From: a virus
Virus record (IMG/VR): IMGVR_UViG_3300045988_155520
Location: 32,001 to 96,000 of that record
Reading direction: 5' to 3' (one strand)
Length of the DNA: 64,000 bases
Part shown: positions 1 through 64,000 of the stretch, piece after piece
Position numbering within the stretch: position 1 is the stretch's first letter
Layout: the number at the start of each line of letters is the position of its first letter
Translations under genes and position numbers: made by a program
The notes under the pieces: generated by a model
What the model saw: the letters and a program-made list of their open reading frames with translations, nothing else
The model's database searches: none
Told to the model about the DNA's origin: nothing

Positions 1-36
1 TAACAACATCATTGTTTGAGTAATAGTCATTGTAGT

Positions 37-327
37 TTATTTCCATTTCTGATTTGTGTTCTTTTTTTCTTTTTTACTACCAGCTGTTTCACATGTATCT
101 TCTTCGTTTCCAGCAGTCCAAAAGTTTCTTCTCAGTGGTTGTCCACTATTAACAGGTGCATCGTATTCGTACCCATTTCCGTTACCGTTACCAGAACTTA
201 CACCTACTGTCATGGTACTTGTAGCGCCACCACCAATACCACCATCCATTTCATTCATCATACGTCTTGTTACACGTTTGATTAATCTATGTAGGTCATT
301 TTCGGTTAAAGTATATAACTTTTTCAT
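37..327 (-). CDS. hypothetical protein with Gly/Asn-rich centre
   Basis: ORF track 37..351. I trimmed the start to the ATG at 327..325 (MKKLYTLTENDLHRL...) because the codons upstream run into the hairpin of the adjacent IS element. No recognisable motif. Confidence 0.45.
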   Translation of the reverse strand: MKKLYTLTENDLHRLIKRVTRRMMNEMDGGIGGGATSTMTVGVSSGNGNGNGYEYDAPVNSGQPLRRNFWTAGNEEDTCETAGSKKEKKNTNQKWK

Positions 328-346
328 AAAATTTGGTTCATAGAAA

Positions 347-369
347 CCCAAAAGTCTTTAGATTTTGGG
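347..369 (+). other. perfect 7-bp hairpin (cccaaaa / gtctttaga / ttttggg), putative left-end subterminal hairpin of the IS
   Basis: Read directly from the sequence. The foot of the hairpin lies 19 nt downstream of TTCAT (323-327). Confidence 0.5.
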
Positions 370-458
370 AGGAATTGAACCACTATTCCCTCTTTTAGTT
401 ATCTTAATATAAATATAAATATTTCTTTCAAATATTTTATTTATTCAAATTTATTTTG

Positions 459-466
459 TATCTTTG
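459..466 (+). promoter_or_regulatory. Bacteroidota-type -7 box TATCTTTG (TAnnTTTG) upstream of tnpB
   Basis: ttgTATCTTTGcagtATG. The box ends 4 nt before the ATG at 471. It has the same extended form, TGTATCTTTGCA, as seven other sites in the window. Confidence 0.55.
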
Positions 467-470
467 CAGT

Positions 471-1604
471 ATGAAATTGACTTTGCAGATTAAACTGCTT
501 CCGACTGACAAACAAGCTATAATGCTGAAAAATACTTTCAGCGTTTTCAATGAGGCTTGTAACGCTATTTCGCAGATAGCGTGGGAACGTCATGTATTCC
601 AGCAATTTAGCCTGCATAAGGAAGTATATTATCAAACTAAAGAAACATATCACCTGTCTTCCCAACTTGTTGTACGTGCTATCAGCAAGGTTGCCGATAC
701 ATACAAACTTGACAGGAAAAAGAAACGACACTTTAGAGAGTTTGGTGCTATCACTTATGATAGTCGTGTACTATCATATAAGACCACCAAAACTGTATGT
801 TCCATGTCACTTGTTGGGAGTCGTGAAAAGATAGCATATACTTGCTACCGTCCACAACTCATGCAGTATGCTAAAGGTGAAGCTGACCTCGTGCTTATCA
901 GAGGGAAGTTCTATTTGCACCAGACAATAGACATCCCTGATGAGAAAGAAGAAATTGCAGATGAATTTATTGGTGTTGACATGGGTCTTACCGATATCGT
1001 TTCTCTATCTGATGGAACTAATATATCTTCCAAAGAAGTCAAAATCATAAGAAATAAATACAACAAAGTGAGAGCTTCTGTTCAGTCTAAAGGCACACGT
1101 AACTGTCATAAGTTACTGAAACGGTTAAAAGGGCGTGAAAGAAGATTTGCCACTATTACCAATCACCGTATAAGCAAACAAATTGTAGCTAAAGCAAAAA
1201 AAGAACACAAGGGCATTGCCATTGAGGATTTGAAGAATATCCGCTGGGGTATGAACACTAAGAAACGTAATAAAACATTTCGCAGAAGAAGCAACTCTTG
1301 GTCTTTCTATCAACTCCGTTCTTTCCTTGAATACAAATGTAAGATTACTGGCATCAAGATTGTTGCTGTTCCTCCAGCTTATACGTCACAGACTTGTAAT
1401 GAGTGTGGTCACATTGGCATTCGTAATGGTAAACACTTCCGTTGTACACACTGTGGTAATGTTTTAGATGCAGATGTTAATGCTGCTAAGAATATTGCTA
1501 CATGGGGGTATGTAAACACCCATGAAAGATGGGAATTATTGTCTTGTTATATAAATGATAATAATTTCACGTCTAAAGTCCGCAAATCTTTAGTTTGTGG
1601 ATAG
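471..1604 (+). CDS. tnpB: TnpB (IS605 OrfB family RNA-guided RuvC-like nuclease)
   Basis: The track ORF 456..1604 begins at a TTG inside the promoter box, so I start at the ATG at 471 (MKLTLQIKLLPT, a typical TnpB N-terminus). RuvC triad contexts: GVDMGLTD, GIAIEDL, DADVNAAKNI. Zn ribbon: CNECGH...CTHCG. Confidence 0.9.
   Translation: MKLTLQIKLLPTDKQAIMLKNTFSVFNEACNAISQIAWERHVFQQFSLHKEVYYQTKETYHLSSQLVVRAISKVADTYKLDRKKKRHFREFGAITYDSRVLSYKTTKTVCSMSLVGSREKIAYTCYRPQLMQYAKGEADLVLIRGKFYLHQTIDIPDEKEEIADEFIGVDMGLTDIVSLSDGTNISSKEVKIIRNKYNKVRASVQSKGTRNCHKLLKRLKGRERRFATITNHRISKQIVAKAKKEHKGIAIEDLKNIRWGMNTKKRNKTFRRRSNSWSFYQLRSFLEYKCKITGIKIVAVPPAYTSQTCNECGHIGIRNGKHFRCTHCGNVLDADVNAAKNIATWGYVNTHERWELLSCYINDNNFTSKVRKSLVCG
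1573..1593 (+). other. 6-bp hairpin (ctaaag / tccgcaaat / ctttag), putative right-end subterminal hairpin of the IS
   Basis: Read directly from the sequence. It lies inside the last codons of tnpB, about 10 nt from the inferred right end. Confidence 0.45.
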
Positions 1605-1605
1605 T

Positions 1606-1956
1606 TTATCGTTCAAAATAATATGTGTATAATCTTTGTATTTTACGTTCAAAGTTCTTTTTGGGAACATTATAAGTTACATGGAACATTGATTTCTTTT
1701 TCTTACTAACTTCATCATAAGGTTCGTCAATCTTTTCCTTTTTCTTTATAACTCCTCTGTTGAGTAACGTATTTTTTAAAACATTTTTATCAATTCCGTT
1801 CTCTTTTAAAACACCTGTTACTTCAGCATTGAATGGGTCTTCAAGTAATTCTTTTAGAAATTTCTTTATATCTCTAAAGAACTCAAAGAAAGTTACTTCT
1901 TTTGTGATACTTTCTTTTAATACTTGTACTTTATTTTGAGGTATATAAATTCTCAT
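1606..1956 (-). CDS. hypothetical protein (116 aa, Lys-rich)
   Basis: Intact ORF. Its start overlaps the upstream stop as TAATG (1958..1954). No motif recognised. Confidence 0.6.
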   Translation of the reverse strand: MRIYIPQNKVQVLKESITKEVTFFEFFRDIKKFLKELLEDPFNAEVTGVLKENGIDKNVLKNTLLNRGVIKKKEKIDEPYDEVSKKKKSMFHVTYNVPKKNFERKIQRLYTYYFER

Positions 1957-2165
1957 TACCTTGATATTGTACTAACCCATGTGCTATTTCTTTGCCATAA
2001 TGTTTTAAATAATTCACTTATAACAGCAGCACTTATTTTTTTAACGGCTTTTTTAAAATCGTTTGAATCTAATGAACCATTAATCTTTTTGTCAATCATA
2101 GAATTAACTTCTGTTTTAGATAGTTCTTCCTGTATGATTTTATGTAACTTTTTATCGCTAATCAT
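1956..2165 (-). CDS. hypothetical small protein (69 aa)
   Basis: The track ORF 1956..2270 runs through a terminator hairpin. I start at the ATG at 2165 (MISDKKLHKII...), which has ATATTTATAT 16 nt upstream. Confidence 0.5.
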   Translation of the reverse strand: MISDKKLHKIIQEELSKTEVNSMIDKKINGSLDSNDFKKAVKKISAAVISELFKTLWQRNSTWVSTISR

Positions 2166-2204
2166 TGTGAAATTTCGTTTTATATAAATATATATAAAAA
2201 TTAA

Positions 2205-2230
2205 AAACCCCCTTTTATTAAGGAGGTTTT
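2205..2230 (-). terminator. rho-independent terminator after 2242..2781
   Basis: aaaccccctt / ttatta / aaggaggttt: a 10-bp stem with 1 mismatch, followed on the minus strand by TTTTTAATTTTT. Confidence 0.6.
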
Positions 2231-2241
2231 TTGTTATCTTT

Positions 2242-2781
2242 TTACTCGTATTTCGCTTTTTTAGAAGCATTCTTCAACTTTTCCATTAAATCTCCATTTT
2301 GAGTCAAAGAATCTTTCCAATTTGCAAATGCATCACGTATTTTACCAAGTGTTCTTGCATTGGTTTCTGTCAACTGAAGTCCATCTGTCCAAATATAGCA
2401 ACCATCTCCTGACGGGTCATTATATCTAAATTGAAAACGCAAATTCAAAGCACCTATCTCACCGTCCAATGTTAAATCATCAGCATCAGGATAATATTTT
2501 AATGCATCTTCAGAAAGTTTAATATTCTCAGCTATTGTTTTACGTAGAGTTTCTTCTTGCGTAACACGTACATCACCGAATTGTGGGGTAGACTTCTTTA
2601 TCGGGAAACTATTTGCATGTCCTGCATTAGATTTATCCTCGCTCTCTTCAAATAAGGGTTTAGCAGTAGCTCTTTCCTTACGTTCTTCAAACTGGATATC
2701 TTTAATGCGGTTAGTCATTTTTTTAATTATATCCATTTCCATATTTTTAATCGTCATTTTTCTAATTATATCCATTTCCAT
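2242..2781 (-). CDS. hypothetical protein with duplicated N-terminus (MEMDIIRKMTIKN / MEMDIIKKMTNR)
   Basis: Intact 179-aa ORF. The true start could be the ATG at 2781 or the one at 2742. Confidence 0.6.
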   Translation of the reverse strand: MEMDIIRKMTIKNMEMDIIKKMTNRIKDIQFEERKERATAKPLFEESEDKSNAGHANSFPIKKSTPQFGDVRVTQEETLRKTIAENIKLSEDALKYYPDADDLTLDGEIGALNLRFQFRYNDPSGDGCYIWTDGLQLTETNARTLGKIRDAFANWKDSLTQNGDLMEKLKNASKKAKYE

Positions 2782-2792
2782 ATTTTTTAAGC
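2715..2792 (-). repeat. 2 x 39-bp tandem direct repeat covering the start codon region
   Basis: Copy 2715-2753 and copy 2754-2792 are about 34/39 identical by eye. Each copy contains an ATG plus about 11 nt of leader. Confidence 0.8.
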
Positions 2793-2852
2793 ATCTGTAC
2801 CCATAACTTTATAAGTTAAAAGTCAGCAATCATTCGAAGAATTAAATTTACT

Positions 2853-2860
2853 CAAAAGTA
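2853..2860 (-). promoter_or_regulatory. possible host-type -7 box TACTTTTG
   Basis: Matches TAnnTTTG, 71 nt upstream of the ATG at 2781. It fits the extended consensus less well. Confidence 0.3.
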
Positions 2861-3031
2861 GATAAACCACTTCCTATACATTCACTCCTTGTAATTCTTT
2901 TACAAGTTTCTTCGAAACGATAATAATACTTTATTCGCCTTTCAACATTTAAGTTTCTTAGGATAAACAGTACCATTACCAAATTATTTAAAGAGCGATT
3001 CTCGTAACACAGTTACAAGTACTCTATTTTC

Positions 3032-3068
3032 ATCTTCAATACATCCCATCTGTGGATGTATTGAAGAT
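3032..3068 (-). terminator. 15-bp perfect hairpin downstream of the acidic-repeat gene (no U-tract)
   Basis: atcttcaatacatcc / catctgt / ggatgtattgaagat, 25 nt after the stop at 3093. No T-run follows on either strand, so it may be a stabiliser, a processing site or a protein-binding site rather than a classical terminator. Confidence 0.4.
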
Positions 3069-3092
3069 TATCTTTAGTAAAAATGAATATTT

Positions 3093-3482
3093 TTAATAAT
3101 CATATAGCATTCCATTCCACTCTAAAGTCAAACGCTGTCTACGTACAGGTTGTGGCTCTTCCTTAACAACAGTTTCCTCTGGAGTTGTCTCCTCTGTAGA
3201 CTCATTACTTTCCTCTGGAACAGTCTCTTCTGTAACCTCGTTAGTTTCCTCTGTATTTACCTCCTCGGGAACTTCATTAGCTTCCTCTGGTACGGTTTCC
3301 TCTGGTGTTTCGTTACTCTCTTCAGCAACTTCATTTGTTGCCTCAGTTACAGTTTCCTCAGCAACTGTCTCCTCTGGTGTTTCATTTGTTTCTTCTGTAG
3401 CATTTTCGTTAACTACTTCCTCAGTTACATTAACATTATTCTCGTTAAGAACTTCTTCTGTTTTCTTTGTTTTCTTAGCCAT
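3093..3482 (-). CDS. hyper-acidic tandem-repeat protein (ETPEETV/EE.NEV units)
   Basis: 129 aa with 40 Glu by my count. Imperfect 8-9 aa repeats are mirrored by ttcctctgg repeats in the DNA. The non-repetitive C-terminus is RRQRLTLEWNGMLYDY. Confidence 0.7.
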   Translation of the reverse strand: MAKKTKKTEEVLNENNVNVTEEVVNENATEETNETPEETVAEETVTEATNEVAEESNETPEETVPEEANEVPEEVNTEETNEVTEETVPEESNESTEETTPEETVVKEEPQPVRRQRLTLEWNGMLYDY

Positions 3483-3520
3483 TATTATAACTTTTTTATA
3501 TATAAATATTATTTTACTTA

Positions 3521-4246
3521 TTAATTAAATAGGCAAACTGTTTCTGGCATCATCATAACTTCAGTTCTGAGTGTTTTAAAGCATGTAAGCTTAATTTGCC
3601 GTACACGTTCCTTACTTAATTTAAGGTCTTTGCCTATTTCTTCAAGATTTTTTGATTTACCACCATTTAACCCATAATATTGTTCAATAATATATTTTTC
3701 TCGTGGTTCTAATTTAGAGAGTAATTTTGATACTACAATATCTTGGTTAAATTTAATTTCTTTGTTAAATTCATCTTCTTCGTTTGATAAAATAGTTTCA
3801 TTCTTATTAATTATTTCATCTTCCTCGTCAATAATATCATTAGTAGTAACTTCGTCTTTCATAGATTCTTCATCCACGGTATTTACTGAACGACCACAAC
3901 CTTTTGTTTTGATGTATGCTTGTATACCTTGACGAATCCACCAAACGGCATAAGAAATAAATTTAACTTCCTTTGTTAAATCGAATTTTTCAATGGCTTT
4001 AATTAGTCCCATATTTCCTTCTGAGATAAGTTCATTCAATGAAACACCACATCCTTTATAGTTTTTAGCAACATTGAACACAAATCTCAAATTAGATTCA
4101 AGGATTCTATTCTTTGCGGAAATATCTCCTTGCTTTGCCAGTTTCACGAGTTTTCTTTCTTCTTCTCGTGAAACTGGTTTGCATTTCTTTAAACTTTCGT
4201 AGTAATTAATTACTGCTTCGTTGAAATCATTAACATAACTGTTCAT
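3521..4246 (-). CDS. sigma-70 family RNA polymerase sigma factor (regions 2 and 4)
   Basis: Region 2: NLRFVFNVAKNY...LISEGNMGLIKAIEKFD...FISYAVWWIRQGI. Region 4: IIEQYYGLNGGKSKNLEEIGKDLKLSKERVRQIK. An acidic linker lies between them. Confidence 0.85.
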   Translation of the reverse strand: MNSYVNDFNEAVINYYESLKKCKPVSREEERKLVKLAKQGDISAKNRILESNLRFVFNVAKNYKGCGVSLNELISEGNMGLIKAIEKFDLTKEVKFISYAVWWIRQGIQAYIKTKGCGRSVNTVDEESMKDEVTTNDIIDEEDEIINKNETILSNEEDEFNKEIKFNQDIVVSKLLSKLEPREKYIIEQYYGLNGGKSKNLEEIGKDLKLSKERVRQIKLTCFKTLRTEVMMMPETVCLFN

Positions 4247-4269
4247 TAAATAGGTTAAACATTAACTTC

Positions 4270-6654
4270 TTATTTCGTTGAGGACGTTACATAAAGTCTA
4301 CTTACATTGTTTTCTTTAACAACAGTAATAGTCGTGTTAGCCCAATCTTTGACTATATCAAGATGTGAAACTGTTATCACGAAATCGTAATCCTCGCAAA
4401 CTTTATTTATAAGTTTATGGATGTTTTCTAAGTTCTCTTTTGCGACACGACCATAGACCTCATCTAAAACTATAAAGTTTGGTTTTGGCATTGTTGACAA
4501 ACTACCAAGAACGGCTCTTAAAGCCATAGATGAAGCTGTCTTTTCAAAACCAGACCCACTTGCCAAATCTGATTTCACATTATCTTTAATCATACAGAAA
4601 TTAATGTCATTCTTCTCATTTATTTCAACAACAACATCAAAATCACATACGTCAGATAATAGCATATTAATTTTGGCATTTATAATAGGTAAAACATCAC
4701 GCAATACCATTTTTGAAATACCATCTTTTCCAACAAGTTGAAGATATATTTTCCAGTTACGTAAATTAATATCTTCTTCTTCTAACTGTTTAATAAGATT
4801 TTTTCTCTGAACAATTTCATCAGCATCTCTCTTTATAGTAGCTTCATTACTTGTTAACTGCCAATTATTGTTTTCCTTTTCTTGGCGTTTAGCTTTGATA
4901 TGCTGTTCAGTATTTCTTATCTCAATATCCAGTTTGTTGTTTTTATCAATTGCTTCACTATTTTTGTTATAATTATCAAGAATATTCTTTTTTTCTATCA
5001 AATCACTTCTGAGATTACTAAGATTTACCTCTATTGCACTCTTTTTTACATTAAGTTCATTTCTTTTGTTATAAAGGTCTCTCTTCGTCTTTAATGACTC
5101 AATCTTAGTATTATACTCTTCGATTAGTGCAGCACTTTTCTTACCTTTTTCGATTAGTATTTTCTCTTCGTCTTGAAGTTCTTTGATTTTAGCTGAGTTA
5201 TCAATGTTATCAAATTTCTTACCGCAAGTAGGGCAAAATTCTGATTTTTGAAGGTGTTCAATATTATGTTTAATATTCTTATATTGTTCACTAATTATTC
5301 CTTTTTGAGAGATTTCATTAGTTCTCTTCTCAATCAATTCATCATATTCATTAATTGAAAACTCTATTTCTCCGATAGATTTAATTTCATTTTCAATTTC
5401 AATAAGATTACTTTTCTTCTCTTTTCCCTTTTTGGTAATTTCTTCTAACTGATATTTTAGAGTAATAATATCAACGTTAATCAAGTTGGTATCAATACTT
5501 TGTTTTGATTGAAGAAGATTGTTTTTACTTTTTTCAAGGTTTTCTATTTCTTCTTCTACCTTTTTGTTGGCATTTTTTATTTCTTTATTTTTAGATGTAA
5601 GATTCTTGATTTCCAAATCAAAAGCATCACATTCTAACTTTAAAGTTTCTCTATTATATCTATTTGATAGTAGGAATGGCTTAATATCACTATTAAACTT
5701 TTCTCTTGCCAATCTATCTTTTTCTTCCAGAGGTAAAAGACCTATCCACCTTGATAATAATCTTCCTCGTTCAGTTTCTTTCTTCTTAATCAAGTCGTCC
5801 AGATTTGACTCTGTAACAGAAATAATTAAATCAAAATCATCTTCTCTACCGATGGCTTCTTTAATAGCTTTATTTGTTTGAATGCTATTCTCTTCCTGTT
5901 CATTGTCAACGTACTCTGTTAACTCTTCCTTGTTTGTTCCAATGATTCTGTAATAGTCTACCTTTTGAGTAACCTTACTCTTGGCTGTTCTCTTTTCTAA
6001 CGCAGGTCTGCTTAATGTACGCTTTATAACATAATCTTCGCCATCTATATTTAAACAACCCTCTACAACAACATTAGTTTCTTTAGATAGATGTTTATTG
6101 AAGATAAGGTTCTGTGTTGGGACTTTCTCTGTCTTACCAAATAAAAGAAAATGAAGCAAGTCAATAGCAAATGTAGTCTTGCCACTCTGATTTGCTGGTT
6201 CACCATTAAGAAGTACAATATCCTTCATTGAAGTGAAATCAAAGTAATTATCTTCTCCATATGACAAGAAATTACTCCATCTAATCCATTTTACAGAATA
6301 TCTCTTATACTTATCATAAACATTATAATCTATGTTCGTATTAATATCAGCATCAATCTTTCTGATTAAATCAAAATCATAACCATTAATTTTATTGATA
6401 TTAAGATATTTTTTGAATAATTCTACTTGGAATGATGGATTTTGAATATTTTGAATCACATCATTTGTAAGACTAATCTTTTTACCACTTTCATCTAACA
6501 TGATGTAATTTGGTAAAACTTTGATTTTATCCTTTGGGATTCCATATTTTTTACTTGCTTTAGCAATAATATTATTCTCCATTTCTGGTGAATAATCATA
6601 TGGACTAACCCTCCAATGAATCTGTACTTTTGCGTTCTTATTGACTTTCATCAT
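4270..6654 (-). CDS. sbcC: Rad50/SbcC/gp46-like ATPase with zinc hook
   Basis: Walker A: NGEPANQSGKTT. A long Lys/Glu-rich coiled coil carries a central CPTCG hook. Signature: SGSGFEKT. Walker B: FIVLDEVYG. H-loop: VSH. About 115 extra residues precede the usual start of the ATPase head. Confidence 0.88.
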   Translation of the reverse strand: MMKVNKNAKVQIHWRVSPYDYSPEMENNIIAKASKKYGIPKDKIKVLPNYIMLDESGKKISLTNDVIQNIQNPSFQVELFKKYLNINKINGYDFDLIRKIDADINTNIDYNVYDKYKRYSVKWIRWSNFLSYGEDNYFDFTSMKDIVLLNGEPANQSGKTTFAIDLLHFLLFGKTEKVPTQNLIFNKHLSKETNVVVEGCLNIDGEDYVIKRTLSRPALEKRTAKSKVTQKVDYYRIIGTNKEELTEYVDNEQEENSIQTNKAIKEAIGREDDFDLIISVTESNLDDLIKKKETERGRLLSRWIGLLPLEEKDRLAREKFNSDIKPFLLSNRYNRETLKLECDAFDLEIKNLTSKNKEIKNANKKVEEEIENLEKSKNNLLQSKQSIDTNLINVDIITLKYQLEEITKKGKEKKSNLIEIENEIKSIGEIEFSINEYDELIEKRTNEISQKGIISEQYKNIKHNIEHLQKSEFCPTCGKKFDNIDNSAKIKELQDEEKILIEKGKKSAALIEEYNTKIESLKTKRDLYNKRNELNVKKSAIEVNLSNLRSDLIEKKNILDNYNKNSEAIDKNNKLDIEIRNTEQHIKAKRQEKENNNWQLTSNEATIKRDADEIVQRKNLIKQLEEEDINLRNWKIYLQLVGKDGISKMVLRDVLPIINAKINMLLSDVCDFDVVVEINEKNDINFCMIKDNVKSDLASGSGFEKTASSMALRAVLGSLSTMPKPNFIVLDEVYGRVAKENLENIHKLINKVCEDYDFVITVSHLDIVKDWANTTITVVKENNVSRLYVTSSTK

Positions 6655-6973
6655 TTTTCTTTCTCTTAATAATTCGCACTTTACGTCTAACTACTTTTTT
6701 GTCTGCTTCCCCATTCTTTCCATCACTTTTCTTCTCATTATCTGAGCATCCTTTGTCAATGGTGTGAAGTTCTTTGTCTTCGTTAGGAGAATCTCTCTTT
6801 CTGTTTTCTGTTCCATAGATATTCTTCTCAATTTTATAATTATCAATTGGAGATGTACCGTATTTTAGTATATCAAAACCTTTACGTAAGCAAGCATTAA
6901 TCTGCTTCTCAACGTCTTCAATATCGTTTAGATAACAAAATTCTGTAATCTCTTTAATTAATTTATCATCCAT
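6638..6973 (-). CDS. hypothetical protein (111 aa, basic C-terminus)
   Basis: Intact ORF that overlaps the sbcC-like start by 17 nt. Promoter box directly upstream. Confidence 0.55.
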   Translation of the reverse strand: MDDKLIKEITEFCYLNDIEDVEKQINACLRKGFDILKYGTSPIDNYKIEKNIYGTENRKRDSPNEDKELHTIDKGCSDNEKKSDGKNGEADKKVVRRKVRIIKRKKNDESQ

Positions 6974-6981
6974 ATTTTTTG

Positions 6982-6989
6982 CAAAGATA
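6982..6989 (-). promoter_or_regulatory. Bacteroidota-type -7 box TATCTTTG
   Basis: Minus strand reads TTGTATCTTTGCAAAAAATATG. The box ends 8 nt before the ATG at 6973. Confidence 0.55.
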
Positions 6990-7009
6990 CAAAATTTTAA
7001 TTTAAAAAC

Positions 7010-7087
7010 AAAATATTTTATAAATAATATTTATATATTATATTAATTAATATATATTTTATATATAATAAATTATAATATTATATT
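7010..7087. other. 78-nt tract of pure A/T in a divergent intergenic region
   Basis: No G or C between 7010 and 7087. Followed by the small palindrome ctagat/tatat/atctag at 7088-7104. Confidence 0.8.
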
Positions 7088-7138
7088 CTAGATTATATAT
7101 CTAGTATATATAATATATTAATATATATAATATAATAT

Positions 7139-7900
7139 ATGGACAAAACAGGAAATAAAATAGCTATGGGATTAGATGTTTCAACATCAACCATAGGTGT
7201 GTGTATTGTACTTGACGATGGCTCTGATTATGGAAAAATTTTAGAACTGACTCATATTAGTCCTAAAATTTCAAGTAAAATTAAAGGAATTGAATCATTA
7301 TTTATCAAGAAAAAGATTTTTGAAGAATTTATTGTAAAATTTAAAGATTTTGGTATTGATGAAGTTGTTATAGAAGAACCTCTATTGAGAAGTAATAACG
7401 TTAATACTGTCGGTACGCTGTTACGTTTCAATGGAATGATTTCAGACTGTGTATACAATATCTTGGGTATAGTCCCACACTATATTTCTTCTTATGATGC
7501 AAGAAAGTATTCTTTCCCAACTCTTATGAGTATAAGAAAGTATGGAAAAGATGAAAAACAATATGATTATAAAAAAATAAAAAAAGAAATCCAACAGTGT
7601 AAGATGGTCCTTTTTGGTGATTATCCATGGACTATTGATAAGAAAACTGTTATTCAAGGCAATGTATCTGAACTTTTCCCAGATGTACCTTGGATTTATA
7701 ATAAAAAGGGAGAATTAAAGAAAGAAAACTTTGATGCATCCGATGCTTACGTAGCTTGTCTTGGTTATTTAAATAAAGAGAAATACGGAGAATTGGATAT
7801 GAGGGTTGAAAATATCCAAGAAATAGATAAGGGCATTAAATATGATGTAGTTTATTGGAATAAACGTTTATCCAGAATTACATATTGTGATAAAAAATAA
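7139..7900 (+). CDS. RuvC-fold (RNase H-like) putative Holliday junction resolvase
   Basis: AMGLDVSTSTIGVCIV (Asp 1), EVVIEEPLL (Glu), NFDASDAYVACLGY (DxxD). The order and spacing resemble the RuvC/A22-type catalytic residues. Confidence 0.55.
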   Translation: MDKTGNKIAMGLDVSTSTIGVCIVLDDGSDYGKILELTHISPKISSKIKGIESLFIKKKIFEEFIVKFKDFGIDEVVIEEPLLRSNNVNTVGTLLRFNGMISDCVYNILGIVPHYISSYDARKYSFPTLMSIRKYGKDEKQYDYKKIKKEIQQCKMVLFGDYPWTIDKKTVIQGNVSELFPDVPWIYNKKGELKKENFDASDAYVACLGYLNKEKYGELDMRVENIQEIDKGIKYDVVYWNKRLSRITYCDKK

Positions 7901-7923
7901 AAGAGAACATTTTGTGTTCTCTT
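7901..7923. terminator. bidirectional terminator between convergent genes
   Basis: aagagaaca / ttttg / tgttctctt: a 9-bp perfect stem with an A-run before it and a T-run after it. Confidence 0.65.
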
Positions 7924-7928
7924 TTTTG

Positions 7929-8195
7929 TTAATAGTGATATATATCTTTTTTTAATTCATCGTTATGTTCATCGGTCTTCAAGAATTGTTTAACAGATTC
8001 CTTTTCTTTATTATTTTCAAAATTTGCTTTATTATTATAATCTTTATCGCCTGCTATCGCACTATTGATTTTAGTAATATCATAATAAGCACCTACAGCG
8101 TAATGACCGTTAGCACCATATGCTACTGCTTCTTCATCAATATTTTGTACCATAGCACGATATAAATCATTTTCTTTGTATATTCTCTTACCCAT
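7929..8195 (-). CDS. hypothetical protein (88 aa)
   Basis: Intact ORF with CTATTTATTG 19 nt upstream of the ATG. Confidence 0.5.
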   Translation of the reverse strand: MGKRIYKENDLYRAMVQNIDEEAVAYGANGHYAVGAYYDITKINSAIAGDKDYNNKANFENNKEKESVKQFLKTDEHNDELKKDIYHY

Positions 8196-8257
8196 AATGT
8201 TTTTTGAAATTTAACAATAAATAGTATTTCAAATTTGTTTATTCAACTAAAATATTG

Positions 8258-8265
8258 TATTTTTG
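8258..8265 (+). promoter_or_regulatory. Bacteroidota-type -7 box TATTTTTG
   Basis: ttgTATTTTTGcgccaaaaaatatATG, 13 nt before the ATG at 8279. Confidence 0.5.
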
Positions 8266-8278
8266 CGCCAAAAAATAT

Positions 8279-9292
8279 ATGCTACCAGAATTATACGATA
8301 TATATCATATTCTTTCATCTTTCCTCGGAGAGTGTAAAAATGGATTTGATGGGGATAATATGCAATTACAATTCCCTTGCCCTCGTTGTATAGAACGAGA
8401 TGGTAATGGCGAGATTGCAAAACATAATTTAGAGGTTAATCTTCAAAAACAAGTCTTTCAATGTTGGAAGTGTGCTTCTCAAGATGAAGATATGAAAGGC
8501 TCTATCGTAAAGCTTATAAAGTTGTATGGAAACGAAGTTATCTTAAAAGATTATAAGCGTGCTATCAATTCTCTTAGAGAGAGCCGAATGTATCGCTTGA
8601 ACTATAATGAGGATGATTTCAATATTAAGGATAAATCAGATGAAAATAAAGAATTATCATTACCATCAACATTTCGTCCTCTAATAAAAGATAAGTGGTA
8701 TCCTCCTGCAGTTATTGATTATCTTTCAAAAAGAAATATTAAATGGGATATAATTGAAAAATATCATATCGGGTTTAGCCAATATGAAAAAGATAATTGG
8801 CTTATGAGTAATCGAATTATCATACCGTCTTATGATAAGTATGGAGAATTGAATTACTGGGCAGGACGTGATTATACAAATAAACCTAATAAGCAAAAAT
8901 ATTATAATCCTAAAGTAGATAGAAAGAGTATTATATTCAATGAGGAACTTATTCAATGGGATGCTGATATAACGCTTGTAGAAGGTCCTTTTGACCATAT
9001 AGTAGTACCAAACTCCATTCCTTTACTTGGAAAGGCATTAAACGAAAACTTTGACTTGTATTGGGAGATAATTAAACACGCTAAAGGTAATATTAATATA
9101 TTCCTTGATGGAGATGCATTTGAGACTGTTCAAAAACTTTACTCTACTCTTAATCACGGACGACTATATAATAAAATACGTTATATACCAACTCAAGGCA
9201 TTTATGACCCCTCTTTAATATACCAATTAGGTGGAGAGAAAGCAATCATACAATATTTAAGAGCAGCTACAAAATTAAGAGAGAATATATGA
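8279..9292 (+). CDS. dnaG: DNA primase (Zn-ribbon + TOPRIM, DnaG/gp61-like)
   Basis: The track ORF starts at a TTG inside the promoter, so I use the ATG at 8279 (MLPELYD). Zn ribbon: CPRC...CWKC. TOPRIM: LVEGPFD and FLDGDA. Confidence 0.82.
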   Translation: MLPELYDIYHILSSFLGECKNGFDGDNMQLQFPCPRCIERDGNGEIAKHNLEVNLQKQVFQCWKCASQDEDMKGSIVKLIKLYGNEVILKDYKRAINSLRESRMYRLNYNEDDFNIKDKSDENKELSLPSTFRPLIKDKWYPPAVIDYLSKRNIKWDIIEKYHIGFSQYEKDNWLMSNRIIIPSYDKYGELNYWAGRDYTNKPNKQKYYNPKVDRKSIIFNEELIQWDADITLVEGPFDHIVVPNSIPLLGKALNENFDLYWEIIKHAKGNINIFLDGDAFETVQKLYSTLNHGRLYNKIRYIPTQGIYDPSLIYQLGGEKAIIQYLRAATKLRENI

Positions 9293-9295
9293 AAA

Positions 9296-9315
9296 ATGAG
9301 AGCATTTGCTCTCAT
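9296..9315. terminator. bidirectional terminator between primase and 9321..9785
   Basis: atgagagc-attt-gctctcat, flanked by AAAA and TTTTTTT. Confidence 0.6.
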
Positions 9316-9320
9316 TTTTT

Positions 9321-9785
9321 TTACACAATTTGAATTGTTATTTTTTCACCTTTAGAACTTGCTTTCTTAAGTATCGGGTAAAGTTTCTCAAATGCTTTTT
9401 TGCTTTCTATCACTTTACCAACAACTTTATTATAGCCAACTATAATACAACCATATGAATCATTCTCATCATTACCTGTGTGTATTAAAACACCATCAAA
9501 CCCAGGTACATTTAATAGACGTGGTACTTTACCGTCACACAATGCTTTAAAATATGGTTTCTGACCGAATTTAGTGCTAACTACATTAAGTGTTACATCA
9601 TAAGTACCTGACGGTATAGCTGTCTGTCCATAAACTTTCTTTTTCTTAATTTCGCTTAATGGTGTATTCTGTGTTAAACCTCTATCTTTATCTTCTATTG
9701 TGTCACATACATAAACATCATCAACATACAATTTTCCAATTGTATACTTTTCCTTTTTACCTACTCTTTTTACTAAAATCTTCAT
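9321..9785 (-). CDS. DUF5675-like protein with a YkuD-like His...Ser-x-Gly-Cys motif (possible cell-wall enzyme)
   Basis: GVLIHTGNDENDSYGCIIVG resembles the H...SxGC catalytic motif of L,D-transpeptidase-fold enzymes. The family name is from memory and unverified. Confidence 0.45.
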   Translation of the reverse strand: MKILVKRVGKKEKYTIGKLYVDDVYVCDTIEDKDRGLTQNTPLSEIKKKKVYGQTAIPSGTYDVTLNVVSTKFGQKPYFKALCDGKVPRLLNVPGFDGVLIHTGNDENDSYGCIIVGYNKVVGKVIESKKAFEKLYPILKKASSKGEKITIQIV

Positions 9786-9839
9786 TGTATTTTTTTTATA
9801 ATAAATACTAAATTATTTGTTTAATAAAATTTTTTTTTG

Positions 9840-9847
9840 TATTTTTG
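9840..9847 (+). promoter_or_regulatory. Bacteroidota-type -7 box TATTTTTG
   Basis: ttttgTATTTTTGccaaaa, 23 nt before the ATG at 9871. Confidence 0.5.
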
Positions 9848-9870
9848 CCAAAATTAAAAACGTATATAGT

Positions 9871-10686
9871 ATGATTAAATGTGTTATTCACACCGCAGAT
9901 ATTCACATACGCAATGTGATGCGCCATGAAGAATATTCTGAACAACTTATGAGATTCATTGAGAAAAGTAAAGAAATAGCTTCTAATTACGATAAAGATG
10001 AAGTTAGAATTGTAATAGCTGGTGATTTGGTACATCAGAAAAATAACATCAGTAATGAGTTGTTTAGTTTTACAAGTACATTCATTAGAGCACTTGAAGA
10101 AATTGCTAAAGTTATTGTTATAAGCGGTAATCACGACTTAGTTGTTAATAACATTAATAGAGAAGACACTATGTCCGCTTTATTTACCACAGCATGTTTC
10201 CAAAATACTATTTTTCTTGATAGAGAATTAGATTATTGTAGTGGGGTATATAAAGATGATAATATCTTATGGGCATTATATTCTATATATTCCGATTATT
10301 CAAAACCTGAAATACCCAAAGATGTTAAAGATTTAAAGGTTATTGGTTTGTACCACGGAACTGTAGTTGGCAGTCAAACTAATAGTGGTAGAATTATGGA
10401 AATCGGAAACGATGGTGATATCTTCTCTACATGTGATGCTGTAATGGCTGGACACATCCACATGAGACAAGTTCTAAAGAGGAAGAATACTGAAATTGTC
10501 TACCCTGGTTCATTAATACAGCAGGACTACGGAGAAACAATTAGTAAGCATGGTTTTGCGGTATGGGAAATAGAGAAAATGACACATAAGTTTGTTAATG
10601 TTGATACAGATTATGGTTTCTATAAAATAGAAATTAATAATATACAAGATTTGGATGAAGACAAAGAAACACTGGTTAACCAATAA
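9871..10686 (+). CDS. sbcD: Mre11/SbcD/gp47-like metallophosphoesterase nuclease
   Basis: Start moved to the ATG at 9871 (MIKCVIHTADIHI). Motifs: DIH, AGDLVH, GNHD, GHIH. Confidence 0.85.
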   Translation: MIKCVIHTADIHIRNVMRHEEYSEQLMRFIEKSKEIASNYDKDEVRIVIAGDLVHQKNNISNELFSFTSTFIRALEEIAKVIVISGNHDLVVNNINREDTMSALFTTACFQNTIFLDRELDYCSGVYKDDNILWALYSIYSDYSKPEIPKDVKDLKVIGLYHGTVVGSQTNSGRIMEIGNDGDIFSTCDAVMAGHIHMRQVLKRKNTEIVYPGSLIQQDYGETISKHGFAVWEIEKMTHKFVNVDTDYGFYKIEINNIQDLDEDKETLVNQ

Positions 10687-10696
10687 CCAGTGTTTC
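10666..10696. terminator. 10-bp perfect hairpin with both convergent stop codons in its loop
   Basis: gaaacactgg / ttaaccaataa / ccagtgtttc. The loop contains the TAA of sbcD (10684-10686) and the TAA of the 1289-aa gene (10678..10676). Confidence 0.6.
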
Positions 10697-13600
10697 TTTA
10701 TTTATGTTATTATCACTAAACACCACTTCAAGAATAGTTCCTGCAGGAATCATCTGTTCCATATATGGAATTACGGCTTCTTTTAGATATTTAATTTCAC
10801 ATAGTCCTTCTCTTGTATACCAATCACTATGTAAATGGAAACGAATTAAAAGACGTTTGTTATTAACAATCTGATTAGTTACACTATCTCCGTCAAAACC
10901 AATAGATGAAATAGAAGTTACCTTTTTACTCTTATATGTTTCATCCACATTTCCTCTTTCTCCATTTAATATTTGATTGAGAGCGTATGATTCAATAAGA
11001 TTCGTACCATGACGTTTAACATTGTTTTTAACAACGTTCTGGTCATCTGTGTATATATGATAATGCCCATCAGGTGATAAGTAATTACCGAAGTAATGTA
11101 CCTTTTTATCAGCAAATAAATACTTATCGTAATTCACTACACTATCGTTACTATCAACGAGTCCTGTAAAGCCGATAGGATAAACATTAGTTGCAATATC
11201 ATTCAAACCATCACGATAACATCTATCATCAAATAAATTGTTTTCATAAGCATATTTAAATAAATTCTTGAAATATTTAAAATACTCATGTCCACAATCA
11301 TATTTCATATTACCGCAATGAGGATTATTACCTTTAAAATAATCTGTTATTGCATTAAGTACAAAATATTCAGCATCACCAGTTGTTAATCGTCTCCAAC
11401 CAGAAGACCACGCTTGGTTTGTTTTGTCATATGCTGTTATTGTTCTTGAATTTTCTGGTAAATCTAATTTGAAATAGTTTGTTAACTTATTATTTGCTTC
11501 TGTATTATCTTGCAATAAAGAGAATGTTACAACGTTATTCACATTTCCTTGTAACAAAATAAACTCATCTTTGTTTTTATCTGAAGTATTAATATAACAT
11601 TTAATAGTTTCACCATCCTGCATGTCATATAGGTTATATGATATTTGCTGTAAATTTGAAATATAAGTTACAACGTAATCTCTTATAGTATTATCACCTA
11701 CTTTTATTGTACCTTGATTAACAGTGAACAAAACATAGTGATATTCATCTTCTTTTATTTTTTCACTATATACTTCATTTACATAACCATTTATGATAGC
11801 ATAATTTCCACTAATATTCTTAACGTAATATACATCACCGCTTTCAAGTTTATCTTGATGAATGTTTACAAGTTCTTGAATACTATCTACAGATTTAATC
11901 GTTCTCAACGTTTCATAGTACGTTTTTAAACCCTCTGTGTTATTGGAATATATATTATCATCTTTATCCATTAAGAAACTAAATGGTTCAGAATTAAAAC
12001 TTTCTATACGGCTGCTTAACCAACCACCATTCATTTGGAAGTAAAAATCTCCATCCATAGATTCATTTTTACTAAAATATGGATAAAGTTTTCTTTTTAG
12101 TACTGGTTTGCCATCAGAATTAATATATGCTTCTTTGATTTTAGAAGTTACTCCCCCACCACGTTTAAGGTAAGTCTTTGTACCATTTTCTTCTTCTACA
12201 TCCAAATAACTAACAGGTAGACCTTGGTAAGATACATAATCAGAAATACCTGTGGAATGTGTATTAGTAGTATATTGATTATAATCTATGATTTTAGTAG
12301 AATTATACCAATCTATTTTATACATTTTGTTTACATCATCCCACTCTTCTTCTATAGGGTGAGCAAATGAAGTATATTCTTCTATTTCGTAGTCATACGG
12401 AACTAAACTATTCATTCTTTCACGCCCTGTTTTTCCACTACAACGTTCTCCATTTTCAAATAAGAGAGTTTTATCGTACCAGTTCTTACTTCTTAATCCA
12501 AATAGGCTTAATAACATTTCAACACCTTGAACCGTACCCTTATGTCGTAAGATATGTTTAGAATTTATTTTCAAGCGACGCATGAACTCGTTATTAAGTT
12601 CGTCCATTGAGTATTTTCTATCATCTCTATAATCTCTAATAAAAGCATCTCTATGGATATTATTAGGATTCTTACAATCTCTTACCCAACCATCTTTTGT
12701 ACACAACAATGCATATCCATTCTTAGTAGAATTTTTATAACTACCATAAGCATTTACTAAAAGTTCTTCGTCATGACTAAAAACTCTTTCTATAGGAACA
12801 TTGTTATTAGAATGATTAAACTTTTCAGCCGATTCGTTATTAGTAGTTGATGGCAATAAAGTCTTTTTACCGTTCTTTATTTCGTATTCTGACAGCTTAA
12901 ATGGCTTTATACTATTAACATCCCACCCGTCCAATTCTAACACGTCAGAGAGGAAATAATCGGGTATATTTGAAATCTGGTCATAGGTTACAGAATTTAT
13001 ATTATGTATAGAATCAATATATGATTTTATTTCATCGAACTCTCTTGATATAATTCTAAGAACTTTAGATAATTTATCACCATTTCTATTTTCGTTATCT
13101 TCTGTATCTGAAGAACGTGACCAGTCAAAGTTCTTAATTGCTTCATGAGTCATTGAACGGTATAAGTTATCACAAAAACGCTCGTCATAGAATGCAGCAA
13201 TATCGGCTAAACGAGATGTATAATCATCATATAAGGATGTCATACCAATGATGTTGTACCCACCGTAAGTCGTTGGAAAAGTAAATGATTCTATCTCAGT
13301 ATAATATCCAAAGTCATTTTCTTTAATTATCTGAAAAGAAGCTGTATACTTTGGTGTACTATTAGGATTTATGAGAATTTTCTCAAAAGAATCGCATTCG
13401 TTATAAAACTTGTTAAACCACTTTTTCTTTGGACGTATATGATATTCATTTTCCGCCATTAATAAAAAGTTTTCTTTATCAAGCATATAGTAAATTTCAT
13501 CGTTATTTCCTAAATATACTTGCACGGTTAATTTAATGCCTCCTTCAAATGTTATAACAACATCTCCTAATTTATCACCAGGACATGCACCTACTATTGA

Positions 13601-14545
13601 CTCTTCAGTAATTTCACTTACTACAGAATCAATTTCTTTTGTAGAATTGTAATCACCTATTACTAATTCGTAATTAGAAGCACCACCATTACAAAAATAT
13701 TTCAGAGGATTTTGTAACTCATCATTACTAACATATGTAGAATGTATATTAATATTGAAAGGGTTGTCGAGTAAGAACAATCCTTCTCCATCATACAACG
13801 GTGTTGCGCCAATTATTTCTTTATATTCACAATTTGCATCAATAATTTCTTTAGGATTTGGTTCACCATTATCATCGTAATCATACTCAGTTAATCTTGT
13901 CTTACTGAATGAATTTGTATGATAAGTTTTATTATACTCTGGACTTTTAGGGTCGGTATCAAGTATTTCCAAATCGTATTCAACTTGATTGTTATAATTA
14001 ACAGCAAGTTTTTCACCTATTTTAAGTTGTAAAGGAGAACCGTCATTCTGTACATTTTCGTCATGATAATTCACTTTAATACCTACAATAGGTGCTTCAT
14101 CGTTAGTATAACCTTTTCTACTTGGTGCAAATAACTCACCAGGAAAACGTTTTAATATGTCAATTAATGATGTGCGTATCAATTCTGAACAAGAACCATA
14201 ATAAGCAAATTCTCTCAAATCATAGAAATCTTGTTTTAAAACTATGGTATTCTCTGGAGAAGACTCTACATGAGAATTATTGACAATCTTATTAAGGTTA
14301 TTTAATGTCCATATTTCTCCATCTGAATTACTAACCCATTTACCATTTTCTACGGTGCGTGTAGTTGTTTTATCATCATTAACAGTAATAATAAAGTTAC
14401 CACTCTTATAAATGGGTGTTTGTCCTTTAGCGAATTGATTTAATCCACCTATAGTTGTTATGTCTCTTTCATTCACGATACCATCATTTACCAATTGGTG
14501 CCGTGTTTTCAAAACGTAATTAGAGTGACTTTTAATATATCCCAT
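10676..14545 (-). CDS. large virion structural protein (1289 aa), probable tail fibre / distal baseplate
   Basis: Long intact ORF, last in the gp25-led operon. The function is inferred only from position and size. Confidence 0.5.
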   Translation of the reverse strand: MGYIKSHSNYVLKTRHQLVNDGIVNERDITTIGGLNQFAKGQTPIYKSGNFIITVNDDKTTTRTVENGKWVSNSDGEIWTLNNLNKIVNNSHVESSPENTIVLKQDFYDLREFAYYGSCSELIRTSLIDILKRFPGELFAPSRKGYTNDEAPIVGIKVNYHDENVQNDGSPLQLKIGEKLAVNYNNQVEYDLEILDTDPKSPEYNKTYHTNSFSKTRLTEYDYDDNGEPNPKEIIDANCEYKEIIGATPLYDGEGLFLLDNPFNINIHSTYVSNDELQNPLKYFCNGGASNYELVIGDYNSTKEIDSVVSEITEESIVGACPGDKLGDVVITFEGGIKLTVQVYLGNNDEIYYMLDKENFLLMAENEYHIRPKKKWFNKFYNECDSFEKILINPNSTPKYTASFQIIKENDFGYYTEIESFTFPTTYGGYNIIGMTSLYDDYTSRLADIAAFYDERFCDNLYRSMTHEAIKNFDWSRSSDTEDNENRNGDKLSKVLRIISREFDEIKSYIDSIHNINSVTYDQISNIPDYFLSDVLELDGWDVNSIKPFKLSEYEIKNGKKTLLPSTTNNESAEKFNHSNNNVPIERVFSHDEELLVNAYGSYKNSTKNGYALLCTKDGWVRDCKNPNNIHRDAFIRDYRDDRKYSMDELNNEFMRRLKINSKHILRHKGTVQGVEMLLSLFGLRSKNWYDKTLLFENGERCSGKTGRERMNSLVPYDYEIEEYTSFAHPIEEEWDDVNKMYKIDWYNSTKIIDYNQYTTNTHSTGISDYVSYQGLPVSYLDVEEENGTKTYLKRGGGVTSKIKEAYINSDGKPVLKRKLYPYFSKNESMDGDFYFQMNGGWLSSRIESFNSEPFSFLMDKDDNIYSNNTEGLKTYYETLRTIKSVDSIQELVNIHQDKLESGDVYYVKNISGNYAIINGYVNEVYSEKIKEDEYHYVLFTVNQGTIKVGDNTIRDYVVTYISNLQQISYNLYDMQDGETIKCYINTSDKNKDEFILLQGNVNNVVTFSLLQDNTEANNKLTNYFKLDLPENSRTITAYDKTNQAWSSGWRRLTTGDAEYFVLNAITDYFKGNNPHCGNMKYDCGHEYFKYFKNLFKYAYENNLFDDRCYRDGLNDIATNVYPIGFTGLVDSNDSVVNYDKYLFADKKVHYFGNYLSPDGHYHIYTDDQNVVKNNVKRHGTNLIESYALNQILNGERGNVDETYKSKKVTSISSIGFDGDSVTNQIVNNKRLLIRFHLHSDWYTREGLCEIKYLKEAVIPYMEQMIPAGTILEVVFSDNNINKETLVIG

Positions 14546-14547
14546 CT

Positions 14548-15465
14548 TTAAGATATTTTATCGTTTATTGTTTGAGTGAAATCAATATTATTTTCTCTTT
14601 TATGTTTAACTTCATAAACAGGTTTACCTGTATATTGGTCTTTGAGAGTAAAATGTTCTGCTTGATGATATATCTCGTTATTTTGATTAAATGTTGATAC
14701 AAGTCCATTATCAAGGTCTCTTAATTGAGAGTTCTCTATCATCATAGAAATTGTGTCCATATCATGTTCAACCATTTCAATCTCTAACGCAATAGGTTCA
14801 AAAAACGTATTTACCAATATAATCTCTTGAGTTGGTTTTCCTATAAAAGGTGTAGCGTTTGATTTAAAACTTGGTGCACTTGATGGTGATAAAGTTAAAA
14901 ATACGAGGCTTGAACTTTCATTATAACGATAAGAGTAGCTTTTATCACTGGATGTGTTAGGAACTTGCACAAGCGGTTCACATTTATTATTAGAAGTGAT
15001 TATACGGTACTCATTACGTCTTTCATTTGAATCATCCATAAAGATTACACGATATCCAACAAGACTATTATTAGATACCGCTTTTTGTCGAATACTTTCG
15101 TTAAGTTTAGTCGAATCTAACACAATTCCTCTTACATTAGGAAAAGCGGAAAGAGAACCAACATCGGTAATAATTGCCTTGATTTCTTTAGGTTTAATAT
15201 AAACGGTATAGAAACCTTTTCTTCCAAATTCAGATAACGGTAAATGAATATTGTACATTCCTTCTACAACATCGTCCTGTTCTCCATCATTCATTTCTCT
15301 TACAGCTGGTTTTAAAATAGAAGAATCTAACTTAATAAATTTTCTATTTTCAAAATCATCATAAGCACGTGATGGATGAAAAGTGTAATAAATATCTACC
15401 ATATTAGATATTTCATCACTTTTAAATTGCATTGGTATTGTTAAACCATAAGTTCCTATTGCCAT
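14548..15465 (-). CDS. structural-module protein (305 aa), function unknown
   Basis: Intact ORF, 2 nt after the upstream stop, in the same operon. Confidence 0.6.
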   Translation of the reverse strand: MAIGTYGLTIPMQFKSDEISNMVDIYYTFHPSRAYDDFENRKFIKLDSSILKPAVREMNDGEQDDVVEGMYNIHLPLSEFGRKGFYTVYIKPKEIKAIITDVGSLSAFPNVRGIVLDSTKLNESIRQKAVSNNSLVGYRVIFMDDSNERRNEYRIITSNNKCEPLVQVPNTSSDKSYSYRYNESSSLVFLTLSPSSAPSFKSNATPFIGKPTQEIILVNTFFEPIALEIEMVEHDMDTISMMIENSQLRDLDNGLVSTFNQNNEIYHQAEHFTLKDQYTGKPVYEVKHKRENNIDFTQTINDKIS

Positions 15466-15475
15466 TGTATATATT

Positions 15476-18280
15476 TTAACTATCTATTATATTAAAAAAG
15501 CCATTTGAATAATTTTCTAAAGCTTCAAAAGAAGAAACTTCTCCTAATTTAATATGCTTATCAAAAGCATAATTTATTCCTCTATCTATATAAATATTAC
15601 TTTTTGTACTTTGCGGTGCTGCACTTCCAAAACGATATTCTTCTCTAAAAAGAGGTAGAACAACAGCATCATTATAAGTATCCATGTCTACGTATGTCAT
15701 CACTCGTCCCATTCTCGCATTTGGTAATGAGAATTGTGCTTTTGGACTTGACCATTCTCTACCATATAAATCAGACTTATTAAGTTCCTCTTTACGTACT
15801 ATGTCATAATACCATACTAAAATCTTAGTTGTCGTAGATGTATTGAAAAACTCTTGCTTCTTGACAAATTCTACAGTTTCTTTAAATGTTACTCCATCTG
15901 AATAATTTTCTGGTATCACATACGTTCCATTATCTATCATTAATGTTGCATTTATATGATATGTTATATCACACATGATATGTTTGTCATCATTTATTTC
16001 TCCGACTTCTTCCAATACTTTATTTATAGCATTTATACTTTGCTTGTCGGTATATTTTTTACTTATTATTTTACCATTATTATCAGTACAATAGAATACC
16101 ATATTTGATATTATATTACCATTAAACATCTTATCGGCAAATTCATATTTCTCACCTTTAAGGACTGTCAGATTTGTTACACTATTGATATTGTAATATG
16201 GTGTTAATACTGTTCCTTCTACAGGTTGTGCATAGAGTGGGTTTGTTCCATTATTATCATTAATTTCCTCACCATTACTCCATTTAGTTTCCTTTAGTGG
16301 ATTCAAACCATGCATTTCATTTCCTATATCATCATAGTATAATACAGACGGTTTCAATAAGTCTATTTTAGAATCGGTATAACCCGTAATATAGCCAGCA
16401 TCTTCTAACTCATATGTATGAACAATATTCAAACCATTCTCCAAAATTAAAATGTCTTTACATGATATTTTGTCTTTTATCAATTCTTTAGATTCTTGAA
16501 TATTCTGGGTAAACCCATTATCAATATCTCCATTTAAACCATTTTGAATTGTATATATTTTTCCATCCTTAACAAATAAATCTATGCCATTCAAAGTAGT
16601 GTGTGTATCAAATAAAGGGTATGTATATGATATGTTAGCATCTTTGACTTTAACTTCATTATTATCAACAATAATATATTCTCCATTATAGTTAATAAGT
16701 TTACCCTCATTTATTGTATTACCGCTAATTTCTCCATTTTTAGCGAAAGAATCTGACCCACCTATTTTTATGTATTCAGTTCCAGTCCCTCTATATTTTT
16801 CAACTAAGAAAACTTTATTTCTTATTAATGAATTACTTGTAGTTTCCATCTTTACATATCTTGATGAAAAAACTGGATAAATAATATTATTAATACAAAC
16901 ACACTCCTTTGATGAATAAGGTACAAATTCTGTATTTAGGTGGTCTGCTAATAATTTTATTTCATCTATTTTTGTTGAGGTTATTTTCTTATATTCCCCT
17001 TTATAATCTTTTACAAGATAAGTGTTTTCAAAATGGAAATCTTTACTATTAGCTTCTATATAATAATCGGTATAATTAATCCATTGTATATCATTATTTG
17101 CCGTTATATAATTGTTACTTTTTTCATCCCATAAATTAACATTATCATTACCCCATACACGTTCTAAATATTTTTCATCAAATTTAAAACCATATAGTGC
17201 ATTTTTTCCTTTCTTTTCCCTTGCTGTGTTTTGTGTATATTCTTTAATCTTATTATTTGGATTAAGTATATAAGGTATACCATCACGTATGACAACTGTA
17301 CCATGTTTTGTGTCGTTCTGTGTATTTCTATAATCTACTCCAGCAACCCAATCATTAGAAAAAATAGACATTTCTCCCATATTTTCAATACTTTGTAGTA
17401 TTGGAATTGAATGTATTGAAATTGGGGAAAGATTAGGATATAATTCATATAACTGAGCTAATTTTTCAGCTTTATCATTTGCAATATTTACCCACTCCTG
17501 AAGAAGTGTAGCTACATTATTACCACCTCTTTTAAAATACTCTTCGCATTCGCAACAGTTTGAACTATCCACACATTCTTCATGTGAAGTATAATCACGA
17601 TATAATCTTCTTTTTGAAGAAAACCATTGATTCCACTTGATAGCATCACCAAACCAAAGAAATGATGTATTCCAAAAATCTTTAAATTCAGTTGGGATAT
17701 AGAATTGAAGAAAGAAGTTTTCTTTTAAATATTTAAAAAGTCCGTCATCTACAGCTACTTTTGATATATTCAATTCTTCTGTGTTATAACCATGTATTAA
17801 ATTATTATCTTTAAGAACTACTTTTCCAGCATGGCTAACGAAGAATTTATCCATTTCTTCATATGTACTTCTTTTATTACCATAAAGTAATTTATCAGAA
17901 TACTTTCCGCTAACCTCTGAATCGTAATATTCTACAGCTGACTTATAAGCATGACCACATGAACCATGATTATTCAATAAGTCATAATATTTAGTAAAGA
18001 AGAAAAACCAATCATCTAAACGACGATAAGAAACCATACAATCAAATTTGAAAGTTATATTATTTTCTGTTACACTTACATCTGGATTTTTCTTGAAAAA
18101 GTCAGCTAAACTAACATTCATAGGTATCATACCATAATTGTTAGATTTCTGATAATTTCTTGCTGCAATAGCATCTTTAGTGAATACATGATATATACCA
18201 TTTTTATCAAATGCAGGTATTATACCAGGTATTCGTGATGTAAATGTTTCCAAAGAAACGGTTGTATGTAATTTTTTCAT
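15476..18280 (-). CDS. large structural-module protein (934 aa)
   Basis: Intact ORF in the baseplate/fibre operon. No motif recognised. Confidence 0.6.
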   Translation of the reverse strand: MKKLHTTVSLETFTSRIPGIIPAFDKNGIYHVFTKDAIAARNYQKSNNYGMIPMNVSLADFFKKNPDVSVTENNITFKFDCMVSYRRLDDWFFFFTKYYDLLNNHGSCGHAYKSAVEYYDSEVSGKYSDKLLYGNKRSTYEEMDKFFVSHAGKVVLKDNNLIHGYNTEELNISKVAVDDGLFKYLKENFFLQFYIPTEFKDFWNTSFLWFGDAIKWNQWFSSKRRLYRDYTSHEECVDSSNCCECEEYFKRGGNNVATLLQEWVNIANDKAEKLAQLYELYPNLSPISIHSIPILQSIENMGEMSIFSNDWVAGVDYRNTQNDTKHGTVVIRDGIPYILNPNNKIKEYTQNTAREKKGKNALYGFKFDEKYLERVWGNDNVNLWDEKSNNYITANNDIQWINYTDYYIEANSKDFHFENTYLVKDYKGEYKKITSTKIDEIKLLADHLNTEFVPYSSKECVCINNIIYPVFSSRYVKMETTSNSLIRNKVFLVEKYRGTGTEYIKIGGSDSFAKNGEISGNTINEGKLINYNGEYIIVDNNEVKVKDANISYTYPLFDTHTTLNGIDLFVKDGKIYTIQNGLNGDIDNGFTQNIQESKELIKDKISCKDILILENGLNIVHTYELEDAGYITGYTDSKIDLLKPSVLYYDDIGNEMHGLNPLKETKWSNGEEINDNNGTNPLYAQPVEGTVLTPYYNINSVTNLTVLKGEKYEFADKMFNGNIISNMVFYCTDNNGKIISKKYTDKQSINAINKVLEEVGEINDDKHIMCDITYHINATLMIDNGTYVIPENYSDGVTFKETVEFVKKQEFFNTSTTTKILVWYYDIVRKEELNKSDLYGREWSSPKAQFSLPNARMGRVMTYVDMDTYNDAVVLPLFREEYRFGSAAPQSTKSNIYIDRGINYAFDKHIKLGEVSSFEALENYSNGFFNIIDS

Positions 18281-18285
18281 TTTCT

Positions 18286-21144
18286 CTAATCCTCGTTCTT
18301 AATTTTCATTTCAAAAAGATTAAACTGTAATTTGTCACCTTTACTTTTAATTACTTCTGGTGATATATAGTTAGTATTTACATAATATGAATAACGTTTA
18401 TTTATATTATCATAAACTGCGGTTAATGGAATGTATGTTTGTTTATAAACATCCTTTAAAGATACACCGCTCTTTAGTTCATTCAAATCATTTTCATTGT
18501 TTAATCGTAATACATGACCATCCAAAGATGTTGGAATATTAAAAGTCAGGGTTTTACCTAAACCTGCATGATTAAACTCTACTTTCATAAATATCTTCTC
18601 TGGATGTAATGATGTAGCATAATCTCTAAACATGTATATATAGAATCCTTCAGATGAATTGTCGTTTTCATGCTTATTGTACACCGAGAAACGAGAACTC
18701 AATCTTCCCTCATCGTCCCATTTATACGTAAGTTTATCTTTATTTTCGCTATAGCAAACCTCAGTTTTAACACTAATATTATTAGTAAAGCTATTTACGT
18801 CTTTATCAACATTATCATACATGATATCTTTACTAATTTTTGTCATATTATTCATGTACTTTTTAAATGCCTTACTTTCATCAAAGAAAATTGTAGATGT
18901 AGCCAATAAATTTTGTGTTAATGGATTAATACTATCGTAAAAAGATAATCTTAGAAAACTTTTAGCTAATTTATCTTTCTGATAATACACATCATTATTT
19001 GTAAAGTACATAAGCCCTAACAAGTCAGATGATTCTTGCAACTTCTCCCCATCTGATTCTAATAAATGTTTATATGGCTCGTAATCCGTTATAAACCAAT
19101 TAGAATTATCATGGTTAATAGAATTTACTCCTTCATCTTCAATTATCTTCCAACTTTCCTCATCTCGTGTTCTGAAATGTAGGTTAAACTCCATTGTACG
19201 AACACTTTTAAACATCTGAAAACCATTCTTATCTAATTGTATATTACCATTCTCTCCTATTAATGGATATACGGGGTAATATACCTCTTTTTCCATATCA
19301 ACTATGTTGGTGATGACATTTCTTCTTTCACTCGTGAAGAATTGATTTTCACTAATATCATCGTGTAGTGGATTACCACCATTAGTATATGTTAATGGTA
19401 AAGTTAGTCTACAAAAAGAACTATGTCCAAAGATACTGAGTTTATCGTTTAAATTATAATAATCTTGGGAAGTATTAATAATATCGTTAATGTTAGAAGC
19501 AACCCATGGAAGTTCTACCGTTATTTTTCTATCACCAAAAATTTTACTTTCTGTTTCAATTAAATAAGTATGCTTATTCTCTATAAGTAAGTGATTAAGA
19601 TAGTTGATTATCGTATCATATTCTTCTTTAGAAAATACATCTTTATCTAAATCAGGTATACAGACTAATGCAGAGGAACCAGCTTTATCAATAACTCTCA
19701 TTCTTATTCTTCCTCTACCATTCATTTTAATAGTAGTTCTCTGACCAGTTTTATCAATTACATACCTTTCATTACCTATTACAACCCCATCATAATGTTT
19801 TATATGATATGATATATTACTATATTCTCGTCCATTTGGTATATTATATAAACGTTTAAACGTAGTACCATTATCAGTTATTTCTCCCTCTAATTTAACA
19901 TCGTATACATCTACATATGCAATACTCCCATCTTCATATCCGTTGGGATAATATATGTTAAATTCTTCTCCATTGATAATGGCTGTATCACAACACCTAT
20001 TATCTATCCAATATTTTTCATTCTCATATAACACATATCTTTTTCCAGATGTAGATTCAAATAAAGGTAAATCAAATTCTCTATCAGATGAAAATGATAA
20101 GAAATAAGCGTCGTTTATATTTAAACTATGTCTATCATTATAAACGTACACAATTACTTGTTCTGTATTGTGTGAATTTATTAACTGTTCATGAAATGGA
20201 TAAACGGTTCCGTCTAATTCTATGAAAATATCTCTTGCACGTAATTTATTAATATCAGTATTAGTTGCTGTATCTCCAGTAAGAGGAATCCTACTATTAT
20301 TAGAATCTGTATAATTTACCAGAAAAGCATCCACCCAAGTTTTGATAAATGTTTTCTGCCCATTATTATCCATGCGCATTAGATTAACATAGCACCCTAT
20401 TTTACTCGTACCGTTATCATCTATTTTAGTAATATAGTATTTGTTATTTTCATATGCACAAAATAATGAATATTCACCACCAGTTATAGTTTCAAGTTGT
20501 AAAAACTGATTCTCTGGGCGTTCTATTCTAAATTTTTTAACTTTAAAAAACTCTTCTTTCTTAAAAAAATGTACACTTACATCTGAAAAATACCCCGTAT
20601 CATCACCTTTAACAACATAGCTATTTTTGTCGCTATCTGTTTCAATCAGATATTTTACACCATTATACTCTATTGTTCCATCTTCAATCCAGAATGGTAC
20701 TTTTATATTTATAGTAGTATCATTAGTTAAGTAAACTTTATAATTTTCTATATACTTATAGGGTTTTAGTTCACTTTCTTCATCAACAACTATATCGTTA
20801 TAATAAGGTAATACTATATATTTACCATTATCGTCTTGTTGAACGTAACAAAAATCATTATTATAATAAACGTACTGTATATTGATACTATCTTTATTAT
20901 AAGTTTCTACCTTAAATGTTGTATCAACGAAACATAATCCTTGTCGTAGATGTTCACTCCACTTAATATTACATTCTGAAGTCTCGTAAGAATTTTTTAA
21001 TATAACAGTATTAGTACTACCGACTGTTATATTAGAGTTGGTAGTACCAGTTATATAAGTTAAGTCATGAGATACAAAAAGTTCTTTAAAAGGTATTTTG
21101 GTCAATGTATCTCCCTTTCCTAAACGACAAGAATATCTTAACAT
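18286..21144 (-). CDS. large structural-module protein (952 aa)
   Basis: Intact ORF with a 7-nt overlap with the upstream gene. Confidence 0.6.
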   Translation of the reverse strand: MLRYSCRLGKGDTLTKIPFKELFVSHDLTYITGTTNSNITVGSTNTVILKNSYETSECNIKWSEHLRQGLCFVDTTFKVETYNKDSINIQYVYYNNDFCYVQQDDNGKYIVLPYYNDIVVDEESELKPYKYIENYKVYLTNDTTINIKVPFWIEDGTIEYNGVKYLIETDSDKNSYVVKGDDTGYFSDVSVHFFKKEEFFKVKKFRIERPENQFLQLETITGGEYSLFCAYENNKYYITKIDDNGTSKIGCYVNLMRMDNNGQKTFIKTWVDAFLVNYTDSNNSRIPLTGDTATNTDINKLRARDIFIELDGTVYPFHEQLINSHNTEQVIVYVYNDRHSLNINDAYFLSFSSDREFDLPLFESTSGKRYVLYENEKYWIDNRCCDTAIINGEEFNIYYPNGYEDGSIAYVDVYDVKLEGEITDNGTTFKRLYNIPNGREYSNISYHIKHYDGVVIGNERYVIDKTGQRTTIKMNGRGRIRMRVIDKAGSSALVCIPDLDKDVFSKEEYDTIINYLNHLLIENKHTYLIETESKIFGDRKITVELPWVASNINDIINTSQDYYNLNDKLSIFGHSSFCRLTLPLTYTNGGNPLHDDISENQFFTSERRNVITNIVDMEKEVYYPVYPLIGENGNIQLDKNGFQMFKSVRTMEFNLHFRTRDEESWKIIEDEGVNSINHDNSNWFITDYEPYKHLLESDGEKLQESSDLLGLMYFTNNDVYYQKDKLAKSFLRLSFYDSINPLTQNLLATSTIFFDESKAFKKYMNNMTKISKDIMYDNVDKDVNSFTNNISVKTEVCYSENKDKLTYKWDDEGRLSSRFSVYNKHENDNSSEGFYIYMFRDYATSLHPEKIFMKVEFNHAGLGKTLTFNIPTSLDGHVLRLNNENDLNELKSGVSLKDVYKQTYIPLTAVYDNINKRYSYYVNTNYISPEVIKSKGDKLQFNLFEMKIKNED

Positions 21145-23948
21145 ACTATATCATCAGCTTTAACGTAATTATTTTTATCTTCATCAGAAATAACTGAACC
21201 TGCTGGGTCGTAAGGTGCTTGAGAAGCCCACATTCCAACATTATCGAATGGGTCTTGTCTTCTCAATTTTAAGTTAATTGATGTATTAATATAAATAGCA
21301 CCATTTGTAAATGGATTAATACTATCACTATTCTTATTATCAAAACCATCTTGGATGATTTCTCTCCACCTAATAGCACATGAACCATCTTTCGCTATCG
21401 TATAATAGCTTGGTATTAATAGATTACTAACGTTGAATAAACGATATCTCATTTTAAGTAGAGAATCACCAGCGGTTATTATTGGTATTTCATTATTAAC
21501 TACCTTAATTTGTTTCCCGTTATCTTCCTTATAAAATATACATGAAAAAATGTAATTATCCATTACTTTTTGAACAACACCTCTATAAATAATCCGCTTG
21601 TCTACATCATACATAACGATGCTGTCACCTTGTTTTAATCTATGTTCCTGTAATGTTTTAAAAGTACATTCATCGTTGTTTGTAACAAGTGTACGTATTC
21701 TTATAATTTCAGGGTGTATCTCTTGTAAACTTCCAAAACTTCTCAGTTTTATTTCATAATGAGGTTTATAGAAATATCCTTCTTTTTTTTGACAAACTTC
21801 ATTTTTACTCTTCGTATCTATTACAAATGAATTAGGATAACCACCTTCATTACTCTTATCTTCTAAATCATAATCGTCACTTACAATTTCGTCATAGTAA
21901 TACTTGTTAAAGTATGTATAAGCTCTGTCACGCTTTTTCACAAGTTCTCGTTGTGCTGTGTTAAAACGGAAAAGTGCATCGTCTACAATAGACTCTGTAC
22001 AAGAATGATTGTCGTAACACACAAAATCACCATAAAAATGAATATCATTCTTAACATCTATTTCATCCTCCTCTGCTATTGAAACTGCACCTGCACCTCT
22101 TTTATTGATATTTTTGATTGGTAAACCTGTTTTATTATCTATATTGTTTACATTCGTAATACTTGTGTAGTTAAAATTAATAGCTTCTTCACTTTTATGA
22201 AATTGAGCCGATAATTTGCCAAAACAATGAGAATACTCAATACTATCGTGAATGATATTTAATTCATTCTCATACGCACCATACCAATACTTATACCCAC
22301 TATTATTCTTTAAAATTGTAAGATAAATAGAAGTTAAAGGTCTTCCGAGATTATCTTTTAAGCCAGTAATATCAATATCATCTGTATATACAATTTCTCC
22401 TATTTGGTCTGAATAAATATTTTTAGCAAAAGCTAACTTAGAACAATGATTTTCAAAATCATATTGCGGTTTTTGATACTCCTTAATAAGTTTGCCATCA
22501 TCTTTATATATATCTTCTTCTGCTGCGGTCGTTTCGGCAAATCTAAAGTTAGGTAAACGTGAAAATATTCTTACATAATAATCACATTCTATTCCATAGT
22601 TTACCTTCTTAAATGATATGTTTTGTGAACTATCATCTAAGTTAACACGTTTATTAACTATTCTATATTCTTTTCCATCTAATATTCTACTTACAGTATT
22701 TCCGTGATTGGTTATTCTGTATTGAGTTCTATCTAAATCACTAATCTGTACCCACTCTTTACCAATCCGCGTATTACCATTCTCGGTGATAAATATGAAA
22801 CTATCAAATACTTTTTTAACTTCCACTGAAGGTATGATTAACTCATCTCCATTATAGATGTTTACTCTATCACCTTCTGATAAACCATGTTTCGCTGAAC
22901 TATAGAAATTGATTTGTCCAGAACCATTGTCAGACTTGGTATTTTCATCAAATAGGACAATTTTGATTGCTCCCTTGCAATACCCATCATTTTTCTCTCC
23001 TTGTCCTAAGAAATCTATGCCTTCTATTGTAGAACTGCTTGGATAAGTTAAACAATATTCCCAATTCTTCTCGATACGGTTCTTATGAGGATTAAATTTT
23101 GGAACAAAGCTATATAGGTCACGACCTGGATACATATCAATAAAATCACCTGCATTGTAATTTATTAATGTTCTATTGATATTTAACCCATTACATTTAT
23201 CACTATTATCACAAAAGGTATTAATCTTAGCACCATTATTGAAACCAAACCACCCATTGTAAGTTTTTCTTAATTTTGTATCAAGCGTTGTGTCATAAGA
23301 AGATATATCATCATATGTATATACATGAAGTTTTTTCTTCTTTCTTCCGCCAGCAATATTGGCTGAAACAGGATACATAATATCGTCAATTATTTCTTCT
23401 CCGCTCCATGTTCTCATTCTGTCAGATATTGTATTAAAATTAGAATAATCTTTACTATTCTTAGTATCTATCTGACATATTGTTTTAAATGTCTTACTTC
23501 TTAATAAATGATTATTAAAAATATCCTTTCCGCAATGATAAGTTAAGTAGCCTGACAATTGTGTATCTCTGATTGCTTCTAATGTATTATAATCTTTACT
23601 ATACCAGCTTGATAAGTTTGTACTTTTATATAAAACATTATCAATTTTTCTCTTACCTAAATTACCTTGGTCTCCATAGTTCAAAAGATATACATCATCA
23701 CTGCCCTCATTTCCTACAATCTCTGTCATACTATTATTTAACACATTGGTACATAAAGTGTTGACTTGAAATGTGAGTCTATAACGTTGACAAGAGCTAC
23801 GTTCGTCTTGATACAGTTGTAAAGTGTCCAATACACCAGTCATTTCACTTGGTGGTAAGAGTTTTCTCCTACCACCAATGAAAATATCTGAACCTACGCT
23901 TTTATTAACACTTTCTTTACTTCTAAATTTTTCTAAAAATGCTTGCAT
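21138..23948 (-). CDS. large structural-module protein (936 aa from the ATG at 23948)
   Basis: The track ORF starts at 23996, overlapping the upstream gene by 41 nt. The ATG at 23948 (MQAFLEKF) sits 7 nt after the upstream stop. Either start is possible. Confidence 0.55.
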   Translation of the reverse strand: MQAFLEKFRSKESVNKSVGSDIFIGGRRKLLPPSEMTGVLDTLQLYQDERSSCQRYRLTFQVNTLCTNVLNNSMTEIVGNEGSDDVYLLNYGDQGNLGKRKIDNVLYKSTNLSSWYSKDYNTLEAIRDTQLSGYLTYHCGKDIFNNHLLRSKTFKTICQIDTKNSKDYSNFNTISDRMRTWSGEEIIDDIMYPVSANIAGGRKKKKLHVYTYDDISSYDTTLDTKLRKTYNGWFGFNNGAKINTFCDNSDKCNGLNINRTLINYNAGDFIDMYPGRDLYSFVPKFNPHKNRIEKNWEYCLTYPSSSTIEGIDFLGQGEKNDGYCKGAIKIVLFDENTKSDNGSGQINFYSSAKHGLSEGDRVNIYNGDELIIPSVEVKKVFDSFIFITENGNTRIGKEWVQISDLDRTQYRITNHGNTVSRILDGKEYRIVNKRVNLDDSSQNISFKKVNYGIECDYYVRIFSRLPNFRFAETTAAEEDIYKDDGKLIKEYQKPQYDFENHCSKLAFAKNIYSDQIGEIVYTDDIDITGLKDNLGRPLTSIYLTILKNNSGYKYWYGAYENELNIIHDSIEYSHCFGKLSAQFHKSEEAINFNYTSITNVNNIDNKTGLPIKNINKRGAGAVSIAEEDEIDVKNDIHFYGDFVCYDNHSCTESIVDDALFRFNTAQRELVKKRDRAYTYFNKYYYDEIVSDDYDLEDKSNEGGYPNSFVIDTKSKNEVCQKKEGYFYKPHYEIKLRSFGSLQEIHPEIIRIRTLVTNNDECTFKTLQEHRLKQGDSIVMYDVDKRIIYRGVVQKVMDNYIFSCIFYKEDNGKQIKVVNNEIPIITAGDSLLKMRYRLFNVSNLLIPSYYTIAKDGSCAIRWREIIQDGFDNKNSDSINPFTNGAIYINTSINLKLRRQDPFDNVGMWASQAPYDPAGSVISDEDKNNYVKADDIVC

Positions 23949-23955
23949 AAATTTC

Positions 23956-26900
23956 CTAAATAAACTTATCAGTATAAATCTTATAAACAAAACCATTTGG
24001 TGTGGTCATATAAACGAAAAATGGTCTACTCTTAGTTATTTTTTTAACGTCCTTAGTCATTCTAAGCGTTAATACAACATCACCAGAATTAGATTTACTA
24101 TATTCATAATCTAAATGTATAAAATCAGACAATATTGCTGTTACTACAGGCATATTATATTCATCAACAGAATATTCCTCCGTATAATAACGAATATTGA
24201 AATCTAAACCTTCTTTATACATGAGTGAAAGATTTATCTTAGTACTTAAACGTATTACAAGAGTTTCGTCATTTTCAAAATCAAAAGTAACATCAAAATC
24301 TCTTGTATCAATAGGTTCACTGAATGAATAAACCTCAGCACTTCTCGTTATGTTATTTGTATTTGACTCTACGCAATTAAGAGGTGTTACAATGGTAGAT
24401 ACCTTGTTACCGAAGTCATAATCACACACAAACTGTGCTGATAACAAATCTTTATCTGTTAAAAGAAGGCTGGTACCTCCTCCATCACCCTTTAGATACA
24501 TTTTATGAGTTTGATAAAAGTACATAGTCTTATTATCTTTATCTCTAAATAAAGTTAATAATTTTGTCATTGCTTTATTTCTCAATTCATCACGTAATCT
24601 CTGCTTTTTAATAAAATTAGGTATATCAAGACTGTTAATTAATGCGAATTTAGCAACTTCATCATATGTTTCTATCATTTTATTAAGTCCCGCTTTGGAA
24701 GATTTTACACCAGCATAAACACCTTCGTTTACACCAAAAACAAATGGTACCATTGGATAGATATCACTTTCAGAATCTGAAGAAGTTGAGAAACTAAGTG
24801 TAAATTTTTGAGCTCTTAGGCCAGCTCTTCCACCACGTCCATCTGGTACTCTAAATAAGATACTATAGTCATCTTCATTTGTAGAACCTATAACAGGTGT
24901 TACGATATTAGCGAAATTACCCTTAAAAGTACATTCCTCACCTCTTTTTGTAATTGCACTTACTATCGGTGAGTCGTTATTTTCTGTATTCACTTCTGAC
25001 TTTATGTCATATGAGCAACTTGTAAAAGATAAATTAATATCGTTTACTTCGATATCATTTAAAGTGAACTCTCTTTTAGAGGGATAAGATATAGGAAAAC
25101 TTTCATCATTGGTAAAAGTAAAATCATTCGTTTTATCTACTCCATTAATTGAAACTTCGTAGAATCTACGTGTATTTCCATTTGTAGCACCATTCCATTT
25201 TAGATTTCCATATTTATCATAGCTATATTCTAACTTATTATCGTTATCAACAATATTATAATTTTTATCATAATTTAAAACTATACCATTATATATTGTA
25301 CCACATATAAATCCTTTTTGCCAGTCCTTAGAACCGTTTATTAGTCCATCTGAATGATATAAAGACGGAGTTACAAAATAGTATTTATAATCCAATCTTC
25401 TATCCACCGTCATATATCTAAAGTATGGCTTTGAATAATTAGATGGTACCACAGCTAAACCACCATGTGTATTATCACTGCTATCTAAAACATCATTTTG
25501 AACAATATAATTAGTATTAACATTTATTACAGGTACATTATTTATTTGTCCATTAAAAGGATATGACATAGCTGGTATTCTTTGATAAGAATTAAAAGAC
25601 TTACTATTACTACTTTTCTTTATACCTGCATTATTTGTGAACGCAGCTATATAGTTGCCACTATATGCACCGCCACCTAACTTAGGGTTTAACTGACCAG
25701 TGAATTTATCATTACTCTTTCTTATTTCTTTATCATTATAATTACTACTAACAATGTTAGGTAAAGACTTAGCAAACACAATAGAGTATATATTACCCAA
25801 AGCATAATTGTTGATTCTACCATTATCATTTAAGTCCTCATCATCTTCATACATAGGAGATAAAGTTCTTACGGTAGTAGGTTTCTTACCGCCAATTGTT
25901 TCAATTGAAAGAGTTTTTAAACTCTCATCATTGAAATATTGAGTATGTAGTAACTTAAACATATTATTCAACTTATAACTAACCTTATTAAGATTAGTAA
26001 TAGTTGCATCACCTGAAAGATTTATGTAATCTTCCCATTCTAAATTACTTGAAGGGTATAAATATACAGATGGGTCAAATGAATAAATCCACCCATTTTT
26101 ATTATCGTTTGAAATAATAAGAAAACCATTCTTATTCATAGGAAATATACTATCTTCGTAATAGAAATTACTTCTATAACCTGATGCAGTAGTAACTAAC
26201 TCGTGTCTTCCTAAGAGAGTTCTTAATGGAACATCATTTAATAAAACATCAAAAGTTTCTCCATTTTCAATAGTTATTGGTGTCATGGAATATGTATAAC
26301 CAATATGGTCTTCATCTTCTTTTTCTTGTACGTAATTACTGTTACAAGACTGAATTAAACCAATATTATATACATCTGGATAAAACATATTGAAATCAAA
26401 TTCCAAAACGCTATCAATTTTCTCAGATTTATTTACTCCATTCTTATCTACGTAATCAACCGTGTAATCACGTTGTTCAAACGATACATAGGTATTTCCA
26501 GTATTAGATGTTGTTTCTTTATATGAAAGTTCTGCCAGACCACTTCCGTTAACAGGTTCTATCGTTAAATAAACAACCTTTTCTATATTTTCATTTTTAC
26601 TTATGAAGTGGTTTACCCTTATTTCATAACACATTAAATGTGATTTTTCGTTTACCTTAAATGCTTTTTTAACAACATCGGGAATTTCAATTTCAGTTAA
26701 CAATTTGATATTACTTTCACTTGTTAAAACATATTCATCACCATCAATCATTATAGCACTTACTTTTATAGAGCCATTTAAATCGTTACTAATTATATTA
26801 TTTTTACTACTCTCGTTTATTCTTGCAGCTTCTTCTTGCCTTTTATGACTATCGGTAGATGTGGCTTCTGAACTTATGTATCTTCCACCTAATTCCGATG

Positions 26901-29900
26901 CTTCGTAAACTAAGTTGATGCCATCATTTGAAAGTCTAACAGACTTAGTAACAGTACGTCCATTAGCATCCGTGATTTTGATTTTATATAAATTATTCTT
27001 TATCAATGAATCTTTAATAAAACCATTTCCTTTCGCTTTATTTGAGAAAATAGGGGTACCATCATCTTTAACTTCACAACCTATACCGATATACCTATCA
27101 TTCTGCTCTTCTATAATATCACCAACTAAGTTTCCGTAATAATCATATACCTCATATGAATAAGGCATTGCAATATTATTTACGTCAATGATAATGTAAG
27201 CAAAATCTTCTGGTTTTGTAGGACAACTACTTAAAGATTTATATTTCACATCACTACTAAATGGAAATTTCTTGTCACTAAAGCACTCTGCAAAGAATTG
27301 CTTATTAAATTTATCCAATGCTGTACTTCCTGCCTTTGCGCCAAAATAGAAATAAAAAGAGTTATTATACAATGGAAAACTAACTCTACTACTATTTGAT
27401 GAGTAGAAGTGCCACAAAGATGGATTTCCAGAACCATATCTAAACTCCATGTAGGATTTATCAAAATTATCATATTCACCCTGCTTGAATGTATTTCTTC
27501 TAACGAAATTATCAATTGACGTTTGCATTTTTCCATCAAAGTTTACAGGATAAAGATATTTTAATTTATTGAAATAATATCCTGTATTTGAATCCATTAT
27601 ATAGTTTTCTAATTTAGGGACAAAGCCAATATGGTTTAATGTTGCAAACATCGCTCTTGATTCATAATCATCTATTTCTAATTTTGTAATCATACCATCA
27701 GGTCTAAACTCTCCCCATGTGTTTTCGTTTACACCATATTGTACACGATACAACATATCGTTAGAAACGCCTAATTCACACATTCTCTCAGCATTGATAC
27801 AAGATTTTGGAGAAGATGATACACTCTGGCATTCAAGGTCCATAAAAAGTCCACCTTTATATTGTACCTCTCCGTCTTTCTTAGCACCATATCCCCAATC
27901 CATACCAGTTGTAATGTATGAACCAACATCTTCCGCAGCACCGTCATTTATATCTTTTTTGTCTCTTTCGGCATCATCACCTTTAGCTTCTGTGGTAGTT
28001 GCAATAGGTGGTATATTACTCGTAGTAGATGGAAGATATTTAAACAATTGAGGTATACCATGTAAATCATTTTCATCTAAACTTCCAAGTAATATAATAT
28101 CAGTAGCATATAATCTAACGTACTGTAAAGGCGTAGTTACCTCATTTGGCTTATTCACTCTATCTCTTGGAGTACCAGGAGTATAGTAATAAATGTCTAA
28201 ATTATCTTTATTTAAAACATTTTTTATAATACCACTATTTAACCACACTGTGTCACTATTTTTATGCATACGCATACTATATGGACCCTCTAAATGTCTT
28301 AATGTACTTGTAGAAGGAGTCTTCTGAGATTTTATAGATGGATAAGATAACTTACAAGCGTTTGTTAACTTAAGTCTCTTGTAATATGTAGAACATGAAC
28401 AGAACTCATTTTTAGCACGAGAATGGAAAAGACCAAATAAGAACGATTTTTTCTTTCTTTTACGCCATCTCCATAAAGGCATGTACAAAGTTCCATTTAA
28501 CCAATCATTATAGAAATCCATTTTTGCAATCTCGTATTCACCAGCAAGATTCTGCTGGATAGTATCTATCATAGTATGGTTATCTGATTCCTTCTTACAA
28601 TTAGGAATACTATCTGGACATTTAGCCTTATCACAAGCAACGTGTCTACTTTTACCACAATTACAACCTGGATAGTATGCTGTATTTCCTTCACCAGCTA
28701 AACCTGCGCCAAAGGATATACATCCTACTGGAAATAACCATGATAAATCAAAAAGTTTAACTTTTAATATTGGTATTCTTACAATAAGGATATAATCAAT
28801 TAAAGCTACAAGCACTGTATTTATTGCACTAATAACCGCAACAAGTACCGCTATAATAGTACACAATACCATATATGTAAAGTGTAAATCAAATCTTAAC
28901 GTATTAAAAGGCGCTGGATTTTGATTCTTCACCACATTAGTAGCTTTAATACCACTATAATGTTTTGATGTATTACGTCGAGCTGTTTGTATACGTGGTA
29001 TATAATTTTTTACACTATACACCTTATTCCAATACATATCTCTAAAGCAATTATCGGGCGTAGATGAACCGAACTCAAAATATTTATCTAAATCAACACC
29101 GTTTTTTACTGTTGGGATAGTATACTCACTGCCCTCTAAAATTTCGGGATTATTCGGTACTAAATATTTTGCAGTATGTCTTGAGAATCCTTCGTCACCT
29201 GATTCATGTTTACTAAATCTAAAACGTACCCTTGTTCTTGTTGGTATGCCTTTACTTGGATTATTTGTCGGAATAATATTACCATACTCGTCAGTACCAA
29301 TATAGTCAAGATTCATTGGAATTTGATAACAGAATACTCCGTCTGAATCAATCAAACGATTTCCTTGTATTTGTATTTCCTCTGTAAGACCATCGTTGGT
29401 CTTGCGTATCATTTCTATTGTTCCGTCACCAGGAATCAACTGCTCATTATAGCCGTTAAAAATCGCTGGAGTACATCTATGTTCAATAGAGTTATTAGAG
29501 TTGTCACTTACAACAGAACCCATAAATACACAAGTTGGTTCAAACTTATATTGTATTTGAATATCTGCACGTGTTATCGCTACTATACCATTGTCTTTAT
29601 CACCCCAGAATGGATGAACATAAACACTTTTATCTTGAGAAAAAATCTGAACAAGGTTGTCAAGATTGGTACTACTCTTAAACTGAGAAGCATTATCGAA
29701 TTGGGTTATATTATAACCTTTATACTCGAAATCTCTTGGTTTTTGTGATAATATACCAATATCTGACAAATCAATGTCAATATGAATCTGTTGTGTTCCT
29801 ACAGGTACGCCAAATAACATATAGTCACCAGCTTGATTAGTTACCGTAGTATACTTCCAGTATTTATCATAAATCTCAAGTTGTATATCATTATCTAAAA

Positions 29901-30273
29901 GATAAGTTTTATTTGGAAATGTACCAACTACTCTATAGCAATCATTATCACCTTCGTTCGGTAATATATTATAACGTCTTCCTTCTTTATCTCTTGTTTG
30001 TTTTGATGAGTAAGGATATATTGATGCTAATTCGCTGTCTTCACCATCTTCTTTTGGTATAAAGATAGAAACTTTAGCATTTGGTATACCAAAGGCATCA
30101 TTAGCTAATACTCGCCCAACTATAACACCATAGTTAGACGAGTGTATTCTGTATGCATTCTCCTGTGTCATTGACATGGTTAAGACTTCCATCATCTCGA
30201 AGTCTTGCTTCATGTTCACCTGCAATACAGTATCACTATTTATGTTTGTTTTAACTCTATACTTCTTCTCCAT
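23956..30273 (-). CDS. giant baseplate-module protein (2105 aa) with internal hydrophobic segment and Cys cluster
   Basis: The N-terminus has a beta-sandwich-like stretch (GVIVGRVLANDAFGIPNAKVSIFIP). aa 464-499 are almost entirely hydrophobic. They are followed by CNCGKSRHVACDKAKCPDSIPNC. Confidence 0.65.
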   Translation of the reverse strand: MEKKYRVKTNINSDTVLQVNMKQDFEMMEVLTMSMTQENAYRIHSSNYGVIVGRVLANDAFGIPNAKVSIFIPKEDGEDSELASIYPYSSKQTRDKEGRRYNILPNEGDNDCYRVVGTFPNKTYLLDNDIQLEIYDKYWKYTTVTNQAGDYMLFGVPVGTQQIHIDIDLSDIGILSQKPRDFEYKGYNITQFDNASQFKSSTNLDNLVQIFSQDKSVYVHPFWGDKDNGIVAITRADIQIQYKFEPTCVFMGSVVSDNSNNSIEHRCTPAIFNGYNEQLIPGDGTIEMIRKTNDGLTEEIQIQGNRLIDSDGVFCYQIPMNLDYIGTDEYGNIIPTNNPSKGIPTRTRVRFRFSKHESGDEGFSRHTAKYLVPNNPEILEGSEYTIPTVKNGVDLDKYFEFGSSTPDNCFRDMYWNKVYSVKNYIPRIQTARRNTSKHYSGIKATNVVKNQNPAPFNTLRFDLHFTYMVLCTIIAVLVAVISAINTVLVALIDYILIVRIPILKVKLFDLSWLFPVGCISFGAGLAGEGNTAYYPGCNCGKSRHVACDKAKCPDSIPNCKKESDNHTMIDTIQQNLAGEYEIAKMDFYNDWLNGTLYMPLWRWRKRKKKSFLFGLFHSRAKNEFCSCSTYYKRLKLTNACKLSYPSIKSQKTPSTSTLRHLEGPYSMRMHKNSDTVWLNSGIIKNVLNKDNLDIYYYTPGTPRDRVNKPNEVTTPLQYVRLYATDIILLGSLDENDLHGIPQLFKYLPSTTSNIPPIATTTEAKGDDAERDKKDINDGAAEDVGSYITTGMDWGYGAKKDGEVQYKGGLFMDLECQSVSSSPKSCINAERMCELGVSNDMLYRVQYGVNENTWGEFRPDGMITKLEIDDYESRAMFATLNHIGFVPKLENYIMDSNTGYYFNKLKYLYPVNFDGKMQTSIDNFVRRNTFKQGEYDNFDKSYMEFRYGSGNPSLWHFYSSNSSRVSFPLYNNSFYFYFGAKAGSTALDKFNKQFFAECFSDKKFPFSSDVKYKSLSSCPTKPEDFAYIIIDVNNIAMPYSYEVYDYYGNLVGDIIEEQNDRYIGIGCEVKDDGTPIFSNKAKGNGFIKDSLIKNNLYKIKITDANGRTVTKSVRLSNDGINLVYEASELGGRYISSEATSTDSHKRQEEAARINESSKNNIISNDLNGSIKVSAIMIDGDEYVLTSESNIKLLTEIEIPDVVKKAFKVNEKSHLMCYEIRVNHFISKNENIEKVVYLTIEPVNGSGLAELSYKETTSNTGNTYVSFEQRDYTVDYVDKNGVNKSEKIDSVLEFDFNMFYPDVYNIGLIQSCNSNYVQEKEDEDHIGYTYSMTPITIENGETFDVLLNDVPLRTLLGRHELVTTASGYRSNFYYEDSIFPMNKNGFLIISNDNKNGWIYSFDPSVYLYPSSNLEWEDYINLSGDATITNLNKVSYKLNNMFKLLHTQYFNDESLKTLSIETIGGKKPTTVRTLSPMYEDDEDLNDNGRINNYALGNIYSIVFAKSLPNIVSSNYNDKEIRKSNDKFTGQLNPKLGGGAYSGNYIAAFTNNAGIKKSSNSKSFNSYQRIPAMSYPFNGQINNVPVINVNTNYIVQNDVLDSSDNTHGGLAVVPSNYSKPYFRYMTVDRRLDYKYYFVTPSLYHSDGLINGSKDWQKGFICGTIYNGIVLNYDKNYNIVDNDNKLEYSYDKYGNLKWNGATNGNTRRFYEVSINGVDKTNDFTFTNDESFPISYPSKREFTLNDIEVNDINLSFTSCSYDIKSEVNTENNDSPIVSAITKRGEECTFKGNFANIVTPVIGSTNEDDYSILFRVPDGRGGRAGLRAQKFTLSFSTSSDSESDIYPMVPFVFGVNEGVYAGVKSSKAGLNKMIETYDEVAKFALINSLDIPNFIKKQRLRDELRNKAMTKLLTLFRDKDNKTMYFYQTHKMYLKGDGGGTSLLLTDKDLLSAQFVCDYDFGNKVSTIVTPLNCVESNTNNITRSAEVYSFSEPIDTRDFDVTFDFENDETLVIRLSTKINLSLMYKEGLDFNIRYYTEEYSVDEYNMPVVTAILSDFIHLDYEYSKSNSGDVVLTLRMTKDVKKITKSRPFFVYMTTPNGFVYKIYTDKFI

Positions 30274-30520
30274 CCTTAATACCGAGGGTTGTTTTTAAAA
30301 AATTATCAGACATTCTAAAATAAGCTGCACCATTGAAAATAAAGTTGTATATTACTACCATCAATACGATAGGTAAGCTTATAATACTAATAACTATTGT
30401 TATTAATGTCATTATCAAACGCTTAGTATATCTTATTAACTTATCAAGACTATTCTCATTATTTGGTGCTTCACCATAAATTTCTTGCATTTTTCTTGCA
30501 CCCTTACAATTGCACGACAT
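30257..30520 (-). CDS. small membrane protein (87 aa)
   Basis: Hydrophobic stretch LIMTLITIVISIISLPIVLMVVIYNFIF. N-terminus MSCNCKG. Overlaps the start of the 2105-aa gene by 17 nt. Confidence 0.55.
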   Translation of the reverse strand: MSCNCKGARKMQEIYGEAPNNENSLDKLIRYTKRLIMTLITIVISIISLPIVLMVVIYNFIFNGAAYFRMSDNFLKTTLGIKDGEEV

Positions 30521-30542
30521 ATATTCCCTTTTTAAAACATTA

Positions 30543-32549
30543 TTATTTAATCTTTGCTCTTACCTGTATATCAGTAGCCATATCTAAAATTTCATACATT
30601 GAATTATAATCTCCATATAAAACCTTATCCGAAGCATTTAAATCTAACTCTTCCGCAAATGAACCTTCTGCATTCAATTTAAATCCTAATCTATTAGACT
30701 GACCACACACTGTTGTTTCAGTATATCGAGGAAGCGGACATTTATCAGAACTATAGATACCATTATATATATTCCAAACCCTCAAGTCTATTAAGTTTAT
30801 AACCCCATCAAGCTGACTAATAGATTTTTCTAAATCTCCAATAAAAATATCTTCTCCCATATCGTGTTTTTCAATATCCATATAATCAGCTATCATATTG
30901 ATAATTGTTGAAACAACTTCAGATGTATTATAATTTTTATCTACAAATACATCAACTGAAAAACCAACATCATAAATCTTACCGCTTTTGATTTCAATAT
31001 AATCATTAAGAGATTTATAACCTTCTAAATAATTCATAACATTTTCTACAAGTGTCTGTGGTAATGCTGAATCTAACTTTCTATCAGCATTCATTCCAAG
31101 GAAACTCATTTCTATCTTATTGTTATTCTCTATAACCATAGACCTGAATGGTGCACCATATTTGGCTGGCATCTCTGATAATCTTGCCTTATAGTCTTTT
31201 AATGTTACACATCTACCTTGTGCACCGCTACTATATTTAATAAGGTATTTAATTTCTTGTGCTGACGGTGCATCTTTTCCTGAAACAGCCGTACTAACAT
31301 TAGTTACTGACAGAGATTGTATTACACTTGCCTTTACTTTACCATCTAAACTACTAACATTACCAAAGTCAAAATTAACAGTTGTTGCTGCATTGATAGA
31401 ACCTGGACCTAAATTAGTTTCAGAACCGCCACCTACACGGTACATAATAAACATAGTCCATCCCTCTTTAGGTAGTACACCAAGCATGTCATTATTGATA
31501 ATTTTAGATGCTTCGTAATCAGCATAGGTAGTTTGAAGCGTTGGAACTTCATCGTATTTAATACCAGCACCAAAAATAACTTTCATATATCCATTATCAG
31601 TATATTCTGTAATAAATTTCTGCGACAATGGTTTCCATTCTCCACGATAATATCTACTTGTTCTGACCGTACCATTGTAAGTCGTTTCAGTATAATCATC
31701 ATAAATCTCTGGATTATATCTATCCTGTATAATATCTGTATGACCGCTGTAATTTACTTTAGTACCCCATCTATATTGTTCTGCAAGAGAATCACATTCA
31801 AAGAAACGATATGTAGTTGTAGCTTCTTTACTTAAACGATACTCTTCCGCATCAATATAATACTCTGACATTTTAGGATTATCCGTATAATCAGAAGTTT
31901 CTTTGAAAATTATAGATTCAACATTCATTACATTTGTTTCTGGTAAAACAAACTCCATAAATGGCTGTAAATCTGAACGTGTAATAACTTTCTTATAAAC
32001 ACGAGTACTACCATTTCTAACTATGGCTGTTTTCTTAATTGTATAACTTGCAACATTACCATTGGTATCTCTATTAGCTATCATTTTTCTATTAGAAACA
32101 CCCTTTTTATTAAACTGTTCAGCAAAGTTTACATCCTCTATGATTTCAAAATTATAATTACCAGCAGAAACAATACTTCCCATGGTTAGAATAGGTGCGT
32201 AATCCCAATTTGGTTGTGATATATTTTGAGGACTTAATGGAAGAACAACACTAATTTCAACCTCACACATAGATGGTTTTCTGCCTGGTATTTTTATACC
32301 ATTGGTTCTTGCAATATTCAATAAAGTGCTTTTTAAATTTGCGCTATTAATATTGGTTTCTTGATACATTCTATCCGTGTGATAAGATAAATCATCACCT
32401 ACAGCACTCATTAAGTCTATAAACCAAGCACCTACACTTGAATCATTAAAGTCATCGGAAACTTCTGGATAATATTTATTACTAAAATTTATTAGTTCGC
32501 TTTTGATATCCTCGAAATTTCTTGCTAAATAATTAATTTTCTTTTCCAT
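30543..32549 (-). CDS. baseplate J / T4 gp6-like wedge protein
   Basis: 668 aa (T4 gp6 is about 660 aa), immediately downstream of the gp25-like gene. The N-terminus (NFEDIKSELINFSNKYYPEVSDDFNDSSVGAWFIDLMSAVGDDLSYHTD) matches my recollection of J-family N-termini. Confidence 0.6.
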   Translation of the reverse strand: MEKKINYLARNFEDIKSELINFSNKYYPEVSDDFNDSSVGAWFIDLMSAVGDDLSYHTDRMYQETNINSANLKSTLLNIARTNGIKIPGRKPSMCEVEISVVLPLSPQNISQPNWDYAPILTMGSIVSAGNYNFEIIEDVNFAEQFNKKGVSNRKMIANRDTNGNVASYTIKKTAIVRNGSTRVYKKVITRSDLQPFMEFVLPETNVMNVESIIFKETSDYTDNPKMSEYYIDAEEYRLSKEATTTYRFFECDSLAEQYRWGTKVNYSGHTDIIQDRYNPEIYDDYTETTYNGTVRTSRYYRGEWKPLSQKFITEYTDNGYMKVIFGAGIKYDEVPTLQTTYADYEASKIINNDMLGVLPKEGWTMFIMYRVGGGSETNLGPGSINAATTVNFDFGNVSSLDGKVKASVIQSLSVTNVSTAVSGKDAPSAQEIKYLIKYSSGAQGRCVTLKDYKARLSEMPAKYGAPFRSMVIENNNKIEMSFLGMNADRKLDSALPQTLVENVMNYLEGYKSLNDYIEIKSGKIYDVGFSVDVFVDKNYNTSEVVSTIINMIADYMDIEKHDMGEDIFIGDLEKSISQLDGVINLIDLRVWNIYNGIYSSDKCPLPRYTETTVCGQSNRLGFKLNAEGSFAEELDLNASDKVLYGDYNSMYEILDMATDIQVRAKIK

Positions 32550-32552
32550 AAA

Positions 32553-32942
32553 TTATAATTGTACAACCATGCTATCTGTAGTACTCTTATTTCCTACACT
32601 TATTTCGTAATCTACTCTTACGTAAATTTCTAAGTCGTTTTCTACATTCTTAACAACCTGTATATCGTTTATCTTTACATTGTTTACCCATCTACCAACA
32701 GAATCTTTTACTTCGTTCTTAACTGATTCCCATGTAGTTGTATCGTTTGGGTCGAAAATATATTTAATCAAATCTGTACCAAACTCAGGGTTTCTTAAAC
32801 GTTGACCTTTTGGAGTGAATATAACATGCATTAATTGGCTTTTTACCTTACCCTTTAATGAATTGTTTAAATCCACGTAAAATTTTTGATAATCCTGAGA
32901 TGTGATAGGATAACGTATACCAAAATATTGTTTATTAGCCAT
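32553..32942 (-). CDS. gp25: gp25/GPW-like baseplate wedge protein
   Basis: 129 aa. TPKGQRLRNPEFGTDLIKYIF...DLEIYVRVDY parallels T4 gp25 (TRKGSRPFDPEFGCDL...TLIVEIRF). Confidence 0.8.
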   Translation of the reverse strand: MANKQYFGIRYPITSQDYQKFYVDLNNSLKGKVKSQLMHVIFTPKGQRLRNPEFGTDLIKYIFDPNDTTTWESVKNEVKDSVGRWVNNVKINDIQVVKNVENDLEIYVRVDYEISVGNKSTTDSMVVQL

Positions 32943-33062
32943 ATTCTTTTTAACCTTTGATAACTATAATTAGTTGGGTCTTAATTTTTTAAGTAATAAT
33001 ACTATTTTTTATTATATAAAAAATAACTTTTTAATTTGATATCTGTATATAATAATAAAAAA

Positions 33063-33086
33063 GGCACGTAAATTTCTTTACGTGCC
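33063..33086 (-). terminator. rho-independent terminator after nrdG
   Basis: ggcacgtaaa / tttc / tttacgtgcc: a 10-bp perfect stem, followed on the minus strand by TTTTTTATTATT. Confidence 0.7.
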
Positions 33087-33098
33087 ATGTGTTTTTCA

Positions 33099-33590
33099 TT
33101 AATTTAGATTGCTTTGGTGAAATTCTCCTATTTTATCTTTTTCCCATATAATTTGATTTTTAGACCCTCTAAAAGATAGAGTTGTATCTCTCTTGTCTTC
33201 TATATAGCGTCCGTCTACCAAAACATCTATATAAGGAAGTATTTCCTTTCTGTAACATTCTTTAATTTCTTTCAGGGTGTAACCTGTGTAACACCATATA
33301 TCCTTGTCTGGAAACCTCTCTTTTATAGTCTCACAAAACTTCAATACCTCTTTAAAGTAGAAGCCTAACGGGTCTCCTCCTGATAAAGTCAGTCCTTTGA
33401 TATAAGGTTTTGACAGCACCCTGAATATTATCTCTTTGTCTTCATCACTAAATACTCTTCCACTATCTTTGTTCCAAGTATTTTGATTCTGACATCCCAC
33501 ACACTGATGATTACACCCAGAAACCCATAAGGTTACACGGCATCCTAATCCGTTGTTAATATCTGGATAACTTATCCCACTTATATTCAT
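33099..33590 (-). CDS. nrdG: anaerobic ribonucleotide reductase activating protein (radical SAM)
   Basis: GLGCRVTLWVSGCNHQCVGCQNQNTW (CxxxCxxC cluster). Size and position next to nrdD. Confidence 0.9.
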   Translation of the reverse strand: MNISGISYPDINNGLGCRVTLWVSGCNHQCVGCQNQNTWNKDSGRVFSDEDKEIIFRVLSKPYIKGLTLSGGDPLGFYFKEVLKFCETIKERFPDKDIWCYTGYTLKEIKECYRKEILPYIDVLVDGRYIEDKRDTTLSFRGSKNQIIWEKDKIGEFHQSNLN

Positions 33591-33638
33591 AACTTTAACC
33601 TTTTAGATGGTGGTGGTTATTAGCCACCACCACATAAT

Positions 33639-36515
33639 TTAAAACTTCTTTATATGTTTAACTCTATCATCTGATTCTTCTTGTTTGCCTGGATTAAAAG
33701 CAGATTTATAATCACCTGTAAGATATCCAGTTACACGTCTAAGATGAGAGATATGTGTACTACCACAAATAGGACAAACGTCGCCTATATCTCCACAATA
33801 TCCACAATCGTCGCAAGTGTCAATAGGTACATTGATTGCAAAGTATGGGATATCATTATCCATTGCATAATTGACAATAGTTTCAAGAGCCTCTATATTA
33901 TTCTTTGTTGAAGAAGGTAACTCAACATAAGTGATACAACCAGCATTAGAGAAATTAACTAATTGTGCTTCAATGTCAATCTTCTCAAACGGTGTCATCT
34001 CTTCCCAAACAGGAACATGTATAGAATTAGTAAAGTAACACTTGTCATGACGTTTGAACTTAATTCTTCTGTTCTCATCGTACATGATATTACCATGTTC
34101 ATCTTTCTCTGGCAAATTGATATATGTTACATTCTCAACATCACCATACATGTCTTTGAATTTCTTCATCGCTGTATAGCATAGATTCTCAGCAGGAGTG
34201 TAGTATACACCAAAGTTAAGTTTATACTTATTCTTGTATTCAGCTGCTCTCTTGTTGAACAGACCTTCTATCTCCTTTGCAAGAGCCATACCCTCTTCTG
34301 AAACATGATTCTTACCTATCAGTATTTGAAGTGTTTCAGCAAGACCTAACTGACCGATAGCCAATGTTCCATGCTTTAATGCTGAACGTATTCCTTCTTC
34401 TTCCTTATATCCAAGCATTGTGTTATTTTCCCACATAAACTTAGCTGAAGCAGGACTTTGTTTACACATCCACTCGAATCTTTCAAGAAGCATATCCTTA
34501 GATTCACTTATCTTCTTGTCAAGAAGTTTCATAAAGGCTTTTGTTATATCCTCCTTTGTGTATTCAGTGACCTTCAGTGATTCCTTAACCTCCATAGCTA
34601 ATGTTGGCATAATTACAGTAACTGGTGCAAGATTACCACGTCCGTCTTTAATCTGAGGATTCTGACCCTCATCGGCATTAACGTCTTTACCATTATATGT
34701 GCGACAATTGTGAGTTACCGTACCGTCATCCATTAAATAGAGTCTATCACCATCTAACTCAAATCCGTAAAAATCACCTACTTCATCTTCTGTAATTGTT
34801 ATAGTTGAAAGTGTACCATCTTCTTTATAGCCGTTAAATTTAGATTTCATTTCTTCGTTAAGATTCATAAAATCATGAACAGTTATATTGACAGTCATAC
34901 CATATTCTATATCTTTATAAGTTTCGCCACCGACATAAATAAGTGATAAAACATGACCTTCATTTACAACATAAGATTCAGCTCTACTCTGATTAACTTT
35001 AAAAAGTTTATCATTTCCTCTTATCAATGATTCAACAACTCTTGTTTGACCGTTAACACCCATTAACTTATCACCTACCTTAACATCTTGAACCATTTTT
35101 CTTGTTCCGTCTGCCATTACTATTGGTGTGTCTTTTGCATGACATCCCATCGTGGAAGTATAGGTACGTGGGTCATTCTTATCATAACCTTCATTAACAG
35201 ACCAGTCAACATTAACATAATTAGGATATATACGCATAGATGTTGATTTGAGTGCCAACTTGTAAAGGTCATAGTTAGGGTCGCCTTCTTTTCTATTAAT
35301 ACCCTTCATGCACTGGAAGATACTACAAGGGAATATAGCTGTCTTATGGAATTTACCTACACCCTTAATAGAACCTTGTAAAAGAGCTTGAATAACTAAT
35401 CTTCCCTCTGGAAGTGTACAAGTACCATAGTTGATAGATGTAAATGGTAACTGATTACCACTTCTACTTTGTAGTGTGTTTAAGTTGTGGTATAGACCCT
35501 CTACTGCTTGATTGAGTTCATTAAGTGTGTCAAATAAAGCACTTTGATAAAGTTTTGCATCTAACTTATCTTTATTATCAAGTGTAAAATCTTCTTCAGA
35601 TAAACCTGTTTCTTTGAAGAACTCGTTCTTGTAATCTTTGGTAAATTTATCAAGTGATGTTCTTTCTAAACCGTTTTTGTCTTTATAAAATTCTGAAGCA
35701 ATATTGATTATATCTGAATTATAGAATTTATCACTCTGTTTGATATATGCATTTATATAATGCTTCATAAAGCTCTTTCTAAAGAACTTAACCATTGTCC
35801 AATCTAAATGACTACCACTAACACCACCAAACTGCTGTAATGATTGTAACTGGAAAATTACAGCTACTAATTGGAATGCTGTGTTAAGTGAATTTGCAGG
35901 TCTTACATCGGTCTGTCTTGTATTGAACCCATTATTAAGCAAATCATCCAATGGACTGGTTAGACAGTTAGTCATACCTACAGCGTATGAATCAAGGTCG
36001 TGGATATAAATCTCATTGTTTTCATGATTTCTTCTTGCTTTTCTACTCATACAGAAGTCAAGTGCATACTTCTTTGTTACGAGTCTACTTGCTTCACCCA
36101 TTCTTCCACCAAATGAGTATTCATCAACATTTGCATTTTGGTTCTGTACATCTTCTGCCAAAAGTTTCTTCTTTAAACTCTTAGTCAGTTTGCTTTGATT
36201 ATCACGTACCAATTTATGCATATATCTATAGATGATATAAGATTTTGCAACATCCTGATAATCAGATGACATAAGGCATCTTTCTACATTATCCTGTATA
36301 TCTTCAACATCTACAGTTGTTTCACTTTCTTCATTATAAACGTTCTTTAAACATGCTATAATATTTTCAACAGCATTTTTCTTGATATCTTCAAAACTAC
36401 CAGTTTTTGTACTTTCAATATGTTTTCTACAAGAATCAAAAGCACTATCAATGGCTTTTTCTATTTTTCCAAAATGGAATTTTTCTACAGTATTATCTCT
36501 TTTACGAACTAACAT
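33639..36515 (-). CDS. nrdD: anaerobic (class III) ribonucleoside-triphosphate reductase, interrupted by an intein
   Basis: N-terminal ATP-cone-like start (VRKRDNTVEKFHFGKIEKAI). C-terminal Zn site CDDCGYCG...CPICG and glycyl-radical motif RRVTGYL. Intein at aa 458-603. Confidence 0.92.
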   Translation of the reverse strand: MLVRKRDNTVEKFHFGKIEKAIDSAFDSCRKHIESTKTGSFEDIKKNAVENIIACLKNVYNEESETTVDVEDIQDNVERCLMSSDYQDVAKSYIIYRYMHKLVRDNQSKLTKSLKKKLLAEDVQNQNANVDEYSFGGRMGEASRLVTKKYALDFCMSRKARRNHENNEIYIHDLDSYAVGMTNCLTSPLDDLLNNGFNTRQTDVRPANSLNTAFQLVAVIFQLQSLQQFGGVSGSHLDWTMVKFFRKSFMKHYINAYIKQSDKFYNSDIINIASEFYKDKNGLERTSLDKFTKDYKNEFFKETGLSEEDFTLDNKDKLDAKLYQSALFDTLNELNQAVEGLYHNLNTLQSRSGNQLPFTSINYGTCTLPEGRLVIQALLQGSIKGVGKFHKTAIFPCSIFQCMKGINRKEGDPNYDLYKLALKSTSMRIYPNYVNVDWSVNEGYDKNDPRTYTSTMGCHAKDTPIVMADGTRKMVQDVKVGDKLMGVNGQTRVVESLIRGNDKLFKVNQSRAESYVVNEGHVLSLIYVGGETYKDIEYGMTVNITVHDFMNLNEEMKSKFNGYKEDGTLSTITITEDEVGDFYGFELDGDRLYLMDDGTVTHNCRTYNGKDVNADEGQNPQIKDGRGNLAPVTVIMPTLAMEVKESLKVTEYTKEDITKAFMKLLDKKISESKDMLLERFEWMCKQSPASAKFMWENNTMLGYKEEEGIRSALKHGTLAIGQLGLAETLQILIGKNHVSEEGMALAKEIEGLFNKRAAEYKNKYKLNFGVYYTPAENLCYTAMKKFKDMYGDVENVTYINLPEKDEHGNIMYDENRRIKFKRHDKCYFTNSIHVPVWEEMTPFEKIDIEAQLVNFSNAGCITYVELPSSTKNNIEALETIVNYAMDNDIPYFAINVPIDTCDDCGYCGDIGDVCPICGSTHISHLRRVTGYLTGDYKSAFNPGKQEESDDRVKHIKKF
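34707..35144 (-). mobile_element. mini-intein (146 aa) in NrdD
   Basis: ...TSTMG|CHAKDTPIVMADGTRKMVQDVKVGDKLMG...NEGHVLSL...FYGFELDGDRLYLMDDGTVTHN|CRTYNG. I checked the codons at 35144 (Cys1) and 34707 (terminal Asn) against the DNA. Confidence 0.85.
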
Positions 36516-36615
36516 TATATGTCTTTTAAAAATTTATTTATTTCTTATTATTGATATCATTAATTTAACAACGTTGTAAGAATAAATATGATATATTTTA
36601 TGTTTCGATTAAAAA

Positions 36616-36658
36616 AATCTGACCATTATCACGCAATATGCAGATAATCAGTCAGATT
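36616..36658 (-). terminator. terminator after the helicase gene
   Basis: aatctgac...gtcagatt outer stem with an inner attatc/gataat stem, followed on the minus strand by TTTTTTTAATC. Confidence 0.55.
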
Positions 36659-36685
36659 AATTTTTGAAATTTTTTCAAATCATTT

Positions 36686-38920
36686 TTATCCGTTATTTTC
36701 AAAAACTCGTTTGGCTATACTATTAGCAAAATCTTGTTTTTTCACTTGTTTATCTTTATCCCATTGAGACAAACTATCAACAACACTGACATTATCACAT
36801 GAGATTCTACACGTACCATTATTAAACTCAATACCATCAAAGACTTTACCAGCCTTACCTGCTCGGTTCTTAAGAATTGCTATTGTAGCTTTATTGTCTT
36901 CAATATCTTCAATAGTTCTTGCGATTGACATAACAACGTGTGCGACCTGAATCTTCTTAAATGAACCACCTGCTTTATCCATTGTAACAAGTTCTGCATT
37001 AACAGAATCCTTAGTACCTTGTAGAGGAATCCAGAAAGCCATATCCATTTCACCAGCCATTGCTTCAAATTTTCTCATAGTCTTTCCTTCTTTTTCCCAC
37101 TCACTTTGAGTATTTGCATCTCCTTTGTGTTCAAGACATTCAAAGTAGTCAACTATAACAAGGTCTGGTCTAAAACCATTGTTGATTTGCTTTTTAATAT
37201 AGCGTTCAATATCCCACGCTGTTTTCTCACCACTTGGGAAACGATTTATCCTTAGATTCTTGATGAGTTCAGGATAATCTTCTTTATAATGCGACAACTG
37301 ATGTTTTACACTATCAACATAGTCTGGTTTACTTAAATCTTTTGCTTCTATCTCAGTAATACGAGCCAAATGCTTGCGCTGTATCTGCTTAATTCTATCC
37401 TCGAATACAATTTGTAAGACCTTCTTGCCATTTGCAGCTGCATGACCAGCAATTGCGGTTGTCATTGAAGTATTATGTGTAACAATGAAGTAATCTGTCA
37501 AATAAAGATGAGATTCTGAGTCAACCATGATGCATTGTCCATCACAAATAGAATACGGAGTTACAGAAGTGATGTATCTTCTGCATTCCTCTTTTGACGG
37601 ATATATTACTTTACTTTGTTCTTCTTCTCTACCAAATATTTTAATATCTGTTGAATATATTTTAACAAGAACTTTATATACGTCATTATCGTCTCTTTCA
37701 TAAGTTGTAATTCCACCTAATGAGTTAACCAACAATTCAAAATCATTCAATAACTCTTTGTGACGTGTAGTAAACCATGTTTTACCATCTTCATCTACAT
37801 ATCCACCTCCGTCCATCATTCCATTCAGCAATGAAACACGTACAGGTAGTATATTGTAGAGATACTCATATCTAATTCCTGTTGCTTTAAATTCACCAAC
37901 ATCTTTGAGTATTCTATCACCTTCATTTCCCAAGTATAAACCCATTTCGTAAGGTTTTACAGGTATTTCATGAGGATAAAAATCAACAGGAGAGGTAAGA
38001 GGAATTGAAAACATAGGTTCATTTCCTTTATACAGTCCTTTTCCTAATATTTCATCTAAAGATAGGACGTTGTATTCCCCACCATTTTCACTTACACTCC
38101 ATAAATGTTCCTTACCACACTCTGTAAAACTTCCATCGCTGAATGTAACTTTATAAAATTGCCAATTCTTATGAGGAAATACATTTGTTACCTTATGCGG
38201 AAGACCATCTTCTCCTAACACATCATCACCTACCTTTATATCACCCATATGTTTTACACCATATGGAGTAAACACTTTTGAATGATATGGCTGTACTTTA
38301 CCGAATGAAGAAGGTCCAATAATAACACCAAGTTCTCCTTTTGCAATACCACCTTCCAAAACTTCATCAATCATATCAATACCAGTAGGTATTGTAACAC
38401 GATAATCGTCTGAAAGTGTTTCGTTAAGGTTATCAAAAACACCATATCCCATATCGGTAGCGGTACCAAGAGTCATAGCGTTATTGAAAAGTTCATAAAT
38501 TTCATCGTAATTATCAACTTCTCCATTACTTGCTAACTTCTCTATTTTACGAGCGGTTATTAGCATTTGTTGTTGACGAAAGAACTTTTGTGCTCTTTCT
38601 TGAACGAATTGAGAACCGTCTGAAGGGGTGTTTTTGATTTTATCAACTAAAGCAACATACTCTTCTCTTTGGATATCATTATATGCTTTATCTCTTAAAA
38701 GCATCTCCATTATCTCATAAGATGGGTGTATGTCGTTTTTATCGTAATACTCTTTTAGAAGTCCAACAAATATCTTTAGATGTGGGTCAGTGAACTTATT
38801 CTGCTCGATAATAGGGTTTAATTCACAGAAAAATTCTTTGTCTGCCATAAACTCATGTACAAGTTTATATTGATAAGTTTCACCAAGAAATCCTAAAGTA
38901 GCATCGTTATTATTATTCAT
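36686..38920 (-). CDS. dnaB: replicative DNA helicase (DnaB / T4 gp41 family), interrupted by an intein in the P-loop
   Basis: The exteins give GPSSFGK|TSMTT (Walker A), DLVIVDYFECLE (Walker B) and ILKNRAG. Intein at aa 209-483. Confidence 0.85.
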   Translation of the reverse strand: MNNNNDATLGFLGETYQYKLVHEFMADKEFFCELNPIIEQNKFTDPHLKIFVGLLKEYYDKNDIHPSYEIMEMLLRDKAYNDIQREEYVALVDKIKNTPSDGSQFVQERAQKFFRQQQMLITARKIEKLASNGEVDNYDEIYELFNNAMTLGTATDMGYGVFDNLNETLSDDYRVTIPTGIDMIDEVLEGGIAKGELGVIIGPSSFGKVQPYHSKVFTPYGVKHMGDIKVGDDVLGEDGLPHKVTNVFPHKNWQFYKVTFSDGSFTECGKEHLWSVSENGGEYNVLSLDEILGKGLYKGNEPMFSIPLTSPVDFYPHEIPVKPYEMGLYLGNEGDRILKDVGEFKATGIRYEYLYNILPVRVSLLNGMMDGGGYVDEDGKTWFTTRHKELLNDFELLVNSLGGITTYERDDNDVYKVLVKIYSTDIKIFGREEEQSKVIYPSKEECRRYITSVTPYSICDGQCIMVDSESHLYLTDYFIVTHNTSMTTAIAGHAAANGKKVLQIVFEDRIKQIQRKHLARITEIEAKDLSKPDYVDSVKHQLSHYKEDYPELIKNLRINRFPSGEKTAWDIERYIKKQINNGFRPDLVIVDYFECLEHKGDANTQSEWEKEGKTMRKFEAMAGEMDMAFWIPLQGTKDSVNAELVTMDKAGGSFKKIQVAHVVMSIARTIEDIEDNKATIAILKNRAGKAGKVFDGIEFNNGTCRISCDNVSVVDSLSQWDKDKQVKKQDFANSIAKRVFENNG
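37472..38296 (-). mobile_element. intein (275 aa) with LAGLIDADG-like remnants; candidate class 3
   Basis: K|VQPYHSKVFTPYGVKHMGDIKVGDDVL...GSFTECGKEHLW...GLYLGNEGD...LLNGMMDGGGYVD...QCIMVDSESHLYLTDYFIVTHN|TSMTT. I checked the codons at 38296 (Val1) and 37472 (terminal Asn) against the DNA. Confidence 0.75.
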
Positions 38921-38970
38921 TTCAAATAAAATAATTTATTCATGATAAAAATCATGAATGTTGTGAAAAT

Positions 38971-39000
38971 TCGCCCACGCAGTCTTATCCACGTGGGCGA
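38971..39000 (-). terminator. terminator after 39006..39740
   Basis: tcgcccacg / 12-nt loop / cgtgggcga: a 9-bp GC-rich perfect stem, followed on the minus strand by ATTTTC. Confidence 0.55.
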
Positions 39001-39005
39001 TAAAA

Positions 39006-39740
39006 TTAATACAATGTGTTGAAATAATCCTTTGTCTTCTTCGCATACTTCTTTTCAAGCTTACGCATTCTCTTATAATTCTCATAACCAATATTGAAAT
39101 TATAAGTCTTGTACTTACTTGAATCTGAATCATAATAATATTCATCAGAAGTTGAGAAGTTTTCAATAGCTTCTTTAGGAGAAACTTCTCCATGTGTAGA
39201 ACACTGATTACAGATTGTATTTATGATAGCCATCAAAATGTCCTGCTTATCATAAATCATCTCTTTTAAAGCAGACAATTCTAAAGAAAGACGATTATTA
39301 TCCTTAAAGAAGTCTTCTTTATCGTATGTAAACACTTGTCCATTCTTATTTGTAATTCTAACCTTCTTATTAGTAAGGTCAACTCTATCCCTAATCATAC
39401 GTGGATAGCTATAACCATCCCAGATACGTGTAATAACAGGCTTCTTGTTATCACTAATCACAATCTTAAATGTGCATTCCCATGGCTCGCTAAGTGGGGC
39501 AGTAAATTCTTCAGCGACATCAGATGGATTGTAGTAATAGGTAGTATAAATACTACTCTTATCCTTCAAGTCATCATCAATCATTCTTACAATGTCATCT
39601 ACTGTTTCCTTAAACTCCACAGTGTTCATTGAACCCTCAATGTAATTAGGAATTTTAAAATTACGCTTACAAATAATAAAATCGTTTACATAGATAGTAT
39701 AATCAAAACGATACTCCTTGTAATCTTGTTTGTTGTCCAT
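39006..39740 (-). CDS. hypothetical protein (244 aa)
   Basis: Intact ORF flanked by a terminator. No motif recognised. Confidence 0.6.
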   Translation of the reverse strand: MDNKQDYKEYRFDYTIYVNDFIICKRNFKIPNYIEGSMNTVEFKETVDDIVRMIDDDLKDKSSIYTTYYYNPSDVAEEFTAPLSEPWECTFKIVISDNKKPVITRIWDGYSYPRMIRDRVDLTNKKVRITNKNGQVFTYDKEDFFKDNNRLSLELSALKEMIYDKQDILMAIINTICNQCSTHGEVSPKEAIENFSTSDEYYYDSDSSKYKTYNFNIGYENYKRMRKLEKKYAKKTKDYFNTLY

Positions 39741-39785
39741 TAATCTTTTTAATTTAAAATGTTTGACAAAATATAAAAATAAAAA

Positions 39786-40100
39786 CTAAATATCTACAAT
39801 TTTAACAATTCTTCCTACTTCTTCGTAGAGTCTTACACCCCACTTTCCGTTACTATTTTTAATTGATTCTCCCAATCTTAGTTTACCAAGTTTGTTGTGA
39901 GAAACAATATTACCAACAGTCTTATTAAATCTGTTAGTCTTAGTACCTTTCTTTGTTGAGGATGTATATTCCTTATCATAATCATCAAGTACTAATGTTG
40001 ATGATAGATATTCTTTAAGTTCTCTTGTTGTAGCGTGATAATTTTCTTTTTTAGCAAGGTATTTTACCACAAACGGAACTAATTTCTTTTCTTTCCACAT
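39786..40100 (-). CDS. stand-alone Mrr_N-like winged-helix protein (104 aa)
   Basis: Start moved to the ATG at 40100 (MWKEKKL). KLVPFVVKYLAKKENYHATTRELKEYLSSTLVLDDYD...NRFNKTVGNIVSHNKLGKL parallels the E. coli Mrr N-terminus (KFIEPVLRYLATK...LGLDDSQ...YKNRAGWAHDRLKRAGL, recalled from memory). Confidence 0.45.
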   Translation of the reverse strand: MWKEKKLVPFVVKYLAKKENYHATTRELKEYLSSTLVLDDYDKEYTSSTKKGTKTNRFNKTVGNIVSHNKLGKLRLGESIKNSNGKWGVRLYEEVGRIVKIVDI

Positions 40101-40122
40101 GACTGTATTTTTTTTGTTAATG

Positions 40123-40130
40123 CAAAGATA
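40123..40130 (-). promoter_or_regulatory. Bacteroidota-type -7 box TATCTTTG
   Basis: Minus strand reads CATGTATCTTTGCATTAA, 22 nt before the ATG at 40100. Confidence 0.55.
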
Positions 40131-40158
40131 CATGGAAAAAGATTTATAACAAAATTTT

Positions 40159-41322
40159 CTAACTACTTTTTTTATAATATTTTTTTTCAGAACTAATTAA
40201 ACGCTCAAACATACCAAATAATGACCCAAATTTATTTTCATCTAATAATAAATTCATAGAATTTCGTTGAATTATTTTATATACATTAGTAGTTTGTCTA
40301 CCCTCTGGGTCAATAGGTGCATCTATTGTTTCTTTTAATTCCATTTCTGCTTCTTCCGTTAGTAATGGTTTACTTAAATCAACTATTTTCCAATTTATTT
40401 CAAACAACTTATTACCTTGACATCCATCAGTTATCTGATTAATGATGTTTTCAAGCGATTTAAGCGGTTTTTTCTTCTCTGACTTTCTACTAACCAGAAG
40501 TTCTTTGGAACGCTCTATAACGTCATTTAAAGTACCTCTACGGGTCTTAAACTCTGGGAATAGTTTAAGGAATGATGTTTCTCCAAGTCCTTTAACACCC
40601 TTTATGTTATCAGACACATCACCACATAATGTTTTTTCTAATACGATGTTTTCATGTGTGATACCAAGTTCTTCTACAGAGTTCTTTGTACTTATTGCTT
40701 TTTTCTTTCTTGGATTATAGATACAAACATCTTCATTTATTAACTGGGTAATATCTTTATCGGCTGATACAACTACAATTTTTTCGTTAGGTTTTCTATT
40801 AATACATCTATAAGCAATAATATCATCACCTTCCACGTTATCAAACATATATTGTCTTACGAATAATTCGTCTAATATTTCTTGAATTATTCCTCTTTGT
40901 CTTTGGAATGATTCATCTTCTGATTCTCCTCGTACAGTAGCTTGTTTCTTGTTATTATGTTTAAGAATATTTTTGCAATAATTAGAAATATATTTGTCAT
41001 AATCGGTTTGGTTTTCACCTACTTCATAATTCTTACCTCTATTCGCTTTATATTCAGGATAAATGTTATATCTTAATATACCACTCATATAGCCATCCCA
41101 ACATACTGTACATGTTTCAAAATCACGCATTTGCAATATCTGTCCTAAGATACGTAAGAAGTTGTATACGGCACCATATTCCTCTCCTTTATCATTTAAT
41201 AATGTTTTATTTACTAACGATATTTTAAGAAGATTGTTTCCGTCTACAATTAAAGTATATATTGGTTTTGTTTGGACTATATTATTTGCTATCGCAACAC
41301 TTTTTCTGACTACTTGTTTCAT
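40159..41322 (-). CDS. 5'-3' exonuclease / flap endonuclease (T4 RNase H-like)
   Basis: Start moved to the ATG at 41322 (MKQVVRKS). LIVDGNNLL, CWDG, YKANR, EGDDIIA, VVSADKDITQL. H3TH: GDVSDNIKGVKGLGETSFLKL. Confidence 0.85.
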   Translation of the reverse strand: MKQVVRKSVAIANNIVQTKPIYTLIVDGNNLLKISLVNKTLLNDKGEEYGAVYNFLRILGQILQMRDFETCTVCWDGYMSGILRYNIYPEYKANRGKNYEVGENQTDYDKYISNYCKNILKHNNKKQATVRGESEDESFQRQRGIIQEILDELFVRQYMFDNVEGDDIIAYRCINRKPNEKIVVVSADKDITQLINEDVCIYNPRKKKAISTKNSVEELGITHENIVLEKTLCGDVSDNIKGVKGLGETSFLKLFPEFKTRRGTLNDVIERSKELLVSRKSEKKKPLKSLENIINQITDGCQGNKLFEINWKIVDLSKPLLTEEAEMELKETIDAPIDPEGRQTTNVYKIIQRNSMNLLLDENKFGSLFGMFERLISSEKKYYKKSS

Positions 41323-41338
41323 TGTATATATTTTTTTG

Positions 41339-41346
41339 CAAAGATA
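41339..41346 (-). promoter_or_regulatory. Bacteroidota-type -7 box TATCTTTG
   Basis: Minus strand reads AATGTATCTTTGCAAAAAAA, 16 nt before the ATG at 41322. Confidence 0.55.
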
Positions 41347-41371
41347 CATTATTTTTGTTTAAAAACAAAAT

Positions 41372-41393
41372 AAGAGTGGCTAAAACCACTCTT
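41372..41393 (-). terminator. terminator overlapping the stop codon of the neck-protein gene
   Basis: aagagtgg / ctaaaa / ccactctt: an 8-bp stem, followed on the minus strand by ATTTTGTTTTT. Confidence 0.55.
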
Positions 41394-42546
41394 ACCGAAC
41401 ATAAAAACCTCCGAGAGGCTTTTGTTGTAATACTTTTATTAAATTATCAGTTAAATTAGATTGTTTTTCTAAAATATTCCAAGGTAACATTTCGTCTAAG
41501 CGTTTATTTAACTCTTCAAGTGCATTCTGCTTATCCTGTTTTCCTAATTCTAAAAGCATGTTATAATCCATTTGCATTTCTGCTTCTGGAATTTTCACAC
41601 TACCTGAATATGTACCACGTATCAAACCTAACGTTATCATTGCTTCAGCAACAAGTAATTGTCGGACAGTTTGCTGGGCTGGATTATTAAGGAACTCGTA
41701 ATGCATTTCATTTAACGGTACTTGGTCTGGTGTTATTAAAACATCATCTTTATTTTCTAATCGGCATTCATTGGCTGCATCTTCACCACCATCACCTATA
41801 TCGTAATAAGTATACCAACAATAACACTTACTATATCTATTCCATCCCCAAGTATCGTCAGCTGCTAATCCGCCAACCATATTTGATGAACCTGGAGTTG
41901 ATAGAAGATGTACAAGATGTGTGCCATTAGGTCCTGCTGTTACTTTGTAAGCAAGGTCTCCTCTTAAAAGTGAATTTTTATACTTCAAATCCGCAGCCAT
42001 AAGTGCTGTATCATATGCAGAGCCAACATAGAATCCTGTAATACCCATTCCATTACCCATGTTTCCATATTGTCCATATCCACCACCAATACCAGTGTCA
42101 AGAGTTCCAAGATTGCCATATAAAGCAGCTTTAGTCGTTGATGGTGTTATATATAATACTTTGTTAATTTCTCGTCCTGCTGGAATTACATAAACTTGTT
42201 TACCTTTCTCTATTTGAAAAAAATCTTTCTTTAACTCATAACTACCACGTTGCTGTAGACCAACTTCTCTTGAGAACCAGTAAGAAAAATCTCTTGACCA
42301 GTCCATAGTACGCACGGTTAATGCATAGGCTACATCGGCAGGGTCTTTCAACAGTGTCTTGTTGCCCATCAGATTTAACCATTGTGACTTGATAACCCAG
42401 TTTTGTACTTTCTCAGAATAATCACCAATTGCAACTTCAAGTAAGTCACATAATTGATTATCATCTAATTGTATAGTTCTAACTGGTGCACCTAATTTAG
42501 TTCTTACGGTCTTAAATAATTTTTTTACTTCTGGTGTTATATTCAT
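41392..42546 (-). CDS. gp13: T4 gp13-like neck protein
   Basis: The N-terminus KLGAPVRTIQLDDNQLCDLLEVAIGDYSEKV parallels T4 gp13 [31 protein letters not shown] (from memory). The Gly-rich centre and coiled C-terminus also match. Confidence 0.65.
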   Translation of the reverse strand: MNITPEVKKLFKTVRTKLGAPVRTIQLDDNQLCDLLEVAIGDYSEKVQNWVIKSQWLNLMGNKTLLKDPADVAYALTVRTMDWSRDFSYWFSREVGLQQRGSYELKKDFFQIEKGKQVYVIPAGREINKVLYITPSTTKAALYGNLGTLDTGIGGGYGQYGNMGNGMGITGFYVGSAYDTALMAADLKYKNSLLRGDLAYKVTAGPNGTHLVHLLSTPGSSNMVGGLAADDTWGWNRYSKCYCWYTYYDIGDGGEDAANECRLENKDDVLITPDQVPLNEMHYEFLNNPAQQTVRQLLVAEAMITLGLIRGTYSGSVKIPEAEMQMDYNMLLELGKQDKQNALEELNKRLDEMLPWNILEKQSNLTDNLIKVLQQKPLGGFYVR

Positions 42547-42586
42547 TATTATATACTTTTGATATAAATAGTTGTTAAATAAAAAA

Positions 42587-42609
42587 AGGAGCGGTCTTAA
42601 ACCACTCCT
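42587..42609 (-). terminator. terminator after the recombinase gene
   Basis: aggagcggt / cttaa / accactcct: a 9-bp stem with 1 mismatch, followed on the minus strand by TTTTTTTATTT. Confidence 0.6.
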
Positions 42610-42615
42610 AATTAT

Positions 42616-43794
42616 TTATTCTTCACTAACTTCTTCTTCACTGAAAGTTAAATCTTTATCAGTAATATTTTCATTAGTGCTATCACTATTATTCTTATAT
42701 TCTTCAAGTTTTTTCAACAAATCCTTTAAATCTGTTTTCTTGTAATTATCAAGTTCGTCCTCACTAATAATACCATTATGAACACAACAGAAAGTACTTT
42801 CTCTCATAATATTCCATGGGCTTGGAAGTTGGTTTTTTGTACTCTTGATTTTAGTGATAATACCGTAATTAACAGTTTCTCCCTTATAAGTACAAGTTAA
42901 ACGCTTTGTAGCTGCTTTTGCAACACCACCAACATGAAGAATGAGTCGTGCACCATACACGAAAGTCTTACCACCCTTAAACTCTATTGATGCAGCACCG
43001 CCCATTGAGTTCATTGAGTCGTTCCATATCTTATTTACACAGAACATAGTGTTTGTAAATTCACACCCTACACTCTTAGAAGCTGGTATTCGGTTGTTAA
43101 TAATATTACTAAATGCTTGTGAAATTGCACCTGCATCAAACATATTATTACCGCTCTTACTTGCATAAGACTTGAATGAACCAATTGAACCAATTGAGTC
43201 CCAAATGAAGCAAATAGGCATTTGTAGTTTACCTTCGTCTTGTTTGTCAAGCAAGTCATTGATGATATAAGATATATCCTCTAATACAGCCTGTTTACGT
43301 TTGGTCTTTGTTTGCTTACCTGTGGAATAATCATTCATACCACATTTCTCGGCAAGAATAACGCTATTGTAATAAAGGAACAGACCTCTGTAGTCAACGA
43401 TACCTTCTTTCACTTCTCCAGTATCTTCGTCAACAATTTCTCCGTAAATTTCCTCAAATTCCATACCGCAGTCTTTAGCGTAACTGAAATCAAAGTTATT
43501 TTCTGTATCAAAAATGACAGGAAGAATACCCTGCCTCTGACATGCTGCAACAACGCAATTGACCAATGTTGATTTACCAGTATTCGACCATCCGCCTACA
43601 ATACTTAAATAACCTAAAGGAAGTCCTGGTAACTGTGTGGCTTCTTCAAATGCCTTTGGTAGATATATGAAATCCATTGGCTTTTCAGCACTTGATTCTC
43701 GTGATACCTTCACTTCATCGGTAAAACCTGCAATCGCTCTAATATCATTAACTGAAGGTTTTGCAAAACTTTTCTTTTTAATAGCCTGTCTCAT
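42616..43794 (-). CDS. uvsX: RecA-superfamily recombinase (UvsX-like)
   Basis: 392 aa (T4 UvsX is 391 aa). Walker A: GGWSNTGKST. Walker B-like: ICFIWDSIGS. Acidic C-terminal tail. Confidence 0.75.
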   Translation of the reverse strand: MRQAIKKKSFAKPSVNDIRAIAGFTDEVKVSRESSAEKPMDFIYLPKAFEEATQLPGLPLGYLSIVGGWSNTGKSTLVNCVVAACQRQGILPVIFDTENNFDFSYAKDCGMEFEEIYGEIVDEDTGEVKEGIVDYRGLFLYYNSVILAEKCGMNDYSTGKQTKTKRKQAVLEDISYIINDLLDKQDEGKLQMPICFIWDSIGSIGSFKSYASKSGNNMFDAGAISQAFSNIINNRIPASKSVGCEFTNTMFCVNKIWNDSMNSMGGAASIEFKGGKTFVYGARLILHVGGVAKAATKRLTCTYKGETVNYGIITKIKSTKNQLPSPWNIMRESTFCCVHNGIISEDELDNYKKTDLKDLLKKLEEYKNNSDSTNENITDKDLTFSEEEVSEE

Positions 43795-44398
43795 TTTCTA
43801 AGTTCTTCTTTCTTATTTCTTTTTTCCAACATTTTCTACATAAGGGTTTGTAAATGTCATTACCACCAACCAAAATTTGATTTCCCTCAGTAATAATCTT
43901 ACCATTCTCATCAAACCTTGCATTGATAGACGCTTTCCCACCACACTCACAATATGACTTGACTTCCTCAATCTCGTCAGCAAGTTCAAATAATCTTTTT
44001 GAACCATCAAAAGTTCTCGATTCAAAATCAGTTCTTAAACCATAACAATAAACGTTAATATTTAAAAAATCAACGATATCACTTAACTGATTAACCTGTT
44101 TCTCGGTGAGAAATTGCGCTTCATCTACCAGTACCCAAGATAATTCACTGAAATGAGTTTTCATAACATTGTTAATCTCTTTTACTTTTTCATAAAGATT
44201 AACATTTACACCTACACTAATACAATCTTTTGATAAACCAGCTCTGGAAACAATTTTATTATCACCATCTCTTGTATCAACATTTGGTTTAATAATTATT
44301 GTAGGAATATTCTTCTCTTCTAAGTTATGCGCAAGGGCAAGAAGTCTAAGTGACTTGGAACTGCCCATTGCACCATAATTAAAATATAATTTTGCCAT
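43778..44398 (-). CDS. tdk: thymidine kinase
   Basis: P-loop: GAMGSSKS. VLVDEAQF. C-terminal Zn motif: CECGG...CRKC. Confidence 0.9.
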   Translation of the reverse strand: MAKLYFNYGAMGSSKSLRLLALAHNLEEKNIPTIIIKPNVDTRDGDNKIVSRAGLSKDCISVGVNVNLYEKVKEINNVMKTHFSELSWVLVDEAQFLTEKQVNQLSDIVDFLNINVYCYGLRTDFESRTFDGSKRLFELADEIEEVKSYCECGGKASINARFDENGKIITEGNQILVGGNDIYKPLCRKCWKKEIRKKNLENETGY

Positions 44399-44409
44399 TT
44401 ACTTATTAT

Positions 44410-45438
44410 TTAAAATGGTAAATCAACATCGTCATCATTGTCATTTGAGAAAATCTCATTAGATACCTGTGTTGATGGAGTTTCTACTGAATTTCCCGTG
44501 TTCGCAGTTTCTGGATTAGCTTCAAACTTACTACTTGTATCTGGAGTTAAATTGTTCTCCAATTCACTCTGTTCACGTGCATCATCCTCTTGTACCTTTG
44601 CATTCTTGTCAACGTACATTTGTTTCTCCTTGTCGTAAACAGGTACACCACCCTCAACTAAGATTCTCATATACTCAGAACTCTTAGTAGGGAACACCTC
44701 TGTCCACTTCTTCTCATCCTTAATCCAACTAAGTCCTTTCTCGAAATCGGTTGTTAATGGACTTGGGAAGCCCTCATCGGCTACTTTATAAGATGTCTTA
44801 TTGTCCTTTCCACGTGTAATTGTAATGATAAAATCTTCACCATTATTGAGGTCAAAGATATTATAATCATTACCTTTCTTCTTTCCTGATTCATTTCTAA
44901 GTTTATAGAAATTCATCATATGGTCATAAATACCTTGCTGTTTATTTGAACTATTAAACAACCAGAATTTAACACCATCCTCTTCATGGTCTCTATCAAT
45001 ACATCTAACAACCCATGCTTCCTTTGCTTTATCCATGAAAGCGACTTCTCCAAGTTTCTTCTTTGTAACTTCATCAGTAGCTTCTCTCTGTTGTTCCTGT
45101 GCATGACGTGATACCTTACAAATAGGACATTCGCACCCCTTACCGTCTTTTGCATTCTTTTCTGGGCAAGGAATCATCTTCCATCCACTCTTAGAAACTT
45201 CTCTATTTACACGGATAGTATGAATCCATACTTTCTTAAATGGAGAACCGCCTTCTGGAGAGAATGGTAGTAATCTAATAGTAAGTGTTTTTTCATTTTC
45301 CCCCTCTTCCAAGCGAGCCTGTAAATAATTCTTGGTATCGAAGGATGAATTTTGATTCTTAGGCTGAGAATCTCTTAATACATCGTTGTACTGTTTTTCA
45401 ACAGCGTCTGAATTAATGTTTACATTAAATTGTGTCAT
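44410..45438 (-). CDS. gp32: T4 gp32-like single-stranded DNA-binding protein
   Basis: TIRLLPFSPEGGSPF...H...CPEKNAKDGKGCECPICK parallels T4 gp32 VIRFLPSKNDEQAPF...H...C...CPVC (a His/Cys3 Zn site). Acidic tail ends DDDVDLPF. Confidence 0.82.
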   Translation of the reverse strand: MTQFNVNINSDAVEKQYNDVLRDSQPKNQNSSFDTKNYLQARLEEGENEKTLTIRLLPFSPEGGSPFKKVWIHTIRVNREVSKSGWKMIPCPEKNAKDGKGCECPICKVSRHAQEQQREATDEVTKKKLGEVAFMDKAKEAWVVRCIDRDHEEDGVKFWLFNSSNKQQGIYDHMMNFYKLRNESGKKKGNDYNIFDLNNGEDFIITITRGKDNKTSYKVADEGFPSPLTTDFEKGLSWIKDEKKWTEVFPTKSSEYMRILVEGGVPVYDKEKQMYVDKNAKVQEDDAREQSELENNLTPDTSSKFEANPETANTGNSVETPSTQVSNEIFSNDNDDDVDLPF

Positions 45439-45508
45439 AAAATAAAAAATTAAAATATTAAAAAATTGATTTGTGAGTCTATATACTCACTTAAACTAAA
45501 TTACATTG

Positions 45509-45516
45509 CAAAGATA
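45509..45516 (-). promoter_or_regulatory. Bacteroidota-type -7 box TATCTTTG
   Basis: Minus strand reads CTCTGTATCTTTGCAATG, 70 nt before the ATG at 45438. Confidence 0.5.
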
Positions 45517-45543
45517 CAGAGAAAAATATATATTACCAAATAA

Positions 45544-45593
45544 AATCTCTGCTAATATATAAATATCTTTATTATCTATATTTAGCAGAGATT
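45544..45593 (-). terminator. terminator after 45610..46446
   Basis: aatctctgctaa / 26-nt AT loop / ttagcagagatt: a 12-bp perfect stem. Confidence 0.5.
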
Positions 45594-45609
45594 ATGTACT
45601 ATATTTTTA

Positions 45610-46446
45610 TTAAATACCAAAAATTTTATTGATATCTTGTATATCATCATCATCTATATTGTAGAAAGAATCCGCAATTTGAGATGTATTAGCATTCTTG
45701 ATATCATCTTGTGTTAAAGTGTATTGTTTTTCATCTGTCTTTTCACCTCCATCTGTTACACTATAGTTGTTTCTATTCTGTATTCTTTTCTCTATAGCTT
45801 CTTCTGGTGTTTCTGAAAAACCTGGGGAATCAAATTTACGTCTCATATCCAAACGTTCAATCTGTGTTGGATTCCTTTTCTCGAACTCTTTTCTAAGGTT
45901 CATGATTTCTTCATTATTTGAATCAATCATTGTTTCCATTTTTTCGAGAAAAGCCATGAGTCTTTCAATTCTATTATCTACTTTTCCTAAACCAATACCA
46001 ATTTTATTTGTTTTATAATTCAACTTCTCTTGTGCGTCTGTCAAATCACCGATATAAATTGTATCACCTTCATCATTGGTTTCTTCGTCGTTACCATCAC
46101 CAAATGGGTCTTCGGAATCATCTATAGAAGGTGCTTCCATTCCACTCATCCTATCATCACCCATAGTTTCGTTTCCCATGCCACCCATGTCTTGATTATC
46201 CATTCCTTGTGGATTCTCTCCACCCATAGGATTTTCATTACCCATAGGTGCATTATCTTGTTCAGCCCCATCATTCATGCCATTGTCATTCATAGGGTCT
46301 GAACCTTGTTCAGGCATGCCTTGTTCGTTATTGTCAGCTTCATCGAGTTCTTCTATTGGTGAAATGTATGTTTCATTACACATCCTTAAGAATTGCTTAT
46401 GTGCTTCCAATAAACCGTTTTCTTTCAGATATTTTATATTTGTCAT
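45610..46446 (-). CDS. acidic protein with Met/Gly/Asn/Asp-rich low-complexity core (278 aa)
   Basis: Intact ORF. aa 33-128 are low complexity (PMGNENPMGGENPQGMDNQDMGGMGNETMGDDRMSGME). Confidence 0.6.
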   Translation of the reverse strand: MTNIKYLKENGLLEAHKQFLRMCNETYISPIEELDEADNNEQGMPEQGSDPMNDNGMNDGAEQDNAPMGNENPMGGENPQGMDNQDMGGMGNETMGDDRMSGMEAPSIDDSEDPFGDGNDEETNDEGDTIYIGDLTDAQEKLNYKTNKIGIGLGKVDNRIERLMAFLEKMETMIDSNNEEIMNLRKEFEKRNPTQIERLDMRRKFDSPGFSETPEEAIEKRIQNRNNYSVTDGGEKTDEKQYTLTQDDIKNANTSQIADSFYNIDDDDIQDINKIFGI

Positions 46447-46448
46447 TA

Positions 46449-46718
46449 TTAATCAACCAATAATTCTTTGTTATCTTCGGTAAGTATCGTTTTAGAACTC
46501 TCAGTTCTCTCTATAAGTCCTTTATCTTTTCTGATTCTTTTAACGTTCTGTTTCTTATTATCTTCTGTTGAAAGAATCTCCTGTGCCATAGCTACTTTTT
46601 CTGCTGTATTCATAACTTCTTTTTTTTCTTCTTTGTTATTAAAAACTATATTATTTTGATTAATATCCATTCTTGATATTCTTCTTGATTGTGATTGCTT
46701 TTGTATAAAACGTACCAT
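46449..46718 (-). CDS. hypothetical protein (89 aa)
   Basis: Intact ORF with CTATTTATAT 18 nt upstream of the ATG at 46718. Confidence 0.5.
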   Translation of the reverse strand: MVRFIQKQSQSRRISRMDINQNNIVFNNKEEKKEVMNTAEKVAMAQEILSTEDNKKQNVKRIRKDKGLIERTESSKTILTEDNKELLVD

Positions 46719-46747
46719 GAAACTGTAATTTATTACATATAAATAGT

Positions 46748-47161
46748 TTATGAGTTTAAAAAGACTGTTATATCTTCAATCTTACTAATATTATATAACC
46801 TTAATTTTCCAGATGTCATAATCATAAGTTTATTCTTGAATTTTGACCAATCAATCACATATTCTTTATGATTTTGAATAGTATCACCATTTTCTTCTTT
46901 AATCAATTCATTTAAGGCGTTAATTGAAAATAAGCATCCGTTCTTTACATGAAGAACAGTAGAATTATATAATTTATTAATAAGTCCTTTATTGCTATAA
47001 GACTTAAAGGTTACAAGATATTCATTGCTATTCCCTTCAATTATGAACACATAAATTTTGTCAGTATTCATTTTTGTCAGATTCTTAACTTTCTCAATAA
47101 ACGAAAGTATTTTGTGTTTATTTACAAAGGTACCGATTAAAACTTCTTTCTTTGATGTCAT
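46748..47161 (-). CDS. hypothetical protein (137 aa)
   Basis: Intact ORF, 3 nt after the upstream stop. Confidence 0.55.
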   Translation of the reverse strand: MTSKKEVLIGTFVNKHKILSFIEKVKNLTKMNTDKIYVFIIEGNSNEYLVTFKSYSNKGLINKLYNSTVLHVKNGCLFSINALNELIKEENGDTIQNHKEYVIDWSKFKNKLMIMTSGKLRLYNISKIEDITVFLNS

Positions 47162-47164
47162 CTC

Positions 47165-47767
47165 TTAATCTATATTTTCCATAAGATAAGGCACAGCGTA
47201 TTTATTTTCATACCCTATCTCTTTAAGAATCTTATGAACTTTTTCATTATTGTCATAAACAATTTTGTTGTTTTTGTTCATTCTGATTCTTGAAATTATT
47301 TTTTCTTTCTTTATACCACAATACTCAAGTAAACTTAACGATAATCCGTAAGTATTATTTTCATATTGAAAATATATCATATTTTTACTAATATAAATAT
47401 AATTTATTTTTGTATTATTAAATAATATATTATATAATCTTTTTATTTTATTATATTTTATATATATAATATTAATATAATAATATTTTATATTAAATAA
47501 TATATTAATAATAATATATTTATAGAAATTTTCTAAATCAATTTCATAATCAGAACGTGATTCTGTTTTTTTAAAAGTCCAGAAAGTTTTATCATCTATT
47601 TTCTTTTCTAATATATTTTTATAACCTTTAACTTTTTTTGCATTTTTATATCCTATATACAAAATAGGCTTTGTGAGGTCTGCTTGAGATATATCTTTCA
47701 CATTCCCCACAAAGTCTCGTAAATCACTAATCTTTCTATCTGAAATAATATAGCCAAGTTTGCTCAT
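47165..47767 (-). CDS. hypothetical protein (200 aa) containing an A/T-only coding tract
   Basis: Start moved to the ATG at 47767 (MSKLGYIISD) because the track start lies upstream of the promoter box. The central segment YKYIIINILFNIKYYYINIIYIKYNKIK... is encoded by almost pure A/T. Confidence 0.55.
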   Translation of the reverse strand: MSKLGYIISDRKISDLRDFVGNVKDISQADLTKPILYIGYKNAKKVKGYKNILEKKIDDKTFWTFKKTESRSDYEIDLENFYKYIIINILFNIKYYYINIIYIKYNKIKRLYNILFNNTKINYIYISKNMIYFQYENNTYGLSLSLLEYCGIKKEKIISRIRMNKNNKIVYDNNEKVHKILKEIGYENKYAVPYLMENID

Positions 47768-47781
47768 CGTTATTTTTTTCG

Positions 47782-47789
47782 CAAAGATA
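47782..47789 (-). promoter_or_regulatory. Bacteroidota-type -7 box TATCTTTG
   Basis: Minus strand reads TCCGTATCTTTGCGAAAAAAA, 14 nt before the ATG at 47767. Confidence 0.55.
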
Positions 47790-47813
47790 CGGATTTTTTT
47801 AATAAAAACAAAA

Positions 47814-50800
47814 TTATCCAATAATAAATTGTTTTAATTTTCTATGTCCGTCACTATTTGGATGTAATCCATCTTTTGCACGTTTAACTTCAAGCCATTG
47901 ATTATCAGAAAGATTTACACAGTTAAAACCATTATCTCTAATTAATTTATCAACTTTTACTCGTGTATTTGAATCCCAAGCATGAATATTATTGTAAGTA
48001 TAGTTAGGTGCATAGACACAACCTACCCAAATAACTTTCTTTCCCTGTAATAGTGCTTTCATTTTCTTTAAACCCTCTACAGTTTGATTAGTATTATTAT
48101 TGTGGATATTAGGTGCATCATTCGTTCCTAAGAATACAATCACAGTATCAACACTATTCAACTTACTCTTCACGCTATCATAATAGAAAGATTTTGGATT
48201 AACTTCAACTCTCTTTCCATTGACATATCTGCGTGGCTGACTAATACCAGCAAATTCTCCAATTGAAATTCCTGGTTCGCAAACGAAGTCTGCATTTTGA
48301 TATAAGCCAGAATTTTTTGCACCAGCTGCAATTGAATCTCCAATTACCAATAACCTCTTTGGTGATACTTGTGTATTATTAGTTGTTGAGGTATTGTTAA
48401 TATAACCTGCATTACCACAAGAGCCTTGATAACGGTATACCTTAACAATGAAACTTCCACTTCTATAAGGTACAACGTTACTTGCTTTTCCCTCTGCAGC
48501 CCATGTACTTCCATCCCACATAGCAACGTGGAAACGCTCTGGTTCATTTCCATTACGTGACGGATTAGGCTTATTAGAAGTCCACAAACAAGAAATATCA
48601 CCAATCTGTAGGTTGACGTGTGTTCCATTTAAGCTTCCATCGGTTGCTTGATTAACACCCTCATAAATTTTGACAAAACCTAATTTCTCAAGAGATTCAG
48701 TCCACTCCCATGGGTATCCATAAGTACCTTTTCCCATGCCCGTTGATTTACTTATTAATCCAGAAGCGATAAGTGCTGCTCTTACGGATTTCGTACACTC
48801 TCCATTTGTTGCTACTTGACCTAATGGCAAACTATTAGATTTTATATATGAGGCAGCTACCTCTACATTCCAATCACATATTTTACCATTTATTATGTTA
48901 CCACCAGTTAGATTGGCTGTTAATGTTTCACAAGCAATAAGTTCCACATTCTTGAACCATGAAGCTTTTACACCATCTGGTCTTGAATTAATCCAATCAG
49001 ACTTGAAATTCTTATTAGCCAAAACTTCAGATGGTTTTCTACCATATTTCTTTAACAATGATAAAAAGAAATCATTAGGTAAAGATTCATTTATTGGATA
49101 ATTTGAATAATTAAAATTATTATTAACTATTTTCAAACCTGTTACAATACGGCAACGTGTTGCGCCACCGCTATTTGTTTGAGATACAGTAACACCAATA
49201 GATATAGGTTTTAAACCAAAAGAATTACCATCTTTCGCATTCCAATATATCTCTGACACATAATCATGATAACCATTTAAAAGTACATCAAATAATTGTG
49301 TCATGTGACTATTTCCTCCATCTGATTGTTTAAAGATTAGATAATTACCTTTTATCTCCTTATTAAATCCACAAGTTAACTTAACATTATAATCTCCAAA
49401 GGTTTTCTGTACGGCATTAAATAATGAACTTGTAAAAGAATCATCATTAGTACTACTTGTAGATGGTTGCACCGTAGTAGTATTACCATTATTGATATAA
49501 TAGTTGTAGTAAGCAACAGCCTTATTCTGTCTATCTCTACGTGCAGCACCACTACTTTGTTCAAAATAAGCATCCCATGCTGCAGCAGCATCAGAAGGAG
49601 TATTTGTAGCTAAAAGTCTTTGTGCAGACTTTGTACTATTCTTTCTATAAGGTCCTGTTAATGAAATAAAGACATATTCTAACTGTTTATCAATATTCAT
49701 TGATTTAGGTATTACTGGTGCTGGACCGCTATTTGGATAAGAAGTACCATTTGGTGAATTGAAAGCCATCTTAGGGTTATCATTATTCATCATCATACTT
49801 AATGCAGATTTATTAAGCATGAATAAACCACCAGAATAATAACCATTCGAGTCTTTAATAACTTTATATGGGTCAAACCCTGGAGATTCAATAGCAATAT
49901 TTCCAACAATACCAGCTGCTTGTGCTACTGATATAGTACCGAACTCTCCACCAATAGTTCTATTCCAGATACTAATAACTTTACTAATCATAGTAGCGGA
50001 TTTCTTACTTTCATCACCAGTCAATTCTACACCTTCTCCGCCAATATCAGTACCAACAGGGTAAATCTTATATTCACAATCATTATCCACGTCAGCAACT
50101 CTATTTGCAGCCGTAAATTCAGAGCCACTTTCAGAAGTATTGTTTGCTAAAAGGAGTGGTGATTTATTCAATCGTGTTTGTACATTAGCCATACGAACAC
50201 CTGTAAAGGTTGTTTGGAATTTTCCTGGTTCTATTTTGTGACTAACTTCCTCTATCAAGTACGACCCTCTAAACATAGGTACATTGTTCAATGTAAAATA
50301 CATTAAAGGCTGTACCCATGCACACCCTAACATGGTAACAGTGCATGAATATGAATTATTTGAATAAATGGTAAATAAATCCTGACCTGTTGATACTATC
50401 TTTTTGTCACCATTTTTACCATCTCCTACGGCAGCTGAGGCAATAGCAAATGTAGCCTGTAATGACTGTTCTGTCATCATAGGGTTTTCCATTCCAATCT
50501 CAATATTGTTAAAGAAACTCTGGTACTGCATTCCATATCCAACACCAAAGGCAGGTATCTTATACCAATTTTTCTTATTAACCTCTGATAAATTTCTTGA
50601 TGTTATAGCTATTGGTGCTAATTGAGGGTTCTTAGATATTTCTTCTGGATTCAAAGAAAAACCATCATCTTCATAATCACCTCTTCCACCTGTGTTTATT
50701 TTACTTGAATGTTCATACGAATATAGAACTACAAAGTCTGGATGCCTTTTAGGTGTACGCATTGAATTAAATGGAACTGGTGTAAACATACTTTCCATAT

Positions 50801-53800
50801 TACGTTTATCACTTAAATCCATAAAATTCTGAACAGATAACATTATACATCTATTTGTAGCAAACATATCTGACATGAAACTTACCAAACTTGATAAATA
50901 GTTGTTCTGGTCAGTTACCATTAGTAATTTGTTAACCATGTCACCAACGTCTACAAATAATTTATCACCTATCTTGTTGTAATAAGAATCAATAAAATAG
51001 AAATTATGTCCGTCTGTTTGTTTATCACTACCTGTTTCATCACTGAAGAATTTATACATTTTCCATTCTTCAAAATTTGATGAAGCAACCCACTTATCAT
51101 AAAGAAGTTTTAAGTAGTTATAAAATGCAATCTTCATGTCATCGGTAGCTTTGTCAGCGGATGGTGCAAAAGACGGTGCGCTAACTGAATCTGAAGTATC
51201 TATTTTTCTTGATACACTATATTCTTTTGCTAAAGCATTCAGGAATGTGTCTAAATAGATTTTAGCCATACCCTCTGTGATGAGCTGGTAATCGTTACCT
51301 ATATTGTTCTGATTTGTTTCAAAATCATTGTCAATAGTAGCACCCTTGATGATTCTTACAGGTAACATCAACTCTTTCATCAGCATATTCATTGATTGTG
51401 ATGTCTCATTGTTGAATAGTCTCAATAAATCATCATAATTAGCAAAAGCCTCTCTATACACATTAACAGTATTACTCTTGAAATTACCTGTAGCTGCATC
51501 CAAATTTATATCATATGGCGCAAATAATTTATTATATTTTGTGTCAGCCCAATTAGTAAACTCTTTAATATAGCGTGCTACCATGGCAGAGTTCATAAAT
51601 TTCAAATGACGTAAGTTACTTAAATATTTATTACTTTCCATCATTGAATTTAAATTCTTAAAATCAAGCCAGCCGTTATTGGATGTGTTTAGATATAATA
51701 TAGCACCTATTTGAAGTATTGCAGAATAAGGAACTATAATCTGTCTCTTTTGTGATATATCACCTAATATTTTGTTAAAATCATACATAGGTAATAAAGA
51801 GTATAGAACCCACGCACATCTTTTTCTAATACTTCTTTCTTCTCTGAAAAAATTTTGAGAGAATATAGAATAATCCATATGTAAACCTAAACGCTTTGAC
51901 CCCTTTCCTGTATTAATACCACAGAATTGAGTTATTGCATAAGTTTCAGGATTAGTACCTATGTTTGTATAATCTGTACCGTTATGTAATCTCTCTAATT
52001 TAACATATTTGGTTGCATAAGTATTTGTATTCTTAACTTTATCATAAAAACGAATGTTCTTTCTATCTTTTTCTTGATAGGGTACATCTACTGCTTTTTG
52101 AACAAGAGGTTCAATTTTGGAATTGTTAGTTCCGAAATAACTACTAAACGTTTCAGGACTATATGACACATTGAATCCATCTACGTTATTAACAAAATCA
52201 GAATATCCCTCTGGTGAAGAACCACTTCCTAAAGATTTCTGAATTATTGTATTAACTCTGTCTATATTTTTATCAAAATAAACAACACATTCGTTAGTAA
52301 CATCATCTGAATTTATAATGCTACTTCCTTTCTTTATTGGTGCAAAATTAGAGATAATTTCATCATACCCCTCACCAAAATCTCCATTATTAGCTATGCT
52401 TACCGCCTCACTAATTGTGTATTTACCTAACGGTGAAAAATATGAATAGCCATTTCCACTATTCGTTAGGAAATTACTATTACTAACCTTGAATATATTA
52501 AGGAAAGGAGAAAAATCACTTCCTACTTTTGTTGCAAGTGGTTGATTTCCCCATGAATTAGATTTGTTAGACTCAGTTACAATTGATAAAACATCATCTG
52601 AATTTATACCACCTTGTTCATTTGCGTTTGATTGTAATAATCTTCTGATTACATTTCCTGGTTGTAAGAAAATATATGTAAAATTCTTAGCTTCAGTTTC
52701 AGCAATAGTTTTAATAGTTTCGTTCTTCAAATCTCGTCCATTTAAACCAAAACCAAGTATTTGAATCATACGCATAAAAACTCTACCTGCAAATTCTCTT
52801 TTGTCATTTACAGGCAATGCATCTTTATAATCACCATAAGGATTAGACTTAGTAATAAAGTCAAAATTGGCTACAGGGAAATGTATTCTTGAATTACCGC
52901 TTTCTAAGATATTATTAGCACCATTAGCTGTTAACACATCATTCTCATCTAAACGTTCTTGAATATGCTGTGCATTAGCAATAATATAAGCTACCTGATT
53001 GATACCATTGAAAATTTCATTAACAAGGTCTGCTTCTCTAAACTTCTTAGAACGTCCAAATTCTCCGACCCAAGAATCTTCTCTTTTTGTAACACCATTT
53101 TCTGTAATATCCTTTGTGAATCTTGGGAATGGTGGTACTATTTTTGTTCTAACAGAAACATCTGGTATATTTATGTTGCTTATACCTAAGTCATTAATGG
53201 TACGCTGTTCGCTCTGTATAGATTCAACAACTTGATACATCAAATACATAAATGTTTCAAAATGAGCCATATAAATCTTTGACATATTAGATATTGTTGG
53301 GTTAAAACCAAGAGCTTGTATTAATACTTTTTGTTTCTCACGTCTAACTTCTTCTTCAATTTCTTCAATATCTTCACTTTCAGCGTTAATACTTTCTTGT
53401 AATACAGAGTAATCACCAAAATTAAAAATAAAAGCATAACTATAGTGTCTTCCATTTTCAAAAGGATTAATCTTCTTACCTGCAAAAGCATTTCTAACCT
53501 CATCAGCAGTTAAACCTCGTACATTGGTAAATTCGCTATTTGTAAATGGTGTACCAAGTCTATTGATAATCTTTACAGGTAAAATATCTGTAAAGTTTTG
53601 AGCTGGAACTGGGTATACTTCACCTGTACTTTCCTCTACTCTGTTAGCTGCTGCTATAAGATTTGTTAGAGAATCAAATATACTAATATTTTCGCCATCT
53701 TTAAGATAAGATATAGTACCAAAATTAGTAACTGACCCACCCTTTATTGCTTCTTCTGATACTAATACGATTACAGATTTGTAAGTAGTACCATCTTCAC

Positions 53801-54956
53801 GCATTACAACACCATATTTACCGTTAACTGAAGATTCGTTATCAAGAATATTTATTAAATTTGTAAAGAAATCATTATATGCAGCATAAAGTTGTGTTCT
53901 ATCATTAACTGTTGTATTCTTCTTATTATAACGTGAAATAATAGGATTGTCTTGTCCTAACTCTTCGGCTTTATGAAGAACAAAACCATAGTTAGCACAC
54001 AATTCACTCAATTTAGGCATAGGTGTAAGCTGCCCAGAAGAATCTGGTATAACAAATTCTCCCTCTTCAACTTTTCTTTCCCAATAATTAGACCCATCCA
54101 GATTGTTGCAATAAGGTGCTGCCATACACGCAAGAAGAGAAACGTCATTCATGAATGAGAATGAATAACCAACAAACTTAGCGGTAGCATTAAAGTTACC
54201 TGTCGTGGAATCAAACTTTACTCTAAAATCATTACATGTAATTTCATAAGATACAGGCTGCCCATAGAATCCTTTTACTGTGATATTAAATCTTGGATAT
54301 GGAAACGTAAAGAAACACTGAAAGAAAGACGAAGCTATGTCTTTTTCAGAAAAACCCCTTAACCCATTAAATCCATCACCATTACGCATTTCAGTAGGTG
54401 CCATTAATGAACCACCACGTATATCAACGAACTCTATAGTAACCTGTGGGACCATCCATTGCTGATAAGTAATATCAACAGATGATATTCCAAACATTTC
54501 TGTTGTTCCGTGGTCCTTTAAATCATAATAAAAACTATCAGTATAATCGGTAGATAAACCATTAGAATAACCCCAATAATCACTTCCTACCTTTGCTGTT
54601 TTATGATTCTTAATATCCTCTTTACCCTCTCTAACAGATTTAAAGAAAGATTCATCATATTGTCTATCAGAATCTCTACGGTAGAACTTTTTACCCTCCA
54701 TAAAGTTTACGGAAGATTTACCACCTTGGTCAGTCCATGACATTATTATCACACTTTTATCATGTGGATTCTTCTTTGCATCGAAATTTCTGCCAACGAC
54801 CTCTACCTCCATGTTAAGCGCAATACAATAGTCTTCAAGGTCAGGTGCCTTGAAGTGGTCTCCATGGTCTGTCGTTACACCAGAATGAAAATTAAGTGTG
54901 TTGTTAGGTTCAACATATGCAACACTATCTGTTATATTACTAACACTTGCCATCAA
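47814..54956 (-). CDS. giant tail/baseplate-associated protein (2380 aa) with three C-terminal cell-envelope hydrolase domains
   Basis: Uninterrupted ORF directly after the LysM-like gene. See the three domain features. The roughly 1650-aa N-terminal part is unassigned. Confidence 0.75.
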   Translation of the reverse strand: MMASVSNITDSVAYVEPNNTLNFHSGVTTDHGDHFKAPDLEDYCIALNMEVEVVGRNFDAKKNPHDKSVIIMSWTDQGGKSSVNFMEGKKFYRRDSDRQYDESFFKSVREGKEDIKNHKTAKVGSDYWGYSNGLSTDYTDSFYYDLKDHGTTEMFGISSVDITYQQWMVPQVTIEFVDIRGGSLMAPTEMRNGDGFNGLRGFSEKDIASSFFQCFFTFPYPRFNITVKGFYGQPVSYEITCNDFRVKFDSTTGNFNATAKFVGYSFSFMNDVSLLACMAAPYCNNLDGSNYWERKVEEGEFVIPDSSGQLTPMPKLSELCANYGFVLHKAEELGQDNPIISRYNKKNTTVNDRTQLYAAYNDFFTNLINILDNESSVNGKYGVVMREDGTTYKSVIVLVSEEAIKGGSVTNFGTISYLKDGENISIFDSLTNLIAAANRVEESTGEVYPVPAQNFTDILPVKIINRLGTPFTNSEFTNVRGLTADEVRNAFAGKKINPFENGRHYSYAFIFNFGDYSVLQESINAESEDIEEIEEEVRREKQKVLIQALGFNPTISNMSKIYMAHFETFMYLMYQVVESIQSEQRTINDLGISNINIPDVSVRTKIVPPFPRFTKDITENGVTKREDSWVGEFGRSKKFREADLVNEIFNGINQVAYIIANAQHIQERLDENDVLTANGANNILESGNSRIHFPVANFDFITKSNPYGDYKDALPVNDKREFAGRVFMRMIQILGFGLNGRDLKNETIKTIAETEAKNFTYIFLQPGNVIRRLLQSNANEQGGINSDDVLSIVTESNKSNSWGNQPLATKVGSDFSPFLNIFKVSNSNFLTNSGNGYSYFSPLGKYTISEAVSIANNGDFGEGYDEIISNFAPIKKGSSIINSDDVTNECVVYFDKNIDRVNTIIQKSLGSGSSPEGYSDFVNNVDGFNVSYSPETFSSYFGTNNSKIEPLVQKAVDVPYQEKDRKNIRFYDKVKNTNTYATKYVKLERLHNGTDYTNIGTNPETYAITQFCGINTGKGSKRLGLHMDYSIFSQNFFREERSIRKRCAWVLYSLLPMYDFNKILGDISQKRQIIVPYSAILQIGAILYLNTSNNGWLDFKNLNSMMESNKYLSNLRHLKFMNSAMVARYIKEFTNWADTKYNKLFAPYDINLDAATGNFKSNTVNVYREAFANYDDLLRLFNNETSQSMNMLMKELMLPVRIIKGATIDNDFETNQNNIGNDYQLITEGMAKIYLDTFLNALAKEYSVSRKIDTSDSVSAPSFAPSADKATDDMKIAFYNYLKLLYDKWVASSNFEEWKMYKFFSDETGSDKQTDGHNFYFIDSYYNKIGDKLFVDVGDMVNKLLMVTDQNNYLSSLVSFMSDMFATNRCIMLSVQNFMDLSDKRNMESMFTPVPFNSMRTPKRHPDFVVLYSYEHSSKINTGGRGDYEDDGFSLNPEEISKNPQLAPIAITSRNLSEVNKKNWYKIPAFGVGYGMQYQSFFNNIEIGMENPMMTEQSLQATFAIASAAVGDGKNGDKKIVSTGQDLFTIYSNNSYSCTVTMLGCAWVQPLMYFTLNNVPMFRGSYLIEEVSHKIEPGKFQTTFTGVRMANVQTRLNKSPLLLANNTSESGSEFTAANRVADVDNDCEYKIYPVGTDIGGEGVELTGDESKKSATMISKVISIWNRTIGGEFGTISVAQAAGIVGNIAIESPGFDPYKVIKDSNGYYSGGLFMLNKSALSMMMNNDNPKMAFNSPNGTSYPNSGPAPVIPKSMNIDKQLEYVFISLTGPYRKNSTKSAQRLLATNTPSDAAAAWDAYFEQSSGAARRDRQNKAVAYYNYYINNGNTTTVQPSTSSTNDDSFTSSLFNAVQKTFGDYNVKLTCGFNKEIKGNYLIFKQSDGGNSHMTQLFDVLLNGYHDYVSEIYWNAKDGNSFGLKPISIGVTVSQTNSGGATRCRIVTGLKIVNNNFNYSNYPINESLPNDFFLSLLKKYGRKPSEVLANKNFKSDWINSRPDGVKASWFKNVELIACETLTANLTGGNIINGKICDWNVEVAASYIKSNSLPLGQVATNGECTKSVRAALIASGLISKSTGMGKGTYGYPWEWTESLEKLGFVKIYEGVNQATDGSLNGTHVNLQIGDISCLWTSNKPNPSRNGNEPERFHVAMWDGSTWAAEGKASNVVPYRSGSFIVKVYRYQGSCGNAGYINNTSTTNNTQVSPKRLLVIGDSIAAGAKNSGLYQNADFVCEPGISIGEFAGISQPRRYVNGKRVEVNPKSFYYDSVKSKLNSVDTVIVFLGTNDAPNIHNNNTNQTVEGLKKMKALLQGKKVIWVGCVYAPNYTYNNIHAWDSNTRVKVDKLIRDNGFNCVNLSDNQWLEVKRAKDGLHPNSDGHRKLKQFIIG
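47817..48356 (-). other. SGNH/GDSL hydrolase domain (last 180 aa of the 2380-aa protein)
   Basis: Block I LLVIGDSIAAG, block III FLGTNDAP, block V DGLHPN. Confidence 0.7.
48426..48881 (-). other. papain-like Cys/His amidase domain (CHAP / Tae4-like)
   Basis: NGECTKSVRAALIASGL (nucleophile context like CAxRxSxAL of Tae4-type amidases, from memory), then FHVAMWDGSTW about 88 aa later. Confidence 0.5.
49485..50000 (-). other. phage tail lysozyme-like domain
   Basis: AQAAGIVGNIAIESPGFDP...GGLFMLN resembles the GI(L/V)GNxxxESxF(N/D)P motif of tail-lysozyme domains (from memory). Confidence 0.55.
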
Positions 54957-54982
54957 CTTTTCTTTAAAATTTAAATTATTTT

Positions 54983-55303
54983 TTATTCGATTCCATATAA
55001 TCTGATATATTCTTCTACATCAGATTGATAATCTTTAATAACCGTTTCCAAAGGGTAAGGAATACGTAACTTAGTTCCATCAGGTATATTATACTCTAAA
55101 GAGCCAATTTCAGGATTCGCTTGCAGAATTAACCACCCATAATTAGGATTATCATAATATTGGTAAGATAATAAATCAAACCTTGTATTTCCAGCTTCAT
55201 AATAAGTATACATATCCGTATCTTTAACTGGAATTTTAATGAATGGGACTTGTTTAATAGTCCCACTCATTCTAAACTGCTGATATCTATCAAATGTAAC
55301 CAT
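54983..55303 (-). CDS. LysM-like tail protein (P2 gpX-like)
   Basis: RFDLLSYQYYDNPNYGWLILQANPEIGSLEYNIPDGTKLRIPYP parallels P2 gpX (LDAICVRYYG...VLAANPGLAELGAVLPHGTAVELP, from memory). Confidence 0.55.
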   Translation of the reverse strand: MVTFDRYQQFRMSGTIKQVPFIKIPVKDTDMYTYYEAGNTRFDLLSYQYYDNPNYGWLILQANPEIGSLEYNIPDGTKLRIPYPLETVIKDYQSDVEEYIRLYGIE

Positions 55304-55308
55304 ATTTA

Positions 55309-58300
55309 CTATTTTTTATAAATTCTACCTCGACCTTTGGTATCAACATATAGACCTTTCTTAAGGATATCTTGTGATACTGTTTGTCTTGTATTTTTTT
55401 CATTAACAAACTTATAATCAGCAAAGTAAAAACCTTCACGATAATTATCCTGTTTATCTTCTATTAAAGGTGGGGTTAAACCTGAACGAATAGTTTTTAC
55501 TGGTTTACTTCCATATATAAACCATTCGGCTTCATCATTTTTTGTATTATTTTTACGTCTACTTCTACATCCCCAACATTTCGCATCCACAACTTGTTTT
55601 GTATTCTTATCATAATAATATATGTAAGCAATAAACATAAAATTAGTTTTTCTTCTATCCAGATAATTTTTAATCATTTCATAAAAGTCAAAAGGACCTG
55701 TTGGTATAGTTTCTTCAAATGGGGTTACACCATCTGTTGCCTCCATCAATTTATTACCTTGTCCACTGAAACGTGAAATACCAAACCTAATATACTTACA
55801 TATAACCCTCTTACTATTGTTGTTAGAGATACCCGAACGAACAGGTGCTTTAACCTTAAGAGGTTCCTGCTGACTGGTTGTAACACCCTCTTTAATAACT
55901 TCCGCTGTTTCGTTTGTAGTACCACTTCGGTTTGGAGTCGGTGTTGGTACTGAAGATTGAGTTCTTGATGACTTGTTTCTTCTATGTCCAGTAGACTTAG
56001 CATTAACAGCCTTGGCATCTACAGCTTTAGCATTTACTGCCTTTGGTTGAGATTCTACTTTATTAGCAACATTTGTATCTTTTGCACCAACTTCATCATT
56101 AGCATCACTTATTGGTACTGCTTCTGACTCTGGCAAATTATAATTTACTTCAAACGGCTTAAAGTAGGTAAGTTTACCATTACTATATTCTGCCTGTTCA
56201 GACCTATTATCATATACCTCTGTATTGGCATAGTAATTGAATGATACAGCATTTTGAAGACGAGCAATAGGTCCAGATAGACCGCTACCACCTAAGAAGC
56301 TAAAGCTAATACTAATATCAGCAAACATTGGCATTATACCTATACCCTCTTGATTTAAATCCCACTGAACAGGGTCATATTGAATACTAATAGATTTAAT
56401 TGCAATCTTTGTATAATAGAAATCACCTATTCTAAGAATACATACTGGCGGTCTACCGAATGCAAGGTTATTAGCTATACGATTATTCTGATTAACATCG
56501 CTTGCACCAATTGTAGGACCTTGACGTGTACACTGATGTAAGAATGTTAAGCGTGCATTAAAACCTTCAGGTGATACAGAATGGAATGCAGGGTCAAAGT
56601 ATTTTACTTTTTCGGTAACTAAGTTATGCAATGTAGGGTCATTAAGTTTGAGTAATTTAAAGAACTCACCCTCATTATCATATCTTGGATAATTTCCTAA
56701 TTCTGTTTTATTCTTTGCTTTATCATTATCATTTACATTTTTCTCACCAATACATTTTTCATACAACTTCCATGCTTGGTCTGGCGTTATACTACCTTTC
56801 TCTACAACAGACATAACTTTCGCTTTACACTCATCATCTGTCATACGACTCGTAACTTCTGACATTGTTGTAAAGATTTTTTCTGTACCATTACCATTAT
56901 CTTTACTGAATGTCGGATTTTCCAATAAGCTAATAGCACTTAAAAGTGTATCTAAATAGGGGTCTGTATCACCACAAGGTATTCCTTCGATACCTTTCTT
57001 GTATATATTGACAATTCCCTTAACTTCTTCTATATTATACTGTTTAGCTATATAAACACCATCACGATTACTCTTTAAGTCGTCAACTATTTTTAGTGCT
57101 AAAGTTGAATAAACAAACTTATCGCCTATATCTTGTTTCTGTTTACCATAATCTTCAAGATATTTCAGCCCTACAGATTTACTAAGTTCTTTTCTGACTC
57201 TGTCATAAATACGAGGATAGCTACAGTATTGGATTGCATAATCACGAAGTTTATCATAATCATATTTAGTATATAAACTTATAGATGTTTCTTCGTTTAA
57301 ATATACTTGTTTGATTACTTTACTAAACTCTTTATCATCGTTTAACAAGGATGGATTACCATTTGTTTTGTAGAATAAATCAACACTTTCTAAAAACCAT
57401 GGTTCATAATAAACATATTGATTCTTATATTCTTCTTCAAATTCTAATCTATGTGCATTACCCCATTTATAAATGTTATCAAAGTCGAATACAACAGGTC
57501 TTCTGGTTGTTTCATCTGGATAGAAATTATAATCATAGAAATAACGATATGCCATAGCCTTGTTAAATGACTGTTGGTCAGTCACATTCACTTCTGGAAC
57601 ACCATTTCCTATTACTTTTTCACGTGTTTCTGAATTTGATGTTGAAGTTTCATCTGATGTAGATGTAGTTTCTCTTGAATAAACACTTGATGAATCATTG
57701 GAAGATAAACTTGCAGTTCTGTAAGCATCTCTTATCCATCCACGTATCTTTTCTCTATTACTATCACTGAATCCATCTATTTCACCAGTACACTCTTTGC
57801 CCTGAATGCCATTTCCGTACAGTTTAAGGAGTTCTTTTTGTGTACTACTGTCATTCATCCACATGTCCACACTTAAGCGGTTATAAGCGTTCTTAGGACG
57901 TGAATAGAACTTGTTCCAATAATGTGCACCACAACGCATAATGAAAATATCATTACAAGTATATCCTGTTATATTTCCATCATTATCCTTTGAACCTAAT
58001 ATAGTCCAATCTTTTCCTTCTTCATTGTCAAGTTGTGGCAATTTAGGGTCTTGCAGAATCTTAGGTGTATTAGTCATACTGTCTTGACTATCCACAGTCA
58101 AAGCGTCTCTATAATGAATGATAATAGCAGCACTTCTCCATTGCTTGATAAGTATGTCATCCACGTCATTATTAGCAATTCTTTTAGGTGTTGTTTGAAT
58201 ATTTGTTCTTGTATTATTTTCACCTGATTTTGCTAAATCTTGGAACGGTGATTTAAAAGAAGAAAACCATGCTTTAGCTGTATCAGCTCTTTGCATCGCC

Positions 58301-61287
58301 AACTTTGTATTTCGTTCTACGTTTACACTATCACTTTTATTATCACCATGTATAGATGCATGTCCACGATATTCTATCTTAGTTATATTATATTTACCTT
58401 TAAGTAAATCTTTAACTTTTGATAAACCTTCTTCGTCCACACAATCTTTATAGAAATTAGTTATTTCTTCATTATTATGTAAACCTACATACATATCAGC
58501 AAAACTAACTATTTCGTCAGTTTCTTTAAGACCAAACAGTCCTGCTTCTGGAGTTTTTTTGTAACCAATACTGTTTAATGAATGAGATTTCTTATCTACA
58601 TAGTTATCCCACATAGAAACACCTGTCTCTATGTCTACTAATCTCTGGTTGATAACATCGTCGGTTTTGTCAACACGATACCACCATCTTCTATGCTGCC
58701 ATTCTAATATACTACTACCAATTCCCTTTTCGTACTTTATTGGAATGACATTAAACTGTGTTAATATTTCACCTTTTTTAACAAATATTTTTCCATTATC
58801 AAGGTAAACTCTTGCTTTTCCATCTGGAGTAATTAGGTATTTTTTACCATTATTATTTGTCTTAATAGTAATATTGTCATATCTTTTGCTATTAAATACA
58901 ATAGAGAATCTATTAACTTTTGGTAATTTAGTACTATCTAATACTCCGCCTAAGATATGTTTTCCACCTAATCCATTAATTTCTTCTGGTGTAAATTCAT
59001 GACGTAATCCTTTACATGTCACAACAGCACTGGTGATTGGTTCAATATATGCAATAACTAAAGTCTTTTCTTTAGGGAATACTGTTGCGTTGAAAGAAGA
59101 TTCTTCTACAGTATTTCCTCCATAGTGATATTGTAATTTACTTCCGTCTCCAACATCACCTAATGTAAATTTGAATGTCTTATTACCGTTTATTTCAACT
59201 GTACATTCATTTTCTGTGTCTAATGGAAAATTACTTATATCAGCACGAACATAATTCTGGGATTTCATAATTGTACTTGAAATAATTCCCTTATCATATC
59301 CGTATTCTTTATCACCCCATTTTACTTTGTTTGCTTTAGAGTTAGAAAGTACTTCCATTGCTGCATAATAGGTCTTATCATCACCTTTTACTTTGTAATC
59401 AATAAAAGCATTTTCACTATCGGCAACACTATTTTTATAGTTTGCGGTATCAAACAACATATCCTCAGAGTTCTTGAAATTCTGAGGTGTTCTTGGTTCA
59501 ATATTCTTACCAAAAATACTTATACCCGTACTTCTTCCACTATTTAAACCAGCTCTTCTTGGTTTATTCATTTCATATCCAACACCATACTCTGATAAGA
59601 CATCTACAGCTACATCTGAAGGTAAACCCTCAAATGGTCTGGTTGGATTTGATGTGTTTTTAGTCTTAAACATTTGTGTTCCAAGACCATTAATCAAATA
59701 ATCGTATGCGTTTACAATACTATTTGTTCCTGGTGCATCACTTACACCAGAATAGTTATTAGGATAATATATTAAACAATATAGTTTTTTATCTTCAGGG
59801 TTAGGAGGGGTATCTGGTGAGGGAGAAGCAACTGGTGGTGTATCTTGAACATGGTCTGGTTCAGGCATTCTAAATTTACCAGCCTTTAATACTTCACAGC
59901 CTGCAAAGAATCTTAAAATTTGCTGTTCATTACTTTCAATATTATCAACGCCAGAGTTTGATGAATCTTCTGTTTTATTACCGTCACCTCTCAAACCATG
60001 TTCCCAATAATCAATTATTGATGGATGGTCAATTAATAAAGTAAATGACAAATTACCAGTTCTCTCTGTATTAGCATATGTATATATTTTCTCACCACGT
60101 CCTATAAATGAAGTTTCTCCCCAATCTACATTAACACTTTCATCAAACTTAATATTATATGGAGGGAACCACATAATTCTACCGCCAAAAGGTCCTTTTT
60201 GTTCTGGAGATAACCCATTATCTTCAAACTTCTTTGTGTCACTCATTTTGAATGTATCTTTCCAAGCGAGATTTTCTATTGAAAACATACATTGTTCTAA
60301 TCTAACTTTGTTGGCAGCGGTGCTTATACCATCTCTATAATCTGATACACTTACAACTGGTGCAATATTAGGCAGACCATTTAAGCGGTTCATTGTTCCA
60401 TACTTATCCAATCTTTCTCCGCCAGTTCCAAACTTGTCATCAGACCCATTATTGAATTTATAAGACGGACTTCTAAATGCACCCCAGTTATAATCGCTTT
60501 CAAGTGTTGCTTGACTTATTTTAGATGTATTCTCAGCGTCATCATCCTCTACAAATGGACGTATACCATCAATTAAAGTATGATATTGATGATGATATGT
60601 CCAAACACGGCAATAAGGATTATCATAACCATACGAACTTGTTGGGATTCTTTTTAAAAGATTTCGTCCATGTGACATACCATATTTCTTTGATATAGCA
60701 GTCTGAACTGGATTACTGTCATCTTTAGAATCTTCGGAATTTGTGTGAAATCTTGCAACCAACGTCCTATACTTACCAGCGGTGAAATTATCATTAGTTT
60801 TCTTTAAAAGTTCGTTTTGAGATAATTTGTTACTTCTGCCATTAAAACTTTCAACAAGCCCACTATGCCAAACACCAGCATTTGCTTGAGTTGCCACAAT
60901 AGCCCTATTCTGAGTAACATCGTCCTCAGATTCTGAATAATATGTATTGGTATCTTGAGTGTTTGTAGATGTTCCAGTAAAAGACATTGCCCAATCCTTT
61001 AGATTTTCAACATCTCTATCTACATCAGCAAAATGTACCGTTGGTTTATCACCATAGAAAGTAAATCTCTTATTATTATATATTCTTCTTACATGGTCAA
61101 ATATATATGTATAATCAAAACCCATCAAACTGACAGGTTTATGTCCAAGACCTTTTAATACCGTTGTGATTGAATCATAAGAATTTCTTTCTCCAATAGA
61201 ACGATTGATTAAATCTCCATTTTCGAGAACATTTTTTATTCCTGATTTACCTATTTCTTTAACTATATTTAATCCTTTCTTCGCCAT
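55309..61287 (-). CDS. giant tail-module protein (1992 aa) with an OmpA_C-like peptidoglycan-binding motif
   Basis: Uninterrupted ORF between the tape measure and the LysM-like gene. Motif at 58264-58368. Confidence 0.7.
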   Translation of the reverse strand: MAKKGLNIVKEIGKSGIKNVLENGDLINRSIGERNSYDSITTVLKGLGHKPVSLMGFDYTYIFDHVRRIYNNKRFTFYGDKPTVHFADVDRDVENLKDWAMSFTGTSTNTQDTNTYYSESEDDVTQNRAIVATQANAGVWHSGLVESFNGRSNKLSQNELLKKTNDNFTAGKYRTLVARFHTNSEDSKDDSNPVQTAISKKYGMSHGRNLLKRIPTSSYGYDNPYCRVWTYHHQYHTLIDGIRPFVEDDDAENTSKISQATLESDYNWGAFRSPSYKFNNGSDDKFGTGGERLDKYGTMNRLNGLPNIAPVVSVSDYRDGISTAANKVRLEQCMFSIENLAWKDTFKMSDTKKFEDNGLSPEQKGPFGGRIMWFPPYNIKFDESVNVDWGETSFIGRGEKIYTYANTERTGNLSFTLLIDHPSIIDYWEHGLRGDGNKTEDSSNSGVDNIESNEQQILRFFAGCEVLKAGKFRMPEPDHVQDTPPVASPSPDTPPNPEDKKLYCLIYYPNNYSGVSDAPGTNSIVNAYDYLINGLGTQMFKTKNTSNPTRPFEGLPSDVAVDVLSEYGVGYEMNKPRRAGLNSGRSTGISIFGKNIEPRTPQNFKNSEDMLFDTANYKNSVADSENAFIDYKVKGDDKTYYAAMEVLSNSKANKVKWGDKEYGYDKGIISSTIMKSQNYVRADISNFPLDTENECTVEINGNKTFKFTLGDVGDGSKLQYHYGGNTVEESSFNATVFPKEKTLVIAYIEPITSAVVTCKGLRHEFTPEEINGLGGKHILGGVLDSTKLPKVNRFSIVFNSKRYDNITIKTNNNGKKYLITPDGKARVYLDNGKIFVKKGEILTQFNVIPIKYEKGIGSSILEWQHRRWWYRVDKTDDVINQRLVDIETGVSMWDNYVDKKSHSLNSIGYKKTPEAGLFGLKETDEIVSFADMYVGLHNNEEITNFYKDCVDEEGLSKVKDLLKGKYNITKIEYRGHASIHGDNKSDSVNVERNTKLAMQRADTAKAWFSSFKSPFQDLAKSGENNTRTNIQTTPKRIANNDVDDILIKQWRSAAIIIHYRDALTVDSQDSMTNTPKILQDPKLPQLDNEEGKDWTILGSKDNDGNITGYTCNDIFIMRCGAHYWNKFYSRPKNAYNRLSVDMWMNDSSTQKELLKLYGNGIQGKECTGEIDGFSDSNREKIRGWIRDAYRTASLSSNDSSSVYSRETTSTSDETSTSNSETREKVIGNGVPEVNVTDQQSFNKAMAYRYFYDYNFYPDETTRRPVVFDFDNIYKWGNAHRLEFEEEYKNQYVYYEPWFLESVDLFYKTNGNPSLLNDDKEFSKVIKQVYLNEETSISLYTKYDYDKLRDYAIQYCSYPRIYDRVRKELSKSVGLKYLEDYGKQKQDIGDKFVYSTLALKIVDDLKSNRDGVYIAKQYNIEEVKGIVNIYKKGIEGIPCGDTDPYLDTLLSAISLLENPTFSKDNGNGTEKIFTTMSEVTSRMTDDECKAKVMSVVEKGSITPDQAWKLYEKCIGEKNVNDNDKAKNKTELGNYPRYDNEGEFFKLLKLNDPTLHNLVTEKVKYFDPAFHSVSPEGFNARLTFLHQCTRQGPTIGASDVNQNNRIANNLAFGRPPVCILRIGDFYYTKIAIKSISIQYDPVQWDLNQEGIGIMPMFADISISFSFLGGSGLSGPIARLQNAVSFNYYANTEVYDNRSEQAEYSNGKLTYFKPFEVNYNLPESEAVPISDANDEVGAKDTNVANKVESQPKAVNAKAVDAKAVNAKSTGHRRNKSSRTQSSVPTPTPNRSGTTNETAEVIKEGVTTSQQEPLKVKAPVRSGISNNNSKRVICKYIRFGISRFSGQGNKLMEATDGVTPFEETIPTGPFDFYEMIKNYLDRRKTNFMFIAYIYYYDKNTKQVVDAKCWGCRSRRKNNTKNDEAEWFIYGSKPVKTIRSGLTPPLIEDKQDNYREGFYFADYKFVNEKNTRQTVSQDILKKGLYVDTKGRGRIYKK
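55999..56043 (-). repeat. 3 x 15-nt in-frame tandem repeat (KAVNA KAVDA KAVNA)
   Basis: agcattaacagcctt / ggcatctacagcttt / agcatttactgcctt, read directly from the sequence. Confidence 0.7.
58264..58368 (-). other. OmpA_C-like core motif
   Basis: RGHASIHGDNKSDSVNVERNTKLAMQRADTAKAWF follows the OmpA/MotB pattern GHTDxxG...N..LS..RA..V...L. Confidence 0.55.
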
Positions 61288-61348
61288 TTCGTTAATACAT
61301 ATTACCTATTAAATAATAACATTTTTCTTTGGTTTATGAATAGATATA

Positions 61349-63925
61349 TTAAGCTGTTCTGTGTCCAGAATCAATACCTACTCCTCTGTCATAACTAACA
61401 TTCCTATTCTTCATACCCATGTTAGCTTGCTTATTCATATTTTCTCTGATACTTGCCGTAAGTGAACGTTCTAATTCTTTCTTAATAGCATCCATATCAA
61501 TATTGCTTATTTTTCCATCTGAACCTCTAAGGTTAATATCACCGCTAACATTTACATTGATATTACCAAATTCCATTTTACCAGAATTAACTGGTACTGT
61601 ATCTTCTTTCCTTCTTGGGTCAGCAAAATAAGTTGGTTCACCGACTGGTTTAACAGTAATCTTAGTATGTCTCACTCCTGCTGTACCATTTTTGATAACA
61701 GTTGTACGGTCATTTAAGTTCTCAATAACTGTAGTTTGTCTATTAATAGCATCTACAACACTACTACTACCTGTTTTAATATCTTCTCTAACAGCTGTTG
61801 TTGCTTTATCTTCGTTACTATTATAGGTGTTATTTGTACCTCCAGTGCGTGAACTTTCAGACATACTTGCATCTGTCCATGCTGTACTGTTATAATTTGT
61901 ACTATATGAACTATTGTAGGTACCAAGTCCTCTTCTTCTCATGGTGTTTCCAGATGAATCCGCTGACTGCATTGCACCTACATTATCATAAACGACTTTA
62001 ACTTTAGATTCATCTTTCTTTTGTGCATCTGCAATTGCTTTATTAAAGCCTTCTTTTCTTTCTTCTCCAGTTGCACCCATTTTGTCTACAGCCTGTTTTC
62101 CAAACACCATAACTTCTTTACCGATTGTTATGGCATTCCCAACCAATCCAGTTGCAGCTTTGAAGGTTTGTCTTGTTTCGTCTTTTATAGTACTAAAGTC
62201 ACTTCTTAACTCTTCACCTCTTGCATCTTTAGAATCCCATCCTTTCAGACCCATTCTATCCAATAAGGTACCCACACCATTATATACTTCTTTTCCTAAT
62301 GTAATACCAGAAGCCAATTTAGAAATATTGTCTAATGTGTTTTGAGTACCTTTATCAGCACCAAATAATCTTCCAATAACAGCAAGTGATGATAATATAC
62401 CTTGAATAGCTACACCAAACCATCCCAATAATGCCATTACAGACCATTGCGCAACTACAGCAGCACCAGCAGCTATACCTTGAATTAAGACCTTTGCAAG
62501 ACCTGTCCAAAAGCGTGGATTTACAAGGATTCTTATTCCACTAACTAACATCTTTAATAAGCCAACAGACACACTAATACCATTTGCAACAAGATTTGTT
62601 ATAGTAGGCACTAATTTACTTATTAAGCTCTTAAATCCATCAAGCATAGGGAATAAAGTTTCTGCCAATTGTGCACCTATCATAGCCTGTATACCTTCAA
62701 TTCTCTCACTGACACTGACTATCTGTTGTGCACCGCTCATAAATGCTTCTCTATCCGTCATGCTTTCCTGCTTTTGAAGAGCCATGACTTCTTCTGGTGT
62801 CATTTGACTAATCTCCTTAGTTTTACCAGAAACATCTGTAATGGTAAACTGACCTGTCTTAGTATCGTATTGTGCTTTATTTTCAACGAACGCTTTTTGT
62901 TCTTCTGTTAAATGACTCAAAGCACCGCCTGCTTGTTGGTCTACGAATTTAACTTTTGCGGATGATTTTGCTATCTGTACAGCTTCCTCTGGATTCATAC
63001 CCATAGCCTTTGCCTGTTCCTTAATTAAAGCCATGTTATACCCAGTAAGTTCACTCATACCAGTTTTAGTGTTGAATGTACCTAAGCTGCCAAATATATC
63101 AGTCATTCTCTTTGTAAGAGCCTCTGGGTCATTCAATGACTCATATAACATAGTCATTGGATTAGAGCCGTATGTAGCACCCATACCACCTAACATCTGA
63201 AGATTTGCTGAAGATTCTATAGACCCTTGTATAGAGCTAAATTTATCTATAACACTTCCCATTGACTGTAGGTTGAAACCGAGTTTCTCTGAAAGTGCTG
63301 TCATCTTCATAATGCCATTAACACCGTCAGCAAACTTATATTGGTTTGCCATTTTGATGTTTTGTGCAACTTTAGCTGAGTACTCCTGAGCTGATAAACC
63401 CATTCTTGTTGCTTGGGTATAACTATCAATGGCTAAATCCATTGCCCCCTGAACACTACCACCAAATTTCTGATACTCTTCATAGAATTGGGACATAGCT
63501 GACTCGCCAATAGTTCTATTAGCAGCAACAGCTATCTCTGCTTGTGCATCATTAAACATTATAGCTTTACCAGTGGCTTTGGATAAATTCTCTTGAATTT
63601 GTCCGATAGCTTCACTTGTAACACCATATACGGCAGCTAAATCTTTGGTACGACGTATTAAAGTACCAGTGTAAGCAACACTTGACCCGTAATTTAAACC
63701 AATTTGACGGGATGTTTTAACACCCATTTCGTCAAATTTCTGTAGTTCAGTTAAGCCACTTTTAATCATGGCTATCGGGTTTATGAGTGAGAAAAATGAG
63801 CCAACGACTTTTTTCGCACCATTCAACAATACGTTAGAAGCACCAGTAGCACCACCAACGACTATTTTAGCAAAATTTTTTCCAGCAAAACCAAGTATAC
63901 TTCCTATAACAGCAATAGGTGCCAT
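61349..63925 (-). CDS. tail tape measure protein
   Basis: 858 aa. Gly/Ala-rich hydrophobic N-terminus, several hydrophobic segments mid-protein (LFPMLDGF...ITNLVANGISVSVGLLKMLVSGI...AAGAAVVAQWSVMALLGWFGVAIQGILSSLAVIG), mostly helical composition, and position at the head of the tail/baseplate genes. Confidence 0.7.
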   Translation of the reverse strand: MAPIAVIGSILGFAGKNFAKIVVGGATGASNVLLNGAKKVVGSFFSLINPIAMIKSGLTELQKFDEMGVKTSRQIGLNYGSSVAYTGTLIRRTKDLAAVYGVTSEAIGQIQENLSKATGKAIMFNDAQAEIAVAANRTIGESAMSQFYEEYQKFGGSVQGAMDLAIDSYTQATRMGLSAQEYSAKVAQNIKMANQYKFADGVNGIMKMTALSEKLGFNLQSMGSVIDKFSSIQGSIESSANLQMLGGMGATYGSNPMTMLYESLNDPEALTKRMTDIFGSLGTFNTKTGMSELTGYNMALIKEQAKAMGMNPEEAVQIAKSSAKVKFVDQQAGGALSHLTEEQKAFVENKAQYDTKTGQFTITDVSGKTKEISQMTPEEVMALQKQESMTDREAFMSGAQQIVSVSERIEGIQAMIGAQLAETLFPMLDGFKSLISKLVPTITNLVANGISVSVGLLKMLVSGIRILVNPRFWTGLAKVLIQGIAAGAAVVAQWSVMALLGWFGVAIQGILSSLAVIGRLFGADKGTQNTLDNISKLASGITLGKEVYNGVGTLLDRMGLKGWDSKDARGEELRSDFSTIKDETRQTFKAATGLVGNAITIGKEVMVFGKQAVDKMGATGEERKEGFNKAIADAQKKDESKVKVVYDNVGAMQSADSSGNTMRRRGLGTYNSSYSTNYNSTAWTDASMSESSRTGGTNNTYNSNEDKATTAVREDIKTGSSSVVDAINRQTTVIENLNDRTTVIKNGTAGVRHTKITVKPVGEPTYFADPRRKEDTVPVNSGKMEFGNINVNVSGDINLRGSDGKISNIDMDAIKKELERSLTASIRENMNKQANMGMKNRNVSYDRGVGIDSGHRTA

Positions 63926-64000
63926 ATTTTATGTAGTTTAATTCTTATTTTATTATAAATAAATAGCTTATTAACGTTTTTTAAAATATTATATTTGGCT

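What the first reader, a model, noticed from the sequence alone, without database searches (positions are those of the whole stretch)
37472..38296. Helicase P-loop split by a 275-aa intein that starts with Val and shows a Trp/Cys/Thr pattern: candidate class 3 intein with a shrunken LAGLIDADG core
The ORF reads GPSSFGK|VQPYHSKVFTPYGVKHMGDIKVGDDVL......QCIMVDSESHLYLTDYFIVTHN|TSMTTAI. Removing aa 209-483 restores a textbook Walker A (GPSSFGKTSMTT), so residue 1 of the insert must be Val, which is not a nucleophile. The usual splicing blocks are present. Block A matches gp41-type helicase inteins. Block B is GSFTECGKEHLW, with Trp two residues after the His (position B:12). Block G is IVTHN followed by Thr(+1), with Thr at G:5. 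Cys463 sits at, or one residue from, the position where class 1 inteins have the block F Asp; this is an alignment by eye. A non-nucleophilic residue 1 plus the W/C/T triplet defines class 3 inteins, first described in a mycobacteriophage DnaB helicase. The middle carries two LAGLIDADG-like motifs, GLYLGNEGD and LLNGMMDGGGYVD. They are only about 38 aa apart instead of about 100, so the homing endonuclease looks truncated or degenerate.
Basis: partly seen in the sequence, partly recalled or inferred. Interest (0 to 1): 0.7.

Follow-up and report, generated by a model that had tools for sequence, protein, structure and literature searches.

The report
Class 3 intein in phage helicase
A jumbo-phage replicative helicase gene is interrupted in its ATP-binding loop by a self-splicing protein insert that uses an internal cysteine instead of its first residue; the call is correct, but this kind of insert is well known and common.

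Summary
ORF 36686..38920 (-) encodes a 744-aa DnaB/gp41-like helicase. Its Walker A loop is split by a 275-aa insert (aa 209-483, window 37472..38296). An intein-less allele found in metagenomes (P0159, 75% identical) reads LGVIIGPSSFGK|TSMTTAIAGHAA, which is exactly the predicted splice product. Residue 1 is therefore Val and +1 is Thr. The insert has every sequence signature of a class 3 intein: His64/Trp66 (B:10/B:12), Cys255 (F:4, protein Cys463), Thr273-His-Asn275 (G:5-7) and Thr+1. These residues align with the experimentally tested residues of the Bethlehem intein and of the MchDnaB1 and MsmDnaB1 structures. In 167 close relatives Cys F:4 is invariant and Trp B:12 is present in 165. Position 1 is mostly Ala, and Val occurs in about 2-3%. 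The LAGLIDADG domain is a dead remnant: the motifs are 40 residues apart against a family median of 97, and both catalytic Asp are replaced. It is nevertheless still under purifying selection. The insertion site (GK|T) is the same as that of mycobacterial DnaBi1. Class 3 inteins number in the thousands. This is a new member of a known kind, of modest interest. Splicing itself is inferred and was not tested.

The parts
36686..38920 (-). Precursor ORF, 744 aa: a DnaB/gp41-like replicative helicase carrying the intein
   Evidence: ORF list. Pfam DnaB_C matches aa 484-693. 1269 helicase homologs at E<=1e-20.
38297..38920 (-). N-extein, aa 1-208, ending ...LGVIIGPSSFGK (first part of Walker A; Lys-1)
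   Evidence: Identical 12-mer in the intein-less allele P0159.
37472..38296 (-). Intein, 275 aa, Val1 to Asn275 (protein aa 209-483)
   Evidence: Boundaries fixed by the intein-less allele. Family and PDB homology. AF2 model with pLDDT 86.5 and HINT plus LAGLIDADG fold matches.
38258..38296 (-). Block A, VQPYHSKVFTPYG; residue 1 is Val, which is not a nucleophile
   Evidence: Family consensus is A-Q-P-L-D-S-K; Val is at position 1 in 4/167 relatives.
38093..38134 (-). Block B, GSFTECGKEHLWSV: His64 (B:10; 38105-38107) and Trp66 (B:12; 38099-38101; protein Trp274)
   Evidence: His in 167/167 and Trp in 165/167 relatives. Aligns with H65/W67 of MchDnaB1, MsmDnaB1 and MP-Be.
37592..37981 (-). Remnant of the LAGLIDADG homing endonuclease (about intein 106-235). 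Half-domain 1 is reduced to a helix plus a hairpin; half-domain 2 is complete.
   Evidence: Pfam LAGLIDADG_3 matches intein 154-221 only. Alignment gaps against full-length relatives P0022, P0002 and P0148. Secondary structure of the AF2 model. dN/dS 0.06-0.15.
37916..37954 (-). LAGLIDADG motif 1 (block C), PYEMGLYLGNEGD; the catalytic Asp is replaced by Asn124
   Evidence: Family consensus is PY-LG-LLGDG; the column has Asp in 126/167 relatives.
37793..37831 (-). LAGLIDADG motif 2 (block E), LLNGMMDGGGYVD; the catalytic Asp is replaced by Gly164
   Evidence: Family consensus is LLxGLMDTDG; the column has Asp in 139/167 relatives.
37493..37543 (-). Block F, DGQCIMVDSESHLYLTD, with Cys255 at F:4 (codon 37532-37534; protein Cys463), the predicted initiating nucleophile
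   Evidence: Cys in 167/167 and 202/202. Aligns with Cys124 of MchDnaB1 and Cys320 of MP-Be.
37469..37492 (-). Block G plus the +1 residue, YFIVTHN|T: Thr273 (G:5), His274, Asn275, and Thr+1 (which is also the Walker A Thr)
   Evidence: Thr 167/167, His 166/167, Asn 167/167; +1 is Thr in 132, Ser in 32 and Cys in 3.
36686..37471 (-). C-extein, aa 484-744 plus stop, starting TSMTTAIAGHAA (rest of the RecA-like ATPase domain)

Best explanation
This is a cis-splicing class 3 intein sitting between the invariant Lys and the Thr of the Walker A loop (GK|T) of a jumbo-phage DnaB/gp41-like helicase. By homology, the mechanism runs as follows. The precursor cannot bind ATP until the insert is removed. 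Cys255 of the intein (block F position 4, protein Cys463), helped by His64 and packed by Trp66, attacks the Lys208-Val209 peptide bond and forms a thioester branch. The N-extein is then passed to the side chain of Thr+1. Asn275 cyclises, assisted by His274 and Thr273, and releases the intein. An O-to-N shift then restores GPSSFGKTSMTT. Residue 1 (Val) takes no part in the chemistry. The LAGLIDADG homing endonuclease that once moved the element has lost most of its first half-domain and both catalytic aspartates. The intein is therefore no longer mobile by its own nuclease and is inherited vertically in a small clade of related phages. What is shown here: the boundaries, the family membership, conservation of the signature residues, the decay of the endonuclease, and purifying selection. 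What is inferred: that the intein splices, and that it does so by the two-branch pathway.
For: The boundaries and Val1 are fixed by the intein-less allele P0159/L004, whose P-loop is identical to the predicted ligated junction. 115 of the 120 nearest helicase homologs lack the insert. Homology to experimentally proven class 3 inteins: MchDnaB1 6rix aligns end to end at E 3e-9; MsmDnaB1 6bs8 matches; the Bethlehem 'DnaB' intein matches at E 1e-16, with H65/W67/C320/T339/N341/T+1 aligned to H64/W66/C255/T273/N275/T+1. Residue numbers were cross-checked against PMC2807308. Family statistics: F:4 Cys 167/167, B:12 Trp 165/167, G:5 Thr 167/167, +1 Thr or Ser 164/167, and position 1 non-nucleophilic in 158/167. 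Position -1 is Lys in 151 of 168 N-terminal matches that have a residue there. The AF2 model has pLDDT 86.5 and pTM 0.83. Among mini-inteins its best structural matches are the two class 3 structures, with TM-scores 0.76-0.79 normalised to the target. The intein is kept in at least five diverged phage lineages: the window and P0155-58, with 79-90% intein identity. Blocks A, B, F and G are essentially unchanged among them. Intein dN/dS is 0.08-0.10. Endonuclease decay is shown.
Against: No splicing assay exists for this protein. Val at position 1 is a minority state (about 2-3% of close relatives), and I could not find it tested in the papers available. Block B position 7 is Gly rather than the Thr, Ser or Asp seen in studied inteins. 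An engineered WCT triplet alone did not make gp41-1 splice (PMC7664689), so the triplet is necessary but is not proof of activity. dS is saturated in the more distant pairs, so only the window-P0155 dN/dS values are reliable.
Confidence: 0.86

Rival explanations
1. It is a dead intein, meaning a non-splicing insertion. On this reading the helicase gene is a pseudogene, or the helicase works with the insert in place, as with the Arthrobacter FB24 Arth_1007 class 3-like pseudo-intein.
For: The homing endonuclease is clearly decayed. A class 3-like intein that does not splice has been documented (PMC3196547). Nothing has been tested biochemically here.
Against: The Arthrobacter case lacks the F:4 Cys, whereas this intein keeps it together with every other catalytic residue. 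The reading frame is intact in five diverged lineages, with intein dN/dS 0.08-0.10 and extein dN/dS 0.02-0.04. The insert splits the Walker A GK|T, so an unspliced protein could hardly hydrolyse ATP (established knowledge; the same argument is made for DnaBi1 in PMC6195587).
Confidence: 0.06
2. It is a class 1 intein with different boundaries, for example starting at Ser214 or another Ser, Thr or Cys, so that a normal N-terminal nucleophile is used.
For: A Ser lies six residues into the insert (VQPYHS).
Against: The intein-less allele has GPSSFGK directly followed by TSMTTAIAGHAA. A start at Ser214 would leave VQPYH inside the P-loop. Relatives at the same site begin AQPL.../VQPN... immediately after GK.
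Confidence: 0.01
3. It splices by a class 2-like route: Thr+1 attacks the Lys-Val bond directly, and Cys463 only plays the structural or activating role that Asp F:4 has in other inteins.
For: [quoted passage not shown] The chemistry has not been measured for this protein.
Against: Class 2 is known only from KlbA inteins, which have Cys+1 and no WCT triplet (PMC2807308). In every class 3 intein tested, Cys F:4 was obligatory and the +1 residue could not substitute for it, even when it was Cys (PMC5222942). This intein lies inside that family.
Confidence: 0.04

Closest known systems
Mycobacterium smegmatis / M. chimaera / M. leprae DnaB-1 (DnaBi1) class 3 inteins (PDB 6bs8, 6rix)
   Same: The host protein family is the same (DnaB-type replicative helicase). 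The insertion point is the same: in the Walker A P-loop, after GK and before the Ser/Thr that doubles as the +1 nucleophile (PMC6195587). They share the WCT triplet, His B:10 and THN|S/T. HMMER aligns them end to end at E 3e-9. They are the best mini-intein fold matches.
   Different: They are about 140-aa mini-inteins with Ala1 and no endonuclease remnant, and they are bacterial. This intein is 275 aa, has Val1 and Gly at B:7 (they have Asp), retains a dead LAGLIDADG remnant, and sits in a phage helicase that is only distantly related to bacterial DnaB.
Mycobacteriophage Bethlehem 'DnaB' intein (MP-Be; in fact in gp11 TerL, aa 141-481), the founding class 3 intein
   Same: BLASTP gives E 1e-16 over the whole length. 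All the mutagenised catalytic residues align. It has a LAGLIDADG domain between blocks B and F, Thr+1, and a phage origin.
   Different: It is 341 aa with an intact and active endonuclease, has Pro1 after Gln-1, and is inserted in a terminase at a non-P-loop site (TerL1-c; PMC5050341).
gp41-1 split intein of cyanophage-like gp41 helicases (PDB 6qaz), class 1
   Same: It is the best PDB sequence match for the N-terminal half (E about 1e-10; blocks A-B are 40-50% identical). It has Thr at G:5 and also sits in a phage gp41-type helicase.
   Different: It has Cys1, Phe at B:12 and Asp at F:4. It is naturally split and uses the class 1 mechanism. Grafting the WCT triplet onto it did not give productive splicing (PMC7664689).
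Class 3 inteins in GK|T P-loops of cultured phages, e.g. Klebsiella phage KP13-16, Pseudomonas phage SL2 (phiKZ-like) and Vibrio phage 501E54-1 helicase
   Same: They show 31-41% identity over the full length. All begin immediately after GK and end THN|T. SL2's intein is also about 274 aa.
   Different: All three start with Ala, and their host proteins are different helicases or ATPases. None of these phage records matches the window at the DNA level.

Membership tests
Intein (HINT-fold protein-splicing element) | In-frame insert whose removal restores a conserved host motif; intein-less alleles exist | tested here: met
   P0159 reads GPSSFGK|TSMTTAIAGHAA, identical to the predicted junction. 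115/120 homologs lack the insert.
Intein (HINT-fold protein-splicing element) | Splicing blocks A, B, F and G with His B:10, a terminal His-Asn and a nucleophilic +1 residue; HINT fold | tested here: met
   His64, His274-Asn275 and Thr+1 are present. The AF2 model has pLDDT 86.5 and matches PI-SceI, TliVMA, MchDnaB1 and others.
Class 3 intein | No Ser, Thr or Cys at intein position 1 | tested here: met
   Position 1 is Val209, fixed by the intein-less allele.
Class 3 intein | Trp at block B position 12 | tested here: met
   Trp66 (protein 274) aligns with W67 of MchDnaB1, MsmDnaB1 and MP-Be. Present in 165/167 relatives.
Class 3 intein | Cys at block F position 4 | tested here: met
   Cys255 (protein 463) aligns with Cys124 of MchDnaB1 and Cys320 of MP-Be. 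Present in 167/167 relatives.
Class 3 intein | Thr at block G position 5, with Ser or Thr (rarely Cys) at +1 | tested here: met
   Thr273 and Thr+1 are present. In relatives the Thr is 167/167 and +1 is T132/S32/C3.
Class 3 intein | Belongs to the single class 3 clade (sequence homology to proven members) | tested here: met
   Significant full-length matches to three biochemically proven members. No formal phylogeny with class 1 outgroups was built.
Class 3 intein | Splicing needs Cys F:4 and passes through a thiol-labile block F branched intermediate | not testable with these tools
   This needs expression, C463A, W274A and N483A mutants, and DTT-induced decay of the branched intermediate.
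LAGLIDADG homing endonuclease (active, double-motif) | Two LAGLIDADG helices, each ending in a catalytic Asp or Glu, about 90-100 residues apart, each followed by an alpha-beta-beta-alpha-beta-beta core | tested here: not met
   The catalytic positions are Asn124 and Gly164. The spacing is 40 against a median of 97. Pfam matches only the second half. The model shows a helix plus a short hairpin for the first half.
Class 1 intein | Cys, Ser or Thr at position 1 and usually Asp at F:4 | tested here: not met
   The intein has Val1 and Cys at F:4.

The most novel reading that the evidence does not exclude
The catalytically dead LAGLIDADG remnant, which is still under clear purifying selection (dN/dS about 0.06-0.15), may have been kept for a new job. 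Together with the extra conserved cysteines (Cys60 at B:6; Cys251 in CDGQC next to the nucleophile Cys255), it could act as a redox or DNA-dependent switch. Such a switch would make helicase maturation, and therefore phage replication, conditional in an anaerobic host. This would be analogous to the oxidative-stress toggle described for mycobacterial DnaBi1.
Probability: 0.08. Interest if true: 0.55.

Novelty: new member of a known kind. Interest (0 to 1): 0.22.

Why it matters
The finding matters mainly for annotation. The true helicase is the 469-aa spliced product, and the 744-aa ORF should be labelled as an intein-containing precursor. The locus is also a tidy natural series for the intein life cycle. 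Intein-less alleles, full-length Val1 relatives with an intact endonuclease (P0022), this half-decayed form, and mini-inteins at the same site (P0004) all occur within one helicase family. A compact class 3 intein from a low-GC phage that tolerates a bulky Val at position 1 could be of minor use for protein engineering. It does not change what is known about splicing mechanisms.

Tried and rejected
Megablast of the gene against 50,697 phage records found nothing, so the phage has no close cultured relative. Its nearest GenBank phage helicases are about 26% identical.

The word-indexed protein search with the intein alone returned only 4 hits. The exhaustive HMMER search was needed to see the family.

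I first looked for the Bethlehem 'DnaB' intein near the annotated DnaB-like gene (record 30-48 kb) and found none. It is in gp11 (TerL) at 7260-9971.

I could not obtain Tori & Perler 2011, nor the supplementary tables of Tori 2010. I therefore could not check whether Val1 has a precedent among curated class 3 inteins. The supplement of PMC7891396 lists triplet frequencies but not position-1 residues.

The Ser214 start and a sequencing-error origin for Val1 are both rejected: Val1 is present in independent assemblies (P0155-58).

A tblastn search of the window with both inteins found no further inteins. Pfam on the four largest ORFs found no Hint domains. No tRNAs were found.

Full report
**What is in the sequence**

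The minus-strand ORF 36686..38920 encodes 744 aa. Pfam finds DnaB_C only from residue 484 onward. It also finds a LAGLIDADG_3 match at 362-429 and a weak Hom_end_hint match at 223-260. One numbering slip: the block B Trp is residue 274, because His is 272.

**Boundaries**

Searching with the conceptually spliced 469-aa helicase gave 1269 homologs at E<=1e-20.
- Of the best 120, 115 are 456-483 aa long and carry an uninterrupted P-loop.
- The closest of these, P0159 (75% identity), reads LGVIIGPSSFGK|TSMTTAIAGHAA. This is identical to the window's N-extein end joined to its C-extein start.
- At the DNA level the two alleles are 74% identical across the exteins and 72/90 identical around the junction.
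- Because Lys-1 differs from Asn275 and Val1 differs from Thr+1, no other register is possible.

The insert therefore begins with Val and is followed by Thr. The Ser214 alternative is excluded.

**Family**

An exhaustive HMMER search of 1.84 billion cluster representatives found 13,628 proteins at E<=1e-3 and 337 at E<=1e-30. From the top 150 proteins I extracted 167 distinct complete inteins and aligned them. The signature columns read as follows:

| Position | Residue counts in 167 relatives |
|---|---|
| B:10 | His 167 |
| B:12 | Trp 165 |
| F:4 | Cys 167 |
| G:5 | Thr 167 |
| G:6 | His 166 |
| G:7 | Asn 167 |
| +1 | Thr 132, Ser 32, Cys 3 |
| 1 | Ala 109, Met 10, Glu 9, Pro 8, Leu 6, Gly 6, Ser 5, Cys 4, Val 4, Gln 3, Asp 2, Phe 1 |

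The residue before the intein is Lys in 151 of 168 N-terminal matches that have a residue there, which is the GK| site. The window has His64, Trp66, Cys255, Thr273, His274, Asn275, Thr+1 and Val1.

**Link to proven class 3 inteins**

- A mini version of the intein, with the endonuclease region replaced by a short linker, aligns end to end with the M. chimaera DnaB-1 class 3 intein (6rix, E 3e-9). In that alignment HQW matches HLW, Cys124 matches Cys255, and THN matches THN. It also matches M. smegmatis DnaB-1 (6bs8).
- The founding class 3 intein, called MP-Be 'DnaB', lies in Bethlehem gp11 (TerL) at aa 141-481. Its residue numbers (His65, Trp67, Lys319-Cys320-Ile321, Thr339, Asn341) match those in PMC2807308.
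- BLASTP of the window intein against MP-Be gives E 1e-16 over the full length, and each of those residues aligns with its counterpart.
- The best PDB sequence hit for the N-terminal half is the class 1 gp41-1 intein (E about 1e-10).
- An AlphaFold2 model built from an 8-sequence alignment is confident (pLDDT 86.5, pTM 0.83).
- Foldseek places that model nearest to endonuclease-containing inteins (PI-SceI, TM 0.63-0.70 on the query). Among mini-inteins it is nearest to the two class 3 structures (TM 0.76-0.79 on the target), ahead of gp41-1 at 0.71.

**Mechanism**

[quoted passage not shown] By homology, the steps here should be:
1. Cys463 attacks the Lys208-Val209 bond.
2. The N-extein is transferred to Thr484.
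3. Asn483 cyclises.
4. An acyl shift restores GPSSFGKTSMTT.

None of this chemistry was observed here. It is inferred from homology.

Two indirect arguments suggest the intein is active.
- The insert splits GK|T, so ATPase function requires its removal.
- The intein is retained, with blocks A, B, F and G essentially unchanged, in the window and in four other diverged lineages: P0155-58, with 79-90% intein identity and 86-98% extein identity.

For the least saturated pair (window versus P0155), dN/dS is 0.079 for the intein and 0.043 for the exteins. Values from the more distant pairs are unreliable, because dS exceeds 1.

**The endonuclease**

The family consensus motifs are PY-LG-LLGDG and LLxGLMDTDG. 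The window has PYEMGLYLGNEGD and LLNGMMDGGGYVD. The two catalytic positions are Asn124 (Asp in 126/167 relatives) and Gly164 (Asp in 139/167). These positions are 40 residues apart, against a family median of 97. Twenty-four of the 167 relatives have spacing under 70, and nearly all of those have also lost one or both Asp.

Alignment with full-length relatives, including the Val1 intein of P0022 (365 aa, GDG and DSDG intact), puts the deletion right after motif 1. In the model, half-domain 1 is only a helix (115-124) plus a short hairpin. Half-domain 2 keeps the usual alpha-beta-beta-alpha-beta-beta order. Pfam matches only the second half.

The remnant still has dN/dS of 0.06-0.15, so it is constrained. 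The most likely reason is that it is needed for folding.

**Context**

The window comes from a large myovirus-like phage. Its neighbours include a baseplate wedge protein, a UvsX-like recombinase, thymidine kinase, a 5'-3' exonuclease and NrdD/NrdG. A 98%-identical helicase lies on a 253,905-bp metagenomic scaffold with the same gene order. No cultured phage is close.

**Comparison with what is known**

- Class 3 inteins were defined in 2009-2010, and 1,701 were counted in NCBI nr in 2020, 82.5% of them with LAGLIDADG motifs (PMC7891396).
- They are noted for sitting in the P-loops of helicases and terminases (PMC2807308). The Lys|Thr position is called the 'classic' P-loop insertion (PMC5050341).
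- Mycobacterial DnaBi1 occupies the homologous P-loop site of DnaB (PMC6195587).
- Cultured phages KP13-16, SL2 and 501E54-1 carry 31-41% identical relatives at GK|T sites, all starting with Ala.

What is specific to this locus is minor: Val at position 1 (2-3% of relatives), Gly at B:7, and an intermediate stage of endonuclease decay.

**Verdict**

This is a new member of a known kind. Interest is low to moderate.

Noticed in passing
window 34707..35144 (-), inside the NrdD ORF 33639..36515: The neighbouring anaerobic ribonucleotide reductase gene carries a second, unrelated intein. It is a 146-aa mini-intein with Cys1 and THN|Cys+1 (TSTMG|CHAKDTP...GTVTHN|CRTYNG), which looks like class 1. 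In the related phage contig L011 the NrdD product is 812 aa, which equals 958 minus 146, so an intein-less allele probably exists.
   Followed up: partly
window 38117..38119 (Cys60 of the intein, block B position 6) and 37544..37546 (Cys251): Cys at B:6 is conserved in 127/167 family members and is also present in gp41-1. The window's clade additionally has CDGQC, which places Cys251 four residues before the nucleophile Cys255. These could be disulfide partners like Cys48 in Msm DnaBi1. This was not tested.
   Followed up: no
window 37592..37981 (-): The catalytically dead LAGLIDADG remnant still evolves under purifying selection (dN/dS 0.06-0.15), only slightly more relaxed than the splicing domain.
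   Followed up: partly
related proteins P0005-P0154: Many proteins in the family search show 4-7 matched stretches, meaning two or three class 3 inteins in one host protein. Lengths reach 2,873 aa.
   Followed up: no
phage records (e.g. NC_042081, NC_019924, NC_048668): RefSeq labels several intein-bearing helicase or terminase genes 'DarB-like antirestriction'. The matching GenBank records call them helicase, terminase or hypothetical protein. The name seems to follow the intein rather than the host protein.
   Followed up: no
window 23956..30273, 47814..54956 and 55309..61287 (-): Three very large ORFs (2105, 2380 and 1992 aa) are present. Only the 2380-aa ORF has Pfam hits, a phage tail lysozyme and a GDSL lipase domain near its C-terminus. 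The other two have no Pfam match at all.
   Followed up: partly
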